Shown here: positions 1-64,000 of the stretch, in pieces
How positions within the stretch are numbered: the stretch's first letter is position 1
Layout: every line of letters begins with the position of its first letter
IMG/VR virus record: IMGVR_UViG_3300009103_000017
Location: 1-64,000 of that record
Length of the DNA stretch: 64,000 nt
From: a virus
Reading direction: 5' to 3' (one strand)
Notes under the pieces: generated by a model
The model's database searches: none
What the model saw: the letters and a program-made list of their open reading frames with translations, nothing else
Told to the model about the DNA's origin: nothing
Program-made: the position numbers and the translations under genes

Positions 1-573
1 GCACGAAATATACAAGAAAGAATAAGAAAAATGCTGAAGAACAAGAGCCCCCTCAACGAGGGCGCCCTGACTCAGAAGCTCAACGACTGGCTGAATAAAT
101 CCAGCCCCCAACAAAAACAGGCACTTAATTATGTCATGCAGCGATCACGAGGCCTCTTCGGCGAAGCCGGCTCAATGTTTGTAATTTGGGACTTCTTGCA
201 ACACAACAAGCCCGATCCCGACCAGGTAGTGAACTTCGATAAAGTTAACAAATTTTTCCGAAGCCGCGGCATTAAAGCACCAAAGGACGACCCAAAAACA
301 AGATCAAATGAGGCGATAGAATACGAAAAGGCCGAGAAGGAAAGATTCAGGAAAGCCAAAATCGGCGCCAGCGGCGCCCATTTGAGTAAAGGCTTCGGCA
401 GCACCATAGCCCAAGGCCAAAGAGCTGCGGACATCCAGGCAGCAACAGTTGCTGCAAATGCCTTTGCTGACCAAGTAATACAAAAACTTCACGGTTTGGC
501 GCCCGCCGAAGTCAAATTGGTCTGTGTCAAAATGCTAGATCTCGCCTTGAAAGCGAAGTCGCAAACGACATGA
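1..573 (+). CDS. hypothetical protein, probably 5'-truncated by the window edge
   Basis: Frame is open from position 1 through the ATG at 31 to TGA at 571-573. Confidence 0.6.
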   Translation, partial: ARNIQERIRKMLKNKSPLNEGALTQKLNDWLNKSSPQQKQALNYVMQRSRGLFGEAGSMFVIWDFLQHNKPDPDQVVNFDKVNKFFRSRGIKAPKDDPKTRSNEAIEYEKAEKERFRKAKIGASGAHLSKGFGSTIAQGQRAADIQAATVAANAFADQVIQKLHGLAPAEVKLVCVKMLDLALKAKSQTT

Positions 574-605
574 TGTTGTACAATCTAAAATACGGAGGAG
601 AATAG

Positions 606-1289
606 ATGACATTTGTAAACTTTGCCGATATTTCTAAGGGAAGTAACATGAATATACAAATAGTTCATGTCGCTTCTGGAATCTATGTTGAATTTCCAGC
701 ATTTTTGACAGAATTTTCAGATCAGTTTTCGGTCTCGTGGGGCTCTGAGCAGGTTTATGGCCGCATGGATCCGATTAAACCCTATCAGGGCACACAGAGA
801 ACTTTGAGCGTAGCATTCGATGTTGTTTCTTATAATATTGAAAATGCAAAAGATAATTTCTACAAATACAACAAGTTAATACAGATGTTGTATCCGGTGT
901 ATGATGAGCCCCTTTCGCAAGATGGCAAAAAGGGGAGAACACTGAAGGCGCCCCCAATACTTAGGGTTAAATTTGCAAATTTAATTGCCAATTTTGCTCA
1001 ATCGAGCGCAGATAAGGGACTTCTTGGGTGCATTAGTGGGTTTACTTTTAACCCAAATCGAGAGGCCGGCTTTTTTTTAGAAAAGAACGAAGTTTTGCCG
1101 AAAGTTTTTAATATTAGTTTTAAGTTTGATCCACAACACGAACACACCATTGGGTGGGAGAAAAACAACTTTTTAGCTGATGGGTTCCCATATGGAAGAA
1201 CCGCCACCGCAGCCGGCGAGCAATATGACGCTAAAGTGGGTATTGATGATGTACGCGCAGCCCGAGAAGGAAAGGTAACAGGAGGATAA
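606..1289 (+). CDS. tail tube-like / baseplate tube-initiator protein
   Basis: FSDQFSVSWGSEQVYGRMDPIKPYQGTQRTLSVAF resembles tube-initiator (P2 gpU / T4 gp48-54-like) proteins; GGAGG RBS; followed by a LysM-like gene and a hub-like gene. Confidence 0.55.
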   Translation: MTFVNFADISKGSNMNIQIVHVASGIYVEFPAFLTEFSDQFSVSWGSEQVYGRMDPIKPYQGTQRTLSVAFDVVSYNIENAKDNFYKYNKLIQMLYPVYDEPLSQDGKKGRTLKAPPILRVKFANLIANFAQSSADKGLLGCISGFTFNPNREAGFFLEKNEVLPKVFNISFKFDPQHEHTIGWEKNNFLADGFPYGRTATAAGEQYDAKVGIDDVRAAREGKVTGG

Positions 1290-1292
1290 GCT

Positions 1293-1637
1293 ATGTTGGA
1301 TCGCAATGAACCGAGAGAAATTTTCTTAAATGACCACCCCCTATATAAGAGATTTATAGAATCGCGCGGCCGCAAAAACATTCGTCATTATGGTAAGATT
1401 AAGTTTGGAACCATTTCAAGCGAAGAAATGCGAAACTTAACCATTGTTGATCACATGTGGAAGACTGGCGATTCACTGTTAAAACTATCTTACAAATATT
1501 ATGATGATCAACGCTATTGGTGGATTTTGGGGTGGTTTAATAAAAAACCGATTGACAATTTTTATAAAACTGGTACAATAGTACACATTCCTATGCCACT
1601 AGAGGAGGTTCTTTATTATTTTGGAAGGGAGAGTTAA
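1293..1637 (+). CDS. LysM-like baseplate wedge protein (gp53/gpX-like)
   Basis: HMWKTGDSLLKLSYKYYDDQRYWWILGWFN...GTIVHIP is a LysM-like motif. Confidence 0.7.
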   Translation: MLDRNEPREIFLNDHPLYKRFIESRGRKNIRHYGKIKFGTISSEEMRNLTIVDHMWKTGDSLLKLSYKYYDDQRYWWILGWFNKKPIDNFYKTGTIVHIPMPLEEVLYYFGRES

Positions 1638-4276
1638 TGAGCAGCAAGTTTAATAACCATGCAACCTCTTATAACGAGCAAGCCTTTTTAATGTGGAAGA
1701 AATTTTATCATTTTGGGAGTGCTGCTCTACAAGATCCGGGCCAAGCAAAGATTGGAAATAAATTTGAGGGTGTGAAGATACCTATAAAAGTGGTCAAGGG
1801 GCGCTACGAACCTACTGATGTGGTGTCTCAGCTTGTTAAAAATAAGAAAATAGACGTTTATAAAAACTTTTTAAATCTTGAAACCTATAAGATAAGTTCT
1901 CTTGTTCCTCAAATTAAATTATACAAGATTCAAAATAAAAAATACGTCCCATTTTATTTTCCAACTTCGACGGAATCCAGCAGCATCAAATCACTTCTAT
2001 CGGGCTTTGGCGGCGGCGCCTCCGGTGTAGGGGTGAAAAGTTTTAATGTAAATTTTGTTGGTAGTGACCTGTTTACGAGTGACAAAAATATAAATTGTAG
2101 CTTATCCATATTTGTTGAAAATTTAGATTTAATATTTAAAGATCCGCCAACTGGCCATGCCCGCTTAGCGGACTTGTTTACTATATCAAACCGGCCAGCC
2201 AACTCCGTAAAAGAGGGGGAGAGCAAGGCAGTGGACATCGATCAGGTATACGAACCATCTAATTTCGAAATTGTCGCTGTTATGGGATATTCTGGCCCTG
2301 CTTCAAAAGAGATATTCACCTCTGACGAAATGGCCGCAATTGAGAACACACATATAACACTGAGGATGACACTTACGGATCATTCCATAAATGTAAATCA
2401 GGATGGGACAGCCAGCATAGATATTTCGTATATCGGCCGCATCGCCGGACTTTTGAATGATTCCAAGTACGATGTCATGTCGTCTCCTTTGCATTTGTTT
2501 GAATACACCAAGGTTAAATCTCATATTAATGCGAAAAAAAAAGCGGCAAGCCCCGGTAATCCGAAGGGTAAAAAAGCTGCATCGGAAGCAAGAACACTAA
2601 GGCAAGTAACATTATTACAATTTCAGAAAATAATGACTTATCTTGTGGAAAACAAAAATGATAAAAGAGTGTATCATTATGAAATCTCCGACTTAGATTT
2701 AAACTTATTCAGAAGACAACAGGAGGAATGGGAAGATGAAAGTATAGACGAGGAAAACAAGACTAAGAAGGCCCCGAAGGACAAGAAAGATAAACGTTCC
2801 GAAGCCCAAGGCCGCGGCCGCATGAAAAAAGGTAAAGCTCCATCTGGCAGCATCGGCACCCGCGATTGCCCCGAGAAGAACACCTCTATGAAATCTATCT
2901 CTATAAATTACTTTTACTTAGGGGACATGCTAGAAGCGCTTTTTAAAGTATTGATTAAGAAAATTAAGGATACGGAAACTGGAATTAAACAGATACCTAA
3001 GAGAGAAAAAGCTTTGAAGATTAGAATGCAAAAATACATCACTTCGGCGAAAAAAGAATTAGAAACTTTCATGTTAATATTGACAGATATTCCATTGCGA
3101 ATATCTAATAAAAATATTCAAAAAGTAAATTTAGCAGACCTGCCGGTATCCCTAAGTCTTTGGTCTCGTTTTGTATTTGAGGAGGTGACTCAAACTGGTG
3201 TCTCTAAATATAGTTTGGAGAGATTTTTAAAGGGATTAGTTAACAACCTTATTCCAAATCTTCTTGCCGGCCACTCTTTTAAGGATGCCAAGTTTCTTCA
3301 TTCTTCAACTTCCATCAAGGCGCTAAGCCTAACTGGTGGAAATATAAAGAAAAAGGACGTTAGGGTCACTATAAAAGATCTTCCTAGTTTTCTGATGAGG
3401 ATTCCCTCTAAGAACCTTAAAGATGAAACAGATTACATAGTTATCTATCCAAATATCGATAAAACTTCAGAAGCATCAAAAAAAGGAGACCTCAACAAAG
3501 ACAAAGATAATGGTATATATCATTTTTATTTAGCAAAAGACAGGGGTATGGTTAAAAATATATCTTTTTCTCGTTTCGATGTACCGGGTAAGAAAGAATC
3601 CCTAATGGTCAATTCTGTTAGTTTGTATGATGAGTTGAGAATGCCTTATCACGCTAGTATAGACATGGTTGGTAATAATTTATTCTTCCCGGGCTCAATT
3701 ATATATATCAACACATCCAATATGGGCTTTGGAGATCCTAGGAACAGAAGATCTCCGGCTGCTCGTCTTGGTTTGGGTGGGTATTACCAGGTCCTGTCGG
3801 TATCAACATCCTTTGATCTCACACAAATAAGTACAAACTTGAAAACATCGTATCTTTCTTGGGCAGACGATGCGTTGAGTCTTTTTAGTGAGATGCGGAC
3901 TGAGGGCCACGTATCAGATGCCACAAAGGTAGGCAAAGCGGAAGTCAACCCTTCAAGTGGAAATTCTGCAGATGCACAGGGCCCCCGTCCAGATATCGCA
4001 AGGTCGACTGCAGTCGGTGATGACTTAGGGTTTATCTTTTCTGATGAAAATTTATCAAAAGAGGAGAAGCTTGCGATAAGGAACCTGATAGTGCACGGAG
4101 AGGAGAGTCATTCATACAGAAGGTCGTCTCAAGACCTTCCAGAAAACACTGAGTTGACTTCTGTGAAGAATGACAAAAGCAAGAAGGAGTTTGTCATTCG
4201 ACTCGCGCGAGGAGAAGATATATATATGATTGAGCGCAAAGGTAGAAGCTCTTCCATAAAGAAGAAGTTGGATTAA
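1637..4276 (+). CDS. putative baseplate hub protein
   Basis: C-terminal ASIDMVGNNLFFPGSIIYI...GYYQVLSVSTSF resembles the gp27/gpD hub signature; synteny with the tube-like and LysM genes. Confidence 0.5.
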   Translation: MSSKFNNHATSYNEQAFLMWKKFYHFGSAALQDPGQAKIGNKFEGVKIPIKVVKGRYEPTDVVSQLVKNKKIDVYKNFLNLETYKISSLVPQIKLYKIQNKKYVPFYFPTSTESSSIKSLLSGFGGGASGVGVKSFNVNFVGSDLFTSDKNINCSLSIFVENLDLIFKDPPTGHARLADLFTISNRPANSVKEGESKAVDIDQVYEPSNFEIVAVMGYSGPASKEIFTSDEMAAIENTHITLRMTLTDHSINVNQDGTASIDISYIGRIAGLLNDSKYDVMSSPLHLFEYTKVKSHINAKKKAASPGNPKGKKAASEARTLRQVTLLQFQKIMTYLVENKNDKRVYHYEISDLDLNLFRRQQEEWEDESIDEENKTKKAPKDKKDKRSEAQGRGRMKKGKAPSGSIGTRDCPEKNTSMKSISINYFYLGDMLEALFKVLIKKIKDTETGIKQIPKREKALKIRMQKYITSAKKELETFMLILTDIPLRISNKNIQKVNLADLPVSLSLWSRFVFEEVTQTGVSKYSLERFLKGLVNNLIPNLLAGHSFKDAKFLHSSTSIKALSLTGGNIKKKDVRVTIKDLPSFLMRIPSKNLKDETDYIVIYPNIDKTSEASKKGDLNKDKDNGIYHFYLAKDRGMVKNISFSRFDVPGKKESLMVNSVSLYDELRMPYHASIDMVGNNLFFPGSIIYINTSNMGFGDPRNRRSPAARLGLGGYYQVLSVSTSFDLTQISTNLKTSYLSWADDALSLFSEMRTEGHVSDATKVGKAEVNPSSGNSADAQGPRPDIARSTAVGDDLGFIFSDENLSKEEKLAIRNLIVHGEESHSYRRSSQDLPENTELTSVKNDKSKKEFVIRLARGEDIYMIERKGRSSSIKKKLD

Positions 4277-4291
4277 AAACAGAGAGGTTGT

Positions 4292-5557
4292 GTGATGGTT
4301 GACTATGAGGGGAGAAATTTTTTAAGTTCTGCATATGCCTATAGGCAGAGAAAAAAATACAAAGAGAATGCAACTAGTGATTTACCGGAAGGCAGCACAA
4401 TAGACTTGTGGTATGAAAAGCCAAATTATGGGTTGATAAATCAAGATTTTGAACCAGTGGTTTTATCGGTTGAAAATGACTCTTCGTTAAGGTATTTTGA
4501 AAAAATCTCAGATTCAGTCAAGGCTGCGAATTTTGTAACTGATGCTTTTATAGATTTTCGAAAGGAGTATATGGAATTGATCCAAAATTCACCCATCAAT
4601 ACTCCTCCCTTTGTAGGTGGGGTAACACCCATAAAAGGATACGAGGAATTCGGTTCCAGTTATGCTGCATATATGGAGACGACAATCGACTTTTATGTTG
4701 AAGAACTAAATTTAATGAACCCTGCAGCATCTTATATGGATTTTGAGCAGGCATTTCTTAAGATTGCTGCACCCACGGTGTATAATTTCCCTGTGACTAG
4801 AAGTGGTTTTGTACTTTCACCACATTGCTCTGTTAATGTATCTGGCCTCTATGTAGAGCTTAGTGAATTAGAATATGACGACGATTTTCATAAGGGTAAA
4901 ATTTTAAATTCTTTAGATTTCTTTTGTTTTTTGGAGAATGCCAACAAGTTTGGGTTCGCGATAGATAAAAATGCGCCCTGGAGACTGATAGCGGATTTAT
5001 CATCTCCAGTGATGCAGCAATATATAAAAAATTATGAACCCAACAAAGATTATGATGAGATTTTAGAAAACCTTTACAGAGAGAAAACGCAAGAAGACGA
5101 CTTATATAGCTTGACAAATATGGTTCTTAGTGTGTATAATAGATTTGTTGAAAAAAACCCGATAGCCTTTAGTAAAGTTCACAATCCGACAACAAGCGAA
5201 ACTACAACGATTGGCGAAATTCGAACTGCAGTCAATTTTACCAGAGATGGATTGAATGTGGAATATTGGTTATCTCTCTTATTGAAGGTTAGATTGATGG
5301 AGTTAGGAAAACTAGAACACTTTTCCGAAAAAGAATATAGGGTGCTGGAGGTGCACCGCACGTATGGAATGCCAATATTGGAAAGAAACAACCGCCGCGG
5401 CACGGGAGGTATCCACCGCGACAACACTCCAGAAAATTATTTGAAACCAGCGATAAATGCAATTGGAAAGATATGTTCTGAATATATTAGAGAAATATAC
5501 ACTCGTAACATTGATAGCGACACCAAAACCACACTAGGCGATTATTACGATTTTTAA
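4292..5557 (+). CDS. hypothetical phage protein
   Basis: 421-aa ORF with a GAGG RBS; stop overlaps the next start. Confidence 0.6.
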   Translation: MMVDYEGRNFLSSAYAYRQRKKYKENATSDLPEGSTIDLWYEKPNYGLINQDFEPVVLSVENDSSLRYFEKISDSVKAANFVTDAFIDFRKEYMELIQNSPINTPPFVGGVTPIKGYEEFGSSYAAYMETTIDFYVEELNLMNPAASYMDFEQAFLKIAAPTVYNFPVTRSGFVLSPHCSVNVSGLYVELSELEYDDDFHKGKILNSLDFFCFLENANKFGFAIDKNAPWRLIADLSSPVMQQYIKNYEPNKDYDEILENLYREKTQEDDLYSLTNMVLSVYNRFVEKNPIAFSKVHNPTTSETTTIGEIRTAVNFTRDGLNVEYWLSLLLKVRLMELGKLEHFSEKEYRVLEVHRTYGMPILERNNRRGTGGIHRDNTPENYLKPAINAIGKICSEYIREIYTRNIDSDTKTTLGDYYDF

Positions 5558-6681
5558 TGATATTACAAACAGTAGATTATAAAAACAAATGCAAGGCTCT
5601 CTACAGTTCGGGCCAGCTGTATTTTGATAATTTTGAAGAAATTATTAAAAATTCCAAATATGTTTGGAAACATGCTGATTATTTAAAGCCGGATAGTCAT
5701 GAATACCTCTGTGTTTTACTTCGAGAACATAACATTGGTAAATATAGTGGTGACAGAGAAAGATATGATTCTTCAATGAAGAAAATACAGTCTCATATTA
5801 AGGCCGCTTCGATTGCAAAAATCAATATGGAAGAAGTGTGCTTGTTTGAGTTGGTGCCTGAGTTTGATTTGGTAAATTATTTTTCACTTAGAGAGGAAGC
5901 GTTGGGGAATCTTTTGAAAAAAGTCGATTATCGTGAAGACAGGGAAATATTAAAAAAAGCACATATAGTCGCTTCTGATATTTCTTCTCGCAAAATTAAT
6001 GCACAGAATTCCCTCCCAGAAAGAATTAAATATGATATATTTGGCACCAAGACAGGCAGATTTTCAACAGAAAAAGGCAGTCTACCAATTTTAACGATAA
6101 AGAAGGAAGAAAGAAGGTTTATTGAACCGAATTCAGATCTTTTTTTAGAGTTAGATTTTAACGCTGCTGAGGTGAGAACCTTGCTATCCCTATCGGGCAC
6201 ACCTCAGCCCGAACAGGATGTGCATGCTTGGAACATGACTCAGATGCCACCATGGGTATCTAGAGAGGAAGCAAAAGATAAATTTTTTGCTTGGCTATAT
6301 AATCCCTCTGCCCAAGATGCCGACTTATCTAAATTCTATGATAAGGGTGTTTACAAAAAATATTGGGACGGTAATAAAATTACGACACCTTTCGGCCGCA
6401 GCATTGAGGTGGATGAGAGGAGAGCTTTAAATTATTTGTTGCAATCAACCACTAGTGACTTGGTAGTTGAGGCCGCCTACAAAATCTACTGTTATTTGAA
6501 AGATAAAAAAAGCAAGATTAGTTTCACCATGCATGATTCTATTGTGTTAGATTTTGACAAAAGTGAGCATTTTTTGGTACCTGAGATAAAAAAGGCTTTC
6601 AATAATACACGCCTCGGTCAATTTGTGTCTTCGGCTAGTGTTGGTAAAAATTATGGCACCATGAGGGCACTGGAAATATGA
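5557..6681 (+). CDS. minimal family A DNA polymerase (polymerase domain)
   Basis: TKTGRF; motif A LELDFNAAEVR; motif B REEAKDKFFAWLY; ALNYLLQSTTSD; motif C MHDS. Confidence 0.8.
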   Translation: MILQTVDYKNKCKALYSSGQLYFDNFEEIIKNSKYVWKHADYLKPDSHEYLCVLLREHNIGKYSGDRERYDSSMKKIQSHIKAASIAKINMEEVCLFELVPEFDLVNYFSLREEALGNLLKKVDYREDREILKKAHIVASDISSRKINAQNSLPERIKYDIFGTKTGRFSTEKGSLPILTIKKEERRFIEPNSDLFLELDFNAAEVRTLLSLSGTPQPEQDVHAWNMTQMPPWVSREEAKDKFFAWLYNPSAQDADLSKFYDKGVYKKYWDGNKITTPFGRSIEVDERRALNYLLQSTTSDLVVEAAYKIYCYLKDKKSKISFTMHDSIVLDFDKSEHFLVPEIKKAFNNTRLGQFVSSASVGKNYGTMRALEI

Positions 6682-7529
6682 GAAATTTTCTCGCCATTGG
6701 TACGGCAGCCACAAATGCAGTATCTCACATTAAGAAGTATAGTAAAAAATATCGCATATACAGTATCAGCAACCAAAACGAGAAAAACACTAAATATAAT
6801 TTTAAAATTGAAAAAATTCTTCATCCCGAAGAGTGTGAAAAGAAAAATCTTGATGCTGTTGATAAATTCCTTTCAGGTATAAAGAATAATCTTACTGTGT
6901 TTGTCTCGGGAGCAAGCTTCACCAGTGGGATTACGTTAAGAGCCTTAAAGCCGCTTTACGATAGGGGTGTAAAAATAGATGTTGCATATATTATGCCCGA
7001 ACGTGATATATTGAGCGACACCGCGCTGTTGCAAGAAAACGCAGTAAGGGGAATTTTGCAGGAATATGCTCGCTCTGGTATTTTTGAAAAGATACACTTA
7101 TTTTCGGTTTCTGAAATTGAGACCATGGTCGGGGAGACATCTATTATGGATAGATATTCTGAAATTGATTCTGCGATGATGTCAACCATTTATATGATCG
7201 ATGTACTAAAAGGCATACAACCTGTGTCTAATACAATTTCTAGAGTTGGAGAGTCGTGTCGCATTGGGACACTAGGGATTGTGAATCTCGACACAGGCGA
7301 AGAAAAGATGTTTTTTCCCCTTAAAGAGGAAGTAGAGTTGTTGTATCATTTTGGTATCAACGAGCAAAAATTGAAAACAGAGAAGAATTTATTTCGCAAG
7401 ATCACAGATATAGTAAAATCACGGAAAACTGAAAACAGAAAGATTTCGTTTGCGATATATCCTACTGAATATCCAGACGATTATGTTTACGTCGAATATT
7501 ACACACCTAAAACACAAAATTTTAATTGA
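6678..7529 (+). CDS. tubulin/FtsZ-like (PhuZ-like) protein, divergent
   Basis: N-terminal LAIGTAATNAV resembles GxGxxGxN; VFVSGASFTSG sits where the tubulin signature loop would be; about 280 aa. Confidence 0.5.
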   Translation: MRNFLAIGTAATNAVSHIKKYSKKYRIYSISNQNEKNTKYNFKIEKILHPEECEKKNLDAVDKFLSGIKNNLTVFVSGASFTSGITLRALKPLYDRGVKIDVAYIMPERDILSDTALLQENAVRGILQEYARSGIFEKIHLFSVSEIETMVGETSIMDRYSEIDSAMMSTIYMIDVLKGIQPVSNTISRVGESCRIGTLGIVNLDTGEEKMFFPLKEEVELLYHFGINEQKLKTEKNLFRKITDIVKSRKTENRKISFAIYPTEYPDDYVYVEYYTPKTQNFN

Positions 7530-7554
7530 CAAATAGAAGAATATTTAGTATAGT
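7526..7554 (+). promoter_or_regulatory. sigma70-like promoter
   Basis: TTGACA-17-TATAGT upstream of the SSB gene. Confidence 0.7.
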
Positions 7555-7619
7555 ATTCATAGTTGGTCGCGACATTTGGCGACCTGCTTTAGCCACGATG
7601 CAAAAAAAGGAGATATATT

Positions 7620-8375
7620 ATGGCACTAAATTTAGATAAAATGAAAGCTAAGTTGGAAGCACTTAGCGGAAAGGACTCTTCCAAGAAGCAGTTCTGGCGC
7701 CCAGACGACGGCGAAAGCAACATCAGAATCGTACCGACACCCGACGGCGACCCCTTCAAGCCATTTCATTTTCACTATAACGTAGGGACATCAGGATTCT
7801 TATGTCCAAAAAGAAATTTCGGTGATGACTGCCCTGTTTGCAATTTTGCAAACAAACTTTGGAATGAGGGGACGGAAGAGAGCAAAAGACAAGCCAAAGA
7901 CTTGTTTGCAAAGCAGAGATTCTTTTCGCCAGTACTAGTCAGGGGAGAAGAGAATGAAGGAGTTCGTATTTGGGGCTATGGGAAAATGGCATACGAAAAA
8001 TTACTGACGATTGTGTTAGATCCTGATTATGGGGATATCACAGATGCAGAAGACGGTAATGATCTTAAGATTATGTATGGTAAGCCGCCAGGAGCTTCGT
8101 TTCCTAGAACTGACATTCGCGCGCGCCCACGCAAAACACCCCTTTGTGATGATGCCGTCGGCGGTGACGATAGGTGCGCCGAACTTTTGGATACAATTCC
8201 GAACTTTGATACCCTCTTTGAGAGGAAGACAACCGAAGAAGTGCACTCAATTATGGAGCAGTTTTTAGCTACCGATAATGGTGAAGATGGGCTGGAGAGA
8301 TTTGGTACGAATGATAACACTGAAAATTCAACATCAGCTATTGAAAATGCTTTCAACGACTTGTTGAATTCCTAG
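7620..8375 (+). CDS. single-stranded DNA-binding protein (T4 gp32-like)
   Basis: FWRP...IRIVP...HFHY...CPK...CPVC zinc motif, acidic C-terminal tail, adjacent to UvsX. Confidence 0.8.
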   Translation: MALNLDKMKAKLEALSGKDSSKKQFWRPDDGESNIRIVPTPDGDPFKPFHFHYNVGTSGFLCPKRNFGDDCPVCNFANKLWNEGTEESKRQAKDLFAKQRFFSPVLVRGEENEGVRIWGYGKMAYEKLLTIVLDPDYGDITDAEDGNDLKIMYGKPPGASFPRTDIRARPRKTPLCDDAVGGDDRCAELLDTIPNFDTLFERKTTEEVHSIMEQFLATDNGEDGLERFGTNDNTENSTSAIENAFNDLLNS

Positions 8376-8386
8376 GGGTCGATAAC

Positions 8387-9505
8387 ATGCCAAAAGTTAC
8401 TAAACTCAAGAAAGGTGCCTTAGATCTTGAAGCTGTTAGGGGTATTATTAATAAAAAGGCCGGCCGCCCAGTTGCGCATTCTCTAAAGGATGAAAATCCC
8501 ACAGAAGTAAAGGAATGGATCCCTACGGGGTCTAGGTGGCTTGATTCAATTGTCTGCAAGGGGCAATTGGCAGGCATCCCGGTAGGTAAAATCACAGAGA
8601 TCGCCGGCCTAGAATCTACAGGGAAGTCGTTCATGGCGGCACAAGTAGCTGCGAATGCTCAAAAACAGGGAATCGATGTTGTTTATTTCGATTCTGAATC
8701 AGCGATCGATCCTGACTTTCTGCATCGCGCCGGCTGCGATTTGGAGAGATTAATGTATATCCAAGCTGAATCTGTTGAATTTGTTTTAGAAACAATAGAG
8801 GAACTTTTAAGCACAGGAAACAAGTGGCTTTTTGTATGGGACTCATTAGCATTGACCCCCTCCATATCTGATGTGGAGGGGGATTTTAACCCCCAATCAT
8901 CCATGGCTATGAAGCCTAGAATTTTATCTAAAGGTATGGCAAAGTTAGTGGTACCTATCGCCAACAAACAGGCAACTTTATTGGTTTTAAACCAATTGAA
9001 GACAAACATCACAAGACTTCCCGCCGAAGCCATGGTAACTCCATGGATTACTCCAGGTGGCAAGGCTATGCACTATGCTTATTCGTTACGAATATGGCTG
9101 ACCGGCCGGAAAGCAAAGGCAGCATTTACGTTGGACGAAAATGGATTCAGAATAGGGTCTGAAGTTAAAGCGAGATTAGAGAAGTCTCGCTTTGGAACTC
9201 AAGGGCGCCATTGTGTTTTCAGAATTCTGTGGGGAAATGTTGAGAATATTGGAGTTCAAGATGAGGAAAGTTGGTTTGAAGCAATTCAAATTTCTGACAA
9301 GTTAAAACAATCAGGAGCTTGGTTCTCGCTGGTGCACGAAGATGATACAGAAGAGAAGTTTCAGAGAAAAAATTGGGTAGAAAAGCTAAAAACCGACAAG
9401 TTTCGCAAAAGAGTACTACAGATTATGGATGAGGATGTTATAAAAAAGTTTAGCGACAGAACCGGAAACGCTTCTGCTTACTATGAAGAGGAAGCAGATG
9501 TCTAA
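8387..9505 (+). CDS. uvsX: RecA/UvsX-like recombinase
   Basis: GIPVGKITEIAGLESTGKS Walker A, DSESA, WDSL, NQLK, TPGGKA, KSRF. Confidence 0.92.
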   Translation: MPKVTKLKKGALDLEAVRGIINKKAGRPVAHSLKDENPTEVKEWIPTGSRWLDSIVCKGQLAGIPVGKITEIAGLESTGKSFMAAQVAANAQKQGIDVVYFDSESAIDPDFLHRAGCDLERLMYIQAESVEFVLETIEELLSTGNKWLFVWDSLALTPSISDVEGDFNPQSSMAMKPRILSKGMAKLVVPIANKQATLLVLNQLKTNITRLPAEAMVTPWITPGGKAMHYAYSLRIWLTGRKAKAAFTLDENGFRIGSEVKARLEKSRFGTQGRHCVFRILWGNVENIGVQDEESWFEAIQISDKLKQSGAWFSLVHEDDTEEKFQRKNWVEKLKTDKFRKRVLQIMDEDVIKKFSDRTGNASAYYEEEADV

Positions 9506-10499
9506 AGCACAAGAAGAAGCCCTCCCTCAACCGCGGTTAATGATCATCGATGCACATAATCAATTTTTAAGGTCTTATATTGTTGATCCCAGTATGTCTT
9601 CAAAGGGTTTTCCCATTGGGGGGACCAAGGGGTTTATGAAAATTTTAAATAAACTGACGAGAGAAGTAAAACCAGATCTGCTAGTAGTTGTCTGGGACGG
9701 CGAAGGCGGCTCCGCCAAGCGTAGAAGCAAGCACAAGGGTTACAAAGCAGGTCGCAAGCCCTTGCGTCTCAACCGCGGCGATTTAATGCTTTCAGATCAG
9801 GAGCAGGAGGAAAACAAGATCTGGCAACAGTTGCGCGCAATAGAGTATTTGAATCAAACCCCGGCAATACAATTTATGGAAAGGGGTATGGAGGCAGATG
9901 ATGTTATCTCCTATGTCAGAAGCTTGCCCGCGTTTAGGGAATGGCAAAAAGTGATCGTTTCAAGTGATAAAGATTTTTTTCAATTACTTGATGACAACAC
10001 TGTTTTATACCGACCTACTCAGGGAGAGGTGTTGAACAAAAATAATATTGTAGAAAAGTATGGAATTCATCCAAATAACTTCGCTCTGGCGCGGGCAATT
10101 GCTGGTGATGTTAGTGACAACATTGATGGCCTTAGGGGAGTGGGTTTGAGCACCGTTGCTAAGAGATTTCCATTCTTATGTGAGTCTGAAGGATATTTTG
10201 TAGATTCCCTAATCAACTACAGTGAATCGCAGCTAGAAAATTCTTCATTAAAAATATATAAAACAGTTATAGAAGAGGTCCTGCTCTTAAAAAGAAATTA
10301 TGAGATAATGCAATTATCTAGTCCCTCAATGTCCATACAAACAAAACAACGCATCGACTCGGTGATAGAGAATTATAATCCAGAGTATAACAAGACGGGC
10401 TTATTAACTATGATGCTCAAGGATGGCGTGGGTGAAATCCGCCTAGATTCCTTGGAACAAACTTTTAACAAAATTAAAATTACTTTCCCCCTTTCCTAG
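9483..10499 (+). CDS. 5'-3' exonuclease / flap endonuclease (PolI N-terminal / T4 RNase H-like)
   Basis: IIDAHN, VVWDG, YKAGR, EADDVI, SSDKDF, GDVSDNIDGLRGVG (H3TH). True start is probably ATG 9498. Confidence 0.9.
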   Translation: MKRKQMSKAQEEALPQPRLMIIDAHNQFLRSYIVDPSMSSKGFPIGGTKGFMKILNKLTREVKPDLLVVVWDGEGGSAKRRSKHKGYKAGRKPLRLNRGDLMLSDQEQEENKIWQQLRAIEYLNQTPAIQFMERGMEADDVISYVRSLPAFREWQKVIVSSDKDFFQLLDDNTVLYRPTQGEVLNKNNIVEKYGIHPNNFALARAIAGDVSDNIDGLRGVGLSTVAKRFPFLCESEGYFVDSLINYSESQLENSSLKIYKTVIEEVLLLKRNYEIMQLSSPSMSIQTKQRIDSVIENYNPEYNKTGLLTMMLKDGVGEIRLDSLEQTFNKIKITFPLS

Positions 10500-10529
10500 G
10501 GGAGGAAAGTGTGATAGTATTTAAAAATA

Positions 10530-11903
10530 ATGAAAAATCAGGAAAACTTTGCCAAATTCGGCAAATCGTTCCAAGAAGATTTATGTCACCTTTTATTGGC
10601 TGACCGGCCTTTTGCCGATCAAATGTTTGAAGTATTGGACTTAAATTTTTTGGAACTCAAACATTTGAGAGTGTTCATACAAAAGATAAAATCTTATAGA
10701 AGCAAATACGGCGTACATCCGACTCAAAAAATAATGAGTTCGGTTATAAGGACAGAACTCAGAGAACACTCAGAGTCTATTCGTATCCGAATTCGAGATT
10801 ACTATGCAAGAGTATTAGCTACAAATGGTCTTCCTGATAGTGCAGAGTATACAAAAGATGTGGCGTTAGATTTCTGTAAAAGACAGAAGCTAAAAGAGGC
10901 GCTCATCACTTCGGTAGATTTGATAGAGAGGTCCTCTTATGACGAGGTGTCTAAAGTTATAGATGAGGCTTTAAAGCTTGGAAATGATAACAATTTAGGT
11001 TACGACTATATCATGGATTTCGAAGAAAGATTCCAGCTTAAGGCGCGCAACCCAATTTCCACTGGTTGGAAGCACATCGATGACGCGTCACTCGGCGGCT
11101 TGGGTAAAGGTGAGCTTGGGGTGGTGATTGCTCCAACTGGAGCAGGTAAATCAATGGTACTGGTGCATTTGGGTGCCAGTGCACTCATGGCTGGTAAAAA
11201 TGTTCTTCACTATACTTTAGAGCTGGCTGATACAGTCGTAGCGGCCAGATATGATAGTGCTATTACTGGAGTGGAATTAAACAATCTGAGAACCTTTAAA
11301 GAGAAAGTGTACGAAGAAGTGAAAGACATCTCAGGAAGGCTCCTCGTCAAGGAGTATCCGACTAGATCTGCCACTGTGCAAACTATCAAAAATCACCTTG
11401 ATAAGCTGAAAAGAAGAGGCTTTGTACCGGACTTAATTATAGTGGATTATGGCGATCTAATAAAGCCAGAGTTTTCGAGAAAAGACGAGAAAAGACACCA
11501 GTTGGAGACTATTTATGAAGAGTTGAGAGGCATGGCTCAAATGAGTGAATGTCCGATATGGACTGCTTCGCAAACAAATCGATCTGGGTTGAATGCGGAA
11601 GTAATAACGATGGAATCTATTTCGGAAGCTTTTAATAAGTGTTTTGTCGCAGATTTTATTTTTACTGTTTCGAGAACGATAGATGATAAAAATACCAACA
11701 CTGGTAGGATCTTTTTAGCGAAAAATAGAAACGGACCCGACGGAGTAATTTATCCTATCTTTATGGATACCGGATGTGTTAAAATAAAGGTATTGGACCC
11801 AACAAGCGAATCTATGGAAGACATAATCAGCAAATCTTCGAAAGAAAGGCTTGAAAATTTAAAACAAAAGTATGCTGATTTCAAGAAAGATAAGAAGGAG
11901 TAG
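10530..11903 (+). CDS. replicative helicase (DnaB/T4 gp41-like)
   Basis: GELGVVIAPTGAGKS Walker A, TLEL, IVDYGD, TASQTNR, KNRNG. Confidence 0.9.
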   Translation: MKNQENFAKFGKSFQEDLCHLLLADRPFADQMFEVLDLNFLELKHLRVFIQKIKSYRSKYGVHPTQKIMSSVIRTELREHSESIRIRIRDYYARVLATNGLPDSAEYTKDVALDFCKRQKLKEALITSVDLIERSSYDEVSKVIDEALKLGNDNNLGYDYIMDFEERFQLKARNPISTGWKHIDDASLGGLGKGELGVVIAPTGAGKSMVLVHLGASALMAGKNVLHYTLELADTVVAARYDSAITGVELNNLRTFKEKVYEEVKDISGRLLVKEYPTRSATVQTIKNHLDKLKRRGFVPDLIIVDYGDLIKPEFSRKDEKRHQLETIYEELRGMAQMSECPIWTASQTNRSGLNAEVITMESISEAFNKCFVADFIFTVSRTIDDKNTNTGRIFLAKNRNGPDGVIYPIFMDTGCVKIKVLDPTSESMEDIISKSSKERLENLKQKYADFKKDKKE

Positions 11904-11907
11904 TTAG

Positions 11908-13770
11908 ATGGAGGTGTCGAGTAAAATTCTGTCAGATATAACAGTGCACATGAAGTATGCCAGGTTTTTGCCTAATGAAAATCGTAGAGAAAGTTGGGAT
12001 GAGCTGGTGTCACGAAATATGAAGATGCATTTAAAGAAGTTTCCGAATTTAGAAATGGAAATTTATAAAGCGTACAAACTTGTGCATGACAAAAAAGTTC
12101 TTCCGTCTATGAGATCTATGCAATTTGGGGGTAAACCAATCGAAGTTGCCCCAAACAGGATTTTTAATTGCGCCTATATGCCTATTAATGATTGGCGCTC
12201 ATTTGGCGAATCTATGTTCTTGCTGCTAGGCGGAACCGGTGTTGGATACAGTGTCCAAAAACATCACGTAGAGGAACTACCAGAAATACAGCTGCCAAAT
12301 CTAAAGCGCACCCGCCGATTTTTGGTAAATGACTCAATCGAAGGTTGGGCTGATGCAGTAAAGGCTCTTATGAGGTCTTATTTTTATGGAGGGTCACGCC
12401 TTCGATTTGATTATTCGGATATACGGCCCAAAGGGGCGCGCCTTATAACGTCTGGAGGTAAGGCTCCAGGCCCCCAGCCGCTTAGGGAATGTTTGGTTAA
12501 GATCGAGGGTATGCTATCGGAGAAAGATAGCGGGGACAAACTAAGCACTATTGAAGTTCATGATATAATTTGCCACATTGCAGACGCTGTGCTTGCTGGT
12601 GGAATCCGTCGCGCCGCCCTGATCTCTCTTTTTTCGGCAGACGATCAAGAGATGATATCTTGTAAAACGGGAAATTGGTGGGAAGCTAATCCCCAGCGCG
12701 GCCGCGCAAACAATTCTGTTGTCTTATTGCGCCACAAGATAGAGAAAGAATACTTTATGGATCTTTGGGAGCGTGTGCGCGCCTCCAACGCCGGCGAGCC
12801 CGGGTTTTATTTCTCCAACGATAAGGACTGGGGGACTAATCCGTGTTGCGAGATAGGTCTTCGACCGTACCAATTTTGCAACTTAACAGAAGTGAATGTT
12901 TCGAATGTTACAAGTCAGGAGGATCTGGAAGAGAGAGTGCGAGCAGCCGCATTTATTGGAACACTGCAGGCTAGCTATACAGATTTCCATTATTTGCGTG
13001 ACGTTTGGCGCCGCACCACAGAGAGGGATGCCCTGATTGGTGTGTCCATGACGGGGATTGCTTCTGGCAGTGTTTTAGAGCTTGACATGCAAGCAGCTGC
13101 TTTGGAGGTGAAGAAGGAAAACAGGAGAGTCGCATTCCAGATCGGAATAAGACCCGCAGCTAGGACCACTTGTGTTAAGCCTGCTGGCACTACTAGCTTG
13201 GTTTTAGGTACATCATCTGGGATCCATGCATGGCATAGTGAGTATTATATTCGCCGTCTTCGAGTTGGAAAGAATGAAGCGATATATGAATATCTTTCAA
13301 AGCATCATCCCGATCTTGTGGAGGATGAGTATTTTACCCCACACACGACGGCTGTAATATCTGTGCCGCAAAGAGCTCCAGAGGGTGCCATATTGAGGTC
13401 GGAATCATCCCTTCAGCTTCTGAAGAGGGTGAAAAATGTTTCTGAGCACTGGGTCCGTTCTGGTTTTTCTAAGGGACAAAACACACACAACGTTTCGGCA
13501 ACCATATCAATAAAAGATGCAGAATGGCAAGATGTGGGAGAGTGGATGTGGGAGAATAGGAATAGTTATAACGGCTTGTCAGTTCTCCCTTTTGACGGGG
13601 GAACCTATGTTCAATCACCGTTTGAGGAGTGTTCAAAAGAGACATACGAAGTTATGATGTCGGCTTTGAATGATGTGGACCTTTTTATGGTAAGTGAAGA
13701 TGAGGATAATACAGATCTTGCAGGTGAAGCCGCGTGTGCAGGGGGAGCATGCGAAGTTAAATTTGTTTAA
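11908..13770 (+). CDS. nrdJ: class II (B12-dependent) ribonucleotide reductase
   Basis: FNCAY, GTGVG, RRAA, TNPCCEI, CNLTE, CVKPAGT, C-terminal ACAGGAC. Confidence 0.9.
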   Translation: MEVSSKILSDITVHMKYARFLPNENRRESWDELVSRNMKMHLKKFPNLEMEIYKAYKLVHDKKVLPSMRSMQFGGKPIEVAPNRIFNCAYMPINDWRSFGESMFLLLGGTGVGYSVQKHHVEELPEIQLPNLKRTRRFLVNDSIEGWADAVKALMRSYFYGGSRLRFDYSDIRPKGARLITSGGKAPGPQPLRECLVKIEGMLSEKDSGDKLSTIEVHDIICHIADAVLAGGIRRAALISLFSADDQEMISCKTGNWWEANPQRGRANNSVVLLRHKIEKEYFMDLWERVRASNAGEPGFYFSNDKDWGTNPCCEIGLRPYQFCNLTEVNVSNVTSQEDLEERVRAAAFIGTLQASYTDFHYLRDVWRRTTERDALIGVSMTGIASGSVLELDMQAAALEVKKENRRVAFQIGIRPAARTTCVKPAGTTSLVLGTSSGIHAWHSEYYIRRLRVGKNEAIYEYLSKHHPDLVEDEYFTPHTTAVISVPQRAPEGAILRSESSLQLLKRVKNVSEHWVRSGFSKGQNTHNVSATISIKDAEWQDVGEWMWENRNSYNGLSVLPFDGGTYVQSPFEECSKETYEVMMSALNDVDLFMVSEDEDNTDLAGEAACAGGACEVKFV

Positions 13771-13778
13771 TTTTTTTC

Positions 13779-13807
13779 TTGATTAAAGGACAAGAATCAG
13801 ATATAAT
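13779..13807 (+). promoter_or_regulatory. sigma70-like promoter
   Basis: TTGATT-17-TATAAT upstream of groES. Confidence 0.6.
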
Positions 13808-13838
13808 GTTATTATCTAGTTAGAGTTAGGAGTTTTAA

Positions 13839-14162
13839 ATGTCTAAAATATTGCCGGAAACCTTAAAGCCGGTTAATCGTCACCTTTTAGTTATACCACA
13901 CAGAGCAGAGAAGAAGACTGAATCGGGAGTTCTGCTGCCAGAAGATTTTAAGCCACAAGAGGACAGGTATGTTGTTGCGACCGTAATGGACGTTGCATCT
14001 GATTGCAATTCTGTATTTAGATGTGTCAGGTCAGCACCCAATACTAGAGTTGTTATAGATAACACTATGGTTGAGGAAGTAAGGGTGAGAAATAAGGTAC
14101 ATTATTTAATTTTGGAAAACTATGTGGTTGGGCTTTTGAGGAGGCTTGGAAATGAAGATTAG
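13839..14162 (+). CDS. groES: co-chaperonin GroES-like
   Basis: LKPVNRHLLV...EKKTESGVLLP mobile-loop signature. Confidence 0.8.
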   Translation: MSKILPETLKPVNRHLLVIPHRAEKKTESGVLLPEDFKPQEDRYVVATVMDVASDCNSVFRCVRSAPNTRVVIDNTMVEEVRVRNKVHYLILENYVVGLLRRLGNED

Positions 14163-16302
14163 AATAACACCTCTATTGTTTCTTTTAGTGCTTTCTTGCC
14201 AAGATCAAATGGCAGTACCATTCGCTGATGACGCGTCCACAAGTGATTTTTCCCCACAGATTGCAGCCACTGATTTATCCCAGTCCGACGCCACGCCAGA
14301 TATTGCCATAATTCAAGCTTGGGACGCGTCCACAACCTTAGACGTGCAGGTGGATTCATCTCCCCCTGTTGTGTGCGAGAGATATGGCTCTAGAGAGTCG
14401 TGCCCGATAGAGGGTTTGTTGGGTCCCTGTGCACAGGGGCAGAAGACGTGCTTTACTACAAGTTGGTCACAATGCACTCCGGTAAACTTTCCACGCGAAG
14501 AGGTGTGTGATGCCGTTGACAATGACTGTGATGGTAGAGTAAATGAATCCCCGCCGCATCTTGATTCTCAAAATAACATTTTAACTCGTAGTTGTTATGA
14601 GGGAGCACCCGCGACGTCTAAAAACGGCGTTTGTATGCCTGGAATTTCTATCTGTATGGAGATGTTTCGAGATTCAGACGCCGGCGTCGAATCGTACTAT
14701 GCTTATGGTTCTTGCGAACAGCAGGTCCTCCCATCAGAAGAAGTTTGTGATTCGCTCGATAACGACTGCGATGGAACTACAGACGAGGGGACTCTGAATG
14801 TTTGTAACGAATGTGGCCCCGACCCTGTTGAAATTTGTGATGGTTTGCAAGTCGACGAAGATTGCGACGGCCAAATTGATGAAAATCTTTTAAACGTCTG
14901 CGGTACCTGCGGCCCCGACCCTGTCGAAGTTTGTGATACTGTCGACAATGACTGCGATGGCCAGACCGATGAGGGCTTGCTTAACGCATGTGGTGCATGC
15001 GGCGAGCTCCCCCGCGAACTGTGTGACTTTGTCGACAATGATTGCGATGGATTGGTGGATGAGGACTTTGCTGAAGAGGTATGCGCTTGTGAACATCCGG
15101 ACTATGTACCTCAGCCAGAGATCTGCGACGGCGCAGATCAAGATTGTGATGGGTTTATAGATGAGGGCCCCGACGGAGGTCCCCTGTCTAAGTTGTGCTC
15201 AACTGATCTGATTACAAACGAGGTTATAACTTACGACCGACGCGAGGATGGCCCGCAGTATGTCGCTGGTGAGTGCCGCCTTGGGGCCGCTTTCTGTGAG
15301 CAGAGGAGAGATGCTCAAGGTGAATTAAAATATGATTATTTTGAGTGCCAACAGGAAATTCGACCGGGCGTGGAAAGATGCAATGATCAAGACGACGACT
15401 GCGATGGTCTTTCCGATGAGGATTTTCTTCAAGGAAGCGTAGCTGTGATGATGATTGTGGACGTTTCTGGCTCAATGGATGCGGGAGAGTTGAATGCTGC
15501 TTTTGATGCAACGAGAAATTCAGTGCAGAGGTTGTTCAACGATGGTGTTGTCGATGTCTGTTATATGCTAGCGGTGGTAGGAAATGATGATATGCCTGAC
15601 CCATATCTCTTTTATCCTGGCGACACATGCGTCCCGGGCGTGGAAGACCCACCACAGGTTCCAATAGAAGATATGTTTAATGCGGTCAATACTTTAAGAT
15701 TGAACCTTCAGGCGGGAACTGTTAATCAAGGCGGAGCCACGGAAAATACTCTTGATGCCCTCGGGCGCTTTTTCACTGATGACCGAATAGACTGGGACCG
15801 CGACGGAGTAAATGACAATATCCTTTGGAGCACAAATCGCCCTCAAGCTCAAATACAGGGTATTGAGGATTCTTGGGACATCGATTTGAGCCAATACACC
15901 CATCGCATAGCAATCGTTATTGGAGACGAGCCTGCACAGGGAGCCGAATGGAATAATCATGCAGCTGCATCTGCAATGGCGCATGCTAATGCCATGGCAT
16001 TTATAATAGGGACCCCACAAAATGCCCATAGTTATCAGCCACTTATTGACTTCGGCGCCGTCCATTCAGGCGGCCTGCAGGGGTTTGGCAACCAGAATGA
16101 GCAACAGATTATAGACTCAGTGGTGGAGGCCATTGATGAGGCAGCGTGTATAAACGGCAGGCAAGGTGAGCCACCGGATGATGAAGAGGAAGAACCAGAG
16201 CCAGAGGAACAACAGGGAGCTAACTTACATAACCGCCTTAATGGCGGTTATGCTTTGGTGTCTTATGGGGTATACGATTCTGGGCGCCTAATGTGTTTGT
16301 AA
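14146..16302 (+). CDS. Cys-rich putative lipoprotein with MopE-like metal-binding repeats and a vWA domain
   Basis: Lipobox-like LLVLSC; about seven E-x-C-D-x-x-D-N-D-C-D-G-x-x-D-E repeats; MIDAS DVSGS. Confidence 0.75.
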   Translation: MEMKIRITPLLFLLVLSCQDQMAVPFADDASTSDFSPQIAATDLSQSDATPDIAIIQAWDASTTLDVQVDSSPPVVCERYGSRESCPIEGLLGPCAQGQKTCFTTSWSQCTPVNFPREEVCDAVDNDCDGRVNESPPHLDSQNNILTRSCYEGAPATSKNGVCMPGISICMEMFRDSDAGVESYYAYGSCEQQVLPSEEVCDSLDNDCDGTTDEGTLNVCNECGPDPVEICDGLQVDEDCDGQIDENLLNVCGTCGPDPVEVCDTVDNDCDGQTDEGLLNACGACGELPRELCDFVDNDCDGLVDEDFAEEVCACEHPDYVPQPEICDGADQDCDGFIDEGPDGGPLSKLCSTDLITNEVITYDRREDGPQYVAGECRLGAAFCEQRRDAQGELKYDYFECQQEIRPGVERCNDQDDDCDGLSDEDFLQGSVAVMMIVDVSGSMDAGELNAAFDATRNSVQRLFNDGVVDVCYMLAVVGNDDMPDPYLFYPGDTCVPGVEDPPQVPIEDMFNAVNTLRLNLQAGTVNQGGATENTLDALGRFFTDDRIDWDRDGVNDNILWSTNRPQAQIQGIEDSWDIDLSQYTHRIAIVIGDEPAQGAEWNNHAAASAMAHANAMAFIIGTPQNAHSYQPLIDFGAVHSGGLQGFGNQNEQQIIDSVVEAIDEAACINGRQGEPPDDEEEEPEPEEQQGANLHNRLNGGYALVSYGVYDSGRLMCL

Positions 16303-17078
16303 AAGATCTGGTAATTGGGAATTCAATTGAGTCACTATTTTTTTCTTTTATAAATGGCTATTTTCATTTGCGCTCATCACCCATGGGGCCCCTGTTTTAT
16401 GAGACGTCCGACTATTCTATTTTTGGAACAAGAAACAAGAGGGAGATTTGGAATAAATTGCTATTTTATTTAGCTTTATTGGGCAGGAGCGCTTCACACG
16501 AACATCAGGAAAGGATAGACGTTACCAACAATCAATGCCGAGTCGCATCGAGGGGGTCTGTTGAGATCTATGGATTTGAGAATTGTCACATATTTGATAC
16601 TTCTGGTATATCTGTTGAGAATGAGGTAGATAGAATGAATGAGACAAAATTTAGGGTTATAGATGACCTTGAGATAAGAAATATGAGTAGGGATGTGCGT
16701 GAGATAAAATCATTTAGTTTCAGTACAGATTTTGTAAAAGAAGTGCATTTTTATACATCTGGCAGAATTGATGGCGCAAAGCATGTCACAGATTGTGTAT
16801 CTGAATCAGTTTTATCCAAAGAACAGATATATGAATTCGACTATTCGGATACTATGGTTAAATTTAAAATACAGAAAGCTTTAATTGCACATGGATTCAA
16901 CGGCCGTATCGCTGGCGTTCTTAAAAATGGAAAGAATAAGTTTTTAAAACCGGAACTCACCCACACTAGACGTATCGTTCAAGAGGTGCCAGATATATCT
17001 TATAGAGATTCAGAAAATATAAGGTTCTTAAGTAAGAATCTAGGACAGATTATTGATGAAGCCACCACCCAAAGGTAG
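16293..17078 (+). CDS. hypothetical protein
   Basis: 261-aa ORF overlapping both neighbours; N-terminal LVIGNS is weakly Rossmann-like. Confidence 0.6.
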   Translation: MFVKDLVIGNSIESLFFSFINGYFHLRSSPMGPLFYETSDYSIFGTRNKREIWNKLLFYLALLGRSASHEHQERIDVTNNQCRVASRGSVEIYGFENCHIFDTSGISVENEVDRMNETKFRVIDDLEIRNMSRDVREIKSFSFSTDFVKEVHFYTSGRIDGAKHVTDCVSESVLSKEQIYEFDYSDTMVKFKIQKALIAHGFNGRIAGVLKNGKNKFLKPELTHTRRIVQEVPDISYRDSENIRFLSKNLGQIIDEATTQR

Positions 17079-17907
17079 GACACTAGCGGGTATCATACCT
17101 CTTGTTGGTCAAGAAAGTTCATATGGCATGCCATGGCCGGATTATTTGCAGCCCATTAACAAGAATTATACCGCAGTAGAGAGAAGCGTCTACGAATGTG
17201 CTATTGCTGGGTGTGACAGTATTTGGATTGTCTGCAATGACGATGTGGCTCCTCTGGTGAAAGACAGGGTGGGTGACTATGTTATGGACCCTGTGATATT
17301 TGAGCGGTGGGACTTCATAAGAAATCAGCAGGATCATAAAAAAAATATACCAATTTTTTTCACCCCTGTGCACCAAAAAGATCGCGACAGGAGAGATAGC
17401 TTGGGGTGGTCAGTGATACACGGGGCCCTGATGGCTTTTAAGATTTCTTCGCGCATAAGTAGTTGGTTTTCTCCGAATAAGTATTTCGTCTCTTTTCCTC
17501 AGGGAATATACGACCCACAAATACTGAAGGGAAACAGGGAACTCATCCGCGGCCGCAACAACTTCTATCTTTCTCACAGATCAGAAACAGTGAGAAATAA
17601 TAAATTTTTATCATTCACTTTCACGCCATCAGATTGGCTTTTATATAAACGAAAAGTTAAAAGCAGCTGTACTGGTGGTTCTCCTGCACTTCCAGCTCAT
17701 AAAAGATGGTCTTCTAAGGATTTTACTCTTGACAAAATTTTTAATCATGATAAAATAACAATAGATAGCACAATTGAAACTGATTCCTATTACGCCCTTG
17801 ACAGTTGGGAGGGGCTGGAGCAGTATTATAGGTCAGCGTTGAGGATCAGCAGGCCCCCCAAAGCAGTTATAGGTCCTCATAAATTTAAAAAAAGATTGGA
17901 AGAATAA
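17053..17907 (+). CDS. nucleotidyltransferase-like protein (NTP_transferase fold)
   Basis: LAGIIPLVG...PDYLQPI...AVERSVYECAIAGCDSIWIV resembles the N-terminus of sugar-phosphate nucleotidyltransferases. Confidence 0.55.
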   Translation: MMKPPPKGRTLAGIIPLVGQESSYGMPWPDYLQPINKNYTAVERSVYECAIAGCDSIWIVCNDDVAPLVKDRVGDYVMDPVIFERWDFIRNQQDHKKNIPIFFTPVHQKDRDRRDSLGWSVIHGALMAFKISSRISSWFSPNKYFVSFPQGIYDPQILKGNRELIRGRNNFYLSHRSETVRNNKFLSFTFTPSDWLLYKRKVKSSCTGGSPALPAHKRWSSKDFTLDKIFNHDKITIDSTIETDSYYALDSWEGLEQYYRSALRISRPPKAVIGPHKFKKRLEE

Positions 17908-20900
17908 TGGAAAGAACAGAAAATAGAATCCCCTTTGTGGGGCTGCATGCCCATTCGGTCGCGGGCTCCCCGTTTGATGCTCTCGGGTACCCGCAAGAAC
18001 ATATGGACTTCGCATACGAAAATGGAATGTCAGCTCTGGCCCTCACGGACCACGGTAATGCAAACGGCCTTGCATATCAGGTTTTGCACGCTAAAAAAAT
18101 GGCCTCAGAGGGAAAGAATTTCAAGCCAATTTTTGGCGTTGAGGCCTACTTCATACCCTCAGTCACTAATTGGAAAAAAGATTATGAGGAAGTCAAATCA
18201 AAGGCCAAGAGGAAATCAGAATACGAAGTTGGTTCTTCTGGCACAACAGTCGAAAACGAGGCCTCAAAAAAGAAAATTAAATCAACACTTAATCGCAGAA
18301 GGCATCTAATATTATTAGCGCAAAATCAGGAGGGCCTTCAAAACATATTTAAAATGATATCAACTTCATATGTGGGGGACAACTTTTACAGATACCCTAG
18401 GGTAGACTACTCATTGCTGAAGAAGTACAGCGAGGGTGTCATCGCCGCCTCAGCCTGCTTAGGTGGTGTATATGCTGGAGACTATTGGGAAAATCGCGAC
18501 GAAGGTTCTGATGCGGTTAAAGAGGCCATGCGAAAGACAACACAAAAAATGCAGTCAATCTTTGGAGACAGGTGGTACGGGGAGTTGCAGTGGAACTCAA
18601 TACCAGAACAGCATGAATTGAATAATTATATTATTGATATGCATTATGAGTTCGGAGTAGATTTGATCTCTACCGCCGATAGTCATTATTATTCTCCAGA
18701 AGTTTGGAAAGATCGCGAACTTTATAAGAGGCTAGGATGGCTCGGCCGCGGCCGGCCCGAATACCTCTCGGAAGAATTGCCGGTTTCTGTTGATGAAGTC
18801 GGGTATGAATTGTATCCAAAGAACGGCGAGCAGATGTGGGAGTCATACAAAAGATATTCTGATAAGTCTGGCATCGAATACGATGATGATTTAATCTTCT
18901 CCTCCATCATCAGAACCCACGAAATTGCTTTCAAGAGGATAGAAGATTTCATCCCAGATAACACTGTTAGGCTCCCTGATTTTGTGGTCCCAGAGGGTTC
19001 AACCCCAGGTCAAGCTTTGGCGGCATTGTGTGTTGAGGGCGCTCGCTCTCTTAAATTGGCCAACAACCCGGCTTACTCGGAGAGGTTGACGAAGGAGCTA
19101 GATGTAATAGAGAGCCGCGGCTTTTCGAAATATTTCTTAACGATGAAGGCAATATCCGACAGGGCCATAGAGACGCAACTAGTGGGTCCTGGCCGCGGCT
19201 CAGCTGCGGGATCGCTGGTATCGTATGTCCTTGGTATTACTCAGGTCGACCCACTAAAATACGGCCTTCAATTCGAGAGGTTCCTAACTAAAGGGGGCTC
19301 GGGATATCCAGATATAGATTATGACGTTTCAGACCCAATGGAACTTAAAGAGAAGCTAATTGAGGAGTGGGGTGACACTACGGTTGTTCCCATAACAAAT
19401 TGGAATACGTTGCAATTGCGATCCCTCATAAAGGACATTTCAAAATTTTATGGAGTTGAGTTTATGGAGGTGAACAACGTTACCAGTAAAATGGTGTATG
19501 AGGCTATGCCTCTAGCCAAAAAGGCCAACGGAATCACTGCAGGAGTATACAGTCCGACGTTTGAAGAGTTGATGAAATACTCTTCGACGCTTCAATCTTT
19601 TTTAGAAAAGTATCCAAAAATAAAAACCCACGTTGAGACAATTTATGGCCAAGTTCGTTCCGCATCTCGTCACGCCGGCGGCGTCGTGGTAGGGGAGAAC
19701 TTAGATAATTGGATGCCAATAATTAATAGCGGTGGTGTAAGACAAACTCCATGGTCTGAGGGTCAAAATGTCAGACATTTGGAGCCCATGGGGTTTATTA
19801 AGTTTGATATCCTCGGGCTCGCCTCTTTAAGAATGATGGAGGGTGCCATCACTCGTATTTTAAAAAGGCACCACAAAGTGGAAAATCCAACGTTTGCGGA
19901 AATAAAAGAATTTTATGACAATAATCTTCACCCAGAGGTGCTCAATCTGTCAGATGAAAAAGTTTGGAAAGAAGTATTTCACAAGGGCAAGTGGGCAGGT
20001 ATTTTTCAATTTACTGAAACGGGCGCCCAAGCATTTTGCAAGAATGCAAAACCGAATAACATTACGGATTTGGCTGCCATTACCAGCATCTATAGGCCTG
20101 GCCCACTTTCAGCTGGTGTAGATAAGATGTATTGTGCGGCGAAAAGCAATCCGGCTGATGTTCAATACATGAATGATTCTTTTCGTGAAGTCACAGAAGA
20201 GACTTATGGTTTCTTGATTTTTCAAGAACAAATAGCGATGCTTGCACATAAGTTTGGTAAGGATCTAACTCTAGATGAGGGCAACAAGCTGAGAAAACTA
20301 TTGACAAAGAAAGGTACAGGCTCAGTGCAGATTCAGAAAGATAGAATTTGGGAAAAGTTTCAAAAAGGGTGCACCGATAAGGATATTCCAAAGTGGCAAG
20401 CGAAAGAGATTTGGGATAAGTTTGAATACTTTTCGGGCTACGGGTTTAATAAATCTCACGCTGTCTCGTATTGTATACTCTCCTTCCAGTGTGCGTGGCT
20501 TTTACATTATTACACGTCTGAATGGCTAGCAGCATTTTTGGATAAGGAGCCAGAAAAAAGAAAAGAGCGCGCCATATCTACAGCAAAATCTTATGGGTAC
20601 AAGATTGAACCACTTAACGTAAATACATCTGGCGCCGTATGGGAAATAGGGGAAGAAAAGACACTGATACAACCCCTTGCCTCTATAAAGGGGCTGGGCG
20701 ATGCGGCTATCGCTCAGATCATTAATCATCGGCCATTCGACAATATAGAAGACTTTCTTTTCCATGATGAAGTGAGTTATTCAAAATTAAACAAAAAGGC
20801 TCTTGACGCGTTGGTTAGGGCAAGGGCTTTAAATTGTTTGATGGATGAACGATTTACTGGTATGAAGCATTTTTGGAGTGCTGTTGCGGTCGACCGCCCC

Positions 20901-21332
20901 AGAAAAGTGAAGAACTTAGAAGAAAACATAATTAAGTATGCACCAGAGGGAGACTTCACAGAAGAGGAGAAACTAGAATATCAAGTATCGTTGACAGGTG
21001 TCTTCCCCATTAATGCAGTGGTCACAGACGCCGTAAGACAAAAGCTGGACGAACTATATATTCCACCAATTTCAGAATTCGACATTGATCTGGGTGTTAC
21101 GTGGTTTATTCCTAGAGAATGTACCCTGAAAAAGACAAAAAATGGCAAAAACTTTTATGTTATCAAGGTGATAGATGACAATAGTGAGATGAATACGATA
21201 AGGTGTTGGGGAGTTAACCCAGAGAAGGACATAGTTCATATTAATCGGCCCTATATGGCTAAATTGAAATATGATCAACAGTGGGGCTTTTCAACATTTA
21301 ACGTGAGAAGAATGTTTAAACTTTTAGCTTAA
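17907..21332 (+). CDS. dnaE: DNA polymerase III alpha subunit (family C)
   Basis: PHP motifs LHAHS, TDHG, DSHY; GRGSAAGSLV; FERFL; PDIDYD; RHAGG; KFDILGL; YGFNKSH. Confidence 0.95.
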   Translation: MERTENRIPFVGLHAHSVAGSPFDALGYPQEHMDFAYENGMSALALTDHGNANGLAYQVLHAKKMASEGKNFKPIFGVEAYFIPSVTNWKKDYEEVKSKAKRKSEYEVGSSGTTVENEASKKKIKSTLNRRRHLILLAQNQEGLQNIFKMISTSYVGDNFYRYPRVDYSLLKKYSEGVIAASACLGGVYAGDYWENRDEGSDAVKEAMRKTTQKMQSIFGDRWYGELQWNSIPEQHELNNYIIDMHYEFGVDLISTADSHYYSPEVWKDRELYKRLGWLGRGRPEYLSEELPVSVDEVGYELYPKNGEQMWESYKRYSDKSGIEYDDDLIFSSIIRTHEIAFKRIEDFIPDNTVRLPDFVVPEGSTPGQALAALCVEGARSLKLANNPAYSERLTKELDVIESRGFSKYFLTMKAISDRAIETQLVGPGRGSAAGSLVSYVLGITQVDPLKYGLQFERFLTKGGSGYPDIDYDVSDPMELKEKLIEEWGDTTVVPITNWNTLQLRSLIKDISKFYGVEFMEVNNVTSKMVYEAMPLAKKANGITAGVYSPTFEELMKYSSTLQSFLEKYPKIKTHVETIYGQVRSASRHAGGVVVGENLDNWMPIINSGGVRQTPWSEGQNVRHLEPMGFIKFDILGLASLRMMEGAITRILKRHHKVENPTFAEIKEFYDNNLHPEVLNLSDEKVWKEVFHKGKWAGIFQFTETGAQAFCKNAKPNNITDLAAITSIYRPGPLSAGVDKMYCAAKSNPADVQYMNDSFREVTEETYGFLIFQEQIAMLAHKFGKDLTLDEGNKLRKLLTKKGTGSVQIQKDRIWEKFQKGCTDKDIPKWQAKEIWDKFEYFSGYGFNKSHAVSYCILSFQCAWLLHYYTSEWLAAFLDKEPEKRKERAISTAKSYGYKIEPLNVNTSGAVWEIGEEKTLIQPLASIKGLGDAAIAQIINHRPFDNIEDFLFHDEVSYSKLNKKALDALVRARALNCLMDERFTGMKHFWSAVAVDRPRKVKNLEENIIKYAPEGDFTEEEKLEYQVSLTGVFPINAVVTDAVRQKLDELYIPPISEFDIDLGVTWFIPRECTLKKTKNGKNFYVIKVIDDNSEMNTIRCWGVNPEKDIVHINRPYMAKLKYDQQWGFSTFNVRRMFKLLA

Positions 21333-21346
21333 AAGAAGGAGTAGAA

Positions 21347-21799
21347 ATGAGATTGAGAGTTTTTAGAGTCAGAGAAACAGCAAAGCTGCCGAAAAGAGCA
21401 CATACGACCGATGCTGGCATGGATTTGTTTTATTGCCCTTCTGGCGATAAGGGGGATGTTGAATTTTTTCCGGGAGATTCCAATGTTTTGGAGACGGGCT
21501 TAAAGATTGAGGTCCCGACCGGGCACATGCTGCAAATAATGAATAAATCAGGAATAGCGTCAAAAAAGCAGCTTGTTACAGGGGCATGCGTGGTGGACAG
21601 TGGTTATGATGGGGAGGTATATGTGAATTTGCAGAATATCGGCCTCTCTATAGAATATTTAACCCCAGGCCAGAAGATCGCTCAAGCGGTTTTGGTGCCA
21701 ATCATTATCCCGGAAGTTGTTGAGATAAGAGAAGATAACGTATATGGTGGGAGAACCGATCGCGGCGACGGCGGATTTGGCTCTACGGGCGCCTCGTGA
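21347..21799 (+). CDS. dut: dUTPase
   Basis: AGMDL, KSG, VVDSGYDGE, KIAQ, RGDGGFGSTG. Confidence 0.95.
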   Translation: MRLRVFRVRETAKLPKRAHTTDAGMDLFYCPSGDKGDVEFFPGDSNVLETGLKIEVPTGHMLQIMNKSGIASKKQLVTGACVVDSGYDGEVYVNLQNIGLSIEYLTPGQKIAQAVLVPIIIPEVVEIREDNVYGGRTDRGDGGFGSTGAS

Positions 21800-22008
21800 G
21801 TTCGTTTACAAGAAAAATAAAAAGAAAACAAGACTTGCAATTTAGAAAGGAATTCTCTAAATCTATGAAAAAGTTTAAAAAAATGGTTCGGTGTACGAAG
21901 TGCCTGAGAGAACCACGCACGGGGGAGAAGATAGATGAGTGGCATCTGGATAGATACAGTGAAAAAATTGACTTGATATGTGTTGAGTGCCATGAGGAGA
22001 TTTCATGA
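21796..22008 (+). CDS. small zinc-finger-like protein
   Basis: Two CxxC pairs (CTKC, CVEC); overlaps both neighbours. Confidence 0.55.
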   Translation: MSSFTRKIKRKQDLQFRKEFSKSMKKFKKMVRCTKCLREPRTGEKIDEWHLDRYSEKIDLICVECHEEIS

Positions 22009-23003
22009 GAAAAACATACGCTTTTGATGATGTTCTGTTAGTACCACAGAAAAGCGATATAGAAAGCAGAAAGGAAGTTGATTTATCTACATCTATTGGG
22101 CATATCAAGTTATCTATACCGATATTATCAAGTCCAATGGACACTGTGAGCGAGAGAGGCATGCTTAACTCTATAGCCCAGCTGGGTGGTATGGGTATAG
22201 CTCATCGCTATAACGAAATATGCAAACAAATACAAATGACTGAAGGAATTCAGCCAGCGGCCGCAGCCGTGGGTATATCCGGTGATTATCAAGAAAGAGT
22301 ATCGGCTTTATATGCGTCGGGAATTCACACTATCTGCCTAGACGTTGCACATGGTCACCATGTTTTAATGGAGCGTGCCCTTAAAACTCTTAGGGACAAA
22401 TATTGCGATGAATTAACAATAATCGCGGGCAACGTCGCAACCCCAGAAGGTTTTTCTGATTTGGCGTATTGGGGAGCAGACGCTATTCGAGTTGGTATCG
22501 GCGGCGGCTCAATTTGTAGTACTAGAATACAGACTGGTCATGGTGTTCCAACTCTTCAGTCGGTGGTTGACTGTAGACCTGCATCTGATGCTGTTTTAAT
22601 AGCGGATGGAGGCATCAAGTCCGCTGGTGATATAGTTAAATGTTTGGCCCTCGGAGCTGATGCAGTTATGTTGGGGTCTTTGTTGGCAGGCACCAAGGAA
22701 TCTCCCGGTCTAGTCCACGTCTCACAAGAGGGGTCAAAATATAAGGTTTATAGAGGTATGGCCTCACGCGAGGCCCAAAAGGATTGGAGAGGGCAGGCTT
22801 CCTCACTGGAAGGGGTGTCGACTACGATACCCTACAAGGGCTCAGTGACGCATATTGTACAAGATCTGATTCAAAACGTCCGATCTGGCTTTTCATATTC
22901 TGGCGCTCGAAATCTGAGAGAATTGCAGTTAAAAGTTAAATTTATTACGCAGAGTGCTGCTTCGCAGGTAGAGAGTAACACTCATATAATGGCGCTAAGG
23001 TAA
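22005..23003 (+). CDS. guaB: IMP dehydrogenase / GMP reductase family, lacking the CBS domain
   Basis: [46 protein letters not shown]. Confidence 0.88.
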
Positions 23004-23317
23004 TGAAAAAAAAGAAGGTTGTTTTTTACGAGGATGAAAACAAGTTTGCAAATTTTAAAATACGCCTATCGTATGACAAAATTAAGCAGGGTGAGTTTTT
23101 CTGTTTCTTGTTGGATTGCTATATAAATAACGAGGCACCCATGTTGAAAATGATAGAGGAATATAAAATTAAAAATCACCGCATGGGCAAGACAAAAATT
23201 GCTAGCGCCGCCAAGGATTTCCTTGCATCTGAGGAACTTTTGAGAAAAATAGGTGTCACGAAATCAGATAAGGATAAAATTTTCGACATGATAGAAGAAG
23301 AAATAGGGGAGCTATGA
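23003..23317 (+). CDS. hypothetical protein
   Basis: 104-aa ORF coupled to its neighbours. Confidence 0.6.
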   Translation: MKKKKVVFYEDENKFANFKIRLSYDKIKQGEFFCFLLDCYINNEAPMLKMIEEYKIKNHRMGKTKIASAAKDFLASEELLRKIGVTKSDKDKIFDMIEEEIGEL

Positions 23318-23559
23318 GTTTAGAGAAATTGCCAAACTGCTCACGAGAATGCTTTAGTAGCGAGAAAGAGTGTGACTCCAAAGAGTGTAGATACTGGATA
23401 GATTTTAGCCCAGAGCAGAATTGCTCTTTGATAAGTGTTTATATTAATGGTTCGATGACCCTTAAACAAGTAGCTGAACGAATTGGCCTTAGTCTGGTTC
23501 GAATATCACAGATAGAAAAGAAAGCTATTCAAAAGCTTACTAAAAAGATAAAAATCTAG
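23314..23559 (+). CDS. stand-alone sigma70 region-4 HTH protein with a Cys-rich N-terminus
   Basis: MTLKQVAERIGLSLVRISQIEKKAIQKL matches sigma region 4.2. Confidence 0.75.
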   Translation: MSLEKLPNCSRECFSSEKECDSKECRYWIDFSPEQNCSLISVYINGSMTLKQVAERIGLSLVRISQIEKKAIQKLTKKIKI

Positions 23560-23626
23560 TGTTTTTGATAATATAAATACTATTTATAAATGTACTGCAA
23601 CAAATTCGTTTTTAAGGAGAAAACTA

Positions 23627-24238
23627 ATGAGTAAAAAACAGCTACTTTCTGAGAATACAGTGAGGCGCTTCATGAAGTTGGCCTCCATCGGCACTTTAAC
23701 TGATCAGTTTATTACTGAAAGCGATGATATCGTGGATACGGATACGGATGATGAAGCCGCGACAGGTCCAAATTTCACTTCAGACGCCGACACCGCTGAC
23801 GGCAGCTTGGAAGAGGTAGAGATTGATCAGGATTTAGAAGATCTTTTTGAAGCTTTAGAGGAAGAATTACCCGACGAAGAGCCTGCTGGAGCCCCCGATT
23901 TGGGAGCAGTGGACGCAGAAGCAGAAATTGGTGCAGACGCTGACATGGATGCTACCGCCGAGCCCGCAATGGAGGAGGCCGACATGTCCCTGTCGCAGGA
24001 GGAAGCCGAGGTTCTCATAGAGCTTGGTCGCCGCCTAGAAGCCGCTATGGGAGAAGGTGACCCCGAAGCAGAAGAGCCAGTAGAAGAGCCAGTAGAAGAG
24101 CCAGCAGAGGCTCCCATTGGCGACGAGGCAGCACCCGAAGGTCCTGAAGAGGATGAAGCCCCCTTGCAAGAGAAGCTGGTAAACGAAGTGCTCCGTCGCG
24201 TCACCAAAAGAATCATAAGAGAAAAACTAAATAAATAA
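23627..24238 (+). CDS. highly acidic protein (possible head scaffold/internal protein)
   Basis: D/E-rich, EEP repeats, AAGGAG RBS, preceded by the CTATTTA motif. Confidence 0.6.
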   Translation: MSKKQLLSENTVRRFMKLASIGTLTDQFITESDDIVDTDTDDEAATGPNFTSDADTADGSLEEVEIDQDLEDLFEALEEELPDEEPAGAPDLGAVDAEAEIGADADMDATAEPAMEEADMSLSQEEAEVLIELGRRLEAAMGEGDPEAEEPVEEPVEEPAEAPIGDEAAPEGPEEDEAPLQEKLVNEVLRRVTKRIIREKLNK

Positions 24239-24255
24239 AAAAGAAATAGGATTCT

Positions 24256-24284
24256 AAAAAACCCCTCGATCGAGGGGTTTTTTT
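24256..24284 (+). terminator. intrinsic terminator (probably bidirectional)
   Basis: AAAAAACCCCTCGATCGAGGGGTTTTTTT, a perfect inverted repeat with a U-tract. Confidence 0.85.
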
Positions 24285-24285
24285 A

Positions 24286-24314
24286 TTGACGCAGGCTTTC
24301 TAATATAGTATTAT
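24286..24314 (+). promoter_or_regulatory. sigma70-like promoter
   Basis: TTGACG-17-TATTAT immediately after the terminator. Confidence 0.6.
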
Positions 24315-24320
24315 AATAAC

Positions 24321-24710
24321 ATGGAAAACGCAATGTTGGTATGTCTTTTCTGGACGATTATTGGTGCTTTACTGCACAAGCTATTAAATCATTTTTTGAT
24401 GAAAAGGGAGTCGCGACACGTCTATGATCGTATCTCATTATATAGCTTGAATATTCTATATAGGATCAAGAAGAGTCTGGATATTTTTGCTCAAATAAGA
24501 ACAAAACACCTTGCCGACACGCCCCTAACAGAAGCAGAAAAAGAAGCAAGCATTAAATACTATCAAGTTGTATCGACCATGGAGATGGAAATGATGTCTT
24601 CAGTAATATATAATTCTTTTCCCGAAAGTTATAAAAAATTTTCCTTGTACACTAATTGGAGTGAGGCAAAGGAGATTATTAACAAGATGGAAAAGAATAA
24701 AATATTATGA
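24321..24710 (+). CDS. hypothetical protein with an N-terminal TM helix
   Basis: Hydrophobic N-terminus; 129 aa. Confidence 0.55.
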   Translation: MENAMLVCLFWTIIGALLHKLLNHFLMKRESRHVYDRISLYSLNILYRIKKSLDIFAQIRTKHLADTPLTEAEKEASIKYYQVVSTMEMEMMSSVIYNSFPESYKKFSLYTNWSEAKEIINKMEKNKIL

Positions 24711-24973
24711 CCATTGAAGCATCTTATTGGAAACAAAATTTTGAAGACAACTTTAGATATACAGTGCAGATCGAAGTACCCGCGACATTCATCAACATCG
24801 ACGAATTACATGAAATGTTTTGTTCGTGGAGTCAAAGTGGCACGGGCTTCAACCCCCACGTAGGATCAAAGATATATATTTTTTTTAAAGAGTACGATTC
24901 AGAAGAAACGTGGGCGACGTTCCGAAAAGATAAAAAGCTGGATGAACTATTGCAATTAAAAGAGGTCGAATGA
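24707..24973 (+). CDS. hypothetical protein
   Basis: ATGA overlaps at both ends. Confidence 0.55.
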   Translation: MTIEASYWKQNFEDNFRYTVQIEVPATFINIDELHEMFCSWSQSGTGFNPHVGSKIYIFFKEYDSEETWATFRKDKKLDELLQLKEVE

Positions 24974-25602
24974 CGGAAAAGATAGATGAAAAGCAAGTTG
25001 TTATTATTAACAATATTCCCAACCGTGACGAACAGAGCGACTTTAGGTCAATTAGTCTATATGGGGACATAACGGAAGAGAAGTCAGCAGACATAGTGAC
25101 AGGTTTGCTGTACTTGGAAAACACTTCTCAAATTATGATACCAGAAGATACTGGCGATCCTGAATCTGATATTGTGGCTGTCAACAGAGATATCAAATTT
25201 ATTATTTCAACGCATGGGGGCGCCGCGACTGACATGTTTGCAATAGTGGATATTATGAGGATGATACAGAAGAACACTTGCGATATTGAGACCGTTGCGG
25301 TGGGCAAGGTGATGTCAGCGGGCGTGCCGATTCTTGCCGCGGGAACTCCAGGCAAAAGAAAGATTGGTCGCTCCTGCCGTGTTATGCTCCATAATGTAAA
25401 AGCCGGCTATTCTGGCACAATACTAAACATGGAAAACGAATTGGAAGAAATTCGCTGGATTGAGGAAAGATATATAGAGTGTTTGTCTAAAAGTACGAAA
25501 TTAACAAAGGCAAAAATTCGAAAAATGTTAAAGACACAGAACGACGTTTACCTCTCGGCCGAGGATGCAATTAAATATGGTATTGCTGATATTATAATCT
25601 AA
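24970..25602 (+). CDS. clpP: ClpP-like protease
   Basis: ISTHGG, VGKVMSAG (catalytic Ser), GKR, VMLH, YLSAEDAIKYGIAD. Confidence 0.88.
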   Translation: MTEKIDEKQVVIINNIPNRDEQSDFRSISLYGDITEEKSADIVTGLLYLENTSQIMIPEDTGDPESDIVAVNRDIKFIISTHGGAATDMFAIVDIMRMIQKNTCDIETVAVGKVMSAGVPILAAGTPGKRKIGRSCRVMLHNVKAGYSGTILNMENELEEIRWIEERYIECLSKSTKLTKAKIRKMLKTQNDVYLSAEDAIKYGIADIII

Positions 25603-25617
25603 TTATACTAAGGAGTT

Positions 25618-27456
25618 ATGTTCATGGATTGGTTAAAATATTATACAAGAAATAATATAGAGAGCATAGAATCGATCGATTCTCTTTATAAGATTATCGA
25701 GGAGGTACTTGAACTGGACCGCCCCCTCCTCAACTCACCACACCAAAGAGAGCCTTCACTAAAAGAAGAGTTTATGAAGGGTGAGAGAAAACTTGTTTTG
25801 ACGCTGGAAGCAATTCCGGAGATTGCAGTTTCAGAACTTGGCTGGACCGATGTGTCTGGCAAAGGTGAGGCAGAGATTCAGGGACCTGAGAGAAAAAGGT
25901 TGAGTCAGTTTTTAGAAAATATCGAAGGTAATGATTTTGTGGCAAAGGTCAATTCATTGGGAAAATTTTATGAGGATCCTGACACTGCCATGGCTTCTAT
26001 GTTTCCCGCCGGCGAAGCTCAAAATACTGCGGAACAGATAAGGGTTGCGCTGTCTTACATGGTCTTCTTCAAAACTTTAACAAAGGTTATATCAAATTTT
26101 AATGCCGCTTCAGCCGGCTTTAACTTTGAAGCTTTTCTGGCCGTTTTAGCAGGCGGCTTTCAGGTCCCTGCGAATAAAGGTACCATTGCTGATTTTGTAA
26201 GTAGATCAGAAGGTCACGATATGCCAATTAGCCTCAAATTGTATGGCGAGGGGCACCTGCATGTCGGTGGCAGCTTTACGGACCTTGTAAATGATTTGGT
26301 ATCTCCTCAATATGATGTCCCCATCATGCGTTATCTTGCGTGTACGAAAAAATTCGAAGATGATAAAAAAGCGGGCTTAGATATTAATGGCACAATCAAA
26401 TTTATGAGATTTGATTTTACATTAGCGAATGTAATGAATATCTTATCGATCTCCTCAAAGAGATCGAGAGATAATATTTTGCTCGCTAAACCCTTCATTG
26501 AGCGTTATGAGGCAGGGGAACAAGATTTAGACTACAGGGCAAGTTTACCGGGCATAAACCTCCCTTCGGTTGAAGAGCTAGAGTCTGAGTATATAGAGTT
26601 TTTAAAGGCGCGCCTTTCTAATTACCGGTACCTAGAAGAAGAAGAAATAGAGAATCTCATAAACCTTGTCCAGTGGGGCCACAATGACAGTCTTTTCTTA
26701 CCTGTTCAGGTTGTGGAATATGACGAACAGGGAGAAAAATTAGTTTTCTCACAGGTTTCCAGAGGGGTTTCGCCGATACCCTCCTCTGCTTCATCAAAGG
26801 GGGACTCTAAAAAAATATTCCAAGGAATTTTAGCTATGGTGGCCAACAGCATGCCAGAAAAACTTACGCCAGATGCAGCTGCTTCGCAATCGACTGTTAG
26901 CGCTTTCAGTAAAGACGTAAAAAAGATAGCAAACGAGATAGCAAAAGCAAACAGTGATATTTTGAGTAAATATAATGTCTCAGAATTAAACAAACAGCGC
27001 GCTTCGATGCTTGAAGGCGCCTTCGATGGAGTTACTCATGAGCGCTCACTGGAGATATACAACGAACTGGTCAATGACCCCGAGAAACAAAAAATAGCCT
27101 TGCAAAATTCTTTTGGATATCTGAATAGGAAGCAATTTAATCTAGTTCAGACTGCAGTCGAGGGCCTCAGGGGGCTGGTGGATCCCAAGACTCCAGTCGT
27201 TCCAGAGGGGCAAGAGGAGGTGGTCTTCGGCCGCATAGAGGTCGGTGCACGCAATACACAAAATATGCTAAACAGGATGACGTCTGTATTAAATGAAGCT
27301 ATTTTTGATATCTTCTTGAGTGTCAAGGCGATACAGGACAACACATATGCCTATGTCGCCGGCGGCATGAGGGAGGACGATAAAGCCGAAAATGCAATTA
27401 ATGCGTCCACAGAAGTGATTTCCAAGACAACAGAACTTAGAACAACAAATAAATAA
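25618..27456 (+). CDS. hypothetical phage protein
   Basis: 612-aa ORF with an AAGGAG RBS. Confidence 0.65.
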   Translation: MFMDWLKYYTRNNIESIESIDSLYKIIEEVLELDRPLLNSPHQREPSLKEEFMKGERKLVLTLEAIPEIAVSELGWTDVSGKGEAEIQGPERKRLSQFLENIEGNDFVAKVNSLGKFYEDPDTAMASMFPAGEAQNTAEQIRVALSYMVFFKTLTKVISNFNAASAGFNFEAFLAVLAGGFQVPANKGTIADFVSRSEGHDMPISLKLYGEGHLHVGGSFTDLVNDLVSPQYDVPIMRYLACTKKFEDDKKAGLDINGTIKFMRFDFTLANVMNILSISSKRSRDNILLAKPFIERYEAGEQDLDYRASLPGINLPSVEELESEYIEFLKARLSNYRYLEEEEIENLINLVQWGHNDSLFLPVQVVEYDEQGEKLVFSQVSRGVSPIPSSASSKGDSKKIFQGILAMVANSMPEKLTPDAAASQSTVSAFSKDVKKIANEIAKANSDILSKYNVSELNKQRASMLEGAFDGVTHERSLEIYNELVNDPEKQKIALQNSFGYLNRKQFNLVQTAVEGLRGLVDPKTPVVPEGQEEVVFGRIEVGARNTQNMLNRMTSVLNEAIFDIFLSVKAIQDNTYAYVAGGMREDDKAENAINASTEVISKTTELRTTNK

Positions 27457-27466
27457 AAAAAACTAT

Positions 27467-27494
27467 TTGACATATCTCAAAAATACGTTATAAT
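27467..27494 (+). promoter_or_regulatory. sigma70-like promoter
   Basis: TTGACA-16-TATAAT upstream of groEL. Confidence 0.6.
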
Positions 27495-27527
27495 AATATC
27501 ATATCATTTTAAAAGGAGTTAGTTGAA

Positions 27528-29099
27528 ATGACGAAAGTTGTTTTAGATAGTGGTTACCACCTTCGAGATAAGATTCTTGAGGGGGTTAATACTTTAGCAG
27601 ATTGTGTGGGATCAACTCTTGGCCCTAAGGGTCAAAATGTTCTTGTACACAAAAAGGGCCAAAGACCCTTCATCACAAAGGACGGAGTAACCGTCGCAAA
27701 GAGTGTCCAGTTTGAAGATCCTTTCGTCAATGCCGGCGCCGAAGTAGTAAAGCAGGTATCGGCAAAAACGAATCTAGAAGCTGGCGACGGCACAACTACT
27801 TCAACTGTGTTAGCGAGAGAAATAATGAATCAGGCACACAAATTTATTGGCTCCGGAGCCTCACCAATTGAGCTTAAGAGGGGCCTAGATCAGTGTCTGG
27901 AGGCCGCAACAACAGTCATCCAAGCCTTGGCAAAGCCCATCTCTTCTGCGTCCGATATAGAGCACATAGCGTCAATTTCTGCTAACAATGATGCTGATAT
28001 AGGAAAGCTGGTAGCCACAGCCGTGGACAAGGTTGGCAAAAATGGGTCAATTACGGTAGAAGAAGCCAGATCTCTGGAGACTAGCCTCAATCTTGTGGAA
28101 GGGTTCCGCTTTGATTCTGGCTATTGTGCCACCGCATTTGTTACCGATGAAAGGAAGGGGTCAGTCAGATATGATAACCCTCTATTTTTTATAACGGATT
28201 CGAAAATCGAGTTAGTCCAAGATATTTTGCCTGCATTAGAGATCGCGGCCCGAGAGAATAGACCTTTTGTAATTGTGGCGGATGACATCGAAGGCCAAGC
28301 TCTCGCCGCTCTGATAATGAATACAATTCGGGGCTCGATGAAAGTTGCAGCAATTAAGGCACCTCGCTATGGCGAGGAACGCAGAAATATTATGTCCGAC
28401 TTGTCTTTGGTCACTGGTGCAAAGTACTTCAAGCGGGAGTCTGGAGATAAAATCACGGAAGCATCTTTAAAGGATTTCGGTACCGCGAAGACCGTTGAGA
28501 TCAACAAAGGGAACACTGTCGTGGTTGATGGCGGCGGCACCGCATCTCTTATATCTGAAAGAATAGACACTCTAGTAGAAGAGATTCGCGAAACCGAAAA
28601 CACAAATCAAGCTCGACGTTTACAGGAAAGGGTAACAAGGCTTTCTAGCGGTATCGCGATTATTAGAGTTGGTGCCTCCACTGAGATTGAGATGATCGAA
28701 AAAAAACACAGAATTGAAGATGCTTTAGAAGCTGTGCGCTCTGCTCAACAAGAAGGGGTGGTTCCTGGCGGTGGCCTCGCTCTCTTTCAAGCTTCACAGG
28801 AGCTGTCAGTGGACTTTGAAAACGACGAGCGCGCTCCTGCGCTTAAGATTTTCAAGAGCGCGCTTGAAGCACCCCTCAGGACCATGGCTACCAACGCTGG
28901 CTTATCTGCGGATGTTGTTGTGGAAAAGCTCAAAACTCAAAAATCCTTTCATGGCATTGACTTTACTACGGGCAAATCGGTAAACATGGTGGAGAAAGGA
29001 ATTATTGATCCTGTTAAAGTTACCCGATGCGCACTAAAGAATGCAGTTTCGGTTGCTGGTACTCTTTTACTGACAAAGCACAGTATTATAGAAGTTTGA
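27528..29099 (+). CDS. groEL: chaperonin GroEL
   Basis: TLGPKG, TKDGVTVA, AGDGTTT, GGG, GIIDPVKV. Confidence 0.96.
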   Translation: MTKVVLDSGYHLRDKILEGVNTLADCVGSTLGPKGQNVLVHKKGQRPFITKDGVTVAKSVQFEDPFVNAGAEVVKQVSAKTNLEAGDGTTTSTVLAREIMNQAHKFIGSGASPIELKRGLDQCLEAATTVIQALAKPISSASDIEHIASISANNDADIGKLVATAVDKVGKNGSITVEEARSLETSLNLVEGFRFDSGYCATAFVTDERKGSVRYDNPLFFITDSKIELVQDILPALEIAARENRPFVIVADDIEGQALAALIMNTIRGSMKVAAIKAPRYGEERRNIMSDLSLVTGAKYFKRESGDKITEASLKDFGTAKTVEINKGNTVVVDGGGTASLISERIDTLVEEIRETENTNQARRLQERVTRLSSGIAIIRVGASTEIEMIEKKHRIEDALEAVRSAQQEGVVPGGGLALFQASQELSVDFENDERAPALKIFKSALEAPLRTMATNAGLSADVVVEKLKTQKSFHGIDFTTGKSVNMVEKGIIDPVKVTRCALKNAVSVAGTLLLTKHSIIEV

Positions 29100-29133
29100 G
29101 CATAGATAGCCTACTTAAAATAGGAGGTGACAT

Positions 29134-29400
29134 ATGTCCAACAACAATCAGCAGATAATGATAGAAATTCAAAAGAGTTTAGATAAATTATGCAATAGTA
29201 TAGACACACTGAAGGACAAGCAGGAAGAGGCCAATTCAGCGATTGTTAAGATTAAAGAAGCAATTTTCAATCCAGATCAGGGTCTTTATGCACGCCTTCG
29301 AGAATTAGAAAGCTGGAAATCAACAAGTTCCAAAATGATTTGGACGTTGTTCACAACCATGATAGGTCTCATTTCAGCTTTTGTACTTAAGAGTTTTTAA
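29134..29400 (+). CDS. coiled-coil protein with a C-terminal TM helix (holin/XhlA-like)
   Basis: Heptad region, RLRELE, hydrophobic C-terminus; GGAGGT RBS. Confidence 0.5.
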   Translation: MSNNNQQIMIEIQKSLDKLCNSIDTLKDKQEEANSAIVKIKEAIFNPDQGLYARLRELESWKSTSSKMIWTLFTTMIGLISAFVLKSF

Positions 29401-29408
29401 GGAAAAGA

Positions 29409-29696
29409 ATGTTAGTTAAATTTAAACAGTTGGTGATAGATAATCAAGGATACCAAAGGAAGATATTTTTTGAAGATATTTTTTTAAATCCAAATTCTAT
29501 TGTCTCCATAATGAATTATGATGGGGCAACAGAGTTTTTGATTTCAGAATCCTCTGAATATGCGAAAGAAGAGTTTTCTCTAATAAGGGTTTCTTATGGA
29601 CCCAAGGTGGAAGAAGTTATAGTTTCCGGCACCGCGACATCACTATCAGAAAAAATACAATCTAGCCAAAGAGCACGTCGAGTGCTACATGGGTAG
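29409..29696 (+). CDS. hypothetical protein
   Basis: 95-aa ORF; IFLNPNSIVSI is weakly FlbD-like. Confidence 0.55.
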   Translation: MLVKFKQLVIDNQGYQRKIFFEDIFLNPNSIVSIMNYDGATEFLISESSEYAKEEFSLIRVSYGPKVEEVIVSGTATSLSEKIQSSQRARRVLHG

Positions 29697-29934
29697 AAGG
29701 TATATTATTTATGGTCGTAGCAGTTGTGATTTTTGCCATATGGCGTGTGATTTTTTGAGTGCTTCTTCAGAAGAGTTTATTTTTTTAGATTTTGAAGAAG
29801 ACCAAGAATTTATAGAAGAAATAAAAGAATTTTATTCTTTTAAAACAGTGCCGGTCATTCTGGAGAATAGCCTTTCTTCCGGATCCGTTCAATTAATTGG
29901 CGGGTACACTGATTTATTAGATTTCTTAAAATAG
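29689..29934 (+). CDS. glutaredoxin
   Basis: CDFC, TVP, IGGYTDL. Confidence 0.85.
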   Translation: MGRRYIIYGRSSCDFCHMACDFLSASSEEFIFLDFEEDQEFIEEIKEFYSFKTVPVILENSLSSGSVQLIGGYTDLLDFLK

Positions 29935-29947
29935 GGATCCCGATGCC

Positions 29948-30295
29948 ATGACTGAAGAATCCAATGATCACATGGAGGTTGATGTGTCAGTCCTCCGAGC
30001 TTTATCCCGTAGTGTGGCGCCGATACAACACAAGATAGCTTCAGTCATAGCTGATCATTATTCGTCCACCTACAGCTTGTCCGAGTCCCAGCTTATAACT
30101 TTTTTGGAAACACATCTATCTTGTTTGGTTCTTGTTCGCTCTGTGGAAGAACTGTCTCAACAGGCTAAGGATGCAAAAGTAAAAATAGTATTAATGAAAC
30201 CAGAGGAGATTGTGCTCATGAGCACGATGGTTACAAGCATTGATAATGTGAAAAATTATGCTTACGAGAGTGGTATAAGCCTATTGGAGCACTGA
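29948..30295 (+). CDS. hypothetical protein
   Basis: 115-aa ORF in an operon-like run. Confidence 0.55.
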   Translation: MTEESNDHMEVDVSVLRALSRSVAPIQHKIASVIADHYSSTYSLSESQLITFLETHLSCLVLVRSVEELSQQAKDAKVKIVLMKPEEIVLMSTMVTSIDNVKNYAYESGISLLEH

Positions 30296-30296
30296 T

Positions 30297-30629
30297 ATGT
30301 ATAGGGGCATTGCGCTCTTCTTGCTGGGTCAAATACTGGGGTGGTTTCAATTAAATTTACAATATATAAGTAAGTGGTGGAGCGACAAGCCTCTTCTTTC
30401 TGCAATTTTAATGGGGATCCCCACTAGTATTGCTTTTTGGTATGCTTGGAAATATACCTCTGATGCCACCGGATCTGTTTGGTCGTCTAGATTTATAGGA
30501 TCCAGTACTGGTATGCTTGTTTTTCCTATTTTAACTTGGTATTTATTAGGGGAAAGCATGTTTACCGTCAAGACTCTAGTGTGTTTAACATTGGCCGTCG
30601 TTATAATTTTAATACAACTCTATTGCTGA
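30297..30629 (+). CDS. small multi-TM membrane protein (DMT/SMR-like)
   Basis: Four hydrophobic segments; YLLGE...K motif. Confidence 0.55.
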   Translation: MYRGIALFLLGQILGWFQLNLQYISKWWSDKPLLSAILMGIPTSIAFWYAWKYTSDATGSVWSSRFIGSSTGMLVFPILTWYLLGESMFTVKTLVCLTLAVVIILIQLYC

Positions 30630-30686
30630 TATTAGATCTTTCTGGCGTGGTATACTAATTATAATATAACCAATTGGAGCTTAATA

Positions 30687-31091
30687 ATGTCATTACGTGC
30701 CCACAAAAAGTGGCGGAAATTTTTAGGTGACTCTAAAACGGAGTTGATAAACGAGGAGATTGGACGCTCCCGTCAAAGGGGAATATATAAATTTTACTGC
30801 ATGCTATCATACGGCATCACAAGTGACGAAAACCATGCCCGCGGCCTCGACGATATTTTGGCAGACCTTCGAGCACTTCCGAATGTTACAATCGTAACAG
30901 TGGTAATATCCAATCAGAAGATAGGAGAGGGGAGGTACATTGCGGGCCTAAGTATCAAATTTATACCCAGCGTCCCGGGTCAGTTTAATTCACCAGAAGA
31001 TGTTAAAGTTAGAATTCTTAGAGATGTGAAGAGGCTGGGAAATGTAAAAAATCTTTTCAAAGTTTCCTCCGGCGTTGAAAGGATAGAATGA
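30687..31091 (+). CDS. hypothetical protein
   Basis: GGAG RBS; preceded by the CTAATTA motif. Confidence 0.6.
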   Translation: MSLRAHKKWRKFLGDSKTELINEEIGRSRQRGIYKFYCMLSYGITSDENHARGLDDILADLRALPNVTIVTVVISNQKIGEGRYIAGLSIKFIPSVPGQFNSPEDVKVRILRDVKRLGNVKNLFKVSSGVERIE

Positions 31092-31092
31092 A

Positions 31093-31686
31093 TTGTCCGC
31101 AACACCTGAAGAAATAAAAAGAAGACATCTTCAGGAGCTGTTTGATGAAGTTCTGAAGGAAAAAAAGATTTTTCTAATTCCAAAGTTTGTACGCTGCTTT
31201 GAGAGTACAGACCCTCCCAAGACTATAACTTCGTTTGGGTTTGAAGAGCGTTGCGGGTCGATAACAAAATCCTGTGAATTTGAAGAAGTTTCAGGAAAGG
31301 GGTTTGTAGATTGTATTTTTCGTACGTGTGTGAATTTCTATTCGGAAGAATACGAGAGCTTGAAAAATATTGAACTTGTTGATCTATTGATAACTCCTGT
31401 TTTTAGTTTTCGAGTTGCAACTCATGCATCCAAAGCAAATGTCTTACTTAAGATAAAGGTCGATTCGCGAGGTGAGTTTGAATTTAAAAATAAGTCAAAC
31501 TTTATAATATCTTCGAGTTATGCGAATATTCTTGCATCATTAGAATTTTTCATAAATTGTGAAAAAGCTTTTAGATTACTTAGGGACTTGACTTTAGATG
31601 CCAAAGAGAGAAACCGAGGAGATTTAGTTAGTGCATATTCATATAAATTATCAAGCTTAACAGAGATGAATACTTATGAAAAATAG
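31093..31686 (+). CDS. protein resembling the LeuA allosteric (dimerisation) domain
   Basis: GKGFVDCIF...LVDL...SNFIISSS pattern resembles GNGPVDA...LxDY...STDIIxAS. Confidence 0.4.
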   Translation: MSATPEEIKRRHLQELFDEVLKEKKIFLIPKFVRCFESTDPPKTITSFGFEERCGSITKSCEFEEVSGKGFVDCIFRTCVNFYSEEYESLKNIELVDLLITPVFSFRVATHASKANVLLKIKVDSRGEFEFKNKSNFIISSSYANILASLEFFINCEKAFRLLRDLTLDAKERNRGDLVSAYSYKLSSLTEMNTYEK

Positions 31687-31819
31687 TCTGGTTGCTCTGG
31701 TCGCGTTCTTAATATCGGTGGTGCTTGTTAGTTGGAAGAGGGGTTTATTTTAATTATGCGAAATGTGTTATTAGTTTGTTGGATAGTTCTCTTGATAACT
31801 TTGGGAGTTGTAGCACATT

Positions 31820-32119
31820 ATGCCCAGAAAGACATTGATAGACAAATTGGTGAGACCACCAGAACTAATCAAAGGTGATTTAGTATATCATATATTATAT
31901 GGGAGAGATTGGGTGGGAGTGTTCCTATCCTCAAAAGAGGAAACGCAAGGGCTTTCTACTCCGAGAGATATCGGCCTTGTTTGTATGCAGCCCGGAACAA
32001 AATATGAGTTTTTCTTCAAAAAATACTTGAAAAAATACTGGGTTGCTGATAATATGGGATATGTATCAATACATTGGCTCAGGAAACTTGAGGGCAACTT
32101 GGGTCCCAAAAAGAGATGA
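31820..32119 (+). CDS. SH3/KOW-like small protein
   Basis: LIKGDLVYH...WVGVFL...HWLRKL. Confidence 0.5.
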   Translation: MPRKTLIDKLVRPPELIKGDLVYHILYGRDWVGVFLSSKEETQGLSTPRDIGLVCMQPGTKYEFFFKKYLKKYWVADNMGYVSIHWLRKLEGNLGPKKR

Positions 32120-32122
32120 AAA

Positions 32123-32551
32123 GTGATTGAGAAAAATTTAAAGGTTGGAGACGCACTAATAGTGAAAGGTAATCGCGTTGTCTTGCTAACTAAGAAAACT
32201 AAAAAATATTGGTATTATTACCTCGATGGCCATTCCGCCAGAATTAGCGATGAAAAACTGTGGAATTATATAGATTTTGGAGAAAACCACCGAAAGGTAC
32301 ATTACAACGGCACAACAAAAAACCGCCACCGAAAACGAAAAGGTAGAACACTAGATTTGCATGGAGTGAGCCATGCAAAAGCTGATGATCAGATTCGAAA
32401 GTATTTGAACTTTATCGAATTACCAACTAATATTATTACAGGGGAGTCGAAAAAGATGAAGGACGCCGTGCGCACGGTAGTGACAGAATATGGCTGGTCG
32501 TGCCATGAAGATCCAACCAATCCTGGGAAGATTATAATTGTTGAGAAGTAG
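32123..32551 (+). CDS. Smr-domain protein
   Basis: TLDLHG...IITG...NPG Smr motifs; N-terminal LKVGD module. Confidence 0.7.
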   Translation: MIEKNLKVGDALIVKGNRVVLLTKKTKKYWYYYLDGHSARISDEKLWNYIDFGENHRKVHYNGTTKNRHRKRKGRTLDLHGVSHAKADDQIRKYLNFIELPTNIITGESKKMKDAVRTVVTEYGWSCHEDPTNPGKIIIVEK

Positions 32552-32563
32552 GAAAATCTTCGT

Positions 32564-33115
32564 TTGGTAGTTTTTTTAGCGACATTGCTTCTCCTGTCTC
32601 CGCCTGTGCCTCTTTCTTTGCCGTGGGGCGAAGAACACAGAGATCAGGTATATCTAAAGGATTATAGATATTTCTTTGGCGATCCCCAGTGGGGAACCGT
32701 TGTTTATTTGGGAAAGGAAGATCTGCTGGGTTTGGAAACTGAAATTCAGCTTGAATATGTTGATAGAAAACTTTCCTCAGCGCTACTGGTATTGGGACCC
32801 GCGGGCCTAAATGAAATTAACTGTATCAAGAGATATAAGAAGGTTATAGGCTTCTTGAATGAGAAGTATGGTCACTATCGGCACCAAAATATAACAAAAG
32901 ATCCACTGATAGAAGAGCTGGTGGCCTATCGGCCATGTCACCCCGTAAGAGCAGAACTTTATGAAATAAAAACAATTTGGGTTATACCAACATTTAGAAT
33001 AGAGGCCGAACTCGTAGGAGACGAAGAAGGCTTTTACATACAGATAGAATATATTTTTCTCAAAATTAAGAGAAAAATAAAACAAAGAAAAGAAAAGATA
33101 TTTAGGAGTTTATAA
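32564..33115 (+). CDS. putative secreted protein
   Basis: Signal-peptide-like N-terminus followed by LPWG. Confidence 0.5.
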   Translation: MVVFLATLLLLSPPVPLSLPWGEEHRDQVYLKDYRYFFGDPQWGTVVYLGKEDLLGLETEIQLEYVDRKLSSALLVLGPAGLNEINCIKRYKKVIGFLNEKYGHYRHQNITKDPLIEELVAYRPCHPVRAELYEIKTIWVIPTFRIEAELVGDEEGFYIQIEYIFLKIKRKIKQRKEKIFRSL

Positions 33116-33316
33116 AATGAAAAAAGTTTCAGTACATCTTGAACCACGCGAAAAAGTAATTAGGAAAAAATCACCAATGGATATGCTTATGAGTACAGCA
33201 TGTCTTGACGTGTATAGATCTTTGACGTTGCCTCAAAAAATTCTTTCTAGAATGAAGCACCTTTTTTGTTCCCGAGATAATTATATTGATAAATTTTAGT
33301 ATAAGGGTTTTTCACA

Positions 33317-33637
33317 ATGATAGGTTTGACCAAAGCTGCATCAAAAAAAGTATTAGAATTATTATCTGAACGATCAGAAATGTTGGGTTTGAGAGTTGCC
33401 GTCCGCGGAGGCGGATGTTCGGGTTTTCAGTATGTGCTAGAATTCGAAGAAGCCTTCAAGGAAAGTGACAGAGAGATTTCCTCTCATGGCGTTAGACTCT
33501 TTATTGATCCGAAAAGTTATTTATATTTGATGGGAACAGAAATTGATTATGTGGATACACTTTCGGGTGCCGGCTTTAAATTTAATAACCCCACCGCTAG
33601 AAGGACGTGCGGCTGCGGGGAAAGTTTTAGCATTTAG
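33317..33637 (+). CDS. iscA: A-type Fe-S carrier (IscA/HesB/ErpA)
   Basis: LRVAVRGGGCSGFQY, IDYVD, GFKFNNP, CGCGESF. Confidence 0.93.
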   Translation: MIGLTKAASKKVLELLSERSEMLGLRVAVRGGGCSGFQYVLEFEEAFKESDREISSHGVRLFIDPKSYLYLMGTEIDYVDTLSGAGFKFNNPTARRTCGCGESFSI

Positions 33638-33640
33638 TGC

Positions 33641-33669
33641 TTGACATTTTTATAAATATCTGATAGTCT
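33641..33669 (+). promoter_or_regulatory. sigma70-like promoter
   Basis: TTGACA-17-TAGTCT. Confidence 0.5.
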
Positions 33670-33677
33670 ATAACAAG

Positions 33678-33851
33678 ATGAGTAAGAAAAATATTTTAAA
33701 AACCATAGAGTCTGTATTAGCTAAGTACGCTAAAGAACAGACAAACTTAGTATCTGAGTCTGCCCGCAAGCAAATTGCGGCTGAAATTTTAGAACAGCTG
33801 TCGGGTAAATATTATATGACAGCTTTCAACACATATGATTTAAAGGAATAG
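33678..33851 (+). CDS. small hypothetical protein (57 aa, not in the ORF track)
   Basis: ATG directly after the promoter; MSKKNILKTIESVLAKY. Confidence 0.5.
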   Translation: MSKKNILKTIESVLAKYAKEQTNLVSESARKQIAAEILEQLSGKYYMTAFNTYDLKE

Positions 33852-33853
33852 AC

Positions 33854-34138
33854 ATGAAAATTGTTTTACTTTCGCTAGTCTTTCTATCAGGCTGTGCTAT
33901 AAATGAAAATATAGACAACGCCGATGCATCACTCCCTGATTGTGGCAAATCTGAAAGTATTTGGGTCTGCCACAATCCACAATCAGAATATCACGGTACC
34001 CGCTGCAATGAGGAGTGCTATTGGGTCGGTCATATGAGGAGTGAGAATTCTTACTGTTGGCTGCTGGACGAACAAGACTGCAGGCGGCCCCTTGATTTTG
34101 CATGGCAAAAAAATCATTGCCACTTGCTGGGAGAATGA
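33854..34138 (+). CDS. Cys-rich putative lipoprotein
   Basis: Lipobox FLSGC; several Cys. Confidence 0.6.
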   Translation: MKIVLLSLVFLSGCAINENIDNADASLPDCGKSESIWVCHNPQSEYHGTRCNEECYWVGHMRSENSYCWLLDEQDCRRPLDFAWQKNHCHLLGE

Positions 34139-34538
34139 ATCCTGCATAAGAAGGGGGACATAGTATATATCAAGGATTATCCTTTTGGGAGATCTATGAG
34201 AATTTCAGGCGAAATAGTCGGCATCTTATCTGATGATCATTATAACGTCAAAATACTAACAGGCTTCAACAAGGGCAGTATAATAAAATACAAGTACTGG
34301 AAGTTGGATCCGCTCAAGCAAGAAGAAAATAAGAAAATTGTTTTTGAATAAAAAGGAATTTTATCTGGAAACTGTAACTGGTGATCTGCTTTTAGTTGAA
34401 GTGCAGGAGCATCACGGTTGTGTAGTTTTGACAATAGGAGATAAAAGATACGATTTAACACCGGACGCATCATTCGATTTGGTTGATGCTATAACCATGG
34501 TCGCGAACGGCGTAGAATCACACACAGGAGAAGAGTAA

Positions 34539-34817
34539 ATGGAAGAGAAACCCTATAGATATCGATTGGGTCCAGGAATAAAGTGGCAGGATGTTACATC
34601 TCGTAGTATAATATCTGGATACACTGTGGATAATTTAAATACAAAATCTTTAGAGGATACTGACAGCCCATTTGAAAAGTTGTTTGTCTTGATAAGAGAG
34701 GAGTTGTTGAAAAACGAATCTCGTTGTATGGATAGTGAAGAGGACAGGTTACATCTTTGTCAGGTTGTGAGTGACAAATTAGATAAGGAGCTTAAAAAGA
34801 ATGGCTCCTACCTATGA
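34539..34817 (+). CDS. hypothetical protein
   Basis: 92-aa ORF directly after the 34338-34538 ORF. Confidence 0.5.
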   Translation: MEEKPYRYRLGPGIKWQDVTSRSIISGYTVDNLNTKSLEDTDSPFEKLFVLIREELLKNESRCMDSEEDRLHLCQVVSDKLDKELKKNGSYL

Positions 34818-34989
34818 AGGGTGTTGCCCTTAAGACGAGTACGATGTTATACTCCAAGCGGCACAAGTGTTATGGTCAGTGTATAGCAATCAAGGGGTAT
34901 TTTGCGTATATAATATTCGTAAACCACCAGAGTGGGTGGTACCATTCTGCTGAATTAGAAAAAAGTCACATCAATAAGAGAAATTATAG

Positions 34990-35018
34990 TTGACTTTTGT
35001 ATCCACATGTAGTAATCT
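34990..35018 (+). promoter_or_regulatory. early-type sigma70 promoter
   Basis: TTGACT-17-TAATCT followed by ATATATA. Confidence 0.65.
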
Positions 35019-35051
35019 ATATATAGGTTAAAATAAAAAAAGGATTTACTC

Positions 35052-35297
35052 ATGAGAGTAATAAACAAGAAGGTTGCAAGCTCCTGGGCCAGTGGTGTCG
35101 CAACATCGTCACATACAGGTAATTTTTGGACTGATGGTGTGAAACTTTATTCATACCGGCTGCTTATTGGAGATACCTCCGCTACCGGCGAAAAGGTACT
35201 GAGGGATCATACGGCCAGGGGGAAATGGGGCTTTTCGTCTCAAACAACAAGCTGTCATGTTAATATGGCGAAGCCCTATGCGGATATGGTGGATTAA
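35052..35297 (+). CDS. hypothetical phage protein
   Basis: AAGGA RBS; LYSY...SQTTSCHV. Confidence 0.65.
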   Translation: MRVINKKVASSWASGVATSSHTGNFWTDGVKLYSYRLLIGDTSATGEKVLRDHTARGKWGFSSQTTSCHVNMAKPYADMVD

Positions 35298-35299
35298 CG

Positions 35300-35488
35300 A
35301 TGCCATCATCGCCTTTGAACTTTAAGAAGGGGGATTTGGTGATTGACAGAAATGACAAGCACGGAATATTGATAAGTCTAGAAAAGATTCCTATTTTTTC
35401 TGAAGATTTTATATGTGAAGTCCTGTTTACGTCAGCAGCAAAGCCAGACAGAATAATGTTGTCGTCACTGAGAAAGGTCAATCCGTAG
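35300..35488 (+). CDS. SH3/KOW-like small protein
   Basis: FKKGDLV...GILI...EVLF...LRKV. Confidence 0.55.
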   Translation: MPSSPLNFKKGDLVIDRNDKHGILISLEKIPIFSEDFICEVLFTSAAKPDRIMLSSLRKVNP

Positions 35489-36120
35489 TGTTAGAGAGAG
35501 TTGATCTACTTTTATTACGCGCCCAGCTTTACCTTTCTGATCGTGAAAAAGAATTTTTACAGTCTATTCGATCACATTTTATTAGAAAGGGGCTCCTATC
35601 CACGGGTCAGGAATCATGGCTTTCAACTCTTGAGGAAAAATATTCAGAAGAAAGTATTCAAAACCAAAAGCTTTGGGACCAGAGATGGTCTTCTGACCAT
35701 CGAGAGGTGGCTCTTCGAGTAGCTAAATATTACGAAGCTAATCCCCCGTATTTTAGCAAAACTGTTTCAAAAGTACTTAATAGTCCTGAGACATTTCTTT
35801 TATCCGAAAGCGAGTGGAACAAATTTTGCGGCAACAAGTATGCAAAAAGAATTATTTCCGAATATAGTGAAGACCCAAAATTTACCGAGGGGGAGTGTGT
35901 ACAAATTCGCAAGCGAAATAAGGTTGTAACTGCTAATTATAACAGTGGTATGCCTACTTTGTCACTTGCTGATAAGACTGGCTTTGTTTTAAAGGTCAAC
36001 GCGCGCCCAATAATAAGGGCAGCAAAGGGTTCTAAAATTTATCAAGTTTTACTTGCGGGTTTCAGTGTGCCTATTTATGCTCACGAATCAGATCTCAAGA
36101 AGAGGAGAAATACGAAATGA
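35488..36120 (+). CDS. hypothetical protein with a C-terminal SH3-like module
   Basis: PKFTEGECVQI...GFVLKV...HESDLK. Confidence 0.6.
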   Translation: MLERVDLLLLRAQLYLSDREKEFLQSIRSHFIRKGLLSTGQESWLSTLEEKYSEESIQNQKLWDQRWSSDHREVALRVAKYYEANPPYFSKTVSKVLNSPETFLLSESEWNKFCGNKYAKRIISEYSEDPKFTEGECVQIRKRNKVVTANYNSGMPTLSLADKTGFVLKVNARPIIRAAKGSKIYQVLLAGFSVPIYAHESDLKKRRNTK

Positions 36121-36485
36121 AAATAAAATCTATTTCTTTTTTATTTGTCAATGAGCGTGTTGTATTGAAGCCAAACTATCGCGGCCGCTTCGAGTTGCCT
36201 TACGATAGTAAAGTAAGGGGATCCCACAAGACATCTTATCGTGAAACCAAAGTAAAAGATATAGTGAGCCATAGCGAGATTAGAACTCAAGATCCTGTAA
36301 TCACTCTGGAGAATGGGGAAAAGGTTAGAGTCTTCCAAGCTGGAGAGGGAAGTTATATGCTGACTTATGCAGCAAGCATAATCGAAAAGTTTGATAAGAG
36401 TACATGGTCAAGGGGGGTTTCTTTTTCCACGAAAAAATCAGAACAAATAGAGTTTCCTTGGCCCGATGATGAAATTGACTGGTAG
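36117..36485 (+). CDS. hypothetical protein
   Basis: ATGA overlap; GAGGAG RBS. Confidence 0.55.
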   Translation: MKIKSISFLFVNERVVLKPNYRGRFELPYDSKVRGSHKTSYRETKVKDIVSHSEIRTQDPVITLENGEKVRVFQAGEGSYMLTYAASIIEKFDKSTWSRGVSFSTKKSEQIEFPWPDDEIDW

Positions 36486-36735
36486 AAATATACTTCCCGT
36501 AGAAGTCGGTGATTTGGTTATATGTACTTTTATGGGGACCACTGAATATGAAAAGGTGGGCCTAGTTCTGGATCGCATTCACTATGTGGAGGAGAAGAAG
36601 CAACGATCCCACCCCGATGAATATAGTTGCTTGGTTCTGTTCGAAAACGGAGAAAGGATGGTCAGAGCAAAATGGCTACAGGTTCTTTCGAAAAATCTAG
36701 AAAAGGAGGGAATTTGTGACAACACATCATTATGA
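36466..36735 (+). CDS. SH3/KOW-like protein, paralog of 36732
   Basis: EVGDLV...HPDEYSC...VRAKWLQVLSK. Confidence 0.6.
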   Translation: MMKLTGRNILPVEVGDLVICTFMGTTEYEKVGLVLDRIHYVEEKKQRSHPDEYSCLVLFENGERMVRAKWLQVLSKNLEKEGICDNTSL

Positions 36736-36959
36736 GACAGAAGTTTGACATCGGCGATTTGGTTAAGGTCGAATATCCCGTAGATAAAACAGGCGTAGTG
36801 CTAGAAACAAAGCTTATCAACTCGATCGTCCAAATGGATACAGAGCCATGGACATGGCATCCTGATGAATACAGGTGCAAAATTAAATTTTTAAACTCAC
36901 CAGAAACAAAGTGGGTGAGAGCGAAAATGCTCTCCCATCTATCAAAAATAAATGAATAA
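36732..36959 (+). CDS. SH3/KOW-like protein, paralog of 36466
   Basis: DIGDLV...HPDEYRC...VRAKMLSHLSK. Confidence 0.6.
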   Translation: MRQKFDIGDLVKVEYPVDKTGVVLETKLINSIVQMDTEPWTWHPDEYRCKIKFLNSPETKWVRAKMLSHLSKINE

Positions 36960-36964
36960 TTTCA

Positions 36965-36993
36965 TTGACTTACAGAACTAATTCTGTTAATAT
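36965..36993 (+). promoter_or_regulatory. early-type sigma70 promoter
   Basis: TTGACT-17-TAATAT followed by ATATATACAACAAT. Confidence 0.7.
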
Positions 36994-37025
36994 ATATATA
37001 CAACAATTAAAGAAAGGAGTTTTCT

Positions 37026-37862
37026 ATGAGTTACAGCGGAACAGTTCGTTGCGGTTATTGCTACACTTCGGGTCACAACAGGCTTGGTTGTCCCGATCGA
37101 AGAAAGTTTGCACTAGAAAATCCAGAAAGTTATGAATCCCGCCGATGGCACCGAGAACAGGAAGAAAGAAAGAGGCAAGTTGAGAATCGAGTGTGCTCTT
37201 ACTGCAAGGAACCCAAGCACAATCGGAGAGGCTGCAAATTACTCAAAGAAGACCGGAGCCTCGTTGTACAAAGGCAAGATGAATATCGTAAAGAGTTTTA
37301 TCATGCGACCTCTTCGGCCGGCCTAGGCCCGGGATCTCTGGTCAGGGTTCCCTTGGGAAGTCGCAACGATGAGGATGGCATCTGGTCAAAGGGTTATGTC
37401 GCCATGGTCACGCGCGTTCATTGGCATAATGTGGATTTTCTTTTGAAGGACACAGATTTAACTCGCGGTTGGAGGGAGCGTGACAGAGCATTGTTTCAGG
37501 CGCGCGTAGTGTCGCCCTTCGGATACACAGAAGAAGACGAGTCTTACTATCGAAGCCCGCCGCGGTTTAATGAAGTTAAAAATTTAAGTGTGCTGCATGT
37601 ACACAAGTTGCTGTCACCAGCCATCAATGAATCTGACTTTGGAGTTGACGGCGATCTTGTTGCTGAGCTTGTCGGGCCTGTAAAAGAGGTCCCACTACCG
37701 CCACAAGATTCTCCCGATTTTACACCGGAATTAAATAGCAGGTTTCATTTTGACCCGGGCCCGCGATCCGATGAATATGATAAGAAGAGGCCGCATCTTT
37801 CCGGAGAACAGTGGAGTCGTGTTCGGCCCGAGGAACACAGAGACCTTCTGCCAAAGGAATAG
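37026..37862 (+). CDS. protein with two CCHC zinc knuckles
   Basis: CGYCYTSGHNRLGC and CSYCKEPKHNRRGC. Confidence 0.7.
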   Translation: MSYSGTVRCGYCYTSGHNRLGCPDRRKFALENPESYESRRWHREQEERKRQVENRVCSYCKEPKHNRRGCKLLKEDRSLVVQRQDEYRKEFYHATSSAGLGPGSLVRVPLGSRNDEDGIWSKGYVAMVTRVHWHNVDFLLKDTDLTRGWRERDRALFQARVVSPFGYTEEDESYYRSPPRFNEVKNLSVLHVHKLLSPAINESDFGVDGDLVAELVGPVKEVPLPPQDSPDFTPELNSRFHFDPGPRSDEYDKKRPHLSGEQWSRVRPEEHRDLLPKE

Positions 37863-38069
37863 TAGAATGAAGATTAACCCGTTTGAGGCCCACCCAGAGT
37901 CTTCGCCACCTCAAAAAAAACCTAATAATATCTTGACCTTAGAACAAATTCGTGATATTATAAGCAATAGAATAATTGAGGTCGGAACAGAGCAGGAACC
38001 AAAATGGGGATGGGACCGACATTCCATCTGTGCACTGCTTAACAATATAATGATAGAATTGGAAGAAGA

Positions 38070-38654
38070 ATGTCACAACAACTAGAAGATAATGTATATC
38101 GAATGAGCAACCCCGAGCTTATTGGACTGGCAAAGAACCGATGGCTACCGGCAAATGTTCAGATGGCCATAGCGAAAAATCATTATGCCCGGGCCAAGTG
38201 GTATCTGGCAGAAAACGATGGTCTCGACAAGAGAGTGAGAGATTATCTGTGGTCCGATGAGTGTAACAGGGGATATTCTCTCAAGACGCTAATGATTTCT
38301 CATGGCCAATATTTAGACGAACCAGAGAAATATCGCGAGCTTTACGATAAATATCCTTCTGCGTGGTTTCGTTCTAGCTGGAGAATGTCAAGTGCCTTTT
38401 TTGGGCACTACTGGTATCGGAATAAGAACGGCTCCGCGGCAACGCCATCAGATCTTTTGAACCGAATTTATGATGAAAAGTACGACCCGAGAACCGTCGA
38501 TCTGAAAGCAGCCAGCTATTATAGCCCACGTTATGAGTTGGAGAGGCTTGCCAAACACAATAATGTGGATCTTGAGTTGGCGATTAAACTATCTCAGTGT
38601 GGCATTGATACAGTTCAGAAGATGGGATTTGACAAAATCGTCGAATTATCTTGA
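38070..38654 (+). CDS. hypothetical protein
   Basis: 194-aa ORF. Confidence 0.6.
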   Translation: MSQQLEDNVYRMSNPELIGLAKNRWLPANVQMAIAKNHYARAKWYLAENDGLDKRVRDYLWSDECNRGYSLKTLMISHGQYLDEPEKYRELYDKYPSAWFRSSWRMSSAFFGHYWYRNKNGSAATPSDLLNRIYDEKYDPRTVDLKAASYYSPRYELERLAKHNNVDLELAIKLSQCGIDTVQKMGFDKIVELS

Positions 38655-38763
38655 TAAAATTTCTTTAAAACTATTAAAATTATATCTTGACTTTGGACCC
38701 AAGATGTGACATACTTATTAAAGATGGAAAAACAAAAACTGCTCAAATAAAGGAGAAATATCA

Positions 38764-39834
38764 ATGGCAGTTGATTTCAAGACTTTTTCAAATATCGTTG
38801 GATTCGTAACGAATGTACGAAAACCAGTACTGCTACGGGGCCGTCATGGTATCGGCAAATCTACTGTTGTTTACCAGTATGCCGAAGCAATTGAAATGCC
38901 AGTTGTTGAACGTAGAGCTTCACAAATGACAGAAGGCGATTTGGTTGGCCTACCGGTGATTTCAGGTAATTCCACCAAATTTAATCCACCAGATTGGTTT
39001 AAGCATGCTTGCGACTTTCCTGTTGTGTTGTTTCTGGACGAAGTAGACAGGGCAACATTGGAAGTCCGACAGGGAATTTTTGAATTGACCGACAGCCGAA
39101 AGCTTAACGGCCACGAACTTCACCCTGAAACGGTAGTTTTTGCAGCAATTAATGGCGGCGACCACGGCTCTCAATATCAGGTAGGTGAGATGGATCCAGC
39201 CGAATTGGATCGTTGGACTGTGTTTGATATTGAGCCTTCAGTAGAAGACTGGTTATCGTGGGCAAAGGATTCAAATCTTTCTGAAATTACGTGGGATTTT
39301 ATTAATCAAAACCGCGTTCACTTAGAGCACAAAGACGATTATGAGCCTAACAAAGTTTACCCATCTCGTCGATCATGGGAGCGTTTGGACAACTGCTTGA
39401 CCGAGGGTTCTCTGTTGGAGGAATCAAGTCCGACCCTATACAACTTGACTGCTGCATTTGTCGGGTTTGAAGCTGCGGTGGCCTTTAATGATTTTGTTGC
39501 CAATTATGATCGACAGGTGACTGTTGAGGATATTTTGATTAAGGGGGACTTTAGCAAAGTCGGTGACTTCGGAATTAACGACCACACTGCTCTTATAGAC
39601 AAGTTCGAGGGTGCTGAATCCTTTAAAAAAGAGTTGCCTCAAGATCAGGTTGACAATCTGGCACGCTACTTTGTGATGCTTCCGTCAGAGGTTGCTATGA
39701 AATTGTGGTCTGTTTTGGGCACCGGCGCCTTGAACAATACCATTAAACTACACCAGTCTGAGGTAGACGGAAACTCTGTCTCTGAGTTTCTGGTTAAGAT
39801 TCTCGCTGGAGACCAGTCAGATGAGTCAAAGTAA
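38764..39834 (+). CDS. MoxR-like AAA+ ATPase
   Basis: GRHGIGKS Walker A, LFLDEVDR Walker B, MDPAELDRW, PSRRSW; promoter TTGACT-17-CATACT at 38687. Confidence 0.85.
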   Translation: MAVDFKTFSNIVGFVTNVRKPVLLRGRHGIGKSTVVYQYAEAIEMPVVERRASQMTEGDLVGLPVISGNSTKFNPPDWFKHACDFPVVLFLDEVDRATLEVRQGIFELTDSRKLNGHELHPETVVFAAINGGDHGSQYQVGEMDPAELDRWTVFDIEPSVEDWLSWAKDSNLSEITWDFINQNRVHLEHKDDYEPNKVYPSRRSWERLDNCLTEGSLLEESSPTLYNLTAAFVGFEAAVAFNDFVANYDRQVTVEDILIKGDFSKVGDFGINDHTALIDKFEGAESFKKELPQDQVDNLARYFVMLPSEVAMKLWSVLGTGALNNTIKLHQSEVDGNSVSEFLVKILAGDQSDESK

Positions 39835-41062
39835 TTTTGATTTGAACATGCACACGGCTCGTCTACTGATGGACGAGCCGTTCTTCGCAGCAATTTCTAG
39901 AAGAATTGATAAGCGCGCCTCCAACGCTGTACCTACAGCGGGTGTCCTCGTCAACCCCGACAGTGCACAGTTCGAGATGTTGTATAATCCTGATTTTTTC
40001 GCTGGCTTGACTGATCTTGAAAGAGCGGACGTATTAAAGCATGAGTTTTATCACATAACTTTTCTTCACGTCACAGATAGGATGCCGGAGGGGATTAATC
40101 CAAAGCTATGGAACATTGCGACCGATTTAGCCATTAATTCACATTTGCATAATTTGCCAAAGGGCGGCTTGATTCCCGGAGAAGCTGGCACACCTTTTGA
40201 AAACTTACCAAGAGGAATGTCAGCTGAGTGGTATTTGGCTAATCTCCCTGACTTCAATACACCCCAATCTCAGCCGAATGGGAAGGAGCCGTCAGAAGAG
40301 GGTCAATCTTCTGGTGAGAAATCGGAAGGCAAGGGGGAGGGTGATTCAAAGGAGGACGGGTCCGGCGACGGGATCCCTGATAGTCTTGATGACCATAGCG
40401 GCTGGGGCGCATGCGCTCAGGAAGTAAGGGACATGGCACGCGAACGACTCAAAGATATTGTTAAGAAGGCTGCAGATGAATGTTCCAAGAATAGTTCCTG
40501 GGGATCCGTCGGGGCCTCAACGAGACAAAAAATCATGAAGATTTTTGAATCTAAAATTGATTGGAGAAAGGTCTTGCGCTTTTTTGTGAAGGCAAGTCAA
40601 AAAGCAAACCGGACATCATCCATCAAGCGAATTAACCGAAGGTACGCCTATATTCACCCCGGCAAGAAAGCAAACCGAGTAGCAAAGGTAGCTATTTCTA
40701 TTGACCAATCCGGTTCGGTTAGTAACGATATGTTGGGCAAGTTTTTTGCAGAGTTGAATAAGTTAGCTGAAATTGCAGAGTTCACTGTAGTTCCTTTTGA
40801 TACACACGTAGACGAGGAGAAGGTATACATTTGGAGGAAGGGTCAGCGAAAGGAGCAAGAGCGCGTCCTGTGTGGTGGTACTAATTTCGACGCGCCAACG
40901 GAATATGTTAATCAAAGACAGTTTGACGGTCACATTATTTTGACAGATCTGGAAGCACCGAAACCCAAACCCAGTAAGTGCCAGAGGATGTGGATGACCA
41001 CACCCAAGTATGCAACGCGCCCCTATTTTGAAACCAAAGAAAGGGTTGTAGCCATTGAGTAA
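39821..41062 (+). CDS. DUF2201-like metallopeptidase plus vWA domain
   Basis: HEFYH (HExxH), WNIATDLAIN, IDQSGSV MIDAS, GGTNF, ILTD. Confidence 0.8.
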   Translation: MSQSNFDLNMHTARLLMDEPFFAAISRRIDKRASNAVPTAGVLVNPDSAQFEMLYNPDFFAGLTDLERADVLKHEFYHITFLHVTDRMPEGINPKLWNIATDLAINSHLHNLPKGGLIPGEAGTPFENLPRGMSAEWYLANLPDFNTPQSQPNGKEPSEEGQSSGEKSEGKGEGDSKEDGSGDGIPDSLDDHSGWGACAQEVRDMARERLKDIVKKAADECSKNSSWGSVGASTRQKIMKIFESKIDWRKVLRFFVKASQKANRTSSIKRINRRYAYIHPGKKANRVAKVAISIDQSGSVSNDMLGKFFAELNKLAEIAEFTVVPFDTHVDEEKVYIWRKGQRKEQERVLCGGTNFDAPTEYVNQRQFDGHIILTDLEAPKPKPSKCQRMWMTTPKYATRPYFETKERVVAIE

Positions 41063-41570
41063 GAAAGAGATTTTTGTAACGACCGTGGCCATCGCGTCGG
41101 CGGTTTCATTTTTGTTGTGGTGTGTGTTTCCCAGTGAAATATATTGGCTCTAAATCCGTCAGCATAAAATAGCGTGCTGCCGGTGTCGGATGGTCATGAC
41201 CGCAAGTAACGGTTATCCGACGAGTTCTTGGATAATATATTAAAATATAGCGCGATTGTCTATAACCGCGTTCACGTTCTGGTTGTGCCTACGGGCATCG
41301 AATGAAAGCCCAGAGAAAGAAAATAAAATTAGACATAGACTGGCGCAAGGCAAGGCGGCGAGGACAGCCTGCCCCTTGAACTCAAGAGAGGGGTGATGGA
41401 AAGTTTGCTTAAAGCAGTGGATTATTGGGATTTGTTACTCGGCGCTTTGATTTTTTTTGGCTTTGCGTTGATATTATTGGTTTCTGATCCTAGTTAACTT
41501 AGGTGTGTAAAAACTTGCGCACCTTTCACAAACATGAGGGTGCCAGCTTGGGGTAATAATCGCCACATTA

Positions 41571-41996
41571 TTGGGTTTTATGTATGCGAATTTCCTTGAT
41601 TGGGGGGTTCACATATTGCTGCACAAGCCGAGAGGCAAATCACGATTTAAGTTTCACTGGAAGCACCACAAGATAGCACGAAAAAACGGAAACCACGATC
41701 CTGATTACAAGACAAAGATCTGGCAAAACGAAACAAAGATAGGAGTAGTAGCGATGCTTCTCCACTCGCCATTACTCTTACTTTTTCCAGCTTTTACAGC
41801 GACTGTCCTCGCTTATGCTTCTGTTTATTTGGTCCTCCATCGTAAATCCCACCAGCATGTTGAATTTTTTAAAAAATGGCTACCATGGCACTATGAGCAC
41901 CACATGGGCCGAAATCAGAACGCGAATTGGTGTGTCATATGTCCGCTTATGGACTATTTGATGGGAACAAGGGAGAAATGGCTAAATAAGTCATAA
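41571..41996 (+). CDS. fatty-acid hydroxylase / sterol desaturase family membrane protein
   Basis: His boxes HILLH, HWKHH, HRKSH, HYEHH; NW...MDYLMGT. Confidence 0.75.
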   Translation: MGFMYANFLDWGVHILLHKPRGKSRFKFHWKHHKIARKNGNHDPDYKTKIWQNETKIGVVAMLLHSPLLLLFPAFTATVLAYASVYLVLHRKSHQHVEFFKKWLPWHYEHHMGRNQNANWCVICPLMDYLMGTREKWLNKS

Positions 41997-42003
41997 TTAC
42001 TAC

Positions 42004-42228
42004 ATGGCTTTGGAAGTAGGTGATCTTGTCGCATGTTATATCACAAATAGTGAAGAATACGAGTCGCTTATGAGTTGGGGCGTAGTTCTTGATATCAATC
42101 CTGCCGTCGAGGATGTGCTTGTGGTTGATAATGCGGGTCACACCCGCTGGTGGCCAGCAAAACGTTGGCGAATACTAAATAGAAAAAAACCTAATAATTT
42201 TCTTGACTTACCAGTCAAAACAGTGTAA
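42004..42228 (+). CDS. SH3/KOW-like small protein
   Basis: LEVGDLV...WGVVLD. Confidence 0.55.
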   Translation: MALEVGDLVACYITNSEEYESLMSWGVVLDINPAVEDVLVVDNAGHTRWWPAKRWRILNRKKPNNFLDLPVKTV

Positions 42229-42231
42229 TAT
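42203..42231 (+). promoter_or_regulatory. early-type sigma70 promoter (may drive the tRNAs and the array)
   Basis: TTGACT-17-TAATAT. Confidence 0.65.
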
Positions 42232-42259
42232 AGTTATATAACAATAAGAAAGGCTTTTC

Positions 42260-42634
42260 ATGGGCTACAGATCTCAAGTCTGCATCGGAATGACAGATGA
42301 TGCAATGAGACTTTTTAGAACAATACTGGACCACCTCCCGGAATCACAAGGGGTTCATTCCTTAATAAAAGATGCACAAACTTCCCGTGCTTATCACCCA
42401 TGGGGAGATCAACACAAGGACCCAGAGAAGGACTGCGAAGATAAATTATATTGGGATTCTATCAAGTGGTATGAGGACTATGATGACATAGACTTCATTG
42501 AGACTTTCCTATCGGATTGTATCCCCGAAGAAGACTATAGGTTGGTTCGCGTCGGGGAAGAAAGTAGCGACGTTGAAGAGCGCGGCGACTATTGGGACTC
42601 TGAAATCTTCGTTGAGAGGAACATCTCATGGTAG
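42260..42634 (+). CDS. hypothetical phage protein
   Basis: MGYRSQV...IKWY...VRVGEE pattern. Confidence 0.7.
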   Translation: MGYRSQVCIGMTDDAMRLFRTILDHLPESQGVHSLIKDAQTSRAYHPWGDQHKDPEKDCEDKLYWDSIKWYEDYDDIDFIETFLSDCIPEEDYRLVRVGEESSDVEERGDYWDSEIFVERNISW

Positions 42635-42951
42635 CTCAGGGTAAGCTGGTTAAGGAGGATTGCAGCGTTGAGTCTAAAGCACGCATGGGTACAATCGTGA
42701 AGGTTACGGATATTGTGCTGCACAAGTCTTCGCAATGGAAGCAAGAAGTGGATCGTTGGCTATCCTACAATAGCAACAATGGTAACAAAGAACCGGACCT
42801 GAATATGTGTCATGTTATTCGCCCAGGCAAAGTGGTAAGCGTCCGATGGCAAGATGACCCAACGAAGTTAACTGTTCATGTGTTCTACGATGACGCTGGG
42901 CCCTGCTCTTTCTATAGTTATGGCAGCAATTCTGTAGAGATTGTGAATTAG
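42628..42951 (+). CDS. hypothetical protein (SH3-like)
   Basis: GKLV...MGTIVKV...VRW...VEIVN. Confidence 0.5.
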   Translation: MVAQGKLVKEDCSVESKARMGTIVKVTDIVLHKSSQWKQEVDRWLSYNSNNGNKEPDLNMCHVIRPGKVVSVRWQDDPTKLTVHVFYDDAGPCSFYSYGSNSVEIVN

Positions 42952-43122
42952 TCGCTGTTTGTGGCACCGGTATTATAAATTTATTTAAAAGGAGAAGAGA
43001 TGTTATCTTGTGGAGATTTGAGTGATTTTTTGTGGCTGCTTGATCATGGGTACCAAACTGTTTGGCCAACCGAGATGATTAACCTTTGGTATCAGTGTAT
43101 GATGCTTGCTTAGGATTTGAAG

Positions 43123-43345
43123 ATGAAGATAGGTGATTTGGTTAAGCTTTCTGCGTATGGAAAGCGGCGTAAAAGGGCTGGATGGATCGAGAAAGATGAC
43201 ATAGGTCTCATTGTTAAGTTGATAAAGTACAAGGGCGGAACCGGCTGGCCAGACGATTATGAAGTTCGCTGGGTCAAGAGTGACTGGGCAAACACCCCTA
43301 GACGCTGGACACACGAACGCCACAACACCAGAAGAGACTTGGCGT

Positions 43346-43356
<11 letters not shown>
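43123..43356 (+). CDS. SH3/KOW-like protein, paralog of 47658
   Basis: MKIGDLVKLSAYG...GLIVK...YEVRW. Confidence 0.65.
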
Positions 43357-43642
<286 letters not shown>

Positions 43643-43647
43643 CATAT

Positions 43648-43721
<74 letters not shown>

Positions 43722-43729
43722 CAGTATGA

Positions 43730-43813
43730 GGCTGGGTGGTTGGAACTGGTATACACAGCAGACTTAAAATCTGCCGGTCTTAGACCTTGCGGGTTCGAGT
43801 CCCGCCCCAGCTA
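43730..43813 (+). tRNA. tRNA-Leu(TAA)
   Basis: GGCTGGG/CCCAGCT acceptor; GCAGA-CTTAAAA-TCTGC; long variable arm; GGTTCGAGTCC. Confidence 0.9.
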
Positions 43814-43827
43814 TAAAGGATATATAT

Positions 43828-43992
43828 ATGAAAGTCGGTGACTTGGTTAGAACACCCCGATACGGAACATGTTATATTATTGTGGGAAGGAGGCGAGATC
43901 TTCGTGATGCGTTTCTTGTCTACTCTCTTGATGGAAAGATAAGACAAACATTGAACAAACACCTATTGGAGGTTATCAGTGAAAGTCGGTGA
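43828..43992 (+). CDS. array unit, 54 aa (MKVGDLVRTP...LEVISESR)
   Basis: Hand-translated; below the track length cutoff. Confidence 0.75.
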   Translation: MKVGDLVRTPRYGTCYIIVGRRRDLRDAFLVYSLDGKIRQTLNKHLLEVISESR

Positions 43993-44146
43993 CTTGGTGA
44001 AGAACAAGAGGTCAGACTGGCGAGGAATTGTTCTTAAAATTAAGAATCAACGGCATACCGTCCCGCATATTTTGATTCTTGATACAGAGAGCAGCATTTA
44101 TTGGGAGTGGATGAGCGAATACGAGGTTATCAGTGAAAGTCGGTGA
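43979..44146 (+). CDS. array unit, 55 aa (MKVGDLVKNK...YEVISESR)
   Basis: Hand-translated; GTG start, GGAGGT RBS. Confidence 0.75.
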   Translation: MKVGDLVKNKRSDWRGIVLKIKNQRHTVPHILILDTESSIYWEWMSEYEVISESR

Positions 44147-44303
44147 CTTGGTGAGATTCAAACACCCTGACTTTCAAGAATCGTATGGCGCAGGATTGGT
44201 ATCGGGGTTCTGCGAAGAGCACTTTTCAGTCATTGCCTTCTTCGTGGACGAACTTATTCACGCAACCGAAGATGAACTGGAGGTCATCAGTGAAGGTCGG
44301 TGA
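44133..44303 (+). CDS. array unit, 56 aa (MKVGDLVRFK...LEVISEGR)
   Basis: Hand-translated. Confidence 0.75.
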   Translation: MKVGDLVRFKHPDFQESYGAGLVSGFCEEHFSVIAFFVDELIHATEDELEVISEGR

Positions 44304-44481
44304 CTTGGTGAGACATTACGACGGCGACAAAGGCATTGTAATAGGGTATGCCCCATCGAGCAACTATCCGTATAGGGTGTGGTTTTTTACTAGCAGTAGA
44401 AGTCCTGATTTTCACCATATGTTGCCACAAGCAGATTGGTTTGTAAAGAGCGTGTTTAGGGTTATCAGTGAAAGTCGGTGA
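44290..44481 (+). CDS. array unit, 63 aa (MKVGDLVRHY...FRVISESR)
   Basis: GTG in the repeat preferred over the track start 44185. Confidence 0.75.
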   Translation: MKVGDLVRHYDGDKGIVIGYAPSSNYPYRVWFFTSSRSPDFHHMLPQADWFVKSVFRVISESR

Positions 44482-44653
44482 CGTAATAAAAGTAAGTTCA
44501 GTTCTGGATGGTGTCCATCCGGTTGGAATTGTAATGAAGGTTGTCGAGGAGTCAGAAGACCAGCCTCGCCACATGATGTGTCTTTACCTCGATGGCGACT
44601 ATGAGCCGCTAAATTACGACACGGATTTCGAGGTTATCAGTGAAAGTCGGTGA
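44468..44653 (+). CDS. array unit, 61 aa
   Basis: MKVGDVI...FEVISESR. Confidence 0.78.
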   Translation: MKVGDVIKVSSVLDGVHPVGIVMKVVEESEDQPRHMMCLYLDGDYEPLNYDTDFEVISESR

Positions 44654-44840
44654 CTTGATAAGGTTATCTCGCGGTGTTGGCAATCACTTTGAGTTGAAAA
44701 GTTATGTTGCCACCTTAGTCAAGAAGCTGCCAAGAGATGATTCTTATGAATACGACTGGCTCGTTATGACAGACGGCAGATATATTGCACTAGGCAGACA
44801 AATAGAACAAAACGCGAGGATTCTCAGTGAAAGTCGGTGA
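44640..44840 (+). CDS. array unit, 66 aa
   Basis: MKVGDLI...RILSESR. Confidence 0.78.
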   Translation: MKVGDLIRLSRGVGNHFELKSYVATLVKKLPRDDSYEYDWLVMTDGRYIALGRQIEQNARILSESR

Positions 44841-45039
44841 TTTGGTGAGGCTACCAAAAGATGATCACTATTGGTGGGGCAGCAAGGTGGGCCTTGTAAC
44901 TGCTCTAGAGGATAATCATTTAAATCCTGAACTGAGTACTCTCAGAATCATGGTTGCCGTTCCCAGTCCAGAATACAGCTATGTTATGTTTGGTGCTAAT
45001 TTTGTGGAGTTAGTAAGTGAAAGTCGGCGATCTCGTTAG
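44827..45039 (+). CDS. array unit, 70 aa
   Basis: MKVGDLV...ELVSESRRSR; junction TGA changed to CGA. Confidence 0.78.
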   Translation: MKVGDLVRLPKDDHYWWGSKVGLVTALEDNHLNPELSTLRIMVAVPSPEYSYVMFGANFVELVSESRRSR

Positions 45040-45220
45040 GTGGACGGAAATTGAACAAGTTTATCATATTGCGTGTGCTATCGGGTTTGAAGATCTTGTC
45101 GAAGTCCGCCAACGTGGCGTGATTCTCGACAAGAATCCAAAATATTTCTTTGTATTTTGGGAGAACGGAGATTACCGGGCACAGCCCAGCTCTGATTTGG
45201 AGGTTATAAGTGAAGCTTAA
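45017..45220 (+). CDS. array unit, 67 aa
   Basis: MKVGDLV...LEVISEA. Confidence 0.78.
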   Translation: MKVGDLVRWTEIEQVYHIACAIGFEDLVEVRQRGVILDKNPKYFFVFWENGDYRAQPSSDLEVISEA

Positions 45221-45437
45221 CCCAGGGGATAGTCTTTATTATGAGCCACACTCTGCCTTTGCGGTGTTAATTGAGAGGTTTCCGGATGACCAGGGAAATT
45301 ATCGTTGGAGTTACGCGCTTCGCAGTCCCAGATCGCGCGATAACCCAAAGATAGTGGTGGCCATCCGAGAGGACTGTGAGACAAAACTTTTAGGGGCCGT
45401 GGAATCGGGAGAACTAGTGCATTATGAAAGTCGGTGA
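45210..45437 (+). CDS. array unit, 75 aa (divergent)
   Basis: MKLNPGD...ELVHYESR. Confidence 0.7.
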   Translation: MKLNPGDSLYYEPHSAFAVLIERFPDDQGNYRWSYALRSPRSRDNPKIVVAIREDCETKLLGAVESGELVHYESR

Positions 45438-45624
45438 TTTAGTGTTTGTAGACGGCTATGAGGTGGGTATTGTTTTGTCAGAGCCTAGGCTCTCGGAAGA
45501 TTGCTTACCGGGCGGCGAAGCTTACCCATACGAACACTATTACCTCGTTGATGTGTTAACTCAGAGCGGCGACCTGGATTGTTTTGAACCAGAGGACTTG
45601 GAGCTTGTCGGTGAAGCAAGGTGA
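45424..45624 (+). CDS. array unit, 66 aa
   Basis: MKVGDLV...LELVGEAR. Confidence 0.78.
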   Translation: MKVGDLVFVDGYEVGIVLSEPRLSEDCLPGGEAYPYEHYYLVDVLTQSGDLDCFEPEDLELVGEAR

Positions 45625-45868
45625 CCTCATAAGATATAGACTGGATCTTTGGAAGGCGAAGGCCAAGTGTATGGTGAGTAAAAGAATCTTTATTGTGCGC
45701 TGGGTTGAAGAAGAGAACGACTGGGTTTGCGTGTATGGCGTCGAGCCGCCAATACAAATGAGGATGATGGAGATCGTAAGTGAAAGTCGGTGTTTGCTAA
45801 ATGGAGAGACAAAAGGTAACCACTTAGAGTCAAGTGGAGTAAGTTTGTCACAGGACAAAAAAGAATGA
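45611..45868 (+). CDS. array unit that reads through a mutated junction
   Basis: MKQGDLI...MEIVSESR, then continues because TGA became TGT. Confidence 0.65.
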   Translation: MKQGDLIRYRLDLWKAKAKCMVSKRIFIVRWVEEENDWVCVYGVEPPIQMRMMEIVSESRCLLNGETKGNHLESSGVSLSQDKKE

Positions 45869-46056
45869 AAGTCGGTGACTTTGTGAGAGACAATCACCCA
45901 ACTCGTTCTAGTATCAACAAGGTTGGTGTAATACTAGAACGAACGCGCCTAGGCACATCGTGCTTAAACAAGTGCTTCAAGATCCTGTGGTGCAACGGCA
46001 CCATTGGAAACAACGTGTGGGACTATGACCTGAAGGTAATCAATGAAAGTCGGTGA
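45865..46056 (+). CDS. array unit, 63 aa
   Basis: MKVGDFV...LKVINESR. Confidence 0.78.
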   Translation: MKVGDFVRDNHPTRSSINKVGVILERTRLGTSCLNKCFKILWCNGTIGNNVWDYDLKVINESR

Positions 46057-46243
46057 CTTGGTAAGAACGCAGACCGGCTTTCGGACTCACGGCTTTGTGG
46101 TGGCTGTTGGGTATTCGCAAGAATATACGTGTGTGACCCAAAGCCCGGACTTACATCCTGATCTTTGGGTCATCAACGCTCGTAATGGTGAGAAAGAGAG
46201 ATGGTCATCCTATTATGTGGAGGTAATCAGTGAAAGTCGGTGA
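46043..46243 (+). CDS. array unit, 66 aa
   Basis: MKVGDLV...VEVISESR. Confidence 0.78.
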   Translation: MKVGDLVRTQTGFRTHGFVVAVGYSQEYTCVTQSPDLHPDLWVINARNGEKERWSSYYVEVISESR

Positions 46244-46406
46244 TTTGGTTCGATATTGTATCCCCAGTGGGGGCCGCACACCCATCGGGCTGGTGGTTGA
46301 AACTGACCACGACATAAATCCTAAGTTACCGTACAAGGTCCGATGGACAGACCACACAAGCTCAGAGAGAGACTGGTATGGGAAACGTGAATTGGTGAAA
46401 TTGTGA
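46230..46406 (+). CDS. array unit, 58 aa (MKVGDLVRYC...RELVKL)
   Basis: Hand-translated. Confidence 0.72.
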   Translation: MKVGDLVRYCIPSGGRTPIGLVVETDHDINPKLPYKVRWTDHTSSERDWYGKRELVKL

Positions 46407-46615
46407 ATCCCGGAGATCTGATCATGGTTAACGGAGGATTTCATGCTTTGGTGACGGATGTGGAGATGCTTTATCCTGGCAACCCACACTCTCCACCGAG
46501 GACACTCAGCGTTATTTGGGTGAATGGTTCCCCGGCTTGGGCGTTTGGCCCCAAGAGAGAAAAGATTGACGCAATGACAGTAGTAAGGATCTATAGGAAA
46601 GAAAGGAGGAAATGA
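46403..46615 (+). CDS. SH3/KOW-like small protein
   Basis: MNPGDLIMV...ALVTDV...VIW; GTGA overlap. Confidence 0.65.
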   Translation: MNPGDLIMVNGGFHALVTDVEMLYPGNPHSPPRTLSVIWVNGSPAWAFGPKREKIDAMTVVRIYRKERRK

Positions 46616-46731
46616 TGGAGTTTCTAGCGACAGTTTTAGCCATTGCTTGTGGTTTGTTTGTTGGGCAAATCGTTATCGACTGGTGGCGACAAGAGTGAGA
46701 CATCAGTGTCTCACAAAAAAGAAAAATATCC

Positions 46732-46760
46732 TTGACTTACAACATTAAGTATGATATTCT
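46732..46760 (+). promoter_or_regulatory. early-type sigma70 promoter
   Basis: TTGACT-17-TATTCT then ATATATACAC; preceded by the hairpin GTGAGACA-TCAG-TGTCTCAC. Confidence 0.65.
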
Positions 46761-46791
46761 ATATATACACTGAGAAATTAAGGAGAGTTTT

Positions 46792-47106
46792 GTGTCCGGT
46801 GTCTATGAGTCTGAGTTTATATCCGCGAAAAAGAATTTAAATCGTCAAGGTACGAAGGTATTGCACGACATTGCGAACGCTTATGAGACAGGCATCTTCG
46901 ATGATCCGAAATCATCGGCGATGTTTTGCTCGCTGCTTGCGTGCATTTGTGAAGGAAAGGTGCAGGGAGTCTTTGACGAAGAGTCTGGTAATATCAAGTG
47001 GTCACTGACTTCTGAGTATTCCGCAGAACTCGAAGCCCTTCGAGAAGCAATGATACAATCAGGTCTCGCATCCGGGAATGTAGTGCAGGGTCCATGGACC
47101 CAGTGA
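46792..47106 (+). CDS. hypothetical protein
   Basis: AAGGAG RBS with a GTG start. Confidence 0.6.
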   Translation: MSGVYESEFISAKKNLNRQGTKVLHDIANAYETGIFDDPKSSAMFCSLLACICEGKVQGVFDEESGNIKWSLTSEYSAELEALREAMIQSGLASGNVVQGPWTQ

Positions 47107-47336
47107 AGGGCCCTGTCTTTACCACCGGCGTTCTGGTGCACTTCGTTGACACGAGGAAAACTCAGTACGATTCTCTTGGCATGGTGAGAAAAATCATCAA
47201 TGGTGCACCCAACACATTATATGAGGTGGAGTGGTATGACGTCGATGACGTGGGAATCGAGACATACACTAGAGAAGACTTGGAGCTAGTGCATGAAGAT
47301 TGGCGATTTAGTTCAAAAGCGTATGGGCAGGATTGA
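47094..47336 (+). CDS. SH3-like small protein
   Basis: FTTGVLV...LGMVRK...YEVEW...EDLELV. Confidence 0.6.
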   Translation: MDPVKGPVFTTGVLVHFVDTRKTQYDSLGMVRKIINGAPNTLYEVEWYDVDDVGIETYTREDLELVHEDWRFSSKAYGQD

Positions 47337-47505
47337 TCCATACCAGCAGGGAACTATTGGGGTTGTTGTGGGCAAAGAGAGAGAGGATCGAGGATTTAAC
47401 CCAGCGTTTTATGGCTATTGGCTTGTGGTTTTGTATGTTGGTTCCGGCCGACCTGCTTACAGGTATAGACCAAGTGAGTTTGAGGTGATCAGTGAAAGTC
47501 GGTGA
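47293..47505 (+). CDS. array unit, 70 aa
   Basis: MKIGDLV...FEVISESR. Confidence 0.78.
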   Translation: MKIGDLVQKRMGRIDPYQQGTIGVVVGKEREDRGFNPAFYGYWLVVLYVGSGRPAYRYRPSEFEVISESR

Positions 47506-47671
47506 TCTGGTGAGATTAAGACAGAAGCGTAACCGAGCCGGCCCAACGGGTATCATCGTAAAGACCCTGTTGTTCTATCCTGGCGTACGCGCCAAGCACC
47601 TAGTCCTTGTTGGCGATAGTTGTTATAAACTCTGCGCTTCAGATTTGGAGGTTATAGGTGAAAGTCGGTGA
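47492..47671 (+). CDS. array unit, 59 aa (MKVGDLVRLR...LEVIGESR)
   Basis: Hand-translated. Confidence 0.75.
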   Translation: MKVGDLVRLRQKRNRAGPTGIIVKTLLFYPGVRAKHLVLVGDSCYKLCASDLEVIGESR

Positions 47672-47888
47672 TTTGGTAAAATTATCAGCGTATGGTGAAG
47701 CGCGCCAGTATAATGCTTGGTTGGTGGCCAGCGGTGAGCGCAGCAATGTGGGTTTGATAATAAAAGTGAACAAGAATTATAATTATCCTTATGTTGTTAG
47801 GTGGGCGGATACCCACGGGATTAGAACAGTGAATGGTTTTGGAGGCCCCACCCATTCACGACTGGAGTTGAAATATGCACATCGGTGA
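47658..47888 (+). CDS. array unit, 76 aa, paralog of 43123
   Basis: MKVGDLVKLSAYG...LKYAHR. Confidence 0.78.
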   Translation: MKVGDLVKLSAYGEARQYNAWLVASGERSNVGLIIKVNKNYNYPYVVRWADTHGIRTVNGFGGPTHSRLELKYAHR

Positions 47889-48051
47889 TCTGGTGATACT
47901 CCGCCCCCATTGTCGCGACTCCAGCCGGCAAGCGTTAGTCGTCGATGAATTGGCGCATTGTCCCCGCCATGTAGAAATTAAATTCCTAGATAATGGAGAG
48001 AGAACATTGGCATCAAAGAATAATCTGGATGTTATCAGTGAAAATCGGTGA
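47875..48051 (+). CDS. array unit, 58 aa (MHIGDLVILR...LDVISENR)
   Basis: Hand-translated. Confidence 0.72.
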   Translation: MHIGDLVILRPHCRDSSRQALVVDELAHCPRHVEIKFLDNGERTLASKNNLDVISENR

Positions 48052-48238
48052 TTTAGTTAGAATGCGATCTCGCTCATTAGAGGGAATATATGGCTTCGGG
48101 ATTATTGTTAGGCAACTTCGCAGCACTGCAGAAAGTCCAGGGGCCCCAGCATTCCAAGTTTTTTGGTCCAAGTATGGATTGGGCCGCCGCGTTGCTGCTC
48201 ATAGTTTGGAGAAAGTAAGTGAATTTAAAGAGGGGTGA
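48038..48238 (+). CDS. array unit, 66 aa (MKIGDLVRMR...LEKVSEFKEG)
   Basis: GTG in the repeat preferred over the track start 47993. Confidence 0.72.
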   Translation: MKIGDLVRMRSRSLEGIYGFGIIVRQLRSTAESPGAPAFQVFWSKYGLGRRVAAHSLEKVSEFKEG

Positions 48239-48404
48239 TCAAGTAAGGATCACGAACAAAAACAACATCGAGGGTGAGATCGTGGGGTTCTACGCCCATA
48301 CAATGGATGCGGTAGTTAAGACGAAGACAGGGAACGAGTGGATCGTTAGTCCTGTACATTTAGAATTGGTGGAAAACAAGTGGTGGAAAAGGAAGATAAG
48401 ATGA
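48219..48404 (+). CDS. SH3/KOW-like small protein (last array unit)
   Basis: LKRGDQVRI...GEIVG...HLELV. Confidence 0.68.
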   Translation: MNLKRGDQVRITNKNNIEGEIVGFYAHTMDAVVKTKTGNEWIVSPVHLELVENKWWKRKIR

Positions 48405-48550
48405 TTTATCATTTGACATATAGGATCAACAAGGGCCCAAAACAACACATTTACGCAATTAAGAAGATTTGCCAAAAAAAGAAAAAAGATCTTCTTAAAG
48501 AGTATGGTGATAAAATCAAATTTTCTCGTATAGAGAGGGCCTAAGTCGAT

Positions 48551-48623
48551 GGAGCACTGGCGCAAATGGTAGCGCATCGGACTTTTAATCCGCTGGTTCC
48601 GAGTTCGAGTCTCGGGTGCTCCA
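48551..48623 (+). tRNA. tRNA-Lys(TTT)
   Basis: GGAGCAC/GTGCTCC acceptor; CGGA-CTTTTAA-TCCG; CCGAG-TTCGAGT-CTCGG. Confidence 0.9.
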
Positions 48624-48630
48624 CAAAAGG

Positions 48631-49281
48631 ATGGTTTTAATGAAAAATAAAATAAACGTGCCAGTTCGTGATGGGGATGATGGATACTATGGGAGAGTTT
48701 TTGAATCTTCCTACGGTGTTGTAGAGAATAACAAGAGTTCCGTTGATTGCCCCTCTCTGGAATTGGAATTAAAGACAAAGAAAAGAAAATCAAATGCGAG
48801 AACGACACTTTTTTGCATGGAGCCTAAGTGGGGGTCTAGTTCGGTAATTCCGAACCTTGCAACGGCTCTAGCTCTGTTTAAGAACAGCACTGGGCGATTG
48901 AATACGTGTATTTCGACCACCGATAGGAACAATCTCAATCTTCAGTTAAAGTTGGTGGGATCACAGTTGTGGCTGAACTACGGAAGTCACGCTATTTGTT
49001 ATTGGAACCTGCCCTCTCTTTTAGAGAGGGCAGAAAGCAAGTTGAAAAATCTGCTGCTGTGTGAACATGACGGCTCCATCGACGAGACCAATAGCTTGGT
49101 GGAATTTAGTTCTTTTGACAAAAGTGGATTTGTTGATCTGTTGGCAAGAGGAAAACTGGTAGTGGAATTTAGACTGAAAGAAAGCGGGACATCGTCCCCT
49201 CGTAACCGTGGTACGGCCTTCCGCATGTTATCTAAATATATCACAGATCTGTATTCGACGTCGAAGGTGTTCAAGAAATGA
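48631..49281 (+). CDS. MvaI/BcnI-family restriction endonuclease-like protein
   Basis: GYYGRVFESSYGVVENN...D...ELKT...TLF and C-terminal RNRGTAFR; start moved off the tRNA (ATG 48631 or 48640). Confidence 0.65.
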   Translation: MVLMKNKINVPVRDGDDGYYGRVFESSYGVVENNKSSVDCPSLELELKTKKRKSNARTTLFCMEPKWGSSSVIPNLATALALFKNSTGRLNTCISTTDRNNLNLQLKLVGSQLWLNYGSHAICYWNLPSLLERAESKLKNLLLCEHDGSIDETNSLVEFSSFDKSGFVDLLARGKLVVEFRLKESGTSSPRNRGTAFRMLSKYITDLYSTSKVFKK

Positions 49282-50057
49282 AAGAAGAATTTGAACTAGG
49301 AACAGTCTATTTGGGAGATTGCAACGAAATACTTCAAAGTCTGGACAAGAACAGTGCTGAGGTCTGCGTAACTTCTCCTCCTTACAATTTGTGCAAGAGA
49401 TATTCAAATTACAAGAACTCAAAAACATCTCAGTCAATGACGGAGAAATATGATAGATGGTACTTCGATGAAATGCCCGAGTGGGAATATCAAGGTTGGC
49501 AGCAGTCTGTTATTCATTCTTTGATCAGGGTTTGTAATAGTAGTATATTTTACAATCACAAGGTGCGATTTGCTTGGCATAACAGGAATATTTTTAGGTC
49601 GGAAAGCAACTTACATCATCCTATGGATTGGTTACACAAATTTCCAATTTGGTGCGAGATCATATGGGATAGATGTGGAATCGGCAATCCTTCTAGGCGA
49701 TATCACACACAGGAGGAGAGAGTATATCAGATTGGGAAGCCAAAGAAGTGGAGCAACGAAATGGGTTTGACTAATATATGGAAAATTCCGCCATCTCGCA
49801 ACGACGGCCATGTATGTACTTTCCCAGCTAAGTTGGTTGAGAACTGCATTCTTCCCACCACATCGACTGGTGACATAATTATTGATCCATTTTTGGGGTC
49901 AGGCACCACAGCCACCGTTGCTGTTACCCATGGTCGCAGATTTATTGGGATTGAAAAAGATCAAAAATATTTTGATTTAGCTTGCAGAAACATCGAAGCC
50001 GCAATTAAAGCTAGTTCATCGCGAGACGTTAATTTTGTAGCCCTAACAGAAACATAA
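49278..50057 (+). CDS. beta-class N4-C/N6-A DNA methyltransferase
   Basis: GDC, TSPPY, H..TFP..LV, DPFLGSGTT, IGIE. Confidence 0.9.
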   Translation: MKEEFELGTVYLGDCNEILQSLDKNSAEVCVTSPPYNLCKRYSNYKNSKTSQSMTEKYDRWYFDEMPEWEYQGWQQSVIHSLIRVCNSSIFYNHKVRFAWHNRNIFRSESNLHHPMDWLHKFPIWCEIIWDRCGIGNPSRRYHTQEERVYQIGKPKKWSNEMGLTNIWKIPPSRNDGHVCTFPAKLVENCILPTTSTGDIIIDPFLGSGTTATVAVTHGRRFIGIEKDQKYFDLACRNIEAAIKASSSRDVNFVALTET

Positions 50058-50060
50058 ACC

Positions 50061-50303
50061 ATGAGGAAAGAAATGAGTAATTTTACCAATGCCAGCGCGC
50101 GACGACTGGCACGTCAGCTTTTTGACTTAGAGCAGAAGAAAAGAAAAGATATATTAGATGCGCTAGATTCAGATTTCAGAGCACAGGTGCTGGAAGCAAT
50201 GGCTATATTGAACAGCGATATGCCACTAGAAAAGAGAGACACGGCCCCGATGAGGCCAATCCCACCACTTTATCCTGGTCATCACGACAACGAAGAATAC
50301 TGA
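50061..50303 (+). CDS. hypothetical protein
   Basis: 80-aa ORF. Confidence 0.5.
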   Translation: MRKEMSNFTNASARRLARQLFDLEQKKRKDILDALDSDFRAQVLEAMAILNSDMPLEKRDTAPMRPIPPLYPGHHDNEEY

Positions 50304-50405
50304 TGCTGGGATTGATTTTTTCAACAATCGGCTGGATCGCGGTGGTTATGTTTATATCATACCTTATAGAGGGATGAGATACCAAGATTTTACATCAGAT
50401 TTTTC

Positions 50406-50434
50406 TTGACATAAGCATAAAAATCTGATAATGT
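50406..50434 (+). promoter_or_regulatory. early-type sigma70 promoter
   Basis: TTGACA-17-TAATGT then ATATATACACACAATGAAGAAAGG. Confidence 0.7.
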
Positions 50435-50465
50435 ATATATACACACAATGAAGAAAGGCATATTT

Positions 50466-50726
50466 ATGTCACCAGAACAAGCACAGGAATTACTCGCCCG
50501 CCTCAACGTACTTGAGGCGGAAAACGCCAATCTCAAGTCAGCACAAAAGAGAAATGGCTTAAAGATGAAGGTTTCGCAAAAGGGGGCTGTCAGCGTTTAT
50601 GGCATGGGACGCTTTCCGGTCACTTTGTATGCAGACCAGTGGAAGCGCATCGACGACGAGCTAATTCAAACCGGCGATCTTGAAAATTTTATCGAGGATA
50701 ACCGCTCTCAGTTGACTTTCAAGTGA
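50466..50726 (+). CDS. conserved hypothetical protein
   Basis: Coiled coil plus KVSQKGAVSVYGMGRFPVTLY..QW; start after the AAAGG RBS. Confidence 0.7.
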   Translation: MSPEQAQELLARLNVLEAENANLKSAQKRNGLKMKVSQKGAVSVYGMGRFPVTLYADQWKRIDDELIQTGDLENFIEDNRSQLTFK

Positions 50727-50821
50727 TCTTCTCGCAGTTGGGCCAGTGCCAGGGGGAACATCATAAACCGGCCCCGTGCCCGTTGCCCAACTGCGAGATT
50801 TAATTGATTAATAGGGGAAAA

Positions 50822-51031
50822 ATGTTTAATCAAGATACCGCTGATGATATTTTTGATGATTTTATGACAAATCGCGTTGCACAAGGTGCATTATTTGCTG
50901 ACTTCGTGTCGCTATTAAACATGAAAGCAGCAGAAAACGTAGAAAATACAGAAAAAATGGAACTTCTCACAGAAATTCTCAACGATTTGAAGCTTTTTAC
51001 CAATCCAGCAGCCAACCAACTGGCTCATTAG
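50822..51031 (+). CDS. hypothetical protein
   Basis: AGGGG RBS before ATG; MFNQDTADD. Confidence 0.55.
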   Translation: MFNQDTADDIFDDFMTNRVAQGALFADFVSLLNMKAAENVENTEKMELLTEILNDLKLFTNPAANQLAH

Positions 51032-51196
51032 ATGATGGTTGGCGACCTGATCCGATGTAACGGCGCGTATGAAACCAATATCGGAGTAGTATTGCATGAT
51101 AATCCCGATGGCGGCACGGTCAAAATCTTTGATCAAGAGAAGTGTATCGCTTTTTGGGTTATTAGAAGTCAATGCAGGGTGATTTCAAAGAAGTGA
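51032..51196 (+). CDS. SH3/KOW-like small protein, 54 aa
   Basis: MMVGDLIRC...IGVVL...RVISKK; hand-translated. Confidence 0.6.
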   Translation: MMVGDLIRCNGAYETNIGVVLHDNPDGGTVKIFDQEKCIAFWVIRSQCRVISKK

Positions 51197-51423
51197 TCAG
51201 GTCAAAAAAAGAGAAGCCCATGGGAATTATTGAAATTGACTTAACTGGGCCAGAGGGCAACGCCTTTGCCTTGTGTTCTGCCGCTCGAACCATCGGCCGG
51301 GATCTGGGATACTCAGAAAACCGAATTGCTGCAATCTGCAAAGTAATGATGATGGGCGATTACGACGGCTTGATTAAGGTGTTTGATAGAGAATTTGGCC
51401 AAATTGTGACGCTATGGAGGTGA
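51172..51423 (+). CDS. hypothetical phage protein
   Basis: IDLTGPEGNAF...GDYDGLI motif; exact start uncertain. Confidence 0.65.
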   Translation: MQGDFKEVIRSKKEKPMGIIEIDLTGPEGNAFALCSAARTIGRDLGYSENRIAAICKVMMMGDYDGLIKVFDREFGQIVTLWR

Positions 51424-51512
51424 CGTGTTTACATTAATCGAAGCTACAGATCCAGAAGGTTTCAACGCCATCAGTCTTGCCCTAAATGTATTGGCGGACT
51501 TGATTTTTATGG

Positions 51513-51743
51513 GTGCTTTGTATTGGTCCTGTCGCAACTCACCCGGTGATCGGTGAAATGGTCCTGATTAGATATCAGGGTGAACAACTTTGCGGAATCG
51601 TCTTAGAAAAATTCAAGAGGCATGGCTATGGGAATCACCATGAATTGTGGCTAAAGTGTTTGTGGTGTGACGGGGAGATTGAAAGTATCAGGTACAATCC
51701 AGACCTGCACTTCATCCCGCGAAAAAAAGAACAAAAAGACTAA
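51513..51743 (+). CDS. SH3-like small protein
   Basis: IGEMVLI...GIVLEK...LWCDG. Confidence 0.5.
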   Translation: MLCIGPVATHPVIGEMVLIRYQGEQLCGIVLEKFKRHGYGNHHELWLKCLWCDGEIESIRYNPDLHFIPRKKEQKD

Positions 51744-51751
51744 AATAGTTC

Positions 51752-51780
51752 TTGACAAATCCTAGAAATTCGGGTAATAT
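51752..51780 (+). promoter_or_regulatory. early-type sigma70 promoter upstream of the putative ncRNA
   Basis: TTGACA-17-TAATAT then ATACATATAAACAATCGAGA. Confidence 0.7.
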
Positions 51781-51789
51781 ATACATATA

Positions 51790-52275
51790 AACAATCGAGA
51801 TGCGCCTTGAGGATTGGCCGTGATAAAGGAATCCTTGTAACTGTGGTTAGCGACCCGTATAGCTTGAAAGTGTAGGGTAAGCGGCGAGAATCCGCGATGG
51901 CCCCAAAAATAGAAAGATTCTTTAAACATAATCAATACTTGAGTGAAGGATTTTAGCGTCCGATCAGCGCGAAGGTTCTTCAGTGTAGAGCAGTAATACC
52001 AAGAGGCATGTTCAAATCGTGTCCACGCAGGAAAAAGTACTGCGTGCCGCGACGCGCACTAGGTAGAAAGGCGTCGTAGGGTCCGGCCTTGGGTTGTGTG
52101 GTGAGTTGTTGTGCACGACAGCAAGCCTTCCACAAGCTCAAGTATTGTTTAGGTTTAATGATTCACCCGTGGGGGACATAGGCCAGATGGTTCTTACCAG
52201 TGGTTGCGTAAGCGAGGGAGTGATTCCCAGGGTAGGCTATGTCCAGTTGTGGAAAGTTGGGAATCCACGACAATT
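51790..52275 (+). ncRNA. putative large structured ncRNA, family unassigned
   Basis: Own promoter, no credible ORF or RBS, long-range helix 51933-51943/52137-52147 and many nested hairpins. Confidence 0.65.
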
Positions 52276-52385
52276 TTGTCAATGCCAATCGCGCGATTTT
52301 TTTCCGTTTCGCGCCAATTTTTTCCTTGACCTAGCGGTCAAGACGTGATAAGATATAGTATATCAACAATCGAGAAGGGCAAAAA

Positions 52386-52559
52386 ATGAGTTTCCTTTAT
52401 CGTAACTGGACAGTCCACAACCTAATTGGGCACCCTTTGAGTGAATTGGTTTTCTGGCTTGTGCGCCCGTTCGTGGGCTTGGCAAAGGCAGAAAGACTAT
52501 CAGGCGAGTTTCACGACTTGACCATCCCTGTGCATGAGCCGGGCACCGGAAGGGGTTAA
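52386..52559 (+). CDS. small hypothetical protein, 57 aa
   Basis: MSFLYRNWTVHNLIGHPL; promoter TTGACC-17-TAAGAT at 52326. Confidence 0.6.
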   Translation: MSFLYRNWTVHNLIGHPLSELVFWLVRPFVGLAKAERLSGEFHDLTIPVHEPGTGRG

Positions 52560-52560
52560 A

Positions 52561-52746
52561 ATGCTATTAGAGACGATCAATGGTAGCTATTTTGCGGTCA
52601 CACGCGAATTTATTCGACGTATGACCCGCGCAGAGCTAGAGAGACACCTAGAGGCCCGAGGCTTTGCGGTGTATGACGATGAATCTACGGCTGAGTTGCG
52701 AGCATGTGCATTAGCCGACTACGACAATGAGGACACAACATCATGA
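52561..52746 (+). CDS. hypothetical protein
   Basis: AGGGG RBS; LEARGFAVYDDE. Confidence 0.55.
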   Translation: MLLETINGSYFAVTREFIRRMTRAELERHLEARGFAVYDDESTAELRACALADYDNEDTTS

Positions 52747-52925
52747 TCATGAGCTTGCTTTCGGGCGCACTTGCCACCGCCTTGTTTATTGCTACCCTGA
52801 ACATCGGCGAACCCACCGATAAAGACAGTCAAATTAATTTGTAAATAGGGTCACTTTTTCCTTGACTTTAGCTTAAATTTCCGGTAGTATTATATATACA
52901 CACAATGAAGAAAGGGCTTTTTGCC

Positions 52926-53261
52926 ATGACCGAATCGACACGTTGGTATTATCGCTTAGGAAATCAGGACGGACACGAGTTCCTGTGGTCTGGTGCCGTA
53001 ACTGTCAATCAGAAGATCGACAAAGCACAGGCGCGGCGGGTGGTCGCCAAGCATGAGCGGCTCAAACGTCTGCCCGCGCATACTGTCGTTGTCTCTTGCC
53101 GGGAGTTGGCACAGCGCAAGTGGACCGAAGCCAAGATCCGGCAGGCCACGACGGGAAGTGCACAGCCGACACCGGTTGCCGTCGCACCAAAGGCGTTCGA
53201 GGACGTTGGCCCGTCCATGGACGACATTCAGGCAATGCTCAAGAAGCACGGCCTAGCCTAA
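52926..53261 (+). CDS. hypothetical protein
   Basis: Promoter TTGACT-17-TAGTAT at 52862; AAAGGG RBS; MTESTRW. Confidence 0.6.
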   Translation: MTESTRWYYRLGNQDGHEFLWSGAVTVNQKIDKAQARRVVAKHERLKRLPAHTVVVSCRELAQRKWTEAKIRQATTGSAQPTPVAVAPKAFEDVGPSMDDIQAMLKKHGLA

Positions 53262-53469
53262 TGGGCTTTTGGTGCACGTCAAAAGGTCAAATAGCGTTGA
53301 CCTATCCCAAAACGTCGTTTCTTGGCTTGTCGACGTTTTGGGGCATGAGTTACAAGCGATATAATCTGGTGTTGAGTGAAGACACGACAACACCATATGG
53401 CATTTTACACTTTGGCCCGTTTGAGTTCTTCATCCGGCCCAGAGCAGTATTTCTTTAGGCGAGGACATT

Positions 53470-53679
53470 ATGAATAGTTATAGTAAATTTCCAATCGTTT
53501 CAATCCCATTTGCAGGGGGTTATTATATGTGTGTTGAGGGTTCAGCCCGTCATGACGCATTGAACCGCGCCGCACACGCCTTCAACATGGGCTATAGGGA
53601 CTTGGCCGAAGACCTCAAGCAAGAGGCATTGACCAAGCCAGGCTGTGCATTTGAGGCACGCGAGAACGCTAACCACTAA
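53470..53679 (+). CDS. hypothetical protein
   Basis: GAGGA RBS. Confidence 0.55.
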   Translation: MNSYSKFPIVSIPFAGGYYMCVEGSARHDALNRAAHAFNMGYRDLAEDLKQEALTKPGCAFEARENANH

Positions 53680-53834
53680 CCAAAACATCCCCGAGGGCAC
53701 TAAATTTAATTTGTAAATGAGGTCAAATAGTTCTTGACTTCAGGTGTGACTTAGGGTATAATATATATATATTGAGAATCGGAAAAGGTCCGAATCCAAT
53801 ATCACCACACACTGTCTTTGAAAGGACAAACATT

Positions 53835-54104
53835 ATGAAGCGCGTACAAAGCAACATCGTCAACATCGGTTTCACCATCATGAAGGCTCAACAGGACGTT
53901 AAAGACGGACAGGGCCGCACAAAGAAGACCAAAGCACAGGGCATTGAAATCAATCAAGCCGTAGTTAACGGCACATCAGCCGGTTGCACTTTCCGCACTA
54001 TCAACGGTGCACAGAAGTCCGCTGCAATCAATCTGGACACCGAAGCCTTGCAGGACCTCCTGACGGCTGTTACTGAGGTGTTGGCTGTTAACGAGGACAA
54101 CTAA
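53835..54104 (+). CDS. small protein, paralog of 55080
   Basis: MKRVQSNIVNIGFT...INLDTEALQDL; promoter TTGACT-17-TATAAT at 53734; AAAGGA RBS. Confidence 0.7.
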   Translation: MKRVQSNIVNIGFTIMKAQQDVKDGQGRTKKTKAQGIEINQAVVNGTSAGCTFRTINGAQKSAAINLDTEALQDLLTAVTEVLAVNEDN

Positions 54105-54231
54105 TATCATGTTCAAGACTCCAGCACGTCAACGATCACGAGACGTTTCATTCATTGCAGGCCGCCGTGCACGACGCATCAAGGGCACCATTAACCGACC
54201 AATCCGACTAAATGAGGATCTAAAGTAGAAT

Positions 54232-54420
54232 ATGTTCGTACAATCTAAAGTAAACACAGTACATAGGCAAAAGAACGGCGTAGCCATTAGGCAACGTCGA
54301 GGAGAACGCGAGACACTGGTACAGTGGGAAAATGGCGTTCAGCGTTGGGTAGATACTGACGACCTATCCGGCACCATCCGACTCGTCGGCTCAGAAGTCG
54401 AGGAGTATTACAATGAGTAG
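54232..54420 (+). CDS. small SH3-like protein
   Basis: GVAI...LVQWENG...WVDTDDL. Confidence 0.5.
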   Translation: MFVQSKVNTVHRQKNGVAIRQRRGERETLVQWENGVQRWVDTDDLSGTIRLVGSEVEEYYNE

Positions 54421-54699
54421 AAGAAAATCAGTTGCACGCGCATGGTCCAAAACAAAAAGAAAAGGTTAAGTAATTAACGGTCAGCCCAAAAACACTTCAA
54501 AAGAGTTATTTATTTAACACTGACTCTTTAAAGGGGCGTTAGGAAGCTGACGGCTATAACGCGACTTAGTACATACCACAGCCACACACACGCTGTCAAC
54601 GTTCATTTGTTAACGGTGAACGCGTCAAGGCTTTGACGGGCGCGCATATATCACCGCTCCTCATCCGGCGTTAGTTAATTAACACGGGAACCTTGCAGA

Positions 54700-55740
54700 T
54701 GTATGGCAAGGTAGGTGGAAGACCTACACCGGTTCCAACGTATGGCGGTGTAGGCAACGAACACATGTGTGTGTGCATGTGTGGTGATAGCCCACAGGTA
54801 GGGAAGTGTAGGTGTTCAGCATGCTTGACTAGTCACCGAGCACGTACCTTCTCCTACCTGTGGGCCGATGTGGGTTTAACACCTACATATGCCAGTTGAT
54901 TTTCACGGGCACGGGACAGCAAAACAGGCCAATTTCTAAGTGCTTAGAATCATTGACCTTTTACGATTTAATTGTTTTTTTCTCTTTTTTATGAGATAAT
55001 ATATATACGAAATGAGGGAATCACTACCCCTCGAAACACACAACCCCGGACAGCACCGGGAAAACGAAAGGGCCTAAACATGGCTATCAAGCGCGTACAG
55101 AGCAACATTATCAACCTAGCATTTACCGTCACAACCGAGGACGGCAAAGCAGGCGTACAGGTCAATCAGGCCATCGTCAACGGCGTTTCTGCCGGTGTGC
55201 AGCTCCGCACCATGAACGGGGCGCGCAAGTCGGCGCAAATCAACCTCGACACCGCAGCCCTTGAAGACCTGCGTGAGGCACTGACCGAAATCCTCGGAGG
55301 TGAGGAAGGGTAGGCCCAGCACCTACATTGTGCCCCTATGTCAGATAAGGTCGCTGATGTAGGATAAACGCCCATTCGACCTTACAGTATCCTACCATGT
55401 CGCACAGTGTCGACAACCTGACTACCCTTGACTACACACAACCACCTTGTAGTCAAGGGTATTCTTTTACCTACCTTACCTACATCACCATACACTCCCA
55501 CACAATGTGGTCGAGGGTAATAAAATAAATACATTAACATACCAGTAGTACAACAGCATACGTACACCCACGTCACCATACGTGTAGGTCTACAGTATAC
55601 ACAGTAGTACATGTAAGAAAAGAAAACACATTGTAAGCAAAAGTATTATATGTAGGTGTATGTGGGGAGAGGTGCCCCCTCCCCCCCTATGTGCCGGAAT
55701 GTAAGTCGCATACCTACATGTAGGGTAATGTAGGCCTAAT
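54700..55740. repeat. dispersed CCTACA/TGTAGG hexamer cluster in noncoding DNA
   Basis: 12 exact copies in both orientations, including the palindrome CCTACATGTAGG at 55713. Confidence 0.7.
55080..55313 (+). CDS. small protein, paralog of 53835
   Basis: MAIKRVQSNIINLAFT...INLDTAALEDL. Confidence 0.7.
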   Translation: MAIKRVQSNIINLAFTVTTEDGKAGVQVNQAIVNGVSAGVQLRTMNGARKSAQINLDTAALEDLREALTEILGGEEG

Positions 55741-55816
55741 ACACGCTTTCAACGCGTAGAAAAATTTACCAGATTCGAAATATCAGACTAATTAAAAGTG
55801 TAAAAGGAGACCCACC

Positions 55817-56395
55817 ATGAAAATCACCAAAAAATATTTGCAGAAGTTAATAAGAGAAGAAACAACCAAGCAGCTACGAAAAAGAGCAAAGACAAATGAA
55901 AATAAGGTTCCAAGCGTCAGAAGGCCGGGATATATGATTGACCAGGCCGGGGCGGCCCAAGAAACGGCGAAAATACATGGATCATTGGCTAAGGATTTGG
56001 ATAATAACCTTTCTGTGGATCAAATCACCGCGATCTCCGGTGCAGGAGGATTCATCGAAACTCACAGAAGGGATTTGGAGAAGATAATGGCCCTTTCGCC
56101 GGCCGAGCGAGGGCCAAAGAACCCGGCATATAATGCATGGGCCAGTTGGGTGAAGAAACTCGACGAGAAATCGATGAAAGCGCTTTTTCGAATCGGACAA
56201 TGGGTCTCCGAGCGCGGATGGGACGGAAGTCCACACACTAACTTTGCGGACGTATTTCATTATATTGCATATGAATTAGCGACGGAAAATATGGGTGCAC
56301 GCGTTCGGTCAATCCCTGTAAGAGAAGGAAGAAACATTTCAGAACAACTTAAGTGGCGAAGAGGAATTCACCCGATCGCGAAGAAGAATTATTGA
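55817..56395 (+). CDS. hypothetical protein with an MKITKK leader
   Basis: AAGGAG RBS; MKITKKYLQKLIREE. Confidence 0.7.
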   Translation: MKITKKYLQKLIREETTKQLRKRAKTNENKVPSVRRPGYMIDQAGAAQETAKIHGSLAKDLDNNLSVDQITAISGAGGFIETHRRDLEKIMALSPAERGPKNPAYNAWASWVKKLDEKSMKALFRIGQWVSERGWDGSPHTNFADVFHYIAYELATENMGARVRSIPVREGRNISEQLKWRRGIHPIAKKNY

Positions 56396-56413
56396 TATAT
56401 TATTGATATTGAC

Positions 56414-56662
56414 ATGAAAATCACCAAAAAATATTTGCAGGGATTAATAGAGGAAGAGGTGCAGAAGGTTCTGTTAAAAGAACAGCTCAGTCGCAGAAAA
56501 TCTGATCTTAACGATCTTTACAAGCGTATACGGCGCCTCCAAAAGCAGGTTCCTTGGACTGATGACGTAAATCACACTTGGGGTACCGATCTGACAACTG
56601 CTTTAATGAGTATTCATACAATGTTGGATCATGATCTTAAGAAATCAAAGGAGGCGCCATGA
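56414..56662 (+). CDS. hypothetical protein with an MKITKK leader
   Basis: First 27 nt identical to those of 55817. Confidence 0.7.
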   Translation: MKITKKYLQGLIEEEVQKVLLKEQLSRRKSDLNDLYKRIRRLQKQVPWTDDVNHTWGTDLTTALMSIHTMLDHDLKKSKEAP

Positions 56663-57075
56663 AAATTACCAAGAAAAAACTAATTGCATTGATTGCTGAA
56701 GAATTAAGCGTGCTTTTGGAAGAGCAATCTTCTGATGAAGATGAAGATGAAGATGAAACTGAAGAAGAAGACGGGAAAGGTGGATATGAATCACCTAGAG
56801 ATGCGCACGTTAAGGGCTCGAAGTATGCAGGCGCCGGCAAGTTTATTGGCAAAGGTGGTAAGAAAGCTTTCCGGAAAGTACAGTGCAGGAAATCATGGAA
56901 AATACATGGTCAATGGGTTCATGGTATGCAAGATTGCGCCAAATTGCTAGCTAGCGACGACGGTGAGGAGAAAGGCAACTCTTCAGGTAGCGCTAACAGC
57001 TCTAATCAAAGCGAGCTCAACTCTCAGCGCTTAGATACAATTGAAAGGCGCCTTAGAAACGCCAATATTGCATAG
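56659..57075 (+). CDS. hypothetical protein with an MKITKK leader
   Basis: MKITKKKLIALIAEE; acidic tract; GGAGG RBS. Confidence 0.7.
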   Translation: MKITKKKLIALIAEELSVLLEEQSSDEDEDEDETEEEDGKGGYESPRDAHVKGSKYAGAGKFIGKGGKKAFRKVQCRKSWKIHGQWVHGMQDCAKLLASDDGEEKGNSSGSANSSNQSELNSQRLDTIERRLRNANIA

Positions 57076-57661
57076 CCCTAGGGGCGTTCTTAATTTGCTG
57101 GCTTCACTCTACCCCTAAGCATGGCCATGAAACCCGTTAAAACCCCATTACAGGCCTTCTAGGGTGCATTTTGGCGTAAATTTGGCGATGAATTCAATAG
57201 CTAGCTACAATACTCACTCAATATAAGAAGAAATTGATACATATATTGTAGTTGATGTTCAAATTTTTGATTTTTAGGCGCTCAGTGATTGTTCTGATGG
57301 TGTAAATTGGTGTAAATTGAACATAAAAGTCGATTTTTAATCAATAAATTTTCTTATAGGAGGTAAAAGGCCGCAAAATACTCTATTTTTCGCGAAAAAG
57401 GTCGTTTCTTGTTATATAGCGCTTTGAAGTGCATGATGCAGTGGCGTTAAATAACGATTTGACCTAATATCGCGATGGGATTTTAAGAATTTTAGCAGTA
57501 CTGTAAAAAAATTCGTGCAAAAATTGCCGCTTTTCGGGGATTTGACTTTGGAAAAAAATTTCGTCGCGAATTGCGGGCATTTTTTATTTAAAATAAATCC
57601 GAAACATGGCCTGCGAAGAGGCCTTTATCACCTTTTCTTTTATTGAGGGCTATTTACTAGT

Positions 57662-58429
57662 ATGAAACTTATAATGGAAAATTGGAAACAATTTCTTCTT
57701 AAGGAAAATGAATCCCCCCTGCAGGTTATGGTGTGTGGAGACAGTATTATGAATCACGCCTTTCCGCCATACAATAGTCGCAAAATATTGAAGAATTTGG
57801 GCCTATCTTCTAAAAACTCATATATTATGAGGTATGCCATACCAGGCAATACAGTGGGAATGATATCGAGAAAACAAATTCCGAATGCTCTGAGTCAAGC
57901 GAAGCGGCGCGCCGGGGGATCTGGCGTGGTCGTGGTCGTCAATGGTGGCATAAATAATGCTCCGGGCTGTGGAATCGACTCATACGTAGATCGCCGCGGC
58001 AAAATCAAACCTCTCCCCGAATATAAATACAAATATCATAAAGTATCTGAAGTTAAGAAAGTGTGGGGAGAGATTGCTTCTAAGGTTATTGCTAGTGGTC
58101 AGAATACTTTAGTAATAGTTCCCATTTTCAAAACTGTAGAAAAACCAAATATTTATCGTTCAAAATTTTATGGAAATCCAGCTTGGTACAGAAGGCGCGC
58201 CCAAAAGCGTATTGGATCTAAAAAGAGGCCGTATTCAATAGATGAGGCAATAAATGAAATAAATGCTTACCTTAAAACTTTAGCTGATAATAAGAGGGTA
58301 TTTTATGTGGACGAATTAGAAAACACAACAGCTGATCATGAAGATGGCCTACATTATACGAGATCTACGTCATTTAAAATTGCGCAAACTATAATTAATT
58401 TCGTAAAAGAAAAAATACACAGTAACTAA
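57662..58429 (+). CDS. SGNH/GDSL hydrolase with an MKLIMENW leader
   Basis: GDS, PG, GINN, DGLH blocks. Confidence 0.75.
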   Translation: MKLIMENWKQFLLKENESPLQVMVCGDSIMNHAFPPYNSRKILKNLGLSSKNSYIMRYAIPGNTVGMISRKQIPNALSQAKRRAGGSGVVVVVNGGINNAPGCGIDSYVDRRGKIKPLPEYKYKYHKVSEVKKVWGEIASKVIASGQNTLVIVPIFKTVEKPNIYRSKFYGNPAWYRRRAQKRIGSKKRPYSIDEAINEINAYLKTLADNKRVFYVDELENTTADHEDGLHYTRSTSFKIAQTIINFVKEKIHSN

Positions 58430-58480
58430 TGTGTGATATTGCGTGTTTTCAATTCTATTTATAGCAAAAGGAGTGACCTT

Positions 58481-59308
58481 ATGTCAAGCATGAAGCTTAT
58501 AATGGAAAATTGGAGAAAACTCATAAAAGAGACTCCAAAAATTAAAAAGAAAAAATTCAAAGACCCATATGGATTCAAAGACCCATATGGTAGATATGGA
58601 CTTTTTTCACATGGAAACTTTGTCAAAAGAGTGAGACCAAAGAAAAAGATCACGTGTATAGTTATTCATGAATCCGGTAACCCACGCATAGGGGGCCTTT
58701 TGTCCACGCTGAATAGCCGCGGCTATAGTGTAAACTGGGCCGTTACAAGCGGCAAAAAAGAAGAATTAATTCCTTCTTACTACCAAACTAAGCATGCCGC
58801 GGGCTACAACAAGTCTTCAATTGGAATAGAAGTGAACCACGCCTATCACAAGGGTAAAGGCGGAGAGGCGCCGATTCCCGCCCCGTTCATAGCTAAGTAC
58901 AATGTCTATGGAGTACCAACTGAAAGGACACTCGAAGCCACATACGAACTTTGCAAAGACTTGTGTAAAGAGTGGCAAATAGAATTCAAGATTGCAAATT
59001 TAGATGGTAATGAATTTGCAGTAGTCGGTCAAAAGAGGGCCCAAATCGGAATTATTGCCCACGGTGCAGTCGGGGTAAAATCTGATGGTCTTTTCCCATG
59101 CCTTTATATGGTTCTAAGAGAAAAAGGCTATTCTCCGTCACAAGCTCGACAGCAAGCAACTTCTTTGATGACTGGTATCGACAAAAGGAAGACGGCAACA
59201 ATTGTGTTACCCGAAGGCCCCGAAGGCGATCCGAAGCCAAAACCCACGCCCATTGTTCATGATCGACATCCAAAGCGGGCCGCCGTATCCGGCAAAAAAC
59301 TGCAATAA
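58481..59308 (+). CDS. N-acetylmuramoyl-L-alanine amidase (Amidase_2-like) with an MKLIMENW leader
   Basis: IVIHES, HAAGYNKSSIGIEV, IIAH, KSD; AAGGAG RBS before ATG 58481. Confidence 0.7.
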   Translation: MSSMKLIMENWRKLIKETPKIKKKKFKDPYGFKDPYGRYGLFSHGNFVKRVRPKKKITCIVIHESGNPRIGGLLSTLNSRGYSVNWAVTSGKKEELIPSYYQTKHAAGYNKSSIGIEVNHAYHKGKGGEAPIPAPFIAKYNVYGVPTERTLEATYELCKDLCKEWQIEFKIANLDGNEFAVVGQKRAQIGIIAHGAVGVKSDGLFPCLYMVLREKGYSPSQARQQATSLMTGIDKRKTATIVLPEGPEGDPKPKPTPIVHDRHPKRAAVSGKKLQ

Positions 59309-59355
59309 AATTACTTAAGTGAGTATTCTAAATCTAGTAGCACCTACTTAATAAT

Positions 59356-59808
59356 ATGAAGTTAATATTTTCTATTCTTGCCATTTTTATATTTGCTTGC
59401 GGTTCGGGCCCTCAACAGGTTGAAAAAAGAAACGCAGAACTTATAGTAACATATCAAGGCAAAGAGGTTCATAGGGCAGGCTCTAGATATAAAAGCTTTG
59501 ATGAATTAAAAGAAATCTCAGAAAGAGTTCAAAAAAAATACATAATTTTTAGTGCACGGTGGTGCAAGTCTTGTACATTCTTAAACAAGGCTTTAGAACA
59601 GAGTGGTCACGCCCCCTTAGTGTCCCAAATAGATGTAGAGGAATTATGGGTTCAGGGTTTAGCTAAGTTTTTTAAAATAACAGGTGTCCCAACTTTATTG
59701 GTGGTAGATGAAAAAGACCGAATTATTAAAAGGTCGGCCGGCCCATCGGAAATAGTAATGTACCTGCTTATAAATGTCAAAACGGAAGATGAGGGAATTA
59801 TCCCGTGA
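59356..59808 (+). CDS. thioredoxin-like lipoprotein
   Basis: Lipobox IFAC; FSARWCKSC; GVPTL. Confidence 0.75.
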   Translation: MKLIFSILAIFIFACGSGPQQVEKRNAELIVTYQGKEVHRAGSRYKSFDELKEISERVQKKYIIFSARWCKSCTFLNKALEQSGHAPLVSQIDVEELWVQGLAKFFKITGVPTLLVVDEKDRIIKRSAGPSEIVMYLLINVKTEDEGIIP

Positions 59809-60038
59809 AGTATAATGAAAAGAAAAGAAAAGCATATTTCTTACTAAAAGAAGAAGTTAACAATTGGATCCATAGTAATTTTGATGAGATGTCTGAAAAG
59901 GATGTTCGGGGCCTCCTAGATTTTATCCACAAACAGTGGTGGCATTTAAACGATTTAGTTATGGATATCAATGATAGAACTACTGAAATTATTAAGAAGT
60001 TCAATATTGTAAGACCCTATGAGGATAAAAGGAGATAA
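59805..60038 (+). CDS. hypothetical protein
   Basis: GTGA overlap. Confidence 0.5.
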   Translation: MKYNEKKRKAYFLLKEEVNNWIHSNFDEMSEKDVRGLLDFIHKQWWHLNDLVMDINDRTTEIIKKFNIVRPYEDKRR

Positions 60039-60039
60039 A

Positions 60040-60345
60040 ATGAAAATTAAAAATGATTACTTATTGAAACTTATAAAACAAGAGGTATCTGAAATTCTCA
60101 GCGAACAAGCTGCAGGGCCTGGCCAGCTAGGTCAAACAATTTCTGATGAAAGAAGGGAAATAGAAGAGGATGCGGTAACGCGCGCAAAAAATGCTTTAAC
60201 TGCAGGCGATATGATGGCCGCACTCGAAGCGGTTATAGAAGCTGTCAGAAAGTTGTCACCGGAATCCTCCGAAAGCGAAGACCCAAGTTACGGAAAACAA
60301 CTTCCCCCTCCAGGACACCCAGCTTACGAAAGTGATCCTCCGTAA
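60040..60345 (+). CDS. hypothetical protein with an MKIK...LIKQE leader
   Basis: AAGGAG RBS before ATG 60040. Confidence 0.65.
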   Translation: MKIKNDYLLKLIKQEVSEILSEQAAGPGQLGQTISDERREIEEDAVTRAKNALTAGDMMAALEAVIEAVRKLSPESSESEDPSYGKQLPPPGHPAYESDPP

Positions 60346-60527
60346 TGTGTATAATTTGTATTGATCTGGATAATAAAAAACTTACCCCATGGGAAGCAGC
60401 AAGAAATAGACTTGAAATGTTAGAGCAATTTGATGAGGAACACCTAGTTACTTTAAATGAGAAGATAGAGAGATCTTTATTAGAATATTTAAACAATTTG
60501 GATTCTGAAAATGAAAATAAATCTTAA
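60345..60527 (+). CDS. small hypothetical protein
   Basis: MCIIC...LTPWEA. Confidence 0.55.
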   Translation: MCIICIDLDNKKLTPWEAARNRLEMLEQFDEEHLVTLNEKIERSLLEYLNNLDSENENKS

Positions 60528-60825
60528 AATAAATCAGGGGCCCCATCCTGGTCAAACCTGCGAAGAAGCACACCCGGGTGAACCGTGTAGTGATTGTGCA
60601 CACATGAAAGAAAATTTAAATTTTGAAAATGCAGAAAATATTCAGGATCCCATTGGTGGAACAATAAGGCCAGATCAGCTGAGAGGTTTAATAGAGGACG
60701 ATTTAAAACAATGCCTTTATTTTGTACAAAATGAACAATGGTCTTTCCAGTCTTTATTGAGAAACGTTGCTTTAAGAGTTAAAGTTTATTCAGAGTTTCA
60801 TAATAGGAGTGATATGGAGGGCTGA
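60511..60825 (+). CDS. hypothetical protein
   Basis: HPGQTC/HPGEPC repeat. Confidence 0.55.
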   Translation: MKINLKINQGPHPGQTCEEAHPGEPCSDCAHMKENLNFENAENIQDPIGGTIRPDQLRGLIEDDLKQCLYFVQNEQWSFQSLLRNVALRVKVYSEFHNRSDMEG

Positions 60826-60827
60826 CT

Positions 60828-61079
60828 GTGATACAACGTTTTGCGGCAATTGTGATTATTATTATATTTTTTGCCATGCAAGCTTTCGGCCAGCCAAATA
60901 TATCAAAGAAAGTAAAATTTTATAATTTTGATGACCTATTAATAGACGGCAAAGTTAAAAAGCCGCAAATTCTCTGGACTGATGCTAGGCAAAAAGTTAA
61001 GTTTGAGCGTTTAATGAAGCTAAGAAAAGATTTTACACCCAAGTTGCGGGCAACAAAAAAAGATCCTACTTTAAGATAA
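60828..61079 (+). CDS. CglF/GltF-like small secreted protein (myxobacterial gliding-motility family)
   Basis: Signal peptide plus YNFDDLLIDGKVKKP...ARQKVKFERLMKLRKDF, similar to the CglF pattern as recalled (IDFxDxxIEGxxxKP...RKK...LIxxRxDF). Confidence 0.6.
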   Translation: MIQRFAAIVIIIIFFAMQAFGQPNISKKVKFYNFDDLLIDGKVKKPQILWTDARQKVKFERLMKLRKDFTPKLRATKKDPTLR

Positions 61080-61120
61080 AAAACTACTTATATATGATAT
61101 TGTATAATAGGGTCACTTAA

Positions 61121-64000
61121 TTGCAAACAGAAACCACAAATAAAGAAACAACACTTCAAGAAATCGGGCCCGCCGAGCGGCCCGCGCCCGGGACCATAAA
61201 GCCAGCTGCTGTTCGGACGTGGGCCCATATAAAAAAGTTTTTTAAGTTCATTGGCATGGCCACCAAAGAAACATTTGGCGCTGATGGCAGTTTAGCTAAG
61301 GTACAGGATAGATGGGGCAAGGGCCAGTTTAATGAAAGTGGAATCTATAATTATATTATAGAAAATTATGGTGCCAGTAGTGGATATAAATATTGTGATG
61401 ATAAGACGGAGGTGTGCAAACCAACTGAAGCCTTTGATAAAGCGGAATCTATTTTCTTAAAATTAACTGGTCCAGTTAATTTTAATTTTAAAAGGGCTAT
61501 AGTCCTTGATCCCAAAATGAAAAAACCGCTTAGAACTCAGTATTCAGCAAGACTTGAAATATTTCAAGATATTGCGAGAATAAGGGATACGCTGCATGCA
61601 AAAGTGCAGGCAGCAATCATGAAAGAAATAGCCCTTTTGCTCAAAAAAGCAATTGAGACGCCGAGAGCAAGAGAGGTACGAATAAGATTCCCCACTATAA
61701 ATTTAAAGAATACAGAAGACAGAAAGTCTAATAAATTTCGTCTTCCGGCGATAGAAACTGAAGATCAGGATTGCCCAGACTGTCACGAACAGCCTTCTCA
61801 AAAAAACAAACCCAAAGATTATAATCAAATGGGGGCCCTTGAGAGTATTTTTTTTGGACCTAATGTGACATCAAATATTAAATCCCGCATAATAAAAAAT
61901 ATTCAAAATGAAGTTTTCTTTTCTTTGGGAAACAAAATCAAATCCCTTAGAATTTTAGAAAAAGATGAAATCAAAGAAGGACTGATGTATGTTAAGTGGG
62001 ACAATAATAAAATTCTCTCTAAGGAAGAAAAGGGTGCTTTAAGGTGGTGGGCGATCGAAAGGAAAGTACACTCCTATATTGATAATAGCTTGAAGAAGGT
62101 TTACGAAATAATTTCTCAAGGAGCAAGAGAAGGGGGGGTCTCCAACAAGCACATTAGTGCATCTGGCATGTCAAAACAGCAAATAACCGCTCAAAGAATT
62201 TTTGAAAGAATGACTCTCGGAGGAAAACCATATGAACTGCAGAGTTTCAACAAAGAGGGAGATGTATTTCAGCTTGAATATTATTGGAATTTTATAAAAC
62301 TACAAACTAAACCTTCTCTTGCCGGCTGGGTTCCGAAAAGAGATCGTATAAAGAAGTTAGCAAGAGCTCAAGCTCGAATTATGAAAGCACTCAACATAGC
62401 GGAAGACGCCTCATCGAATATGATTGGAATCCTCAACAACCTTTATATGTTAGTGTTTCTTTTCACTGGGAGTGTCGTTTGGCTGCAGGGTCCTAGGGTC
62501 GGCGCGACTTATCATGTTGGAAGACATGCAATCCGCGGCGCTGGGCGCCCAGGCTTTCAAATGCTTGTAAAACCAACAAGCAGGTTTGATGTCGCGATGT
62601 CTCCAATGTCATGGCTTTTCGGCCCTCGCGCGACACTCATCAAATTAAATGATAGCTGGAAGGCCATTATGTTAGCTGATTTTGTATTCGGCGGCGCGGC
62701 TTATAGTTTTTGGACGGATTTTGATAAAGTTCTTCCTAACTTTGAATTTTTAGTCCGTAGTTTTGAGAAAAATGCAAGAAATTTTTATCAAAGTTGCAAT
62801 AAAGATAAATGCGATGAAAATCTTAAAAATTTATTAAGATCTGATCATAGAAAAATTTTACAAACACAAAAAAGATTGCTAGAGATTGTTATAGCAGAAA
62901 AATTATCTGATATTGATTTCAAGCCTTTGCCTTCTGGGACCGGATTGGGTAGTGTGGACTCAATCGATGAGCTTGTACGCCTCCGCGGCCCAGATGAAAT
63001 TATAGGAAAATTGAAAGAAACACTAACATTGTGGAGAAAGCTACGAAAAATGGGCGCTGATCAATTAAAGCTTCCTAAATCAAAATACCGCGGTGGCGTT
63101 CATGATAGTAAATTTGAAAAACCAATGAAAGAAAGCAATTGCCCCAAATATATTGGAAATCTCGATGACATACCTGCGGAAATTAAAGTCGATTTAAAAA
63201 AAACTGGCCATTGCCCACACGAATATCGTAAAACTCTGGCTAATGCAGGTGAAAATTACATTTCCTCTTTGTATGGAAAAGGCACTCTAGAAATATACCC
63301 TAATCAGCCCGGGCGCTGGGGTACTATAATGAACTCTTTTAGACTGACGTCAGCAGATGACCGCTCGGTGACTTCCTATAAATCTGGAGATTTGAGATTC
63401 ATGTTTATTAATTTTGATTTTATAGCTAAGTCATTCACCCAACATTATTTACTCGATGAACGATGGCATATTCTAGTATTAAATGAAAAAAACGGCAGAT
63501 TTTTGATGATAGCAGGTGAGGAGGGCGACGCCGTTGTTATTCCTAAGCGAACTCAAGAGATGTTAGAGGCGGCCATGAAATTGCCCGACGCGGCTTTCGA
63601 CAAAATAAAGAATACTCTAGATAGATCTGAACATGTAAACAGGTCCATTTTAGGGGCCATCGGTAGCCGGCTAAAGAAGTTTAGAGATGACATCGGTAAA
63701 TTATCGGCATTGTCACCGACTAGTCGCTCGATTATAGAAGCAGTGAATTGGTCTGATCAACAGTTTAAGTTGAATGCAAATGCCATTGTAGCTTTAAATT
63801 ATTTGAGAAGAAACAAGGGAAATGAGGAAAATTTTAGAAGCGTATCTTATTTACATGATTTTAGCTGGAAGATGGGTCGCGAATGGGGTATTTATCGCCC
63901 AGGTAGACCCGGAGGGCCCGGAGCCGGCGGCAGTACGCAAGGAACAGGGGGGCGCGCCTCCACTGGCAGCAATATAACCGGGATGGATCTGATCCAGAAG
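61121..64000 (+). CDS. large hypothetical protein, 3'-truncated by the window edge (~960 aa here)
   Basis: Frame reads open from TTG 61121 at both ends checked and to the window end; its absence from the track is consistent with having no stop; preceded by CTACTTA. Confidence 0.7.
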   Translation, partial: MQTETTNKETTLQEIGPAERPAPGTIKPAAVRTWAHIKKFFKFIGMATKETFGADGSLAKVQDRWGKGQFNESGIYNYIIENYGASSGYKYCDDKTEVCKPTEAFDKAESIFLKLTGPVNFNFKRAIVLDPKMKKPLRTQYSARLEIFQDIARIRDTLHAKVQAAIMKEIALLLKKAIETPRAREVRIRFPTINLKNTEDRKSNKFRLPAIETEDQDCPDCHEQPSQKNKPKDYNQMGALESIFFGPNVTSNIKSRIIKNIQNEVFFSLGNKIKSLRILEKDEIKEGLMYVKWDNNKILSKEEKGALRWWAIERKVHSYIDNSLKKVYEIISQGAREGGVSNKHISASGMSKQQITAQRIFERMTLGGKPYELQSFNKEGDVFQLEYYWNFIKLQTKPSLAGWVPKRDRIKKLARAQARIMKALNIAEDASSNMIGILNNLYMLVFLFTGSVVWLQGPRVGATYHVGRHAIRGAGRPGFQMLVKPTSRFDVAMSPMSWLFGPRATLIKLNDSWKAIMLADFVFGGAAYSFWTDFDKVLPNFEFLVRSFEKNARNFYQSCNKDKCDENLKNLLRSDHRKILQTQKRLLEIVIAEKLSDIDFKPLPSGTGLGSVDSIDELVRLRGPDEIIGKLKETLTLWRKLRKMGADQLKLPKSKYRGGVHDSKFEKPMKESNCPKYIGNLDDIPAEIKVDLKKTGHCPHEYRKTLANAGENYISSLYGKGTLEIYPNQPGRWGTIMNSFRLTSADDRSVTSYKSGDLRFMFINFDFIAKSFTQHYLLDERWHILVLNEKNGRFLMIAGEEGDAVVIPKRTQEMLEAAMKLPDAAFDKIKNTLDRSEHVNRSILGAIGSRLKKFRDDIGKLSALSPTSRSIIEAVNWSDQQFKLNANAIVALNYLRRNKGNEENFRSVSYLHDFSWKMGREWGIYRPGRPGGPGAGGSTQGTGGRASTGSNITGMDLIQK

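Follow-up and report, generated by a model that had tools for sequence, protein, structure and literature searches.

Exchangeable modules form a structured non-coding RNA unit in the early region of an uncultivated marine phage

Introduction

The PeSL cassettes of T4-type phages are promoter-early stem-loop junctions (PMC2839356, PMC4122927), in which repeated promoter/terminator junctions surround small and variable early cargo that is gained, lost or replaced exactly at the junctions among relatives. Large, structured RNAs that have no ORF are also known from the genomes of phages that carry tRNA genes, namely GOLLD (RF01998) and ROOL (RF03087) (PMC5737381; PMC12286853). The Y RNAs of the YrlA type, which are modular and occur in phages, have a tRNA-like domain whose branches follow the order T, capped acceptor-like stem and D (Chen et al. 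2014, PMC4201824), and the 7-bp acceptor-like stem of the M. smegmatis YrlA was found to be the determinant of its cleavage by RNase P (PMC4201824). Lastly, there are the structured-RNA candidates from viral metagenomes (PMC10690425), which are comparable to the modules M2 and M3 described below both in their nature and in their origin from uncultivated viral contigs; our comparison with them is by kind alone.

The locus described here is real, non-coding, structured and promoter-driven, lies outside the Rfam families, and is a chain of exchangeable modules. It resembles GOLLD and ROOL in being large, ORF-free and structured and in belonging to a phage with tRNA genes, but it is smaller, is composed of separable modules rather than of one conserved architecture, and has no match to either in sequence or structure. 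With the PeSL cassettes it shares the repeated promoter/terminator junctions around small, variable early cargo, and the gain, loss or replacement of that cargo exactly at the junctions among relatives. It differs from them in that its cargo is a structured RNA and not an ORF, and in that a 115-nt three-way junction (M3), with a loop that does not vary, takes the place of a simple stem-loop on the terminator side; in addition, its phage need not be T4-like, and recombination at the junctions is inferred.

Results and Discussion

The early region of the phage

The window, by which we mean the whole 64,000-nt stretch of DNA that was analysed, covers the first 64 kb of an IMG/VR record of 73.9 kb, for which CheckV gives a completeness of ~41%. 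The sizeable ORFs of the window are all on the + strand. The record encodes a DnaB-type helicase, a DnaE-type polymerase, a class II ribonucleotide reductase, a GroEL-type chaperonin and a MoxR/VWA pair, the phage has four tRNA genes, and its DNA is present in marine and seawater metagenome runs; no RNA run was among those listed as containing it. The source is an uncultivated marine phage.

The unit of interest (51752-52280) is set among very small genes, one type of promoter standing ahead of each. Searches of Pfam and PHROGs gave no function for the flanking small proteins, and a pattern scan of IMG/VR found no relatives of the upstream 76-aa protein. The elements that frame the unit are the following:

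51752-51780, + strand: sigma-70-type early promoter, TTGACA, 17 nt, TAATAT, with 10/12 matches
51787-51800, + strand: putative transcript start, placed by its distance from the -10 box, and conserved leader AUAAACAAUCGAGA
52285-52354, + strand: T-rich upstream element and next early promoter (TTGACC-17-TAAGAT), outside the RNA and marking the cassette boundary
52386-52559, + strand: downstream 57-aa gene, phrog_36447, without assigned function, whose leader in the X3 strain is M1+M2

Alignment of four promoter sites of the window with four sites of relatives revealed a common frame, made up of a T-rich upstream run, TTCTTGAC, 17 nt, TAtAAT, ATATA and AACAATCGAG leading into the ribosome-binding site. 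The core of this frame, TTCTTGAC...TAtAATATATA...AACAAT, recurs at 52326, 52862 and 53734 and in the related loci L018, L024 and L025. The strong promoter that the sequence-only reading had proposed at 51752 is present as TTGACA-17-TAATAT at 51752-51780, and over 62 nt it shares 84% identity with the promoter of L026/L018. The string AACAATCGAGA is found again at 52365, ahead of the 57-aa gene, and in the promoters of relatives, and the promoter at 52285-52354 is kept in L002 and L024. In the sister cassettes the leader AUAAACAAUCGAGA enters the ribosome-binding site; in the window no gene follows the leader.

Coding potential and overall fold

Within a standard early-gene cassette, the flagged stretch forms a single non-coding unit on the + strand. 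It had been read as having no credible ORF and, in agreement, there is no ORF of at least 30 aa on the + strand between 51790 and 52088; an 84-codon TTG frame at 52094-52348 crosses the terminator and the next promoter. Neither tblastx nor blastn found a relative of the unit among the loci of relatives compared, and a search with a spurious 53-aa minus-strand ORF gave no match. The proposal that the unit is highly structured also held, as the whole 516 nt fold at -172.6 kcal/mol (z=-3.2), a value equalled by 0 of 100 shuffles, and the fold of the - strand is weaker (-137.6 kcal/mol). All the pairings listed from the letters alone are present, at most one base from where they had been placed.

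No Rfam family was matched at its gathering score over the whole window, nor at E<=10 over 51600-52500 and short pieces of it, in keeping with the earlier statement that the RNA could be assigned to no known family. Two low-scoring hits were rejected as chance: RAGATH-23, which scored 15.8 bits on the minus strand where the threshold is 92.6 bits, and CRISPR-DR30 (11.4 bits). The covariance models of GOLLD and ROOL had no match at gathering score in the whole window or at E<=10 in 51600-52500.

Modules of the unit and their occurrence in relatives

The unit is a chain of three modules (M1, M2, and M3 with the terminator), each of which folds and is inherited on its own:

51803-51886, + strand: M1, 5' hairpin domain of predicted helices, closed by CGCC/GGCG
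51916-52164, + strand: M2, stem-closed 249-nt domain and unit of exchange, delimited by its fold and by contig borders
52165-52245, + strand: M3, conserved three-way junction, with four IMG/VR copies, one per record
52246-52280, + strand: intrinsic terminator, with an 8-bp stem, a 10-nt loop (AAGUUGGGAA) and a weak U run (AAUUUUGUC)

The borders of the modules are the feet of predicted helices, at 51916 and 52164 for M2 and at 52165 for M3. In the related locus L018/L026, the same type of promoter is followed by a 92-codon ORF with a good ribosome-binding site and then by M3, which in L018 begins 4 nt past the stop codon, is 91% identical to window 52200-52263, and ends in a hairpin and a long T run. 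The 92-aa ORF is a genuine protein family with 67 clusters and has no copy in the window; L018 therefore has a gene in the place where the window has M1+M2. In L024, M3 stands behind a tRNA-Arg plus ~120 nt, and in L025 behind a different stem-closed RNA of ~75 nt (z=-2.9). As M3 follows an ORF, a tRNA-Arg or another RNA in these relatives, the last ~115 nt constitute a module of their own, which these phages share.

Contigs from four marine metagenome runs (X3, X4, X5 and X6) were also compared with the window. Further runs, X7-X20, contain only small shares of the short words of the stretch. A contig of X3 equals window 51697-52162 with two differences and represents a near-identical strain. 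In a contig of X6 the match is confined to 51922-52164, with 28 differences and two gaps, and the flanks on either side are foreign. The X4 contig follows the window over 51838-51897 before diverging from it, so that M1 is present without M2, and X5 has a copy of M2 ~800 nt downstream of the start of the 57-aa gene. M3 was also found in contigs of X3, X5 and X6. A covariance model of M3, scanned over 22 sources and five whole records, identified exactly one copy in each of four records, none in three other related records, and no extra or diverged copies. M3 patterns returned the same three contigs only in an IMG/VR scan, plus one chance match in a coding region, and a single contig in a scan of GTDB genomes; the latter is identical to L025 and is filed in a 'Legionellales' MAG, and we do not count it as evidence of a host.

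The 57-aa gene has 16 relatives in IMG/VR. The closest of them (G001; 84% identity) is in a 159-kb record that is 88% complete, and it keeps the gene's own promoter; all three modules are absent from G001, both near the 57-aa gene and record-wide. Searches of INPHARED at E<=10 with 51740-52385, 45000-60000, M3 alone or the M2 core gave no match. Scans of IMG/VR with a 20-mer of the M2 core, a pattern of its closing helix and a pattern of its T-loop and capping loop returned nothing, or chance matches in genes, and a JGI metagenome scan with the same 20-mer returned only a 21-nt match in an unrelated tRNA-like stretch beside a tRNA-Met gene.

Together, the sequences compared show a cassette whose promoter and 3' module stay the same while the cargo between them is either a gene or an RNA, with exchange of modules at sharp borders. 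As in the PeSL cassettes, the promoter motif is repeated, cargo is swapped between the same promoter and the same M3, and the joint in X3 lies at the M2/M3 border.

Module M3 and the terminator

M3 is built of the following elements:

52174-81/52237-44, + strand: P1 of M3, invariant
52182-52204, + strand: variable hairpin P2, differing in length and sequence, the hairpin staying
52205-52236, + strand: long irregular arm, GCGUAAGCG-GGGAGUGAUUCCC-AGGGUAGGC

The 8 bp of P1 at 52174-81/52237-44 and the 8 bp of the terminator stem at 52246-53/52264-71 had both been read from the sequence at the outset. The core of M3 is invariant among the four IMG/VR copies, and P1 and the long arm therefore yield no covariation signal. 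M3 alone on the + strand is not much more stable than its shuffles (z=-1.6). By contrast with this constant core, P2 ranges from ~14 to ~90 nt over the four copies, with double-sided changes at four pairs, and the terminator stem has both-side changes at four pairs among the same copies, which makes eight such changes from four sequences. The terminator stem differs among the window, L024, L025, L018, X3 and X6 and forms a hairpin in all six, its defects being one A-C mismatch in L025 and one lost pair in X3 and in X6. The stems of X3 (GUUAAGG/CCUUAAC) and X6 (GGUAGAG/CUCUACC) both fold as hairpins.

The terminator loop is AAGUUGGGAA or a one-letter variant of it in every version compared. Together with the first base of the stem, it gives UGGGAAUC (52258-52265), which is a perfect complement of GAUUCCCA (52222-52229) in the long arm of M3; the computed energy of this loop-to-arm duplex is -8.6 kcal/mol. 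The U run has only 4 U in the window, against 6-8 U in relatives.

In the X3 strain, the sequence joins 52162 to 52407, within the 57-aa gene, through 34 other letters with AGGAG and an in-frame ATG (7 codons, by hand), and M3, the terminator and the second promoter are missing. M1+M2 thus form the leader of the 57-aa gene: they end 13 nt ahead of the start codon of its homologue, no terminator intervenes, and the arrangement is compatible with action in cis as well as in trans. A cis role is the main rival to the trans-acting cargo that we favour. It would make M1+M2, with or without M3, a structured 5' untranslated region that controls the 57-aa gene through attenuation at the weak terminator, occlusion of the ribosome-binding site, or processing. 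The short U run of the window would suit it, as read-through into the 57-aa gene is possible past so weak a run, and M3 with the terminator formally resembles an aptamer with its expression platform. However, we consider a cis leader rather unlikely. In the window, a complete promoter and leader of its own serve the 57-aa gene 50 nt past the terminator, and that promoter is conserved in relatives without the RNA. M2 lies far downstream of the 57-aa start in X5 and has foreign flanks in X6. In L018, M3 comes directly after a stop codon, so its position is that of a 3' element and not a 5' one. A riboswitch reading of M3 plus terminator finds neither a 5'-leader position nor an alternative pairing between P1 and the terminator, and the changes in the terminator stem, which covaries freely, are not answered by changes in P1, so that no antiterminator alternative is visible.

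Modules M1 and M2

The compensatory changes reported for M1 and M2 were taken from the table of differences of the metagenome contigs and from consensus strings of their loose ends. In M1, hairpin 1 (51809-51836, loop GGCCGUGAUAAAGG) is followed by smaller hairpins. Its stem, noticed earlier as AGGATT/AATCCT, has 7 bp at 51809-15/51830-36. In the X4 contig, the 30 letters ahead of 51838 make the same hairpin with four double changes (A-U to G-C, G-C to A-U, U-A to C-G and U-A to A-U) and one single-sided change (G-U to G-C), so that all pairs remain; 13 of the 14 loop letters are kept, the exception being C51819, which is G. Elsewhere in M1, a C>U change at 51885 turns a G-C pair into G-U. M1 alone on the + strand folds no better than its shuffles (z=-0.1).

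M2 alone on the + strand folds at -89.8 kcal/mol (z=-4.47), with 0 of 200 shuffles equal to it. The - strand reaches -65.4 kcal/mol (z=-3.08) and is 24 kcal/mol weaker; this gap points to G-U pairs, and therefore to an RNA and not a DNA palindrome. The predicted elements of M2 are listed below:

51916-51944, + strand: closing helix, 5' arm, an inverted repeat with pairing probability 0.82-0.97
51945-51981, + strand: hairpin A, with the 7-nt loop CCGAUCA, YYGAUCA in variants
51999-52092, + strand: four-way junction with the closing stem CCAAG/CUUGG
52005-52023, + strand: T-loop hairpin, GCAUG-UUCAAAU-CGUGU, pairing probability 0.94
52024-52046, + strand: capped 7-bp stem with the loop GAAAAAGUA, directly abutting the T-arm, pairing probability 0.98
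52047-52080, + strand: D-like hairpin with the loop GCACUAGGUAGAAAG, pairing probability 0.86
52094-52135, + strand: hairpin B, variable and less certain, pairing probability ~0.55
52136-52164, + strand: closing helix, 3' arm, from the inverted repeat and the fold

The closing helix is longer than first noted. The pairing of 51933-43 with 52137-47 proved to be 12 bp at 51933-51944/52136-52147, and with TTAAAC/GTTTAA and the ends it becomes a 28-nt inverted repeat, whose arms (51916-51943 and 52137-52164) are 86% complementary. The left flank of the X6 contig (...TAATCA), read by hand, mends two U-U mismatches that the helix has in the window. A proposed further extension by GAAGG/CCTTC stands only as far as its letters, which are present; in the minimum-energy fold GAAGG (51945-49) pairs locally with 51977-81 instead, and this local stem survives in X5 through compensatory changes of both strands.

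Variants of hairpin A in X5 and X6 were rebuilt by script from the listed differences. The pair 51958/51968 changes from G-C to A-U in both. In X5 the entire lower stem is swapped for GGCUUG/CAAGCC and the upper stem has three double changes, the hairpin folding at -17.1 kcal/mol; X6 retains the upper stem. The loop keeps GAUCA in the variants, and its GAUC hints at a possible self-pairing of the modelled loop. Hairpin B is less regular: X5 keeps its pairs at 52120 A>G and 52121 G>A, and among the differences listed pairs are broken by 52118 A>C (X5) and 52097 U>C (X5 and X6). In one X5 contig, 52052-52125 is missing or replaced.

Taken over the whole unit, at least one helix in every module shows compensatory changes. 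The cores of M2 (among the differences listed) and M3 and the terminator loop are unchanged while the neighbouring stems vary; the M2 core, P1 and the long arm of M3, and the loop-to-arm contact are all invariant and offer no pair changes in their support.

The inverted repeats raise the question of whether M2 acts at the level of DNA, as a MITE-like insertion or a filler between recombination junctions whose RNA fold is a by-product. Its 28-nt terminal inverted repeats, the GATTC at both of its ends (51916-20 and 52160-64) and its presence in several unrelated contexts would agree with such an element, and its absence from close relatives means that M2 is dispensable. Nevertheless, we regard this as very unlikely. 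There is a single copy per record, and X6 does not keep the left GATTC, its flank extending the helix instead, so that no target duplication is evident. A DNA palindrome has no need of the G-U pairs that make the + strand the more stable one, nor do inner hairpins that covary around a core that is invariant among the differences listed favour it, and M2 is always on the transcribed strand behind a promoter.

Likeness of M2 to tRNA and to YrlA

The core of M2 is held within a 5-bp closing stem. The stem had been proposed as CCAAGAGGC/GCCTTGG, of which 5 bp (51999-52003/52088-92) are formed; the remainder is not, because G52005-G52010 belongs to the T-loop hairpin. Two 7-bp stems inside it had been read correctly, CACGCAG/CTGCGTG at 52024-30/52040-46 and GCGACGC/GCGTCGT at 52049-55/52071-77. 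Among the differences listed for X5 and X6 there is none in 51987-52054, though the flanks differ by ~12%.

In the predicted fold, GCAUG-UUCAAAU-CGUGU is a T-arm in sequence and shape. The window has four copies of the motif GTTCRAWYC: two belong to real tRNAs, one lies in M2 with a proper stem, and one is a chance occurrence on the other strand. From the motif figures and base composition, we estimate that ~0.1 stemmed motifs would arise by chance per window. The D-like hairpin comes after CC, and its 15-nt loop includes AGGUAGA; its stem has 7-9 bp where a tRNA would have 4, the variable region amounts to 1 nt, and the X5 and X6 variants have A in place of the first G of the loop's GG. ARAGORN found no tRNA in the native M2 region or in a permuted version made with three different loops. 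As judged from the modelled fold, the tRNA likeness of M2 is purely topological.

By inspection of that fold, M2 and YrlA share a stem-closed domain in which a T-loop hairpin, a capped stem and a D-like hairpin follow one another, and the capped stem of M2 has 7 bp, as in the M. smegmatis YrlA. Like YrlA, M2 is found in phages and is modular. Unlike YrlA, it has the extra hairpins A and B, its D-like stem is too long, and no GNCGAA(N)G was seen by hand in the region of hairpin A. The Rfam tRNA and YrlA models were unmatched at E<=10 on 51985-52100 and on 51600-52500. No gene of the Ro60/TROVE family (PF05731) was found in the 73.9-kb record, in which the controls responded; at ~41% completeness, such a gene may sit outside the record. 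Families of RtcB, RNA ligase and CCA-adding enzyme were likewise absent from the record. Since M2 has the branch order but fails in the Rfam, ARAGORN and TROVE searches, we would say with low confidence that it may work like a YrlA-type RNA, and not that it is one.

Remaining alternatives

The other readings are, like the MITE-like element, disfavoured. As relatives hold a gene at the same place in the cassette, the unit could be the pseudogene remnant of a former protein cargo, but neither tblastn nor tblastx showed any likeness to the 92-aa gene or the other loci compared, no ORF remnants are visible, its fold is far more stable than that of shuffles, and its variants are set apart by compensatory changes of pairs and by indels whose lengths are not divisible by three; we judge such decay to be highly improbable. 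Scarcely credible is the sequence-only suggestion of one nested RNA of the GOLLD/ROOL kind, with all 480 nt in a single architecture: its size, the tRNA genes of the phage and a minimum-energy fold of the whole unit that pairs 51887-51905 with 52170-52173 and 52284-52300 speak for it, but these outer pairings use sequence past the terminator and are not kept where modules stand alone, neither GOLLD, ROOL nor any other Rfam family is matched, and the modules occur separately in relatives and metagenome contigs, as three parts with separate evolutionary histories.

Proposed mechanism

On balance, we think that the locus is probably an early-region cassette in which an RNA cargo replaces a gene, with M3 as a shared 3' cassette and M2 as a possible tRNA-shaped decoy or scaffold. 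In this model, the host RNA polymerase would transcribe the RNA early, from ~51787 to ~52280 (~490 nt), and M3 with the terminator would be a portable 3'-end cassette that ends transcription. The invariant terminator loop UUGGGAA is likely to contact the invariant UUCCCAG of the junction arm, a contact that would make a compact 3' end resistant to 3' exonucleases. M2 would be the cargo, its T-loop hairpin stacked on the capped 7-bp stem beside the D-like hairpin so as to present a surface like the tRNA elbow. By analogy with the YrlA-type Y RNAs, it would most likely bind a host or phage protein that recognises the shape of tRNA, as a decoy or scaffold. The modules presumably move by recombination at the repeated promoter/terminator junctions, by analogy with the PeSL cassettes.

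A bolder and doubtful extension of the cargo model is that M2 and M3 are two undescribed families of marine-phage RNA, M2 a Ro60-independent mimic of the tRNA elbow and M3 a portable, pseudoknotted 'armoured terminator'. If so, M2 might titrate or recruit a host tRNA factor, such as an anticodon nuclease or other tRNA-targeting defence, RNase P or a modification enzyme, and M3 might attach to any early transcript, be it a gene, a tRNA or an RNA cargo, and set its 3' end and lifetime.

Conclusions

The early regions of large phages are usually interpreted as rows of tiny orphan genes. The expression cassette described here contains a protein gene in one phage and a folded RNA in another, and RNA cargo is apparently exchanged in the way that genes are. 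Both M2 and M3 are short and sharply bordered, and are therefore practical to test in a laboratory host. Should M3 prove to be a transferable stabiliser of 3' ends, it would offer a compact natural part for the control of RNA lifetime and would show how phages protect their early transcripts. If M2 is a mimic of the tRNA elbow that works without a Ro60 partner, it would widen the range of tRNA mimicry in the conflict between phages and their hosts.

Sequence features of the window

Upstream of the early promoters, the sigma-70-type family repeated before neighboring small genes in the window and its relatives, we observed phased runs of T or A with short GC blocks (CCAATCGCGCGATTTTTTT...) ahead of the -35 box. 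These runs could possibly be UP elements or recombination junctions. Their positions, and that of a further upstream ORF, are as follows:

Window 51722-51751 and 52285-52325, plus the aligned promoter sites of the window and relatives: phased T/A runs
Window 49278-50057: 259-aa ORF with an SPPY motif, approximately 1.7 kb upstream of the RNA

Read by eye, the product of this ORF looks like a putative N4/N6 DNA methyltransferase.

A repeat of ~30-40 nt was present in many copies between short ORFs at window 43950-47700, just past the tRNA cluster, and blastn identified it in the related phage loci L024 and L026 as well. The 9-mer of the M3 three-way junction, AGGGTAGGC, had an exact second occurrence at window 55307-55315, and near-matches to it were weakly enriched in the window (13 versus 7.7 expected).

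T-arm sequence in an unrelated element

A tRNA-like stretch adjoining a tRNA-Met gene was observed in an unrelated metagenome element (L027:3020-3100 (-) and L028:260-320 (+)). Its 3' end consists of the same T-arm sequence as that in M2, the module of the RNA with the T-loop hairpin, plus CCACCA; ARAGORN called no tRNA for the stretch.

Surroundings of M3 in related phages

In L024, the M3 terminator was followed immediately on its 3' side by AAGGAG and a 21-codon ORF (L024:5585-5670), with the next promoter located after the ORF, whose product would be a very hydrophobic peptide, MVVSAIILGIVTTLLLIAVAG.

The M3-bearing contig L030 (PBLX01000048.1, 84.5 kb) is filed under a "Legionellales bacterium" MAG. 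In blastn it matched the phage contig from IMG/VR that holds L025, with identical alignments; the sequence surrounding M3 is the same in both, and L030 also holds the phage tRNAs and early genes. L030 is probably a phage contig that was binned into a bacterial genome.

The RNA that precedes M3 in L025 is unlike the cargo of the window:

L025:4064-4140 (-): stem-closed RNA ahead of M3, with a 10-bp closing helix (ACACACAGCC/GUUGUGUGU) and a folding z of -2.9

The presence of this different stem-closed RNA indicates that M3 is able to follow other structured cargo.
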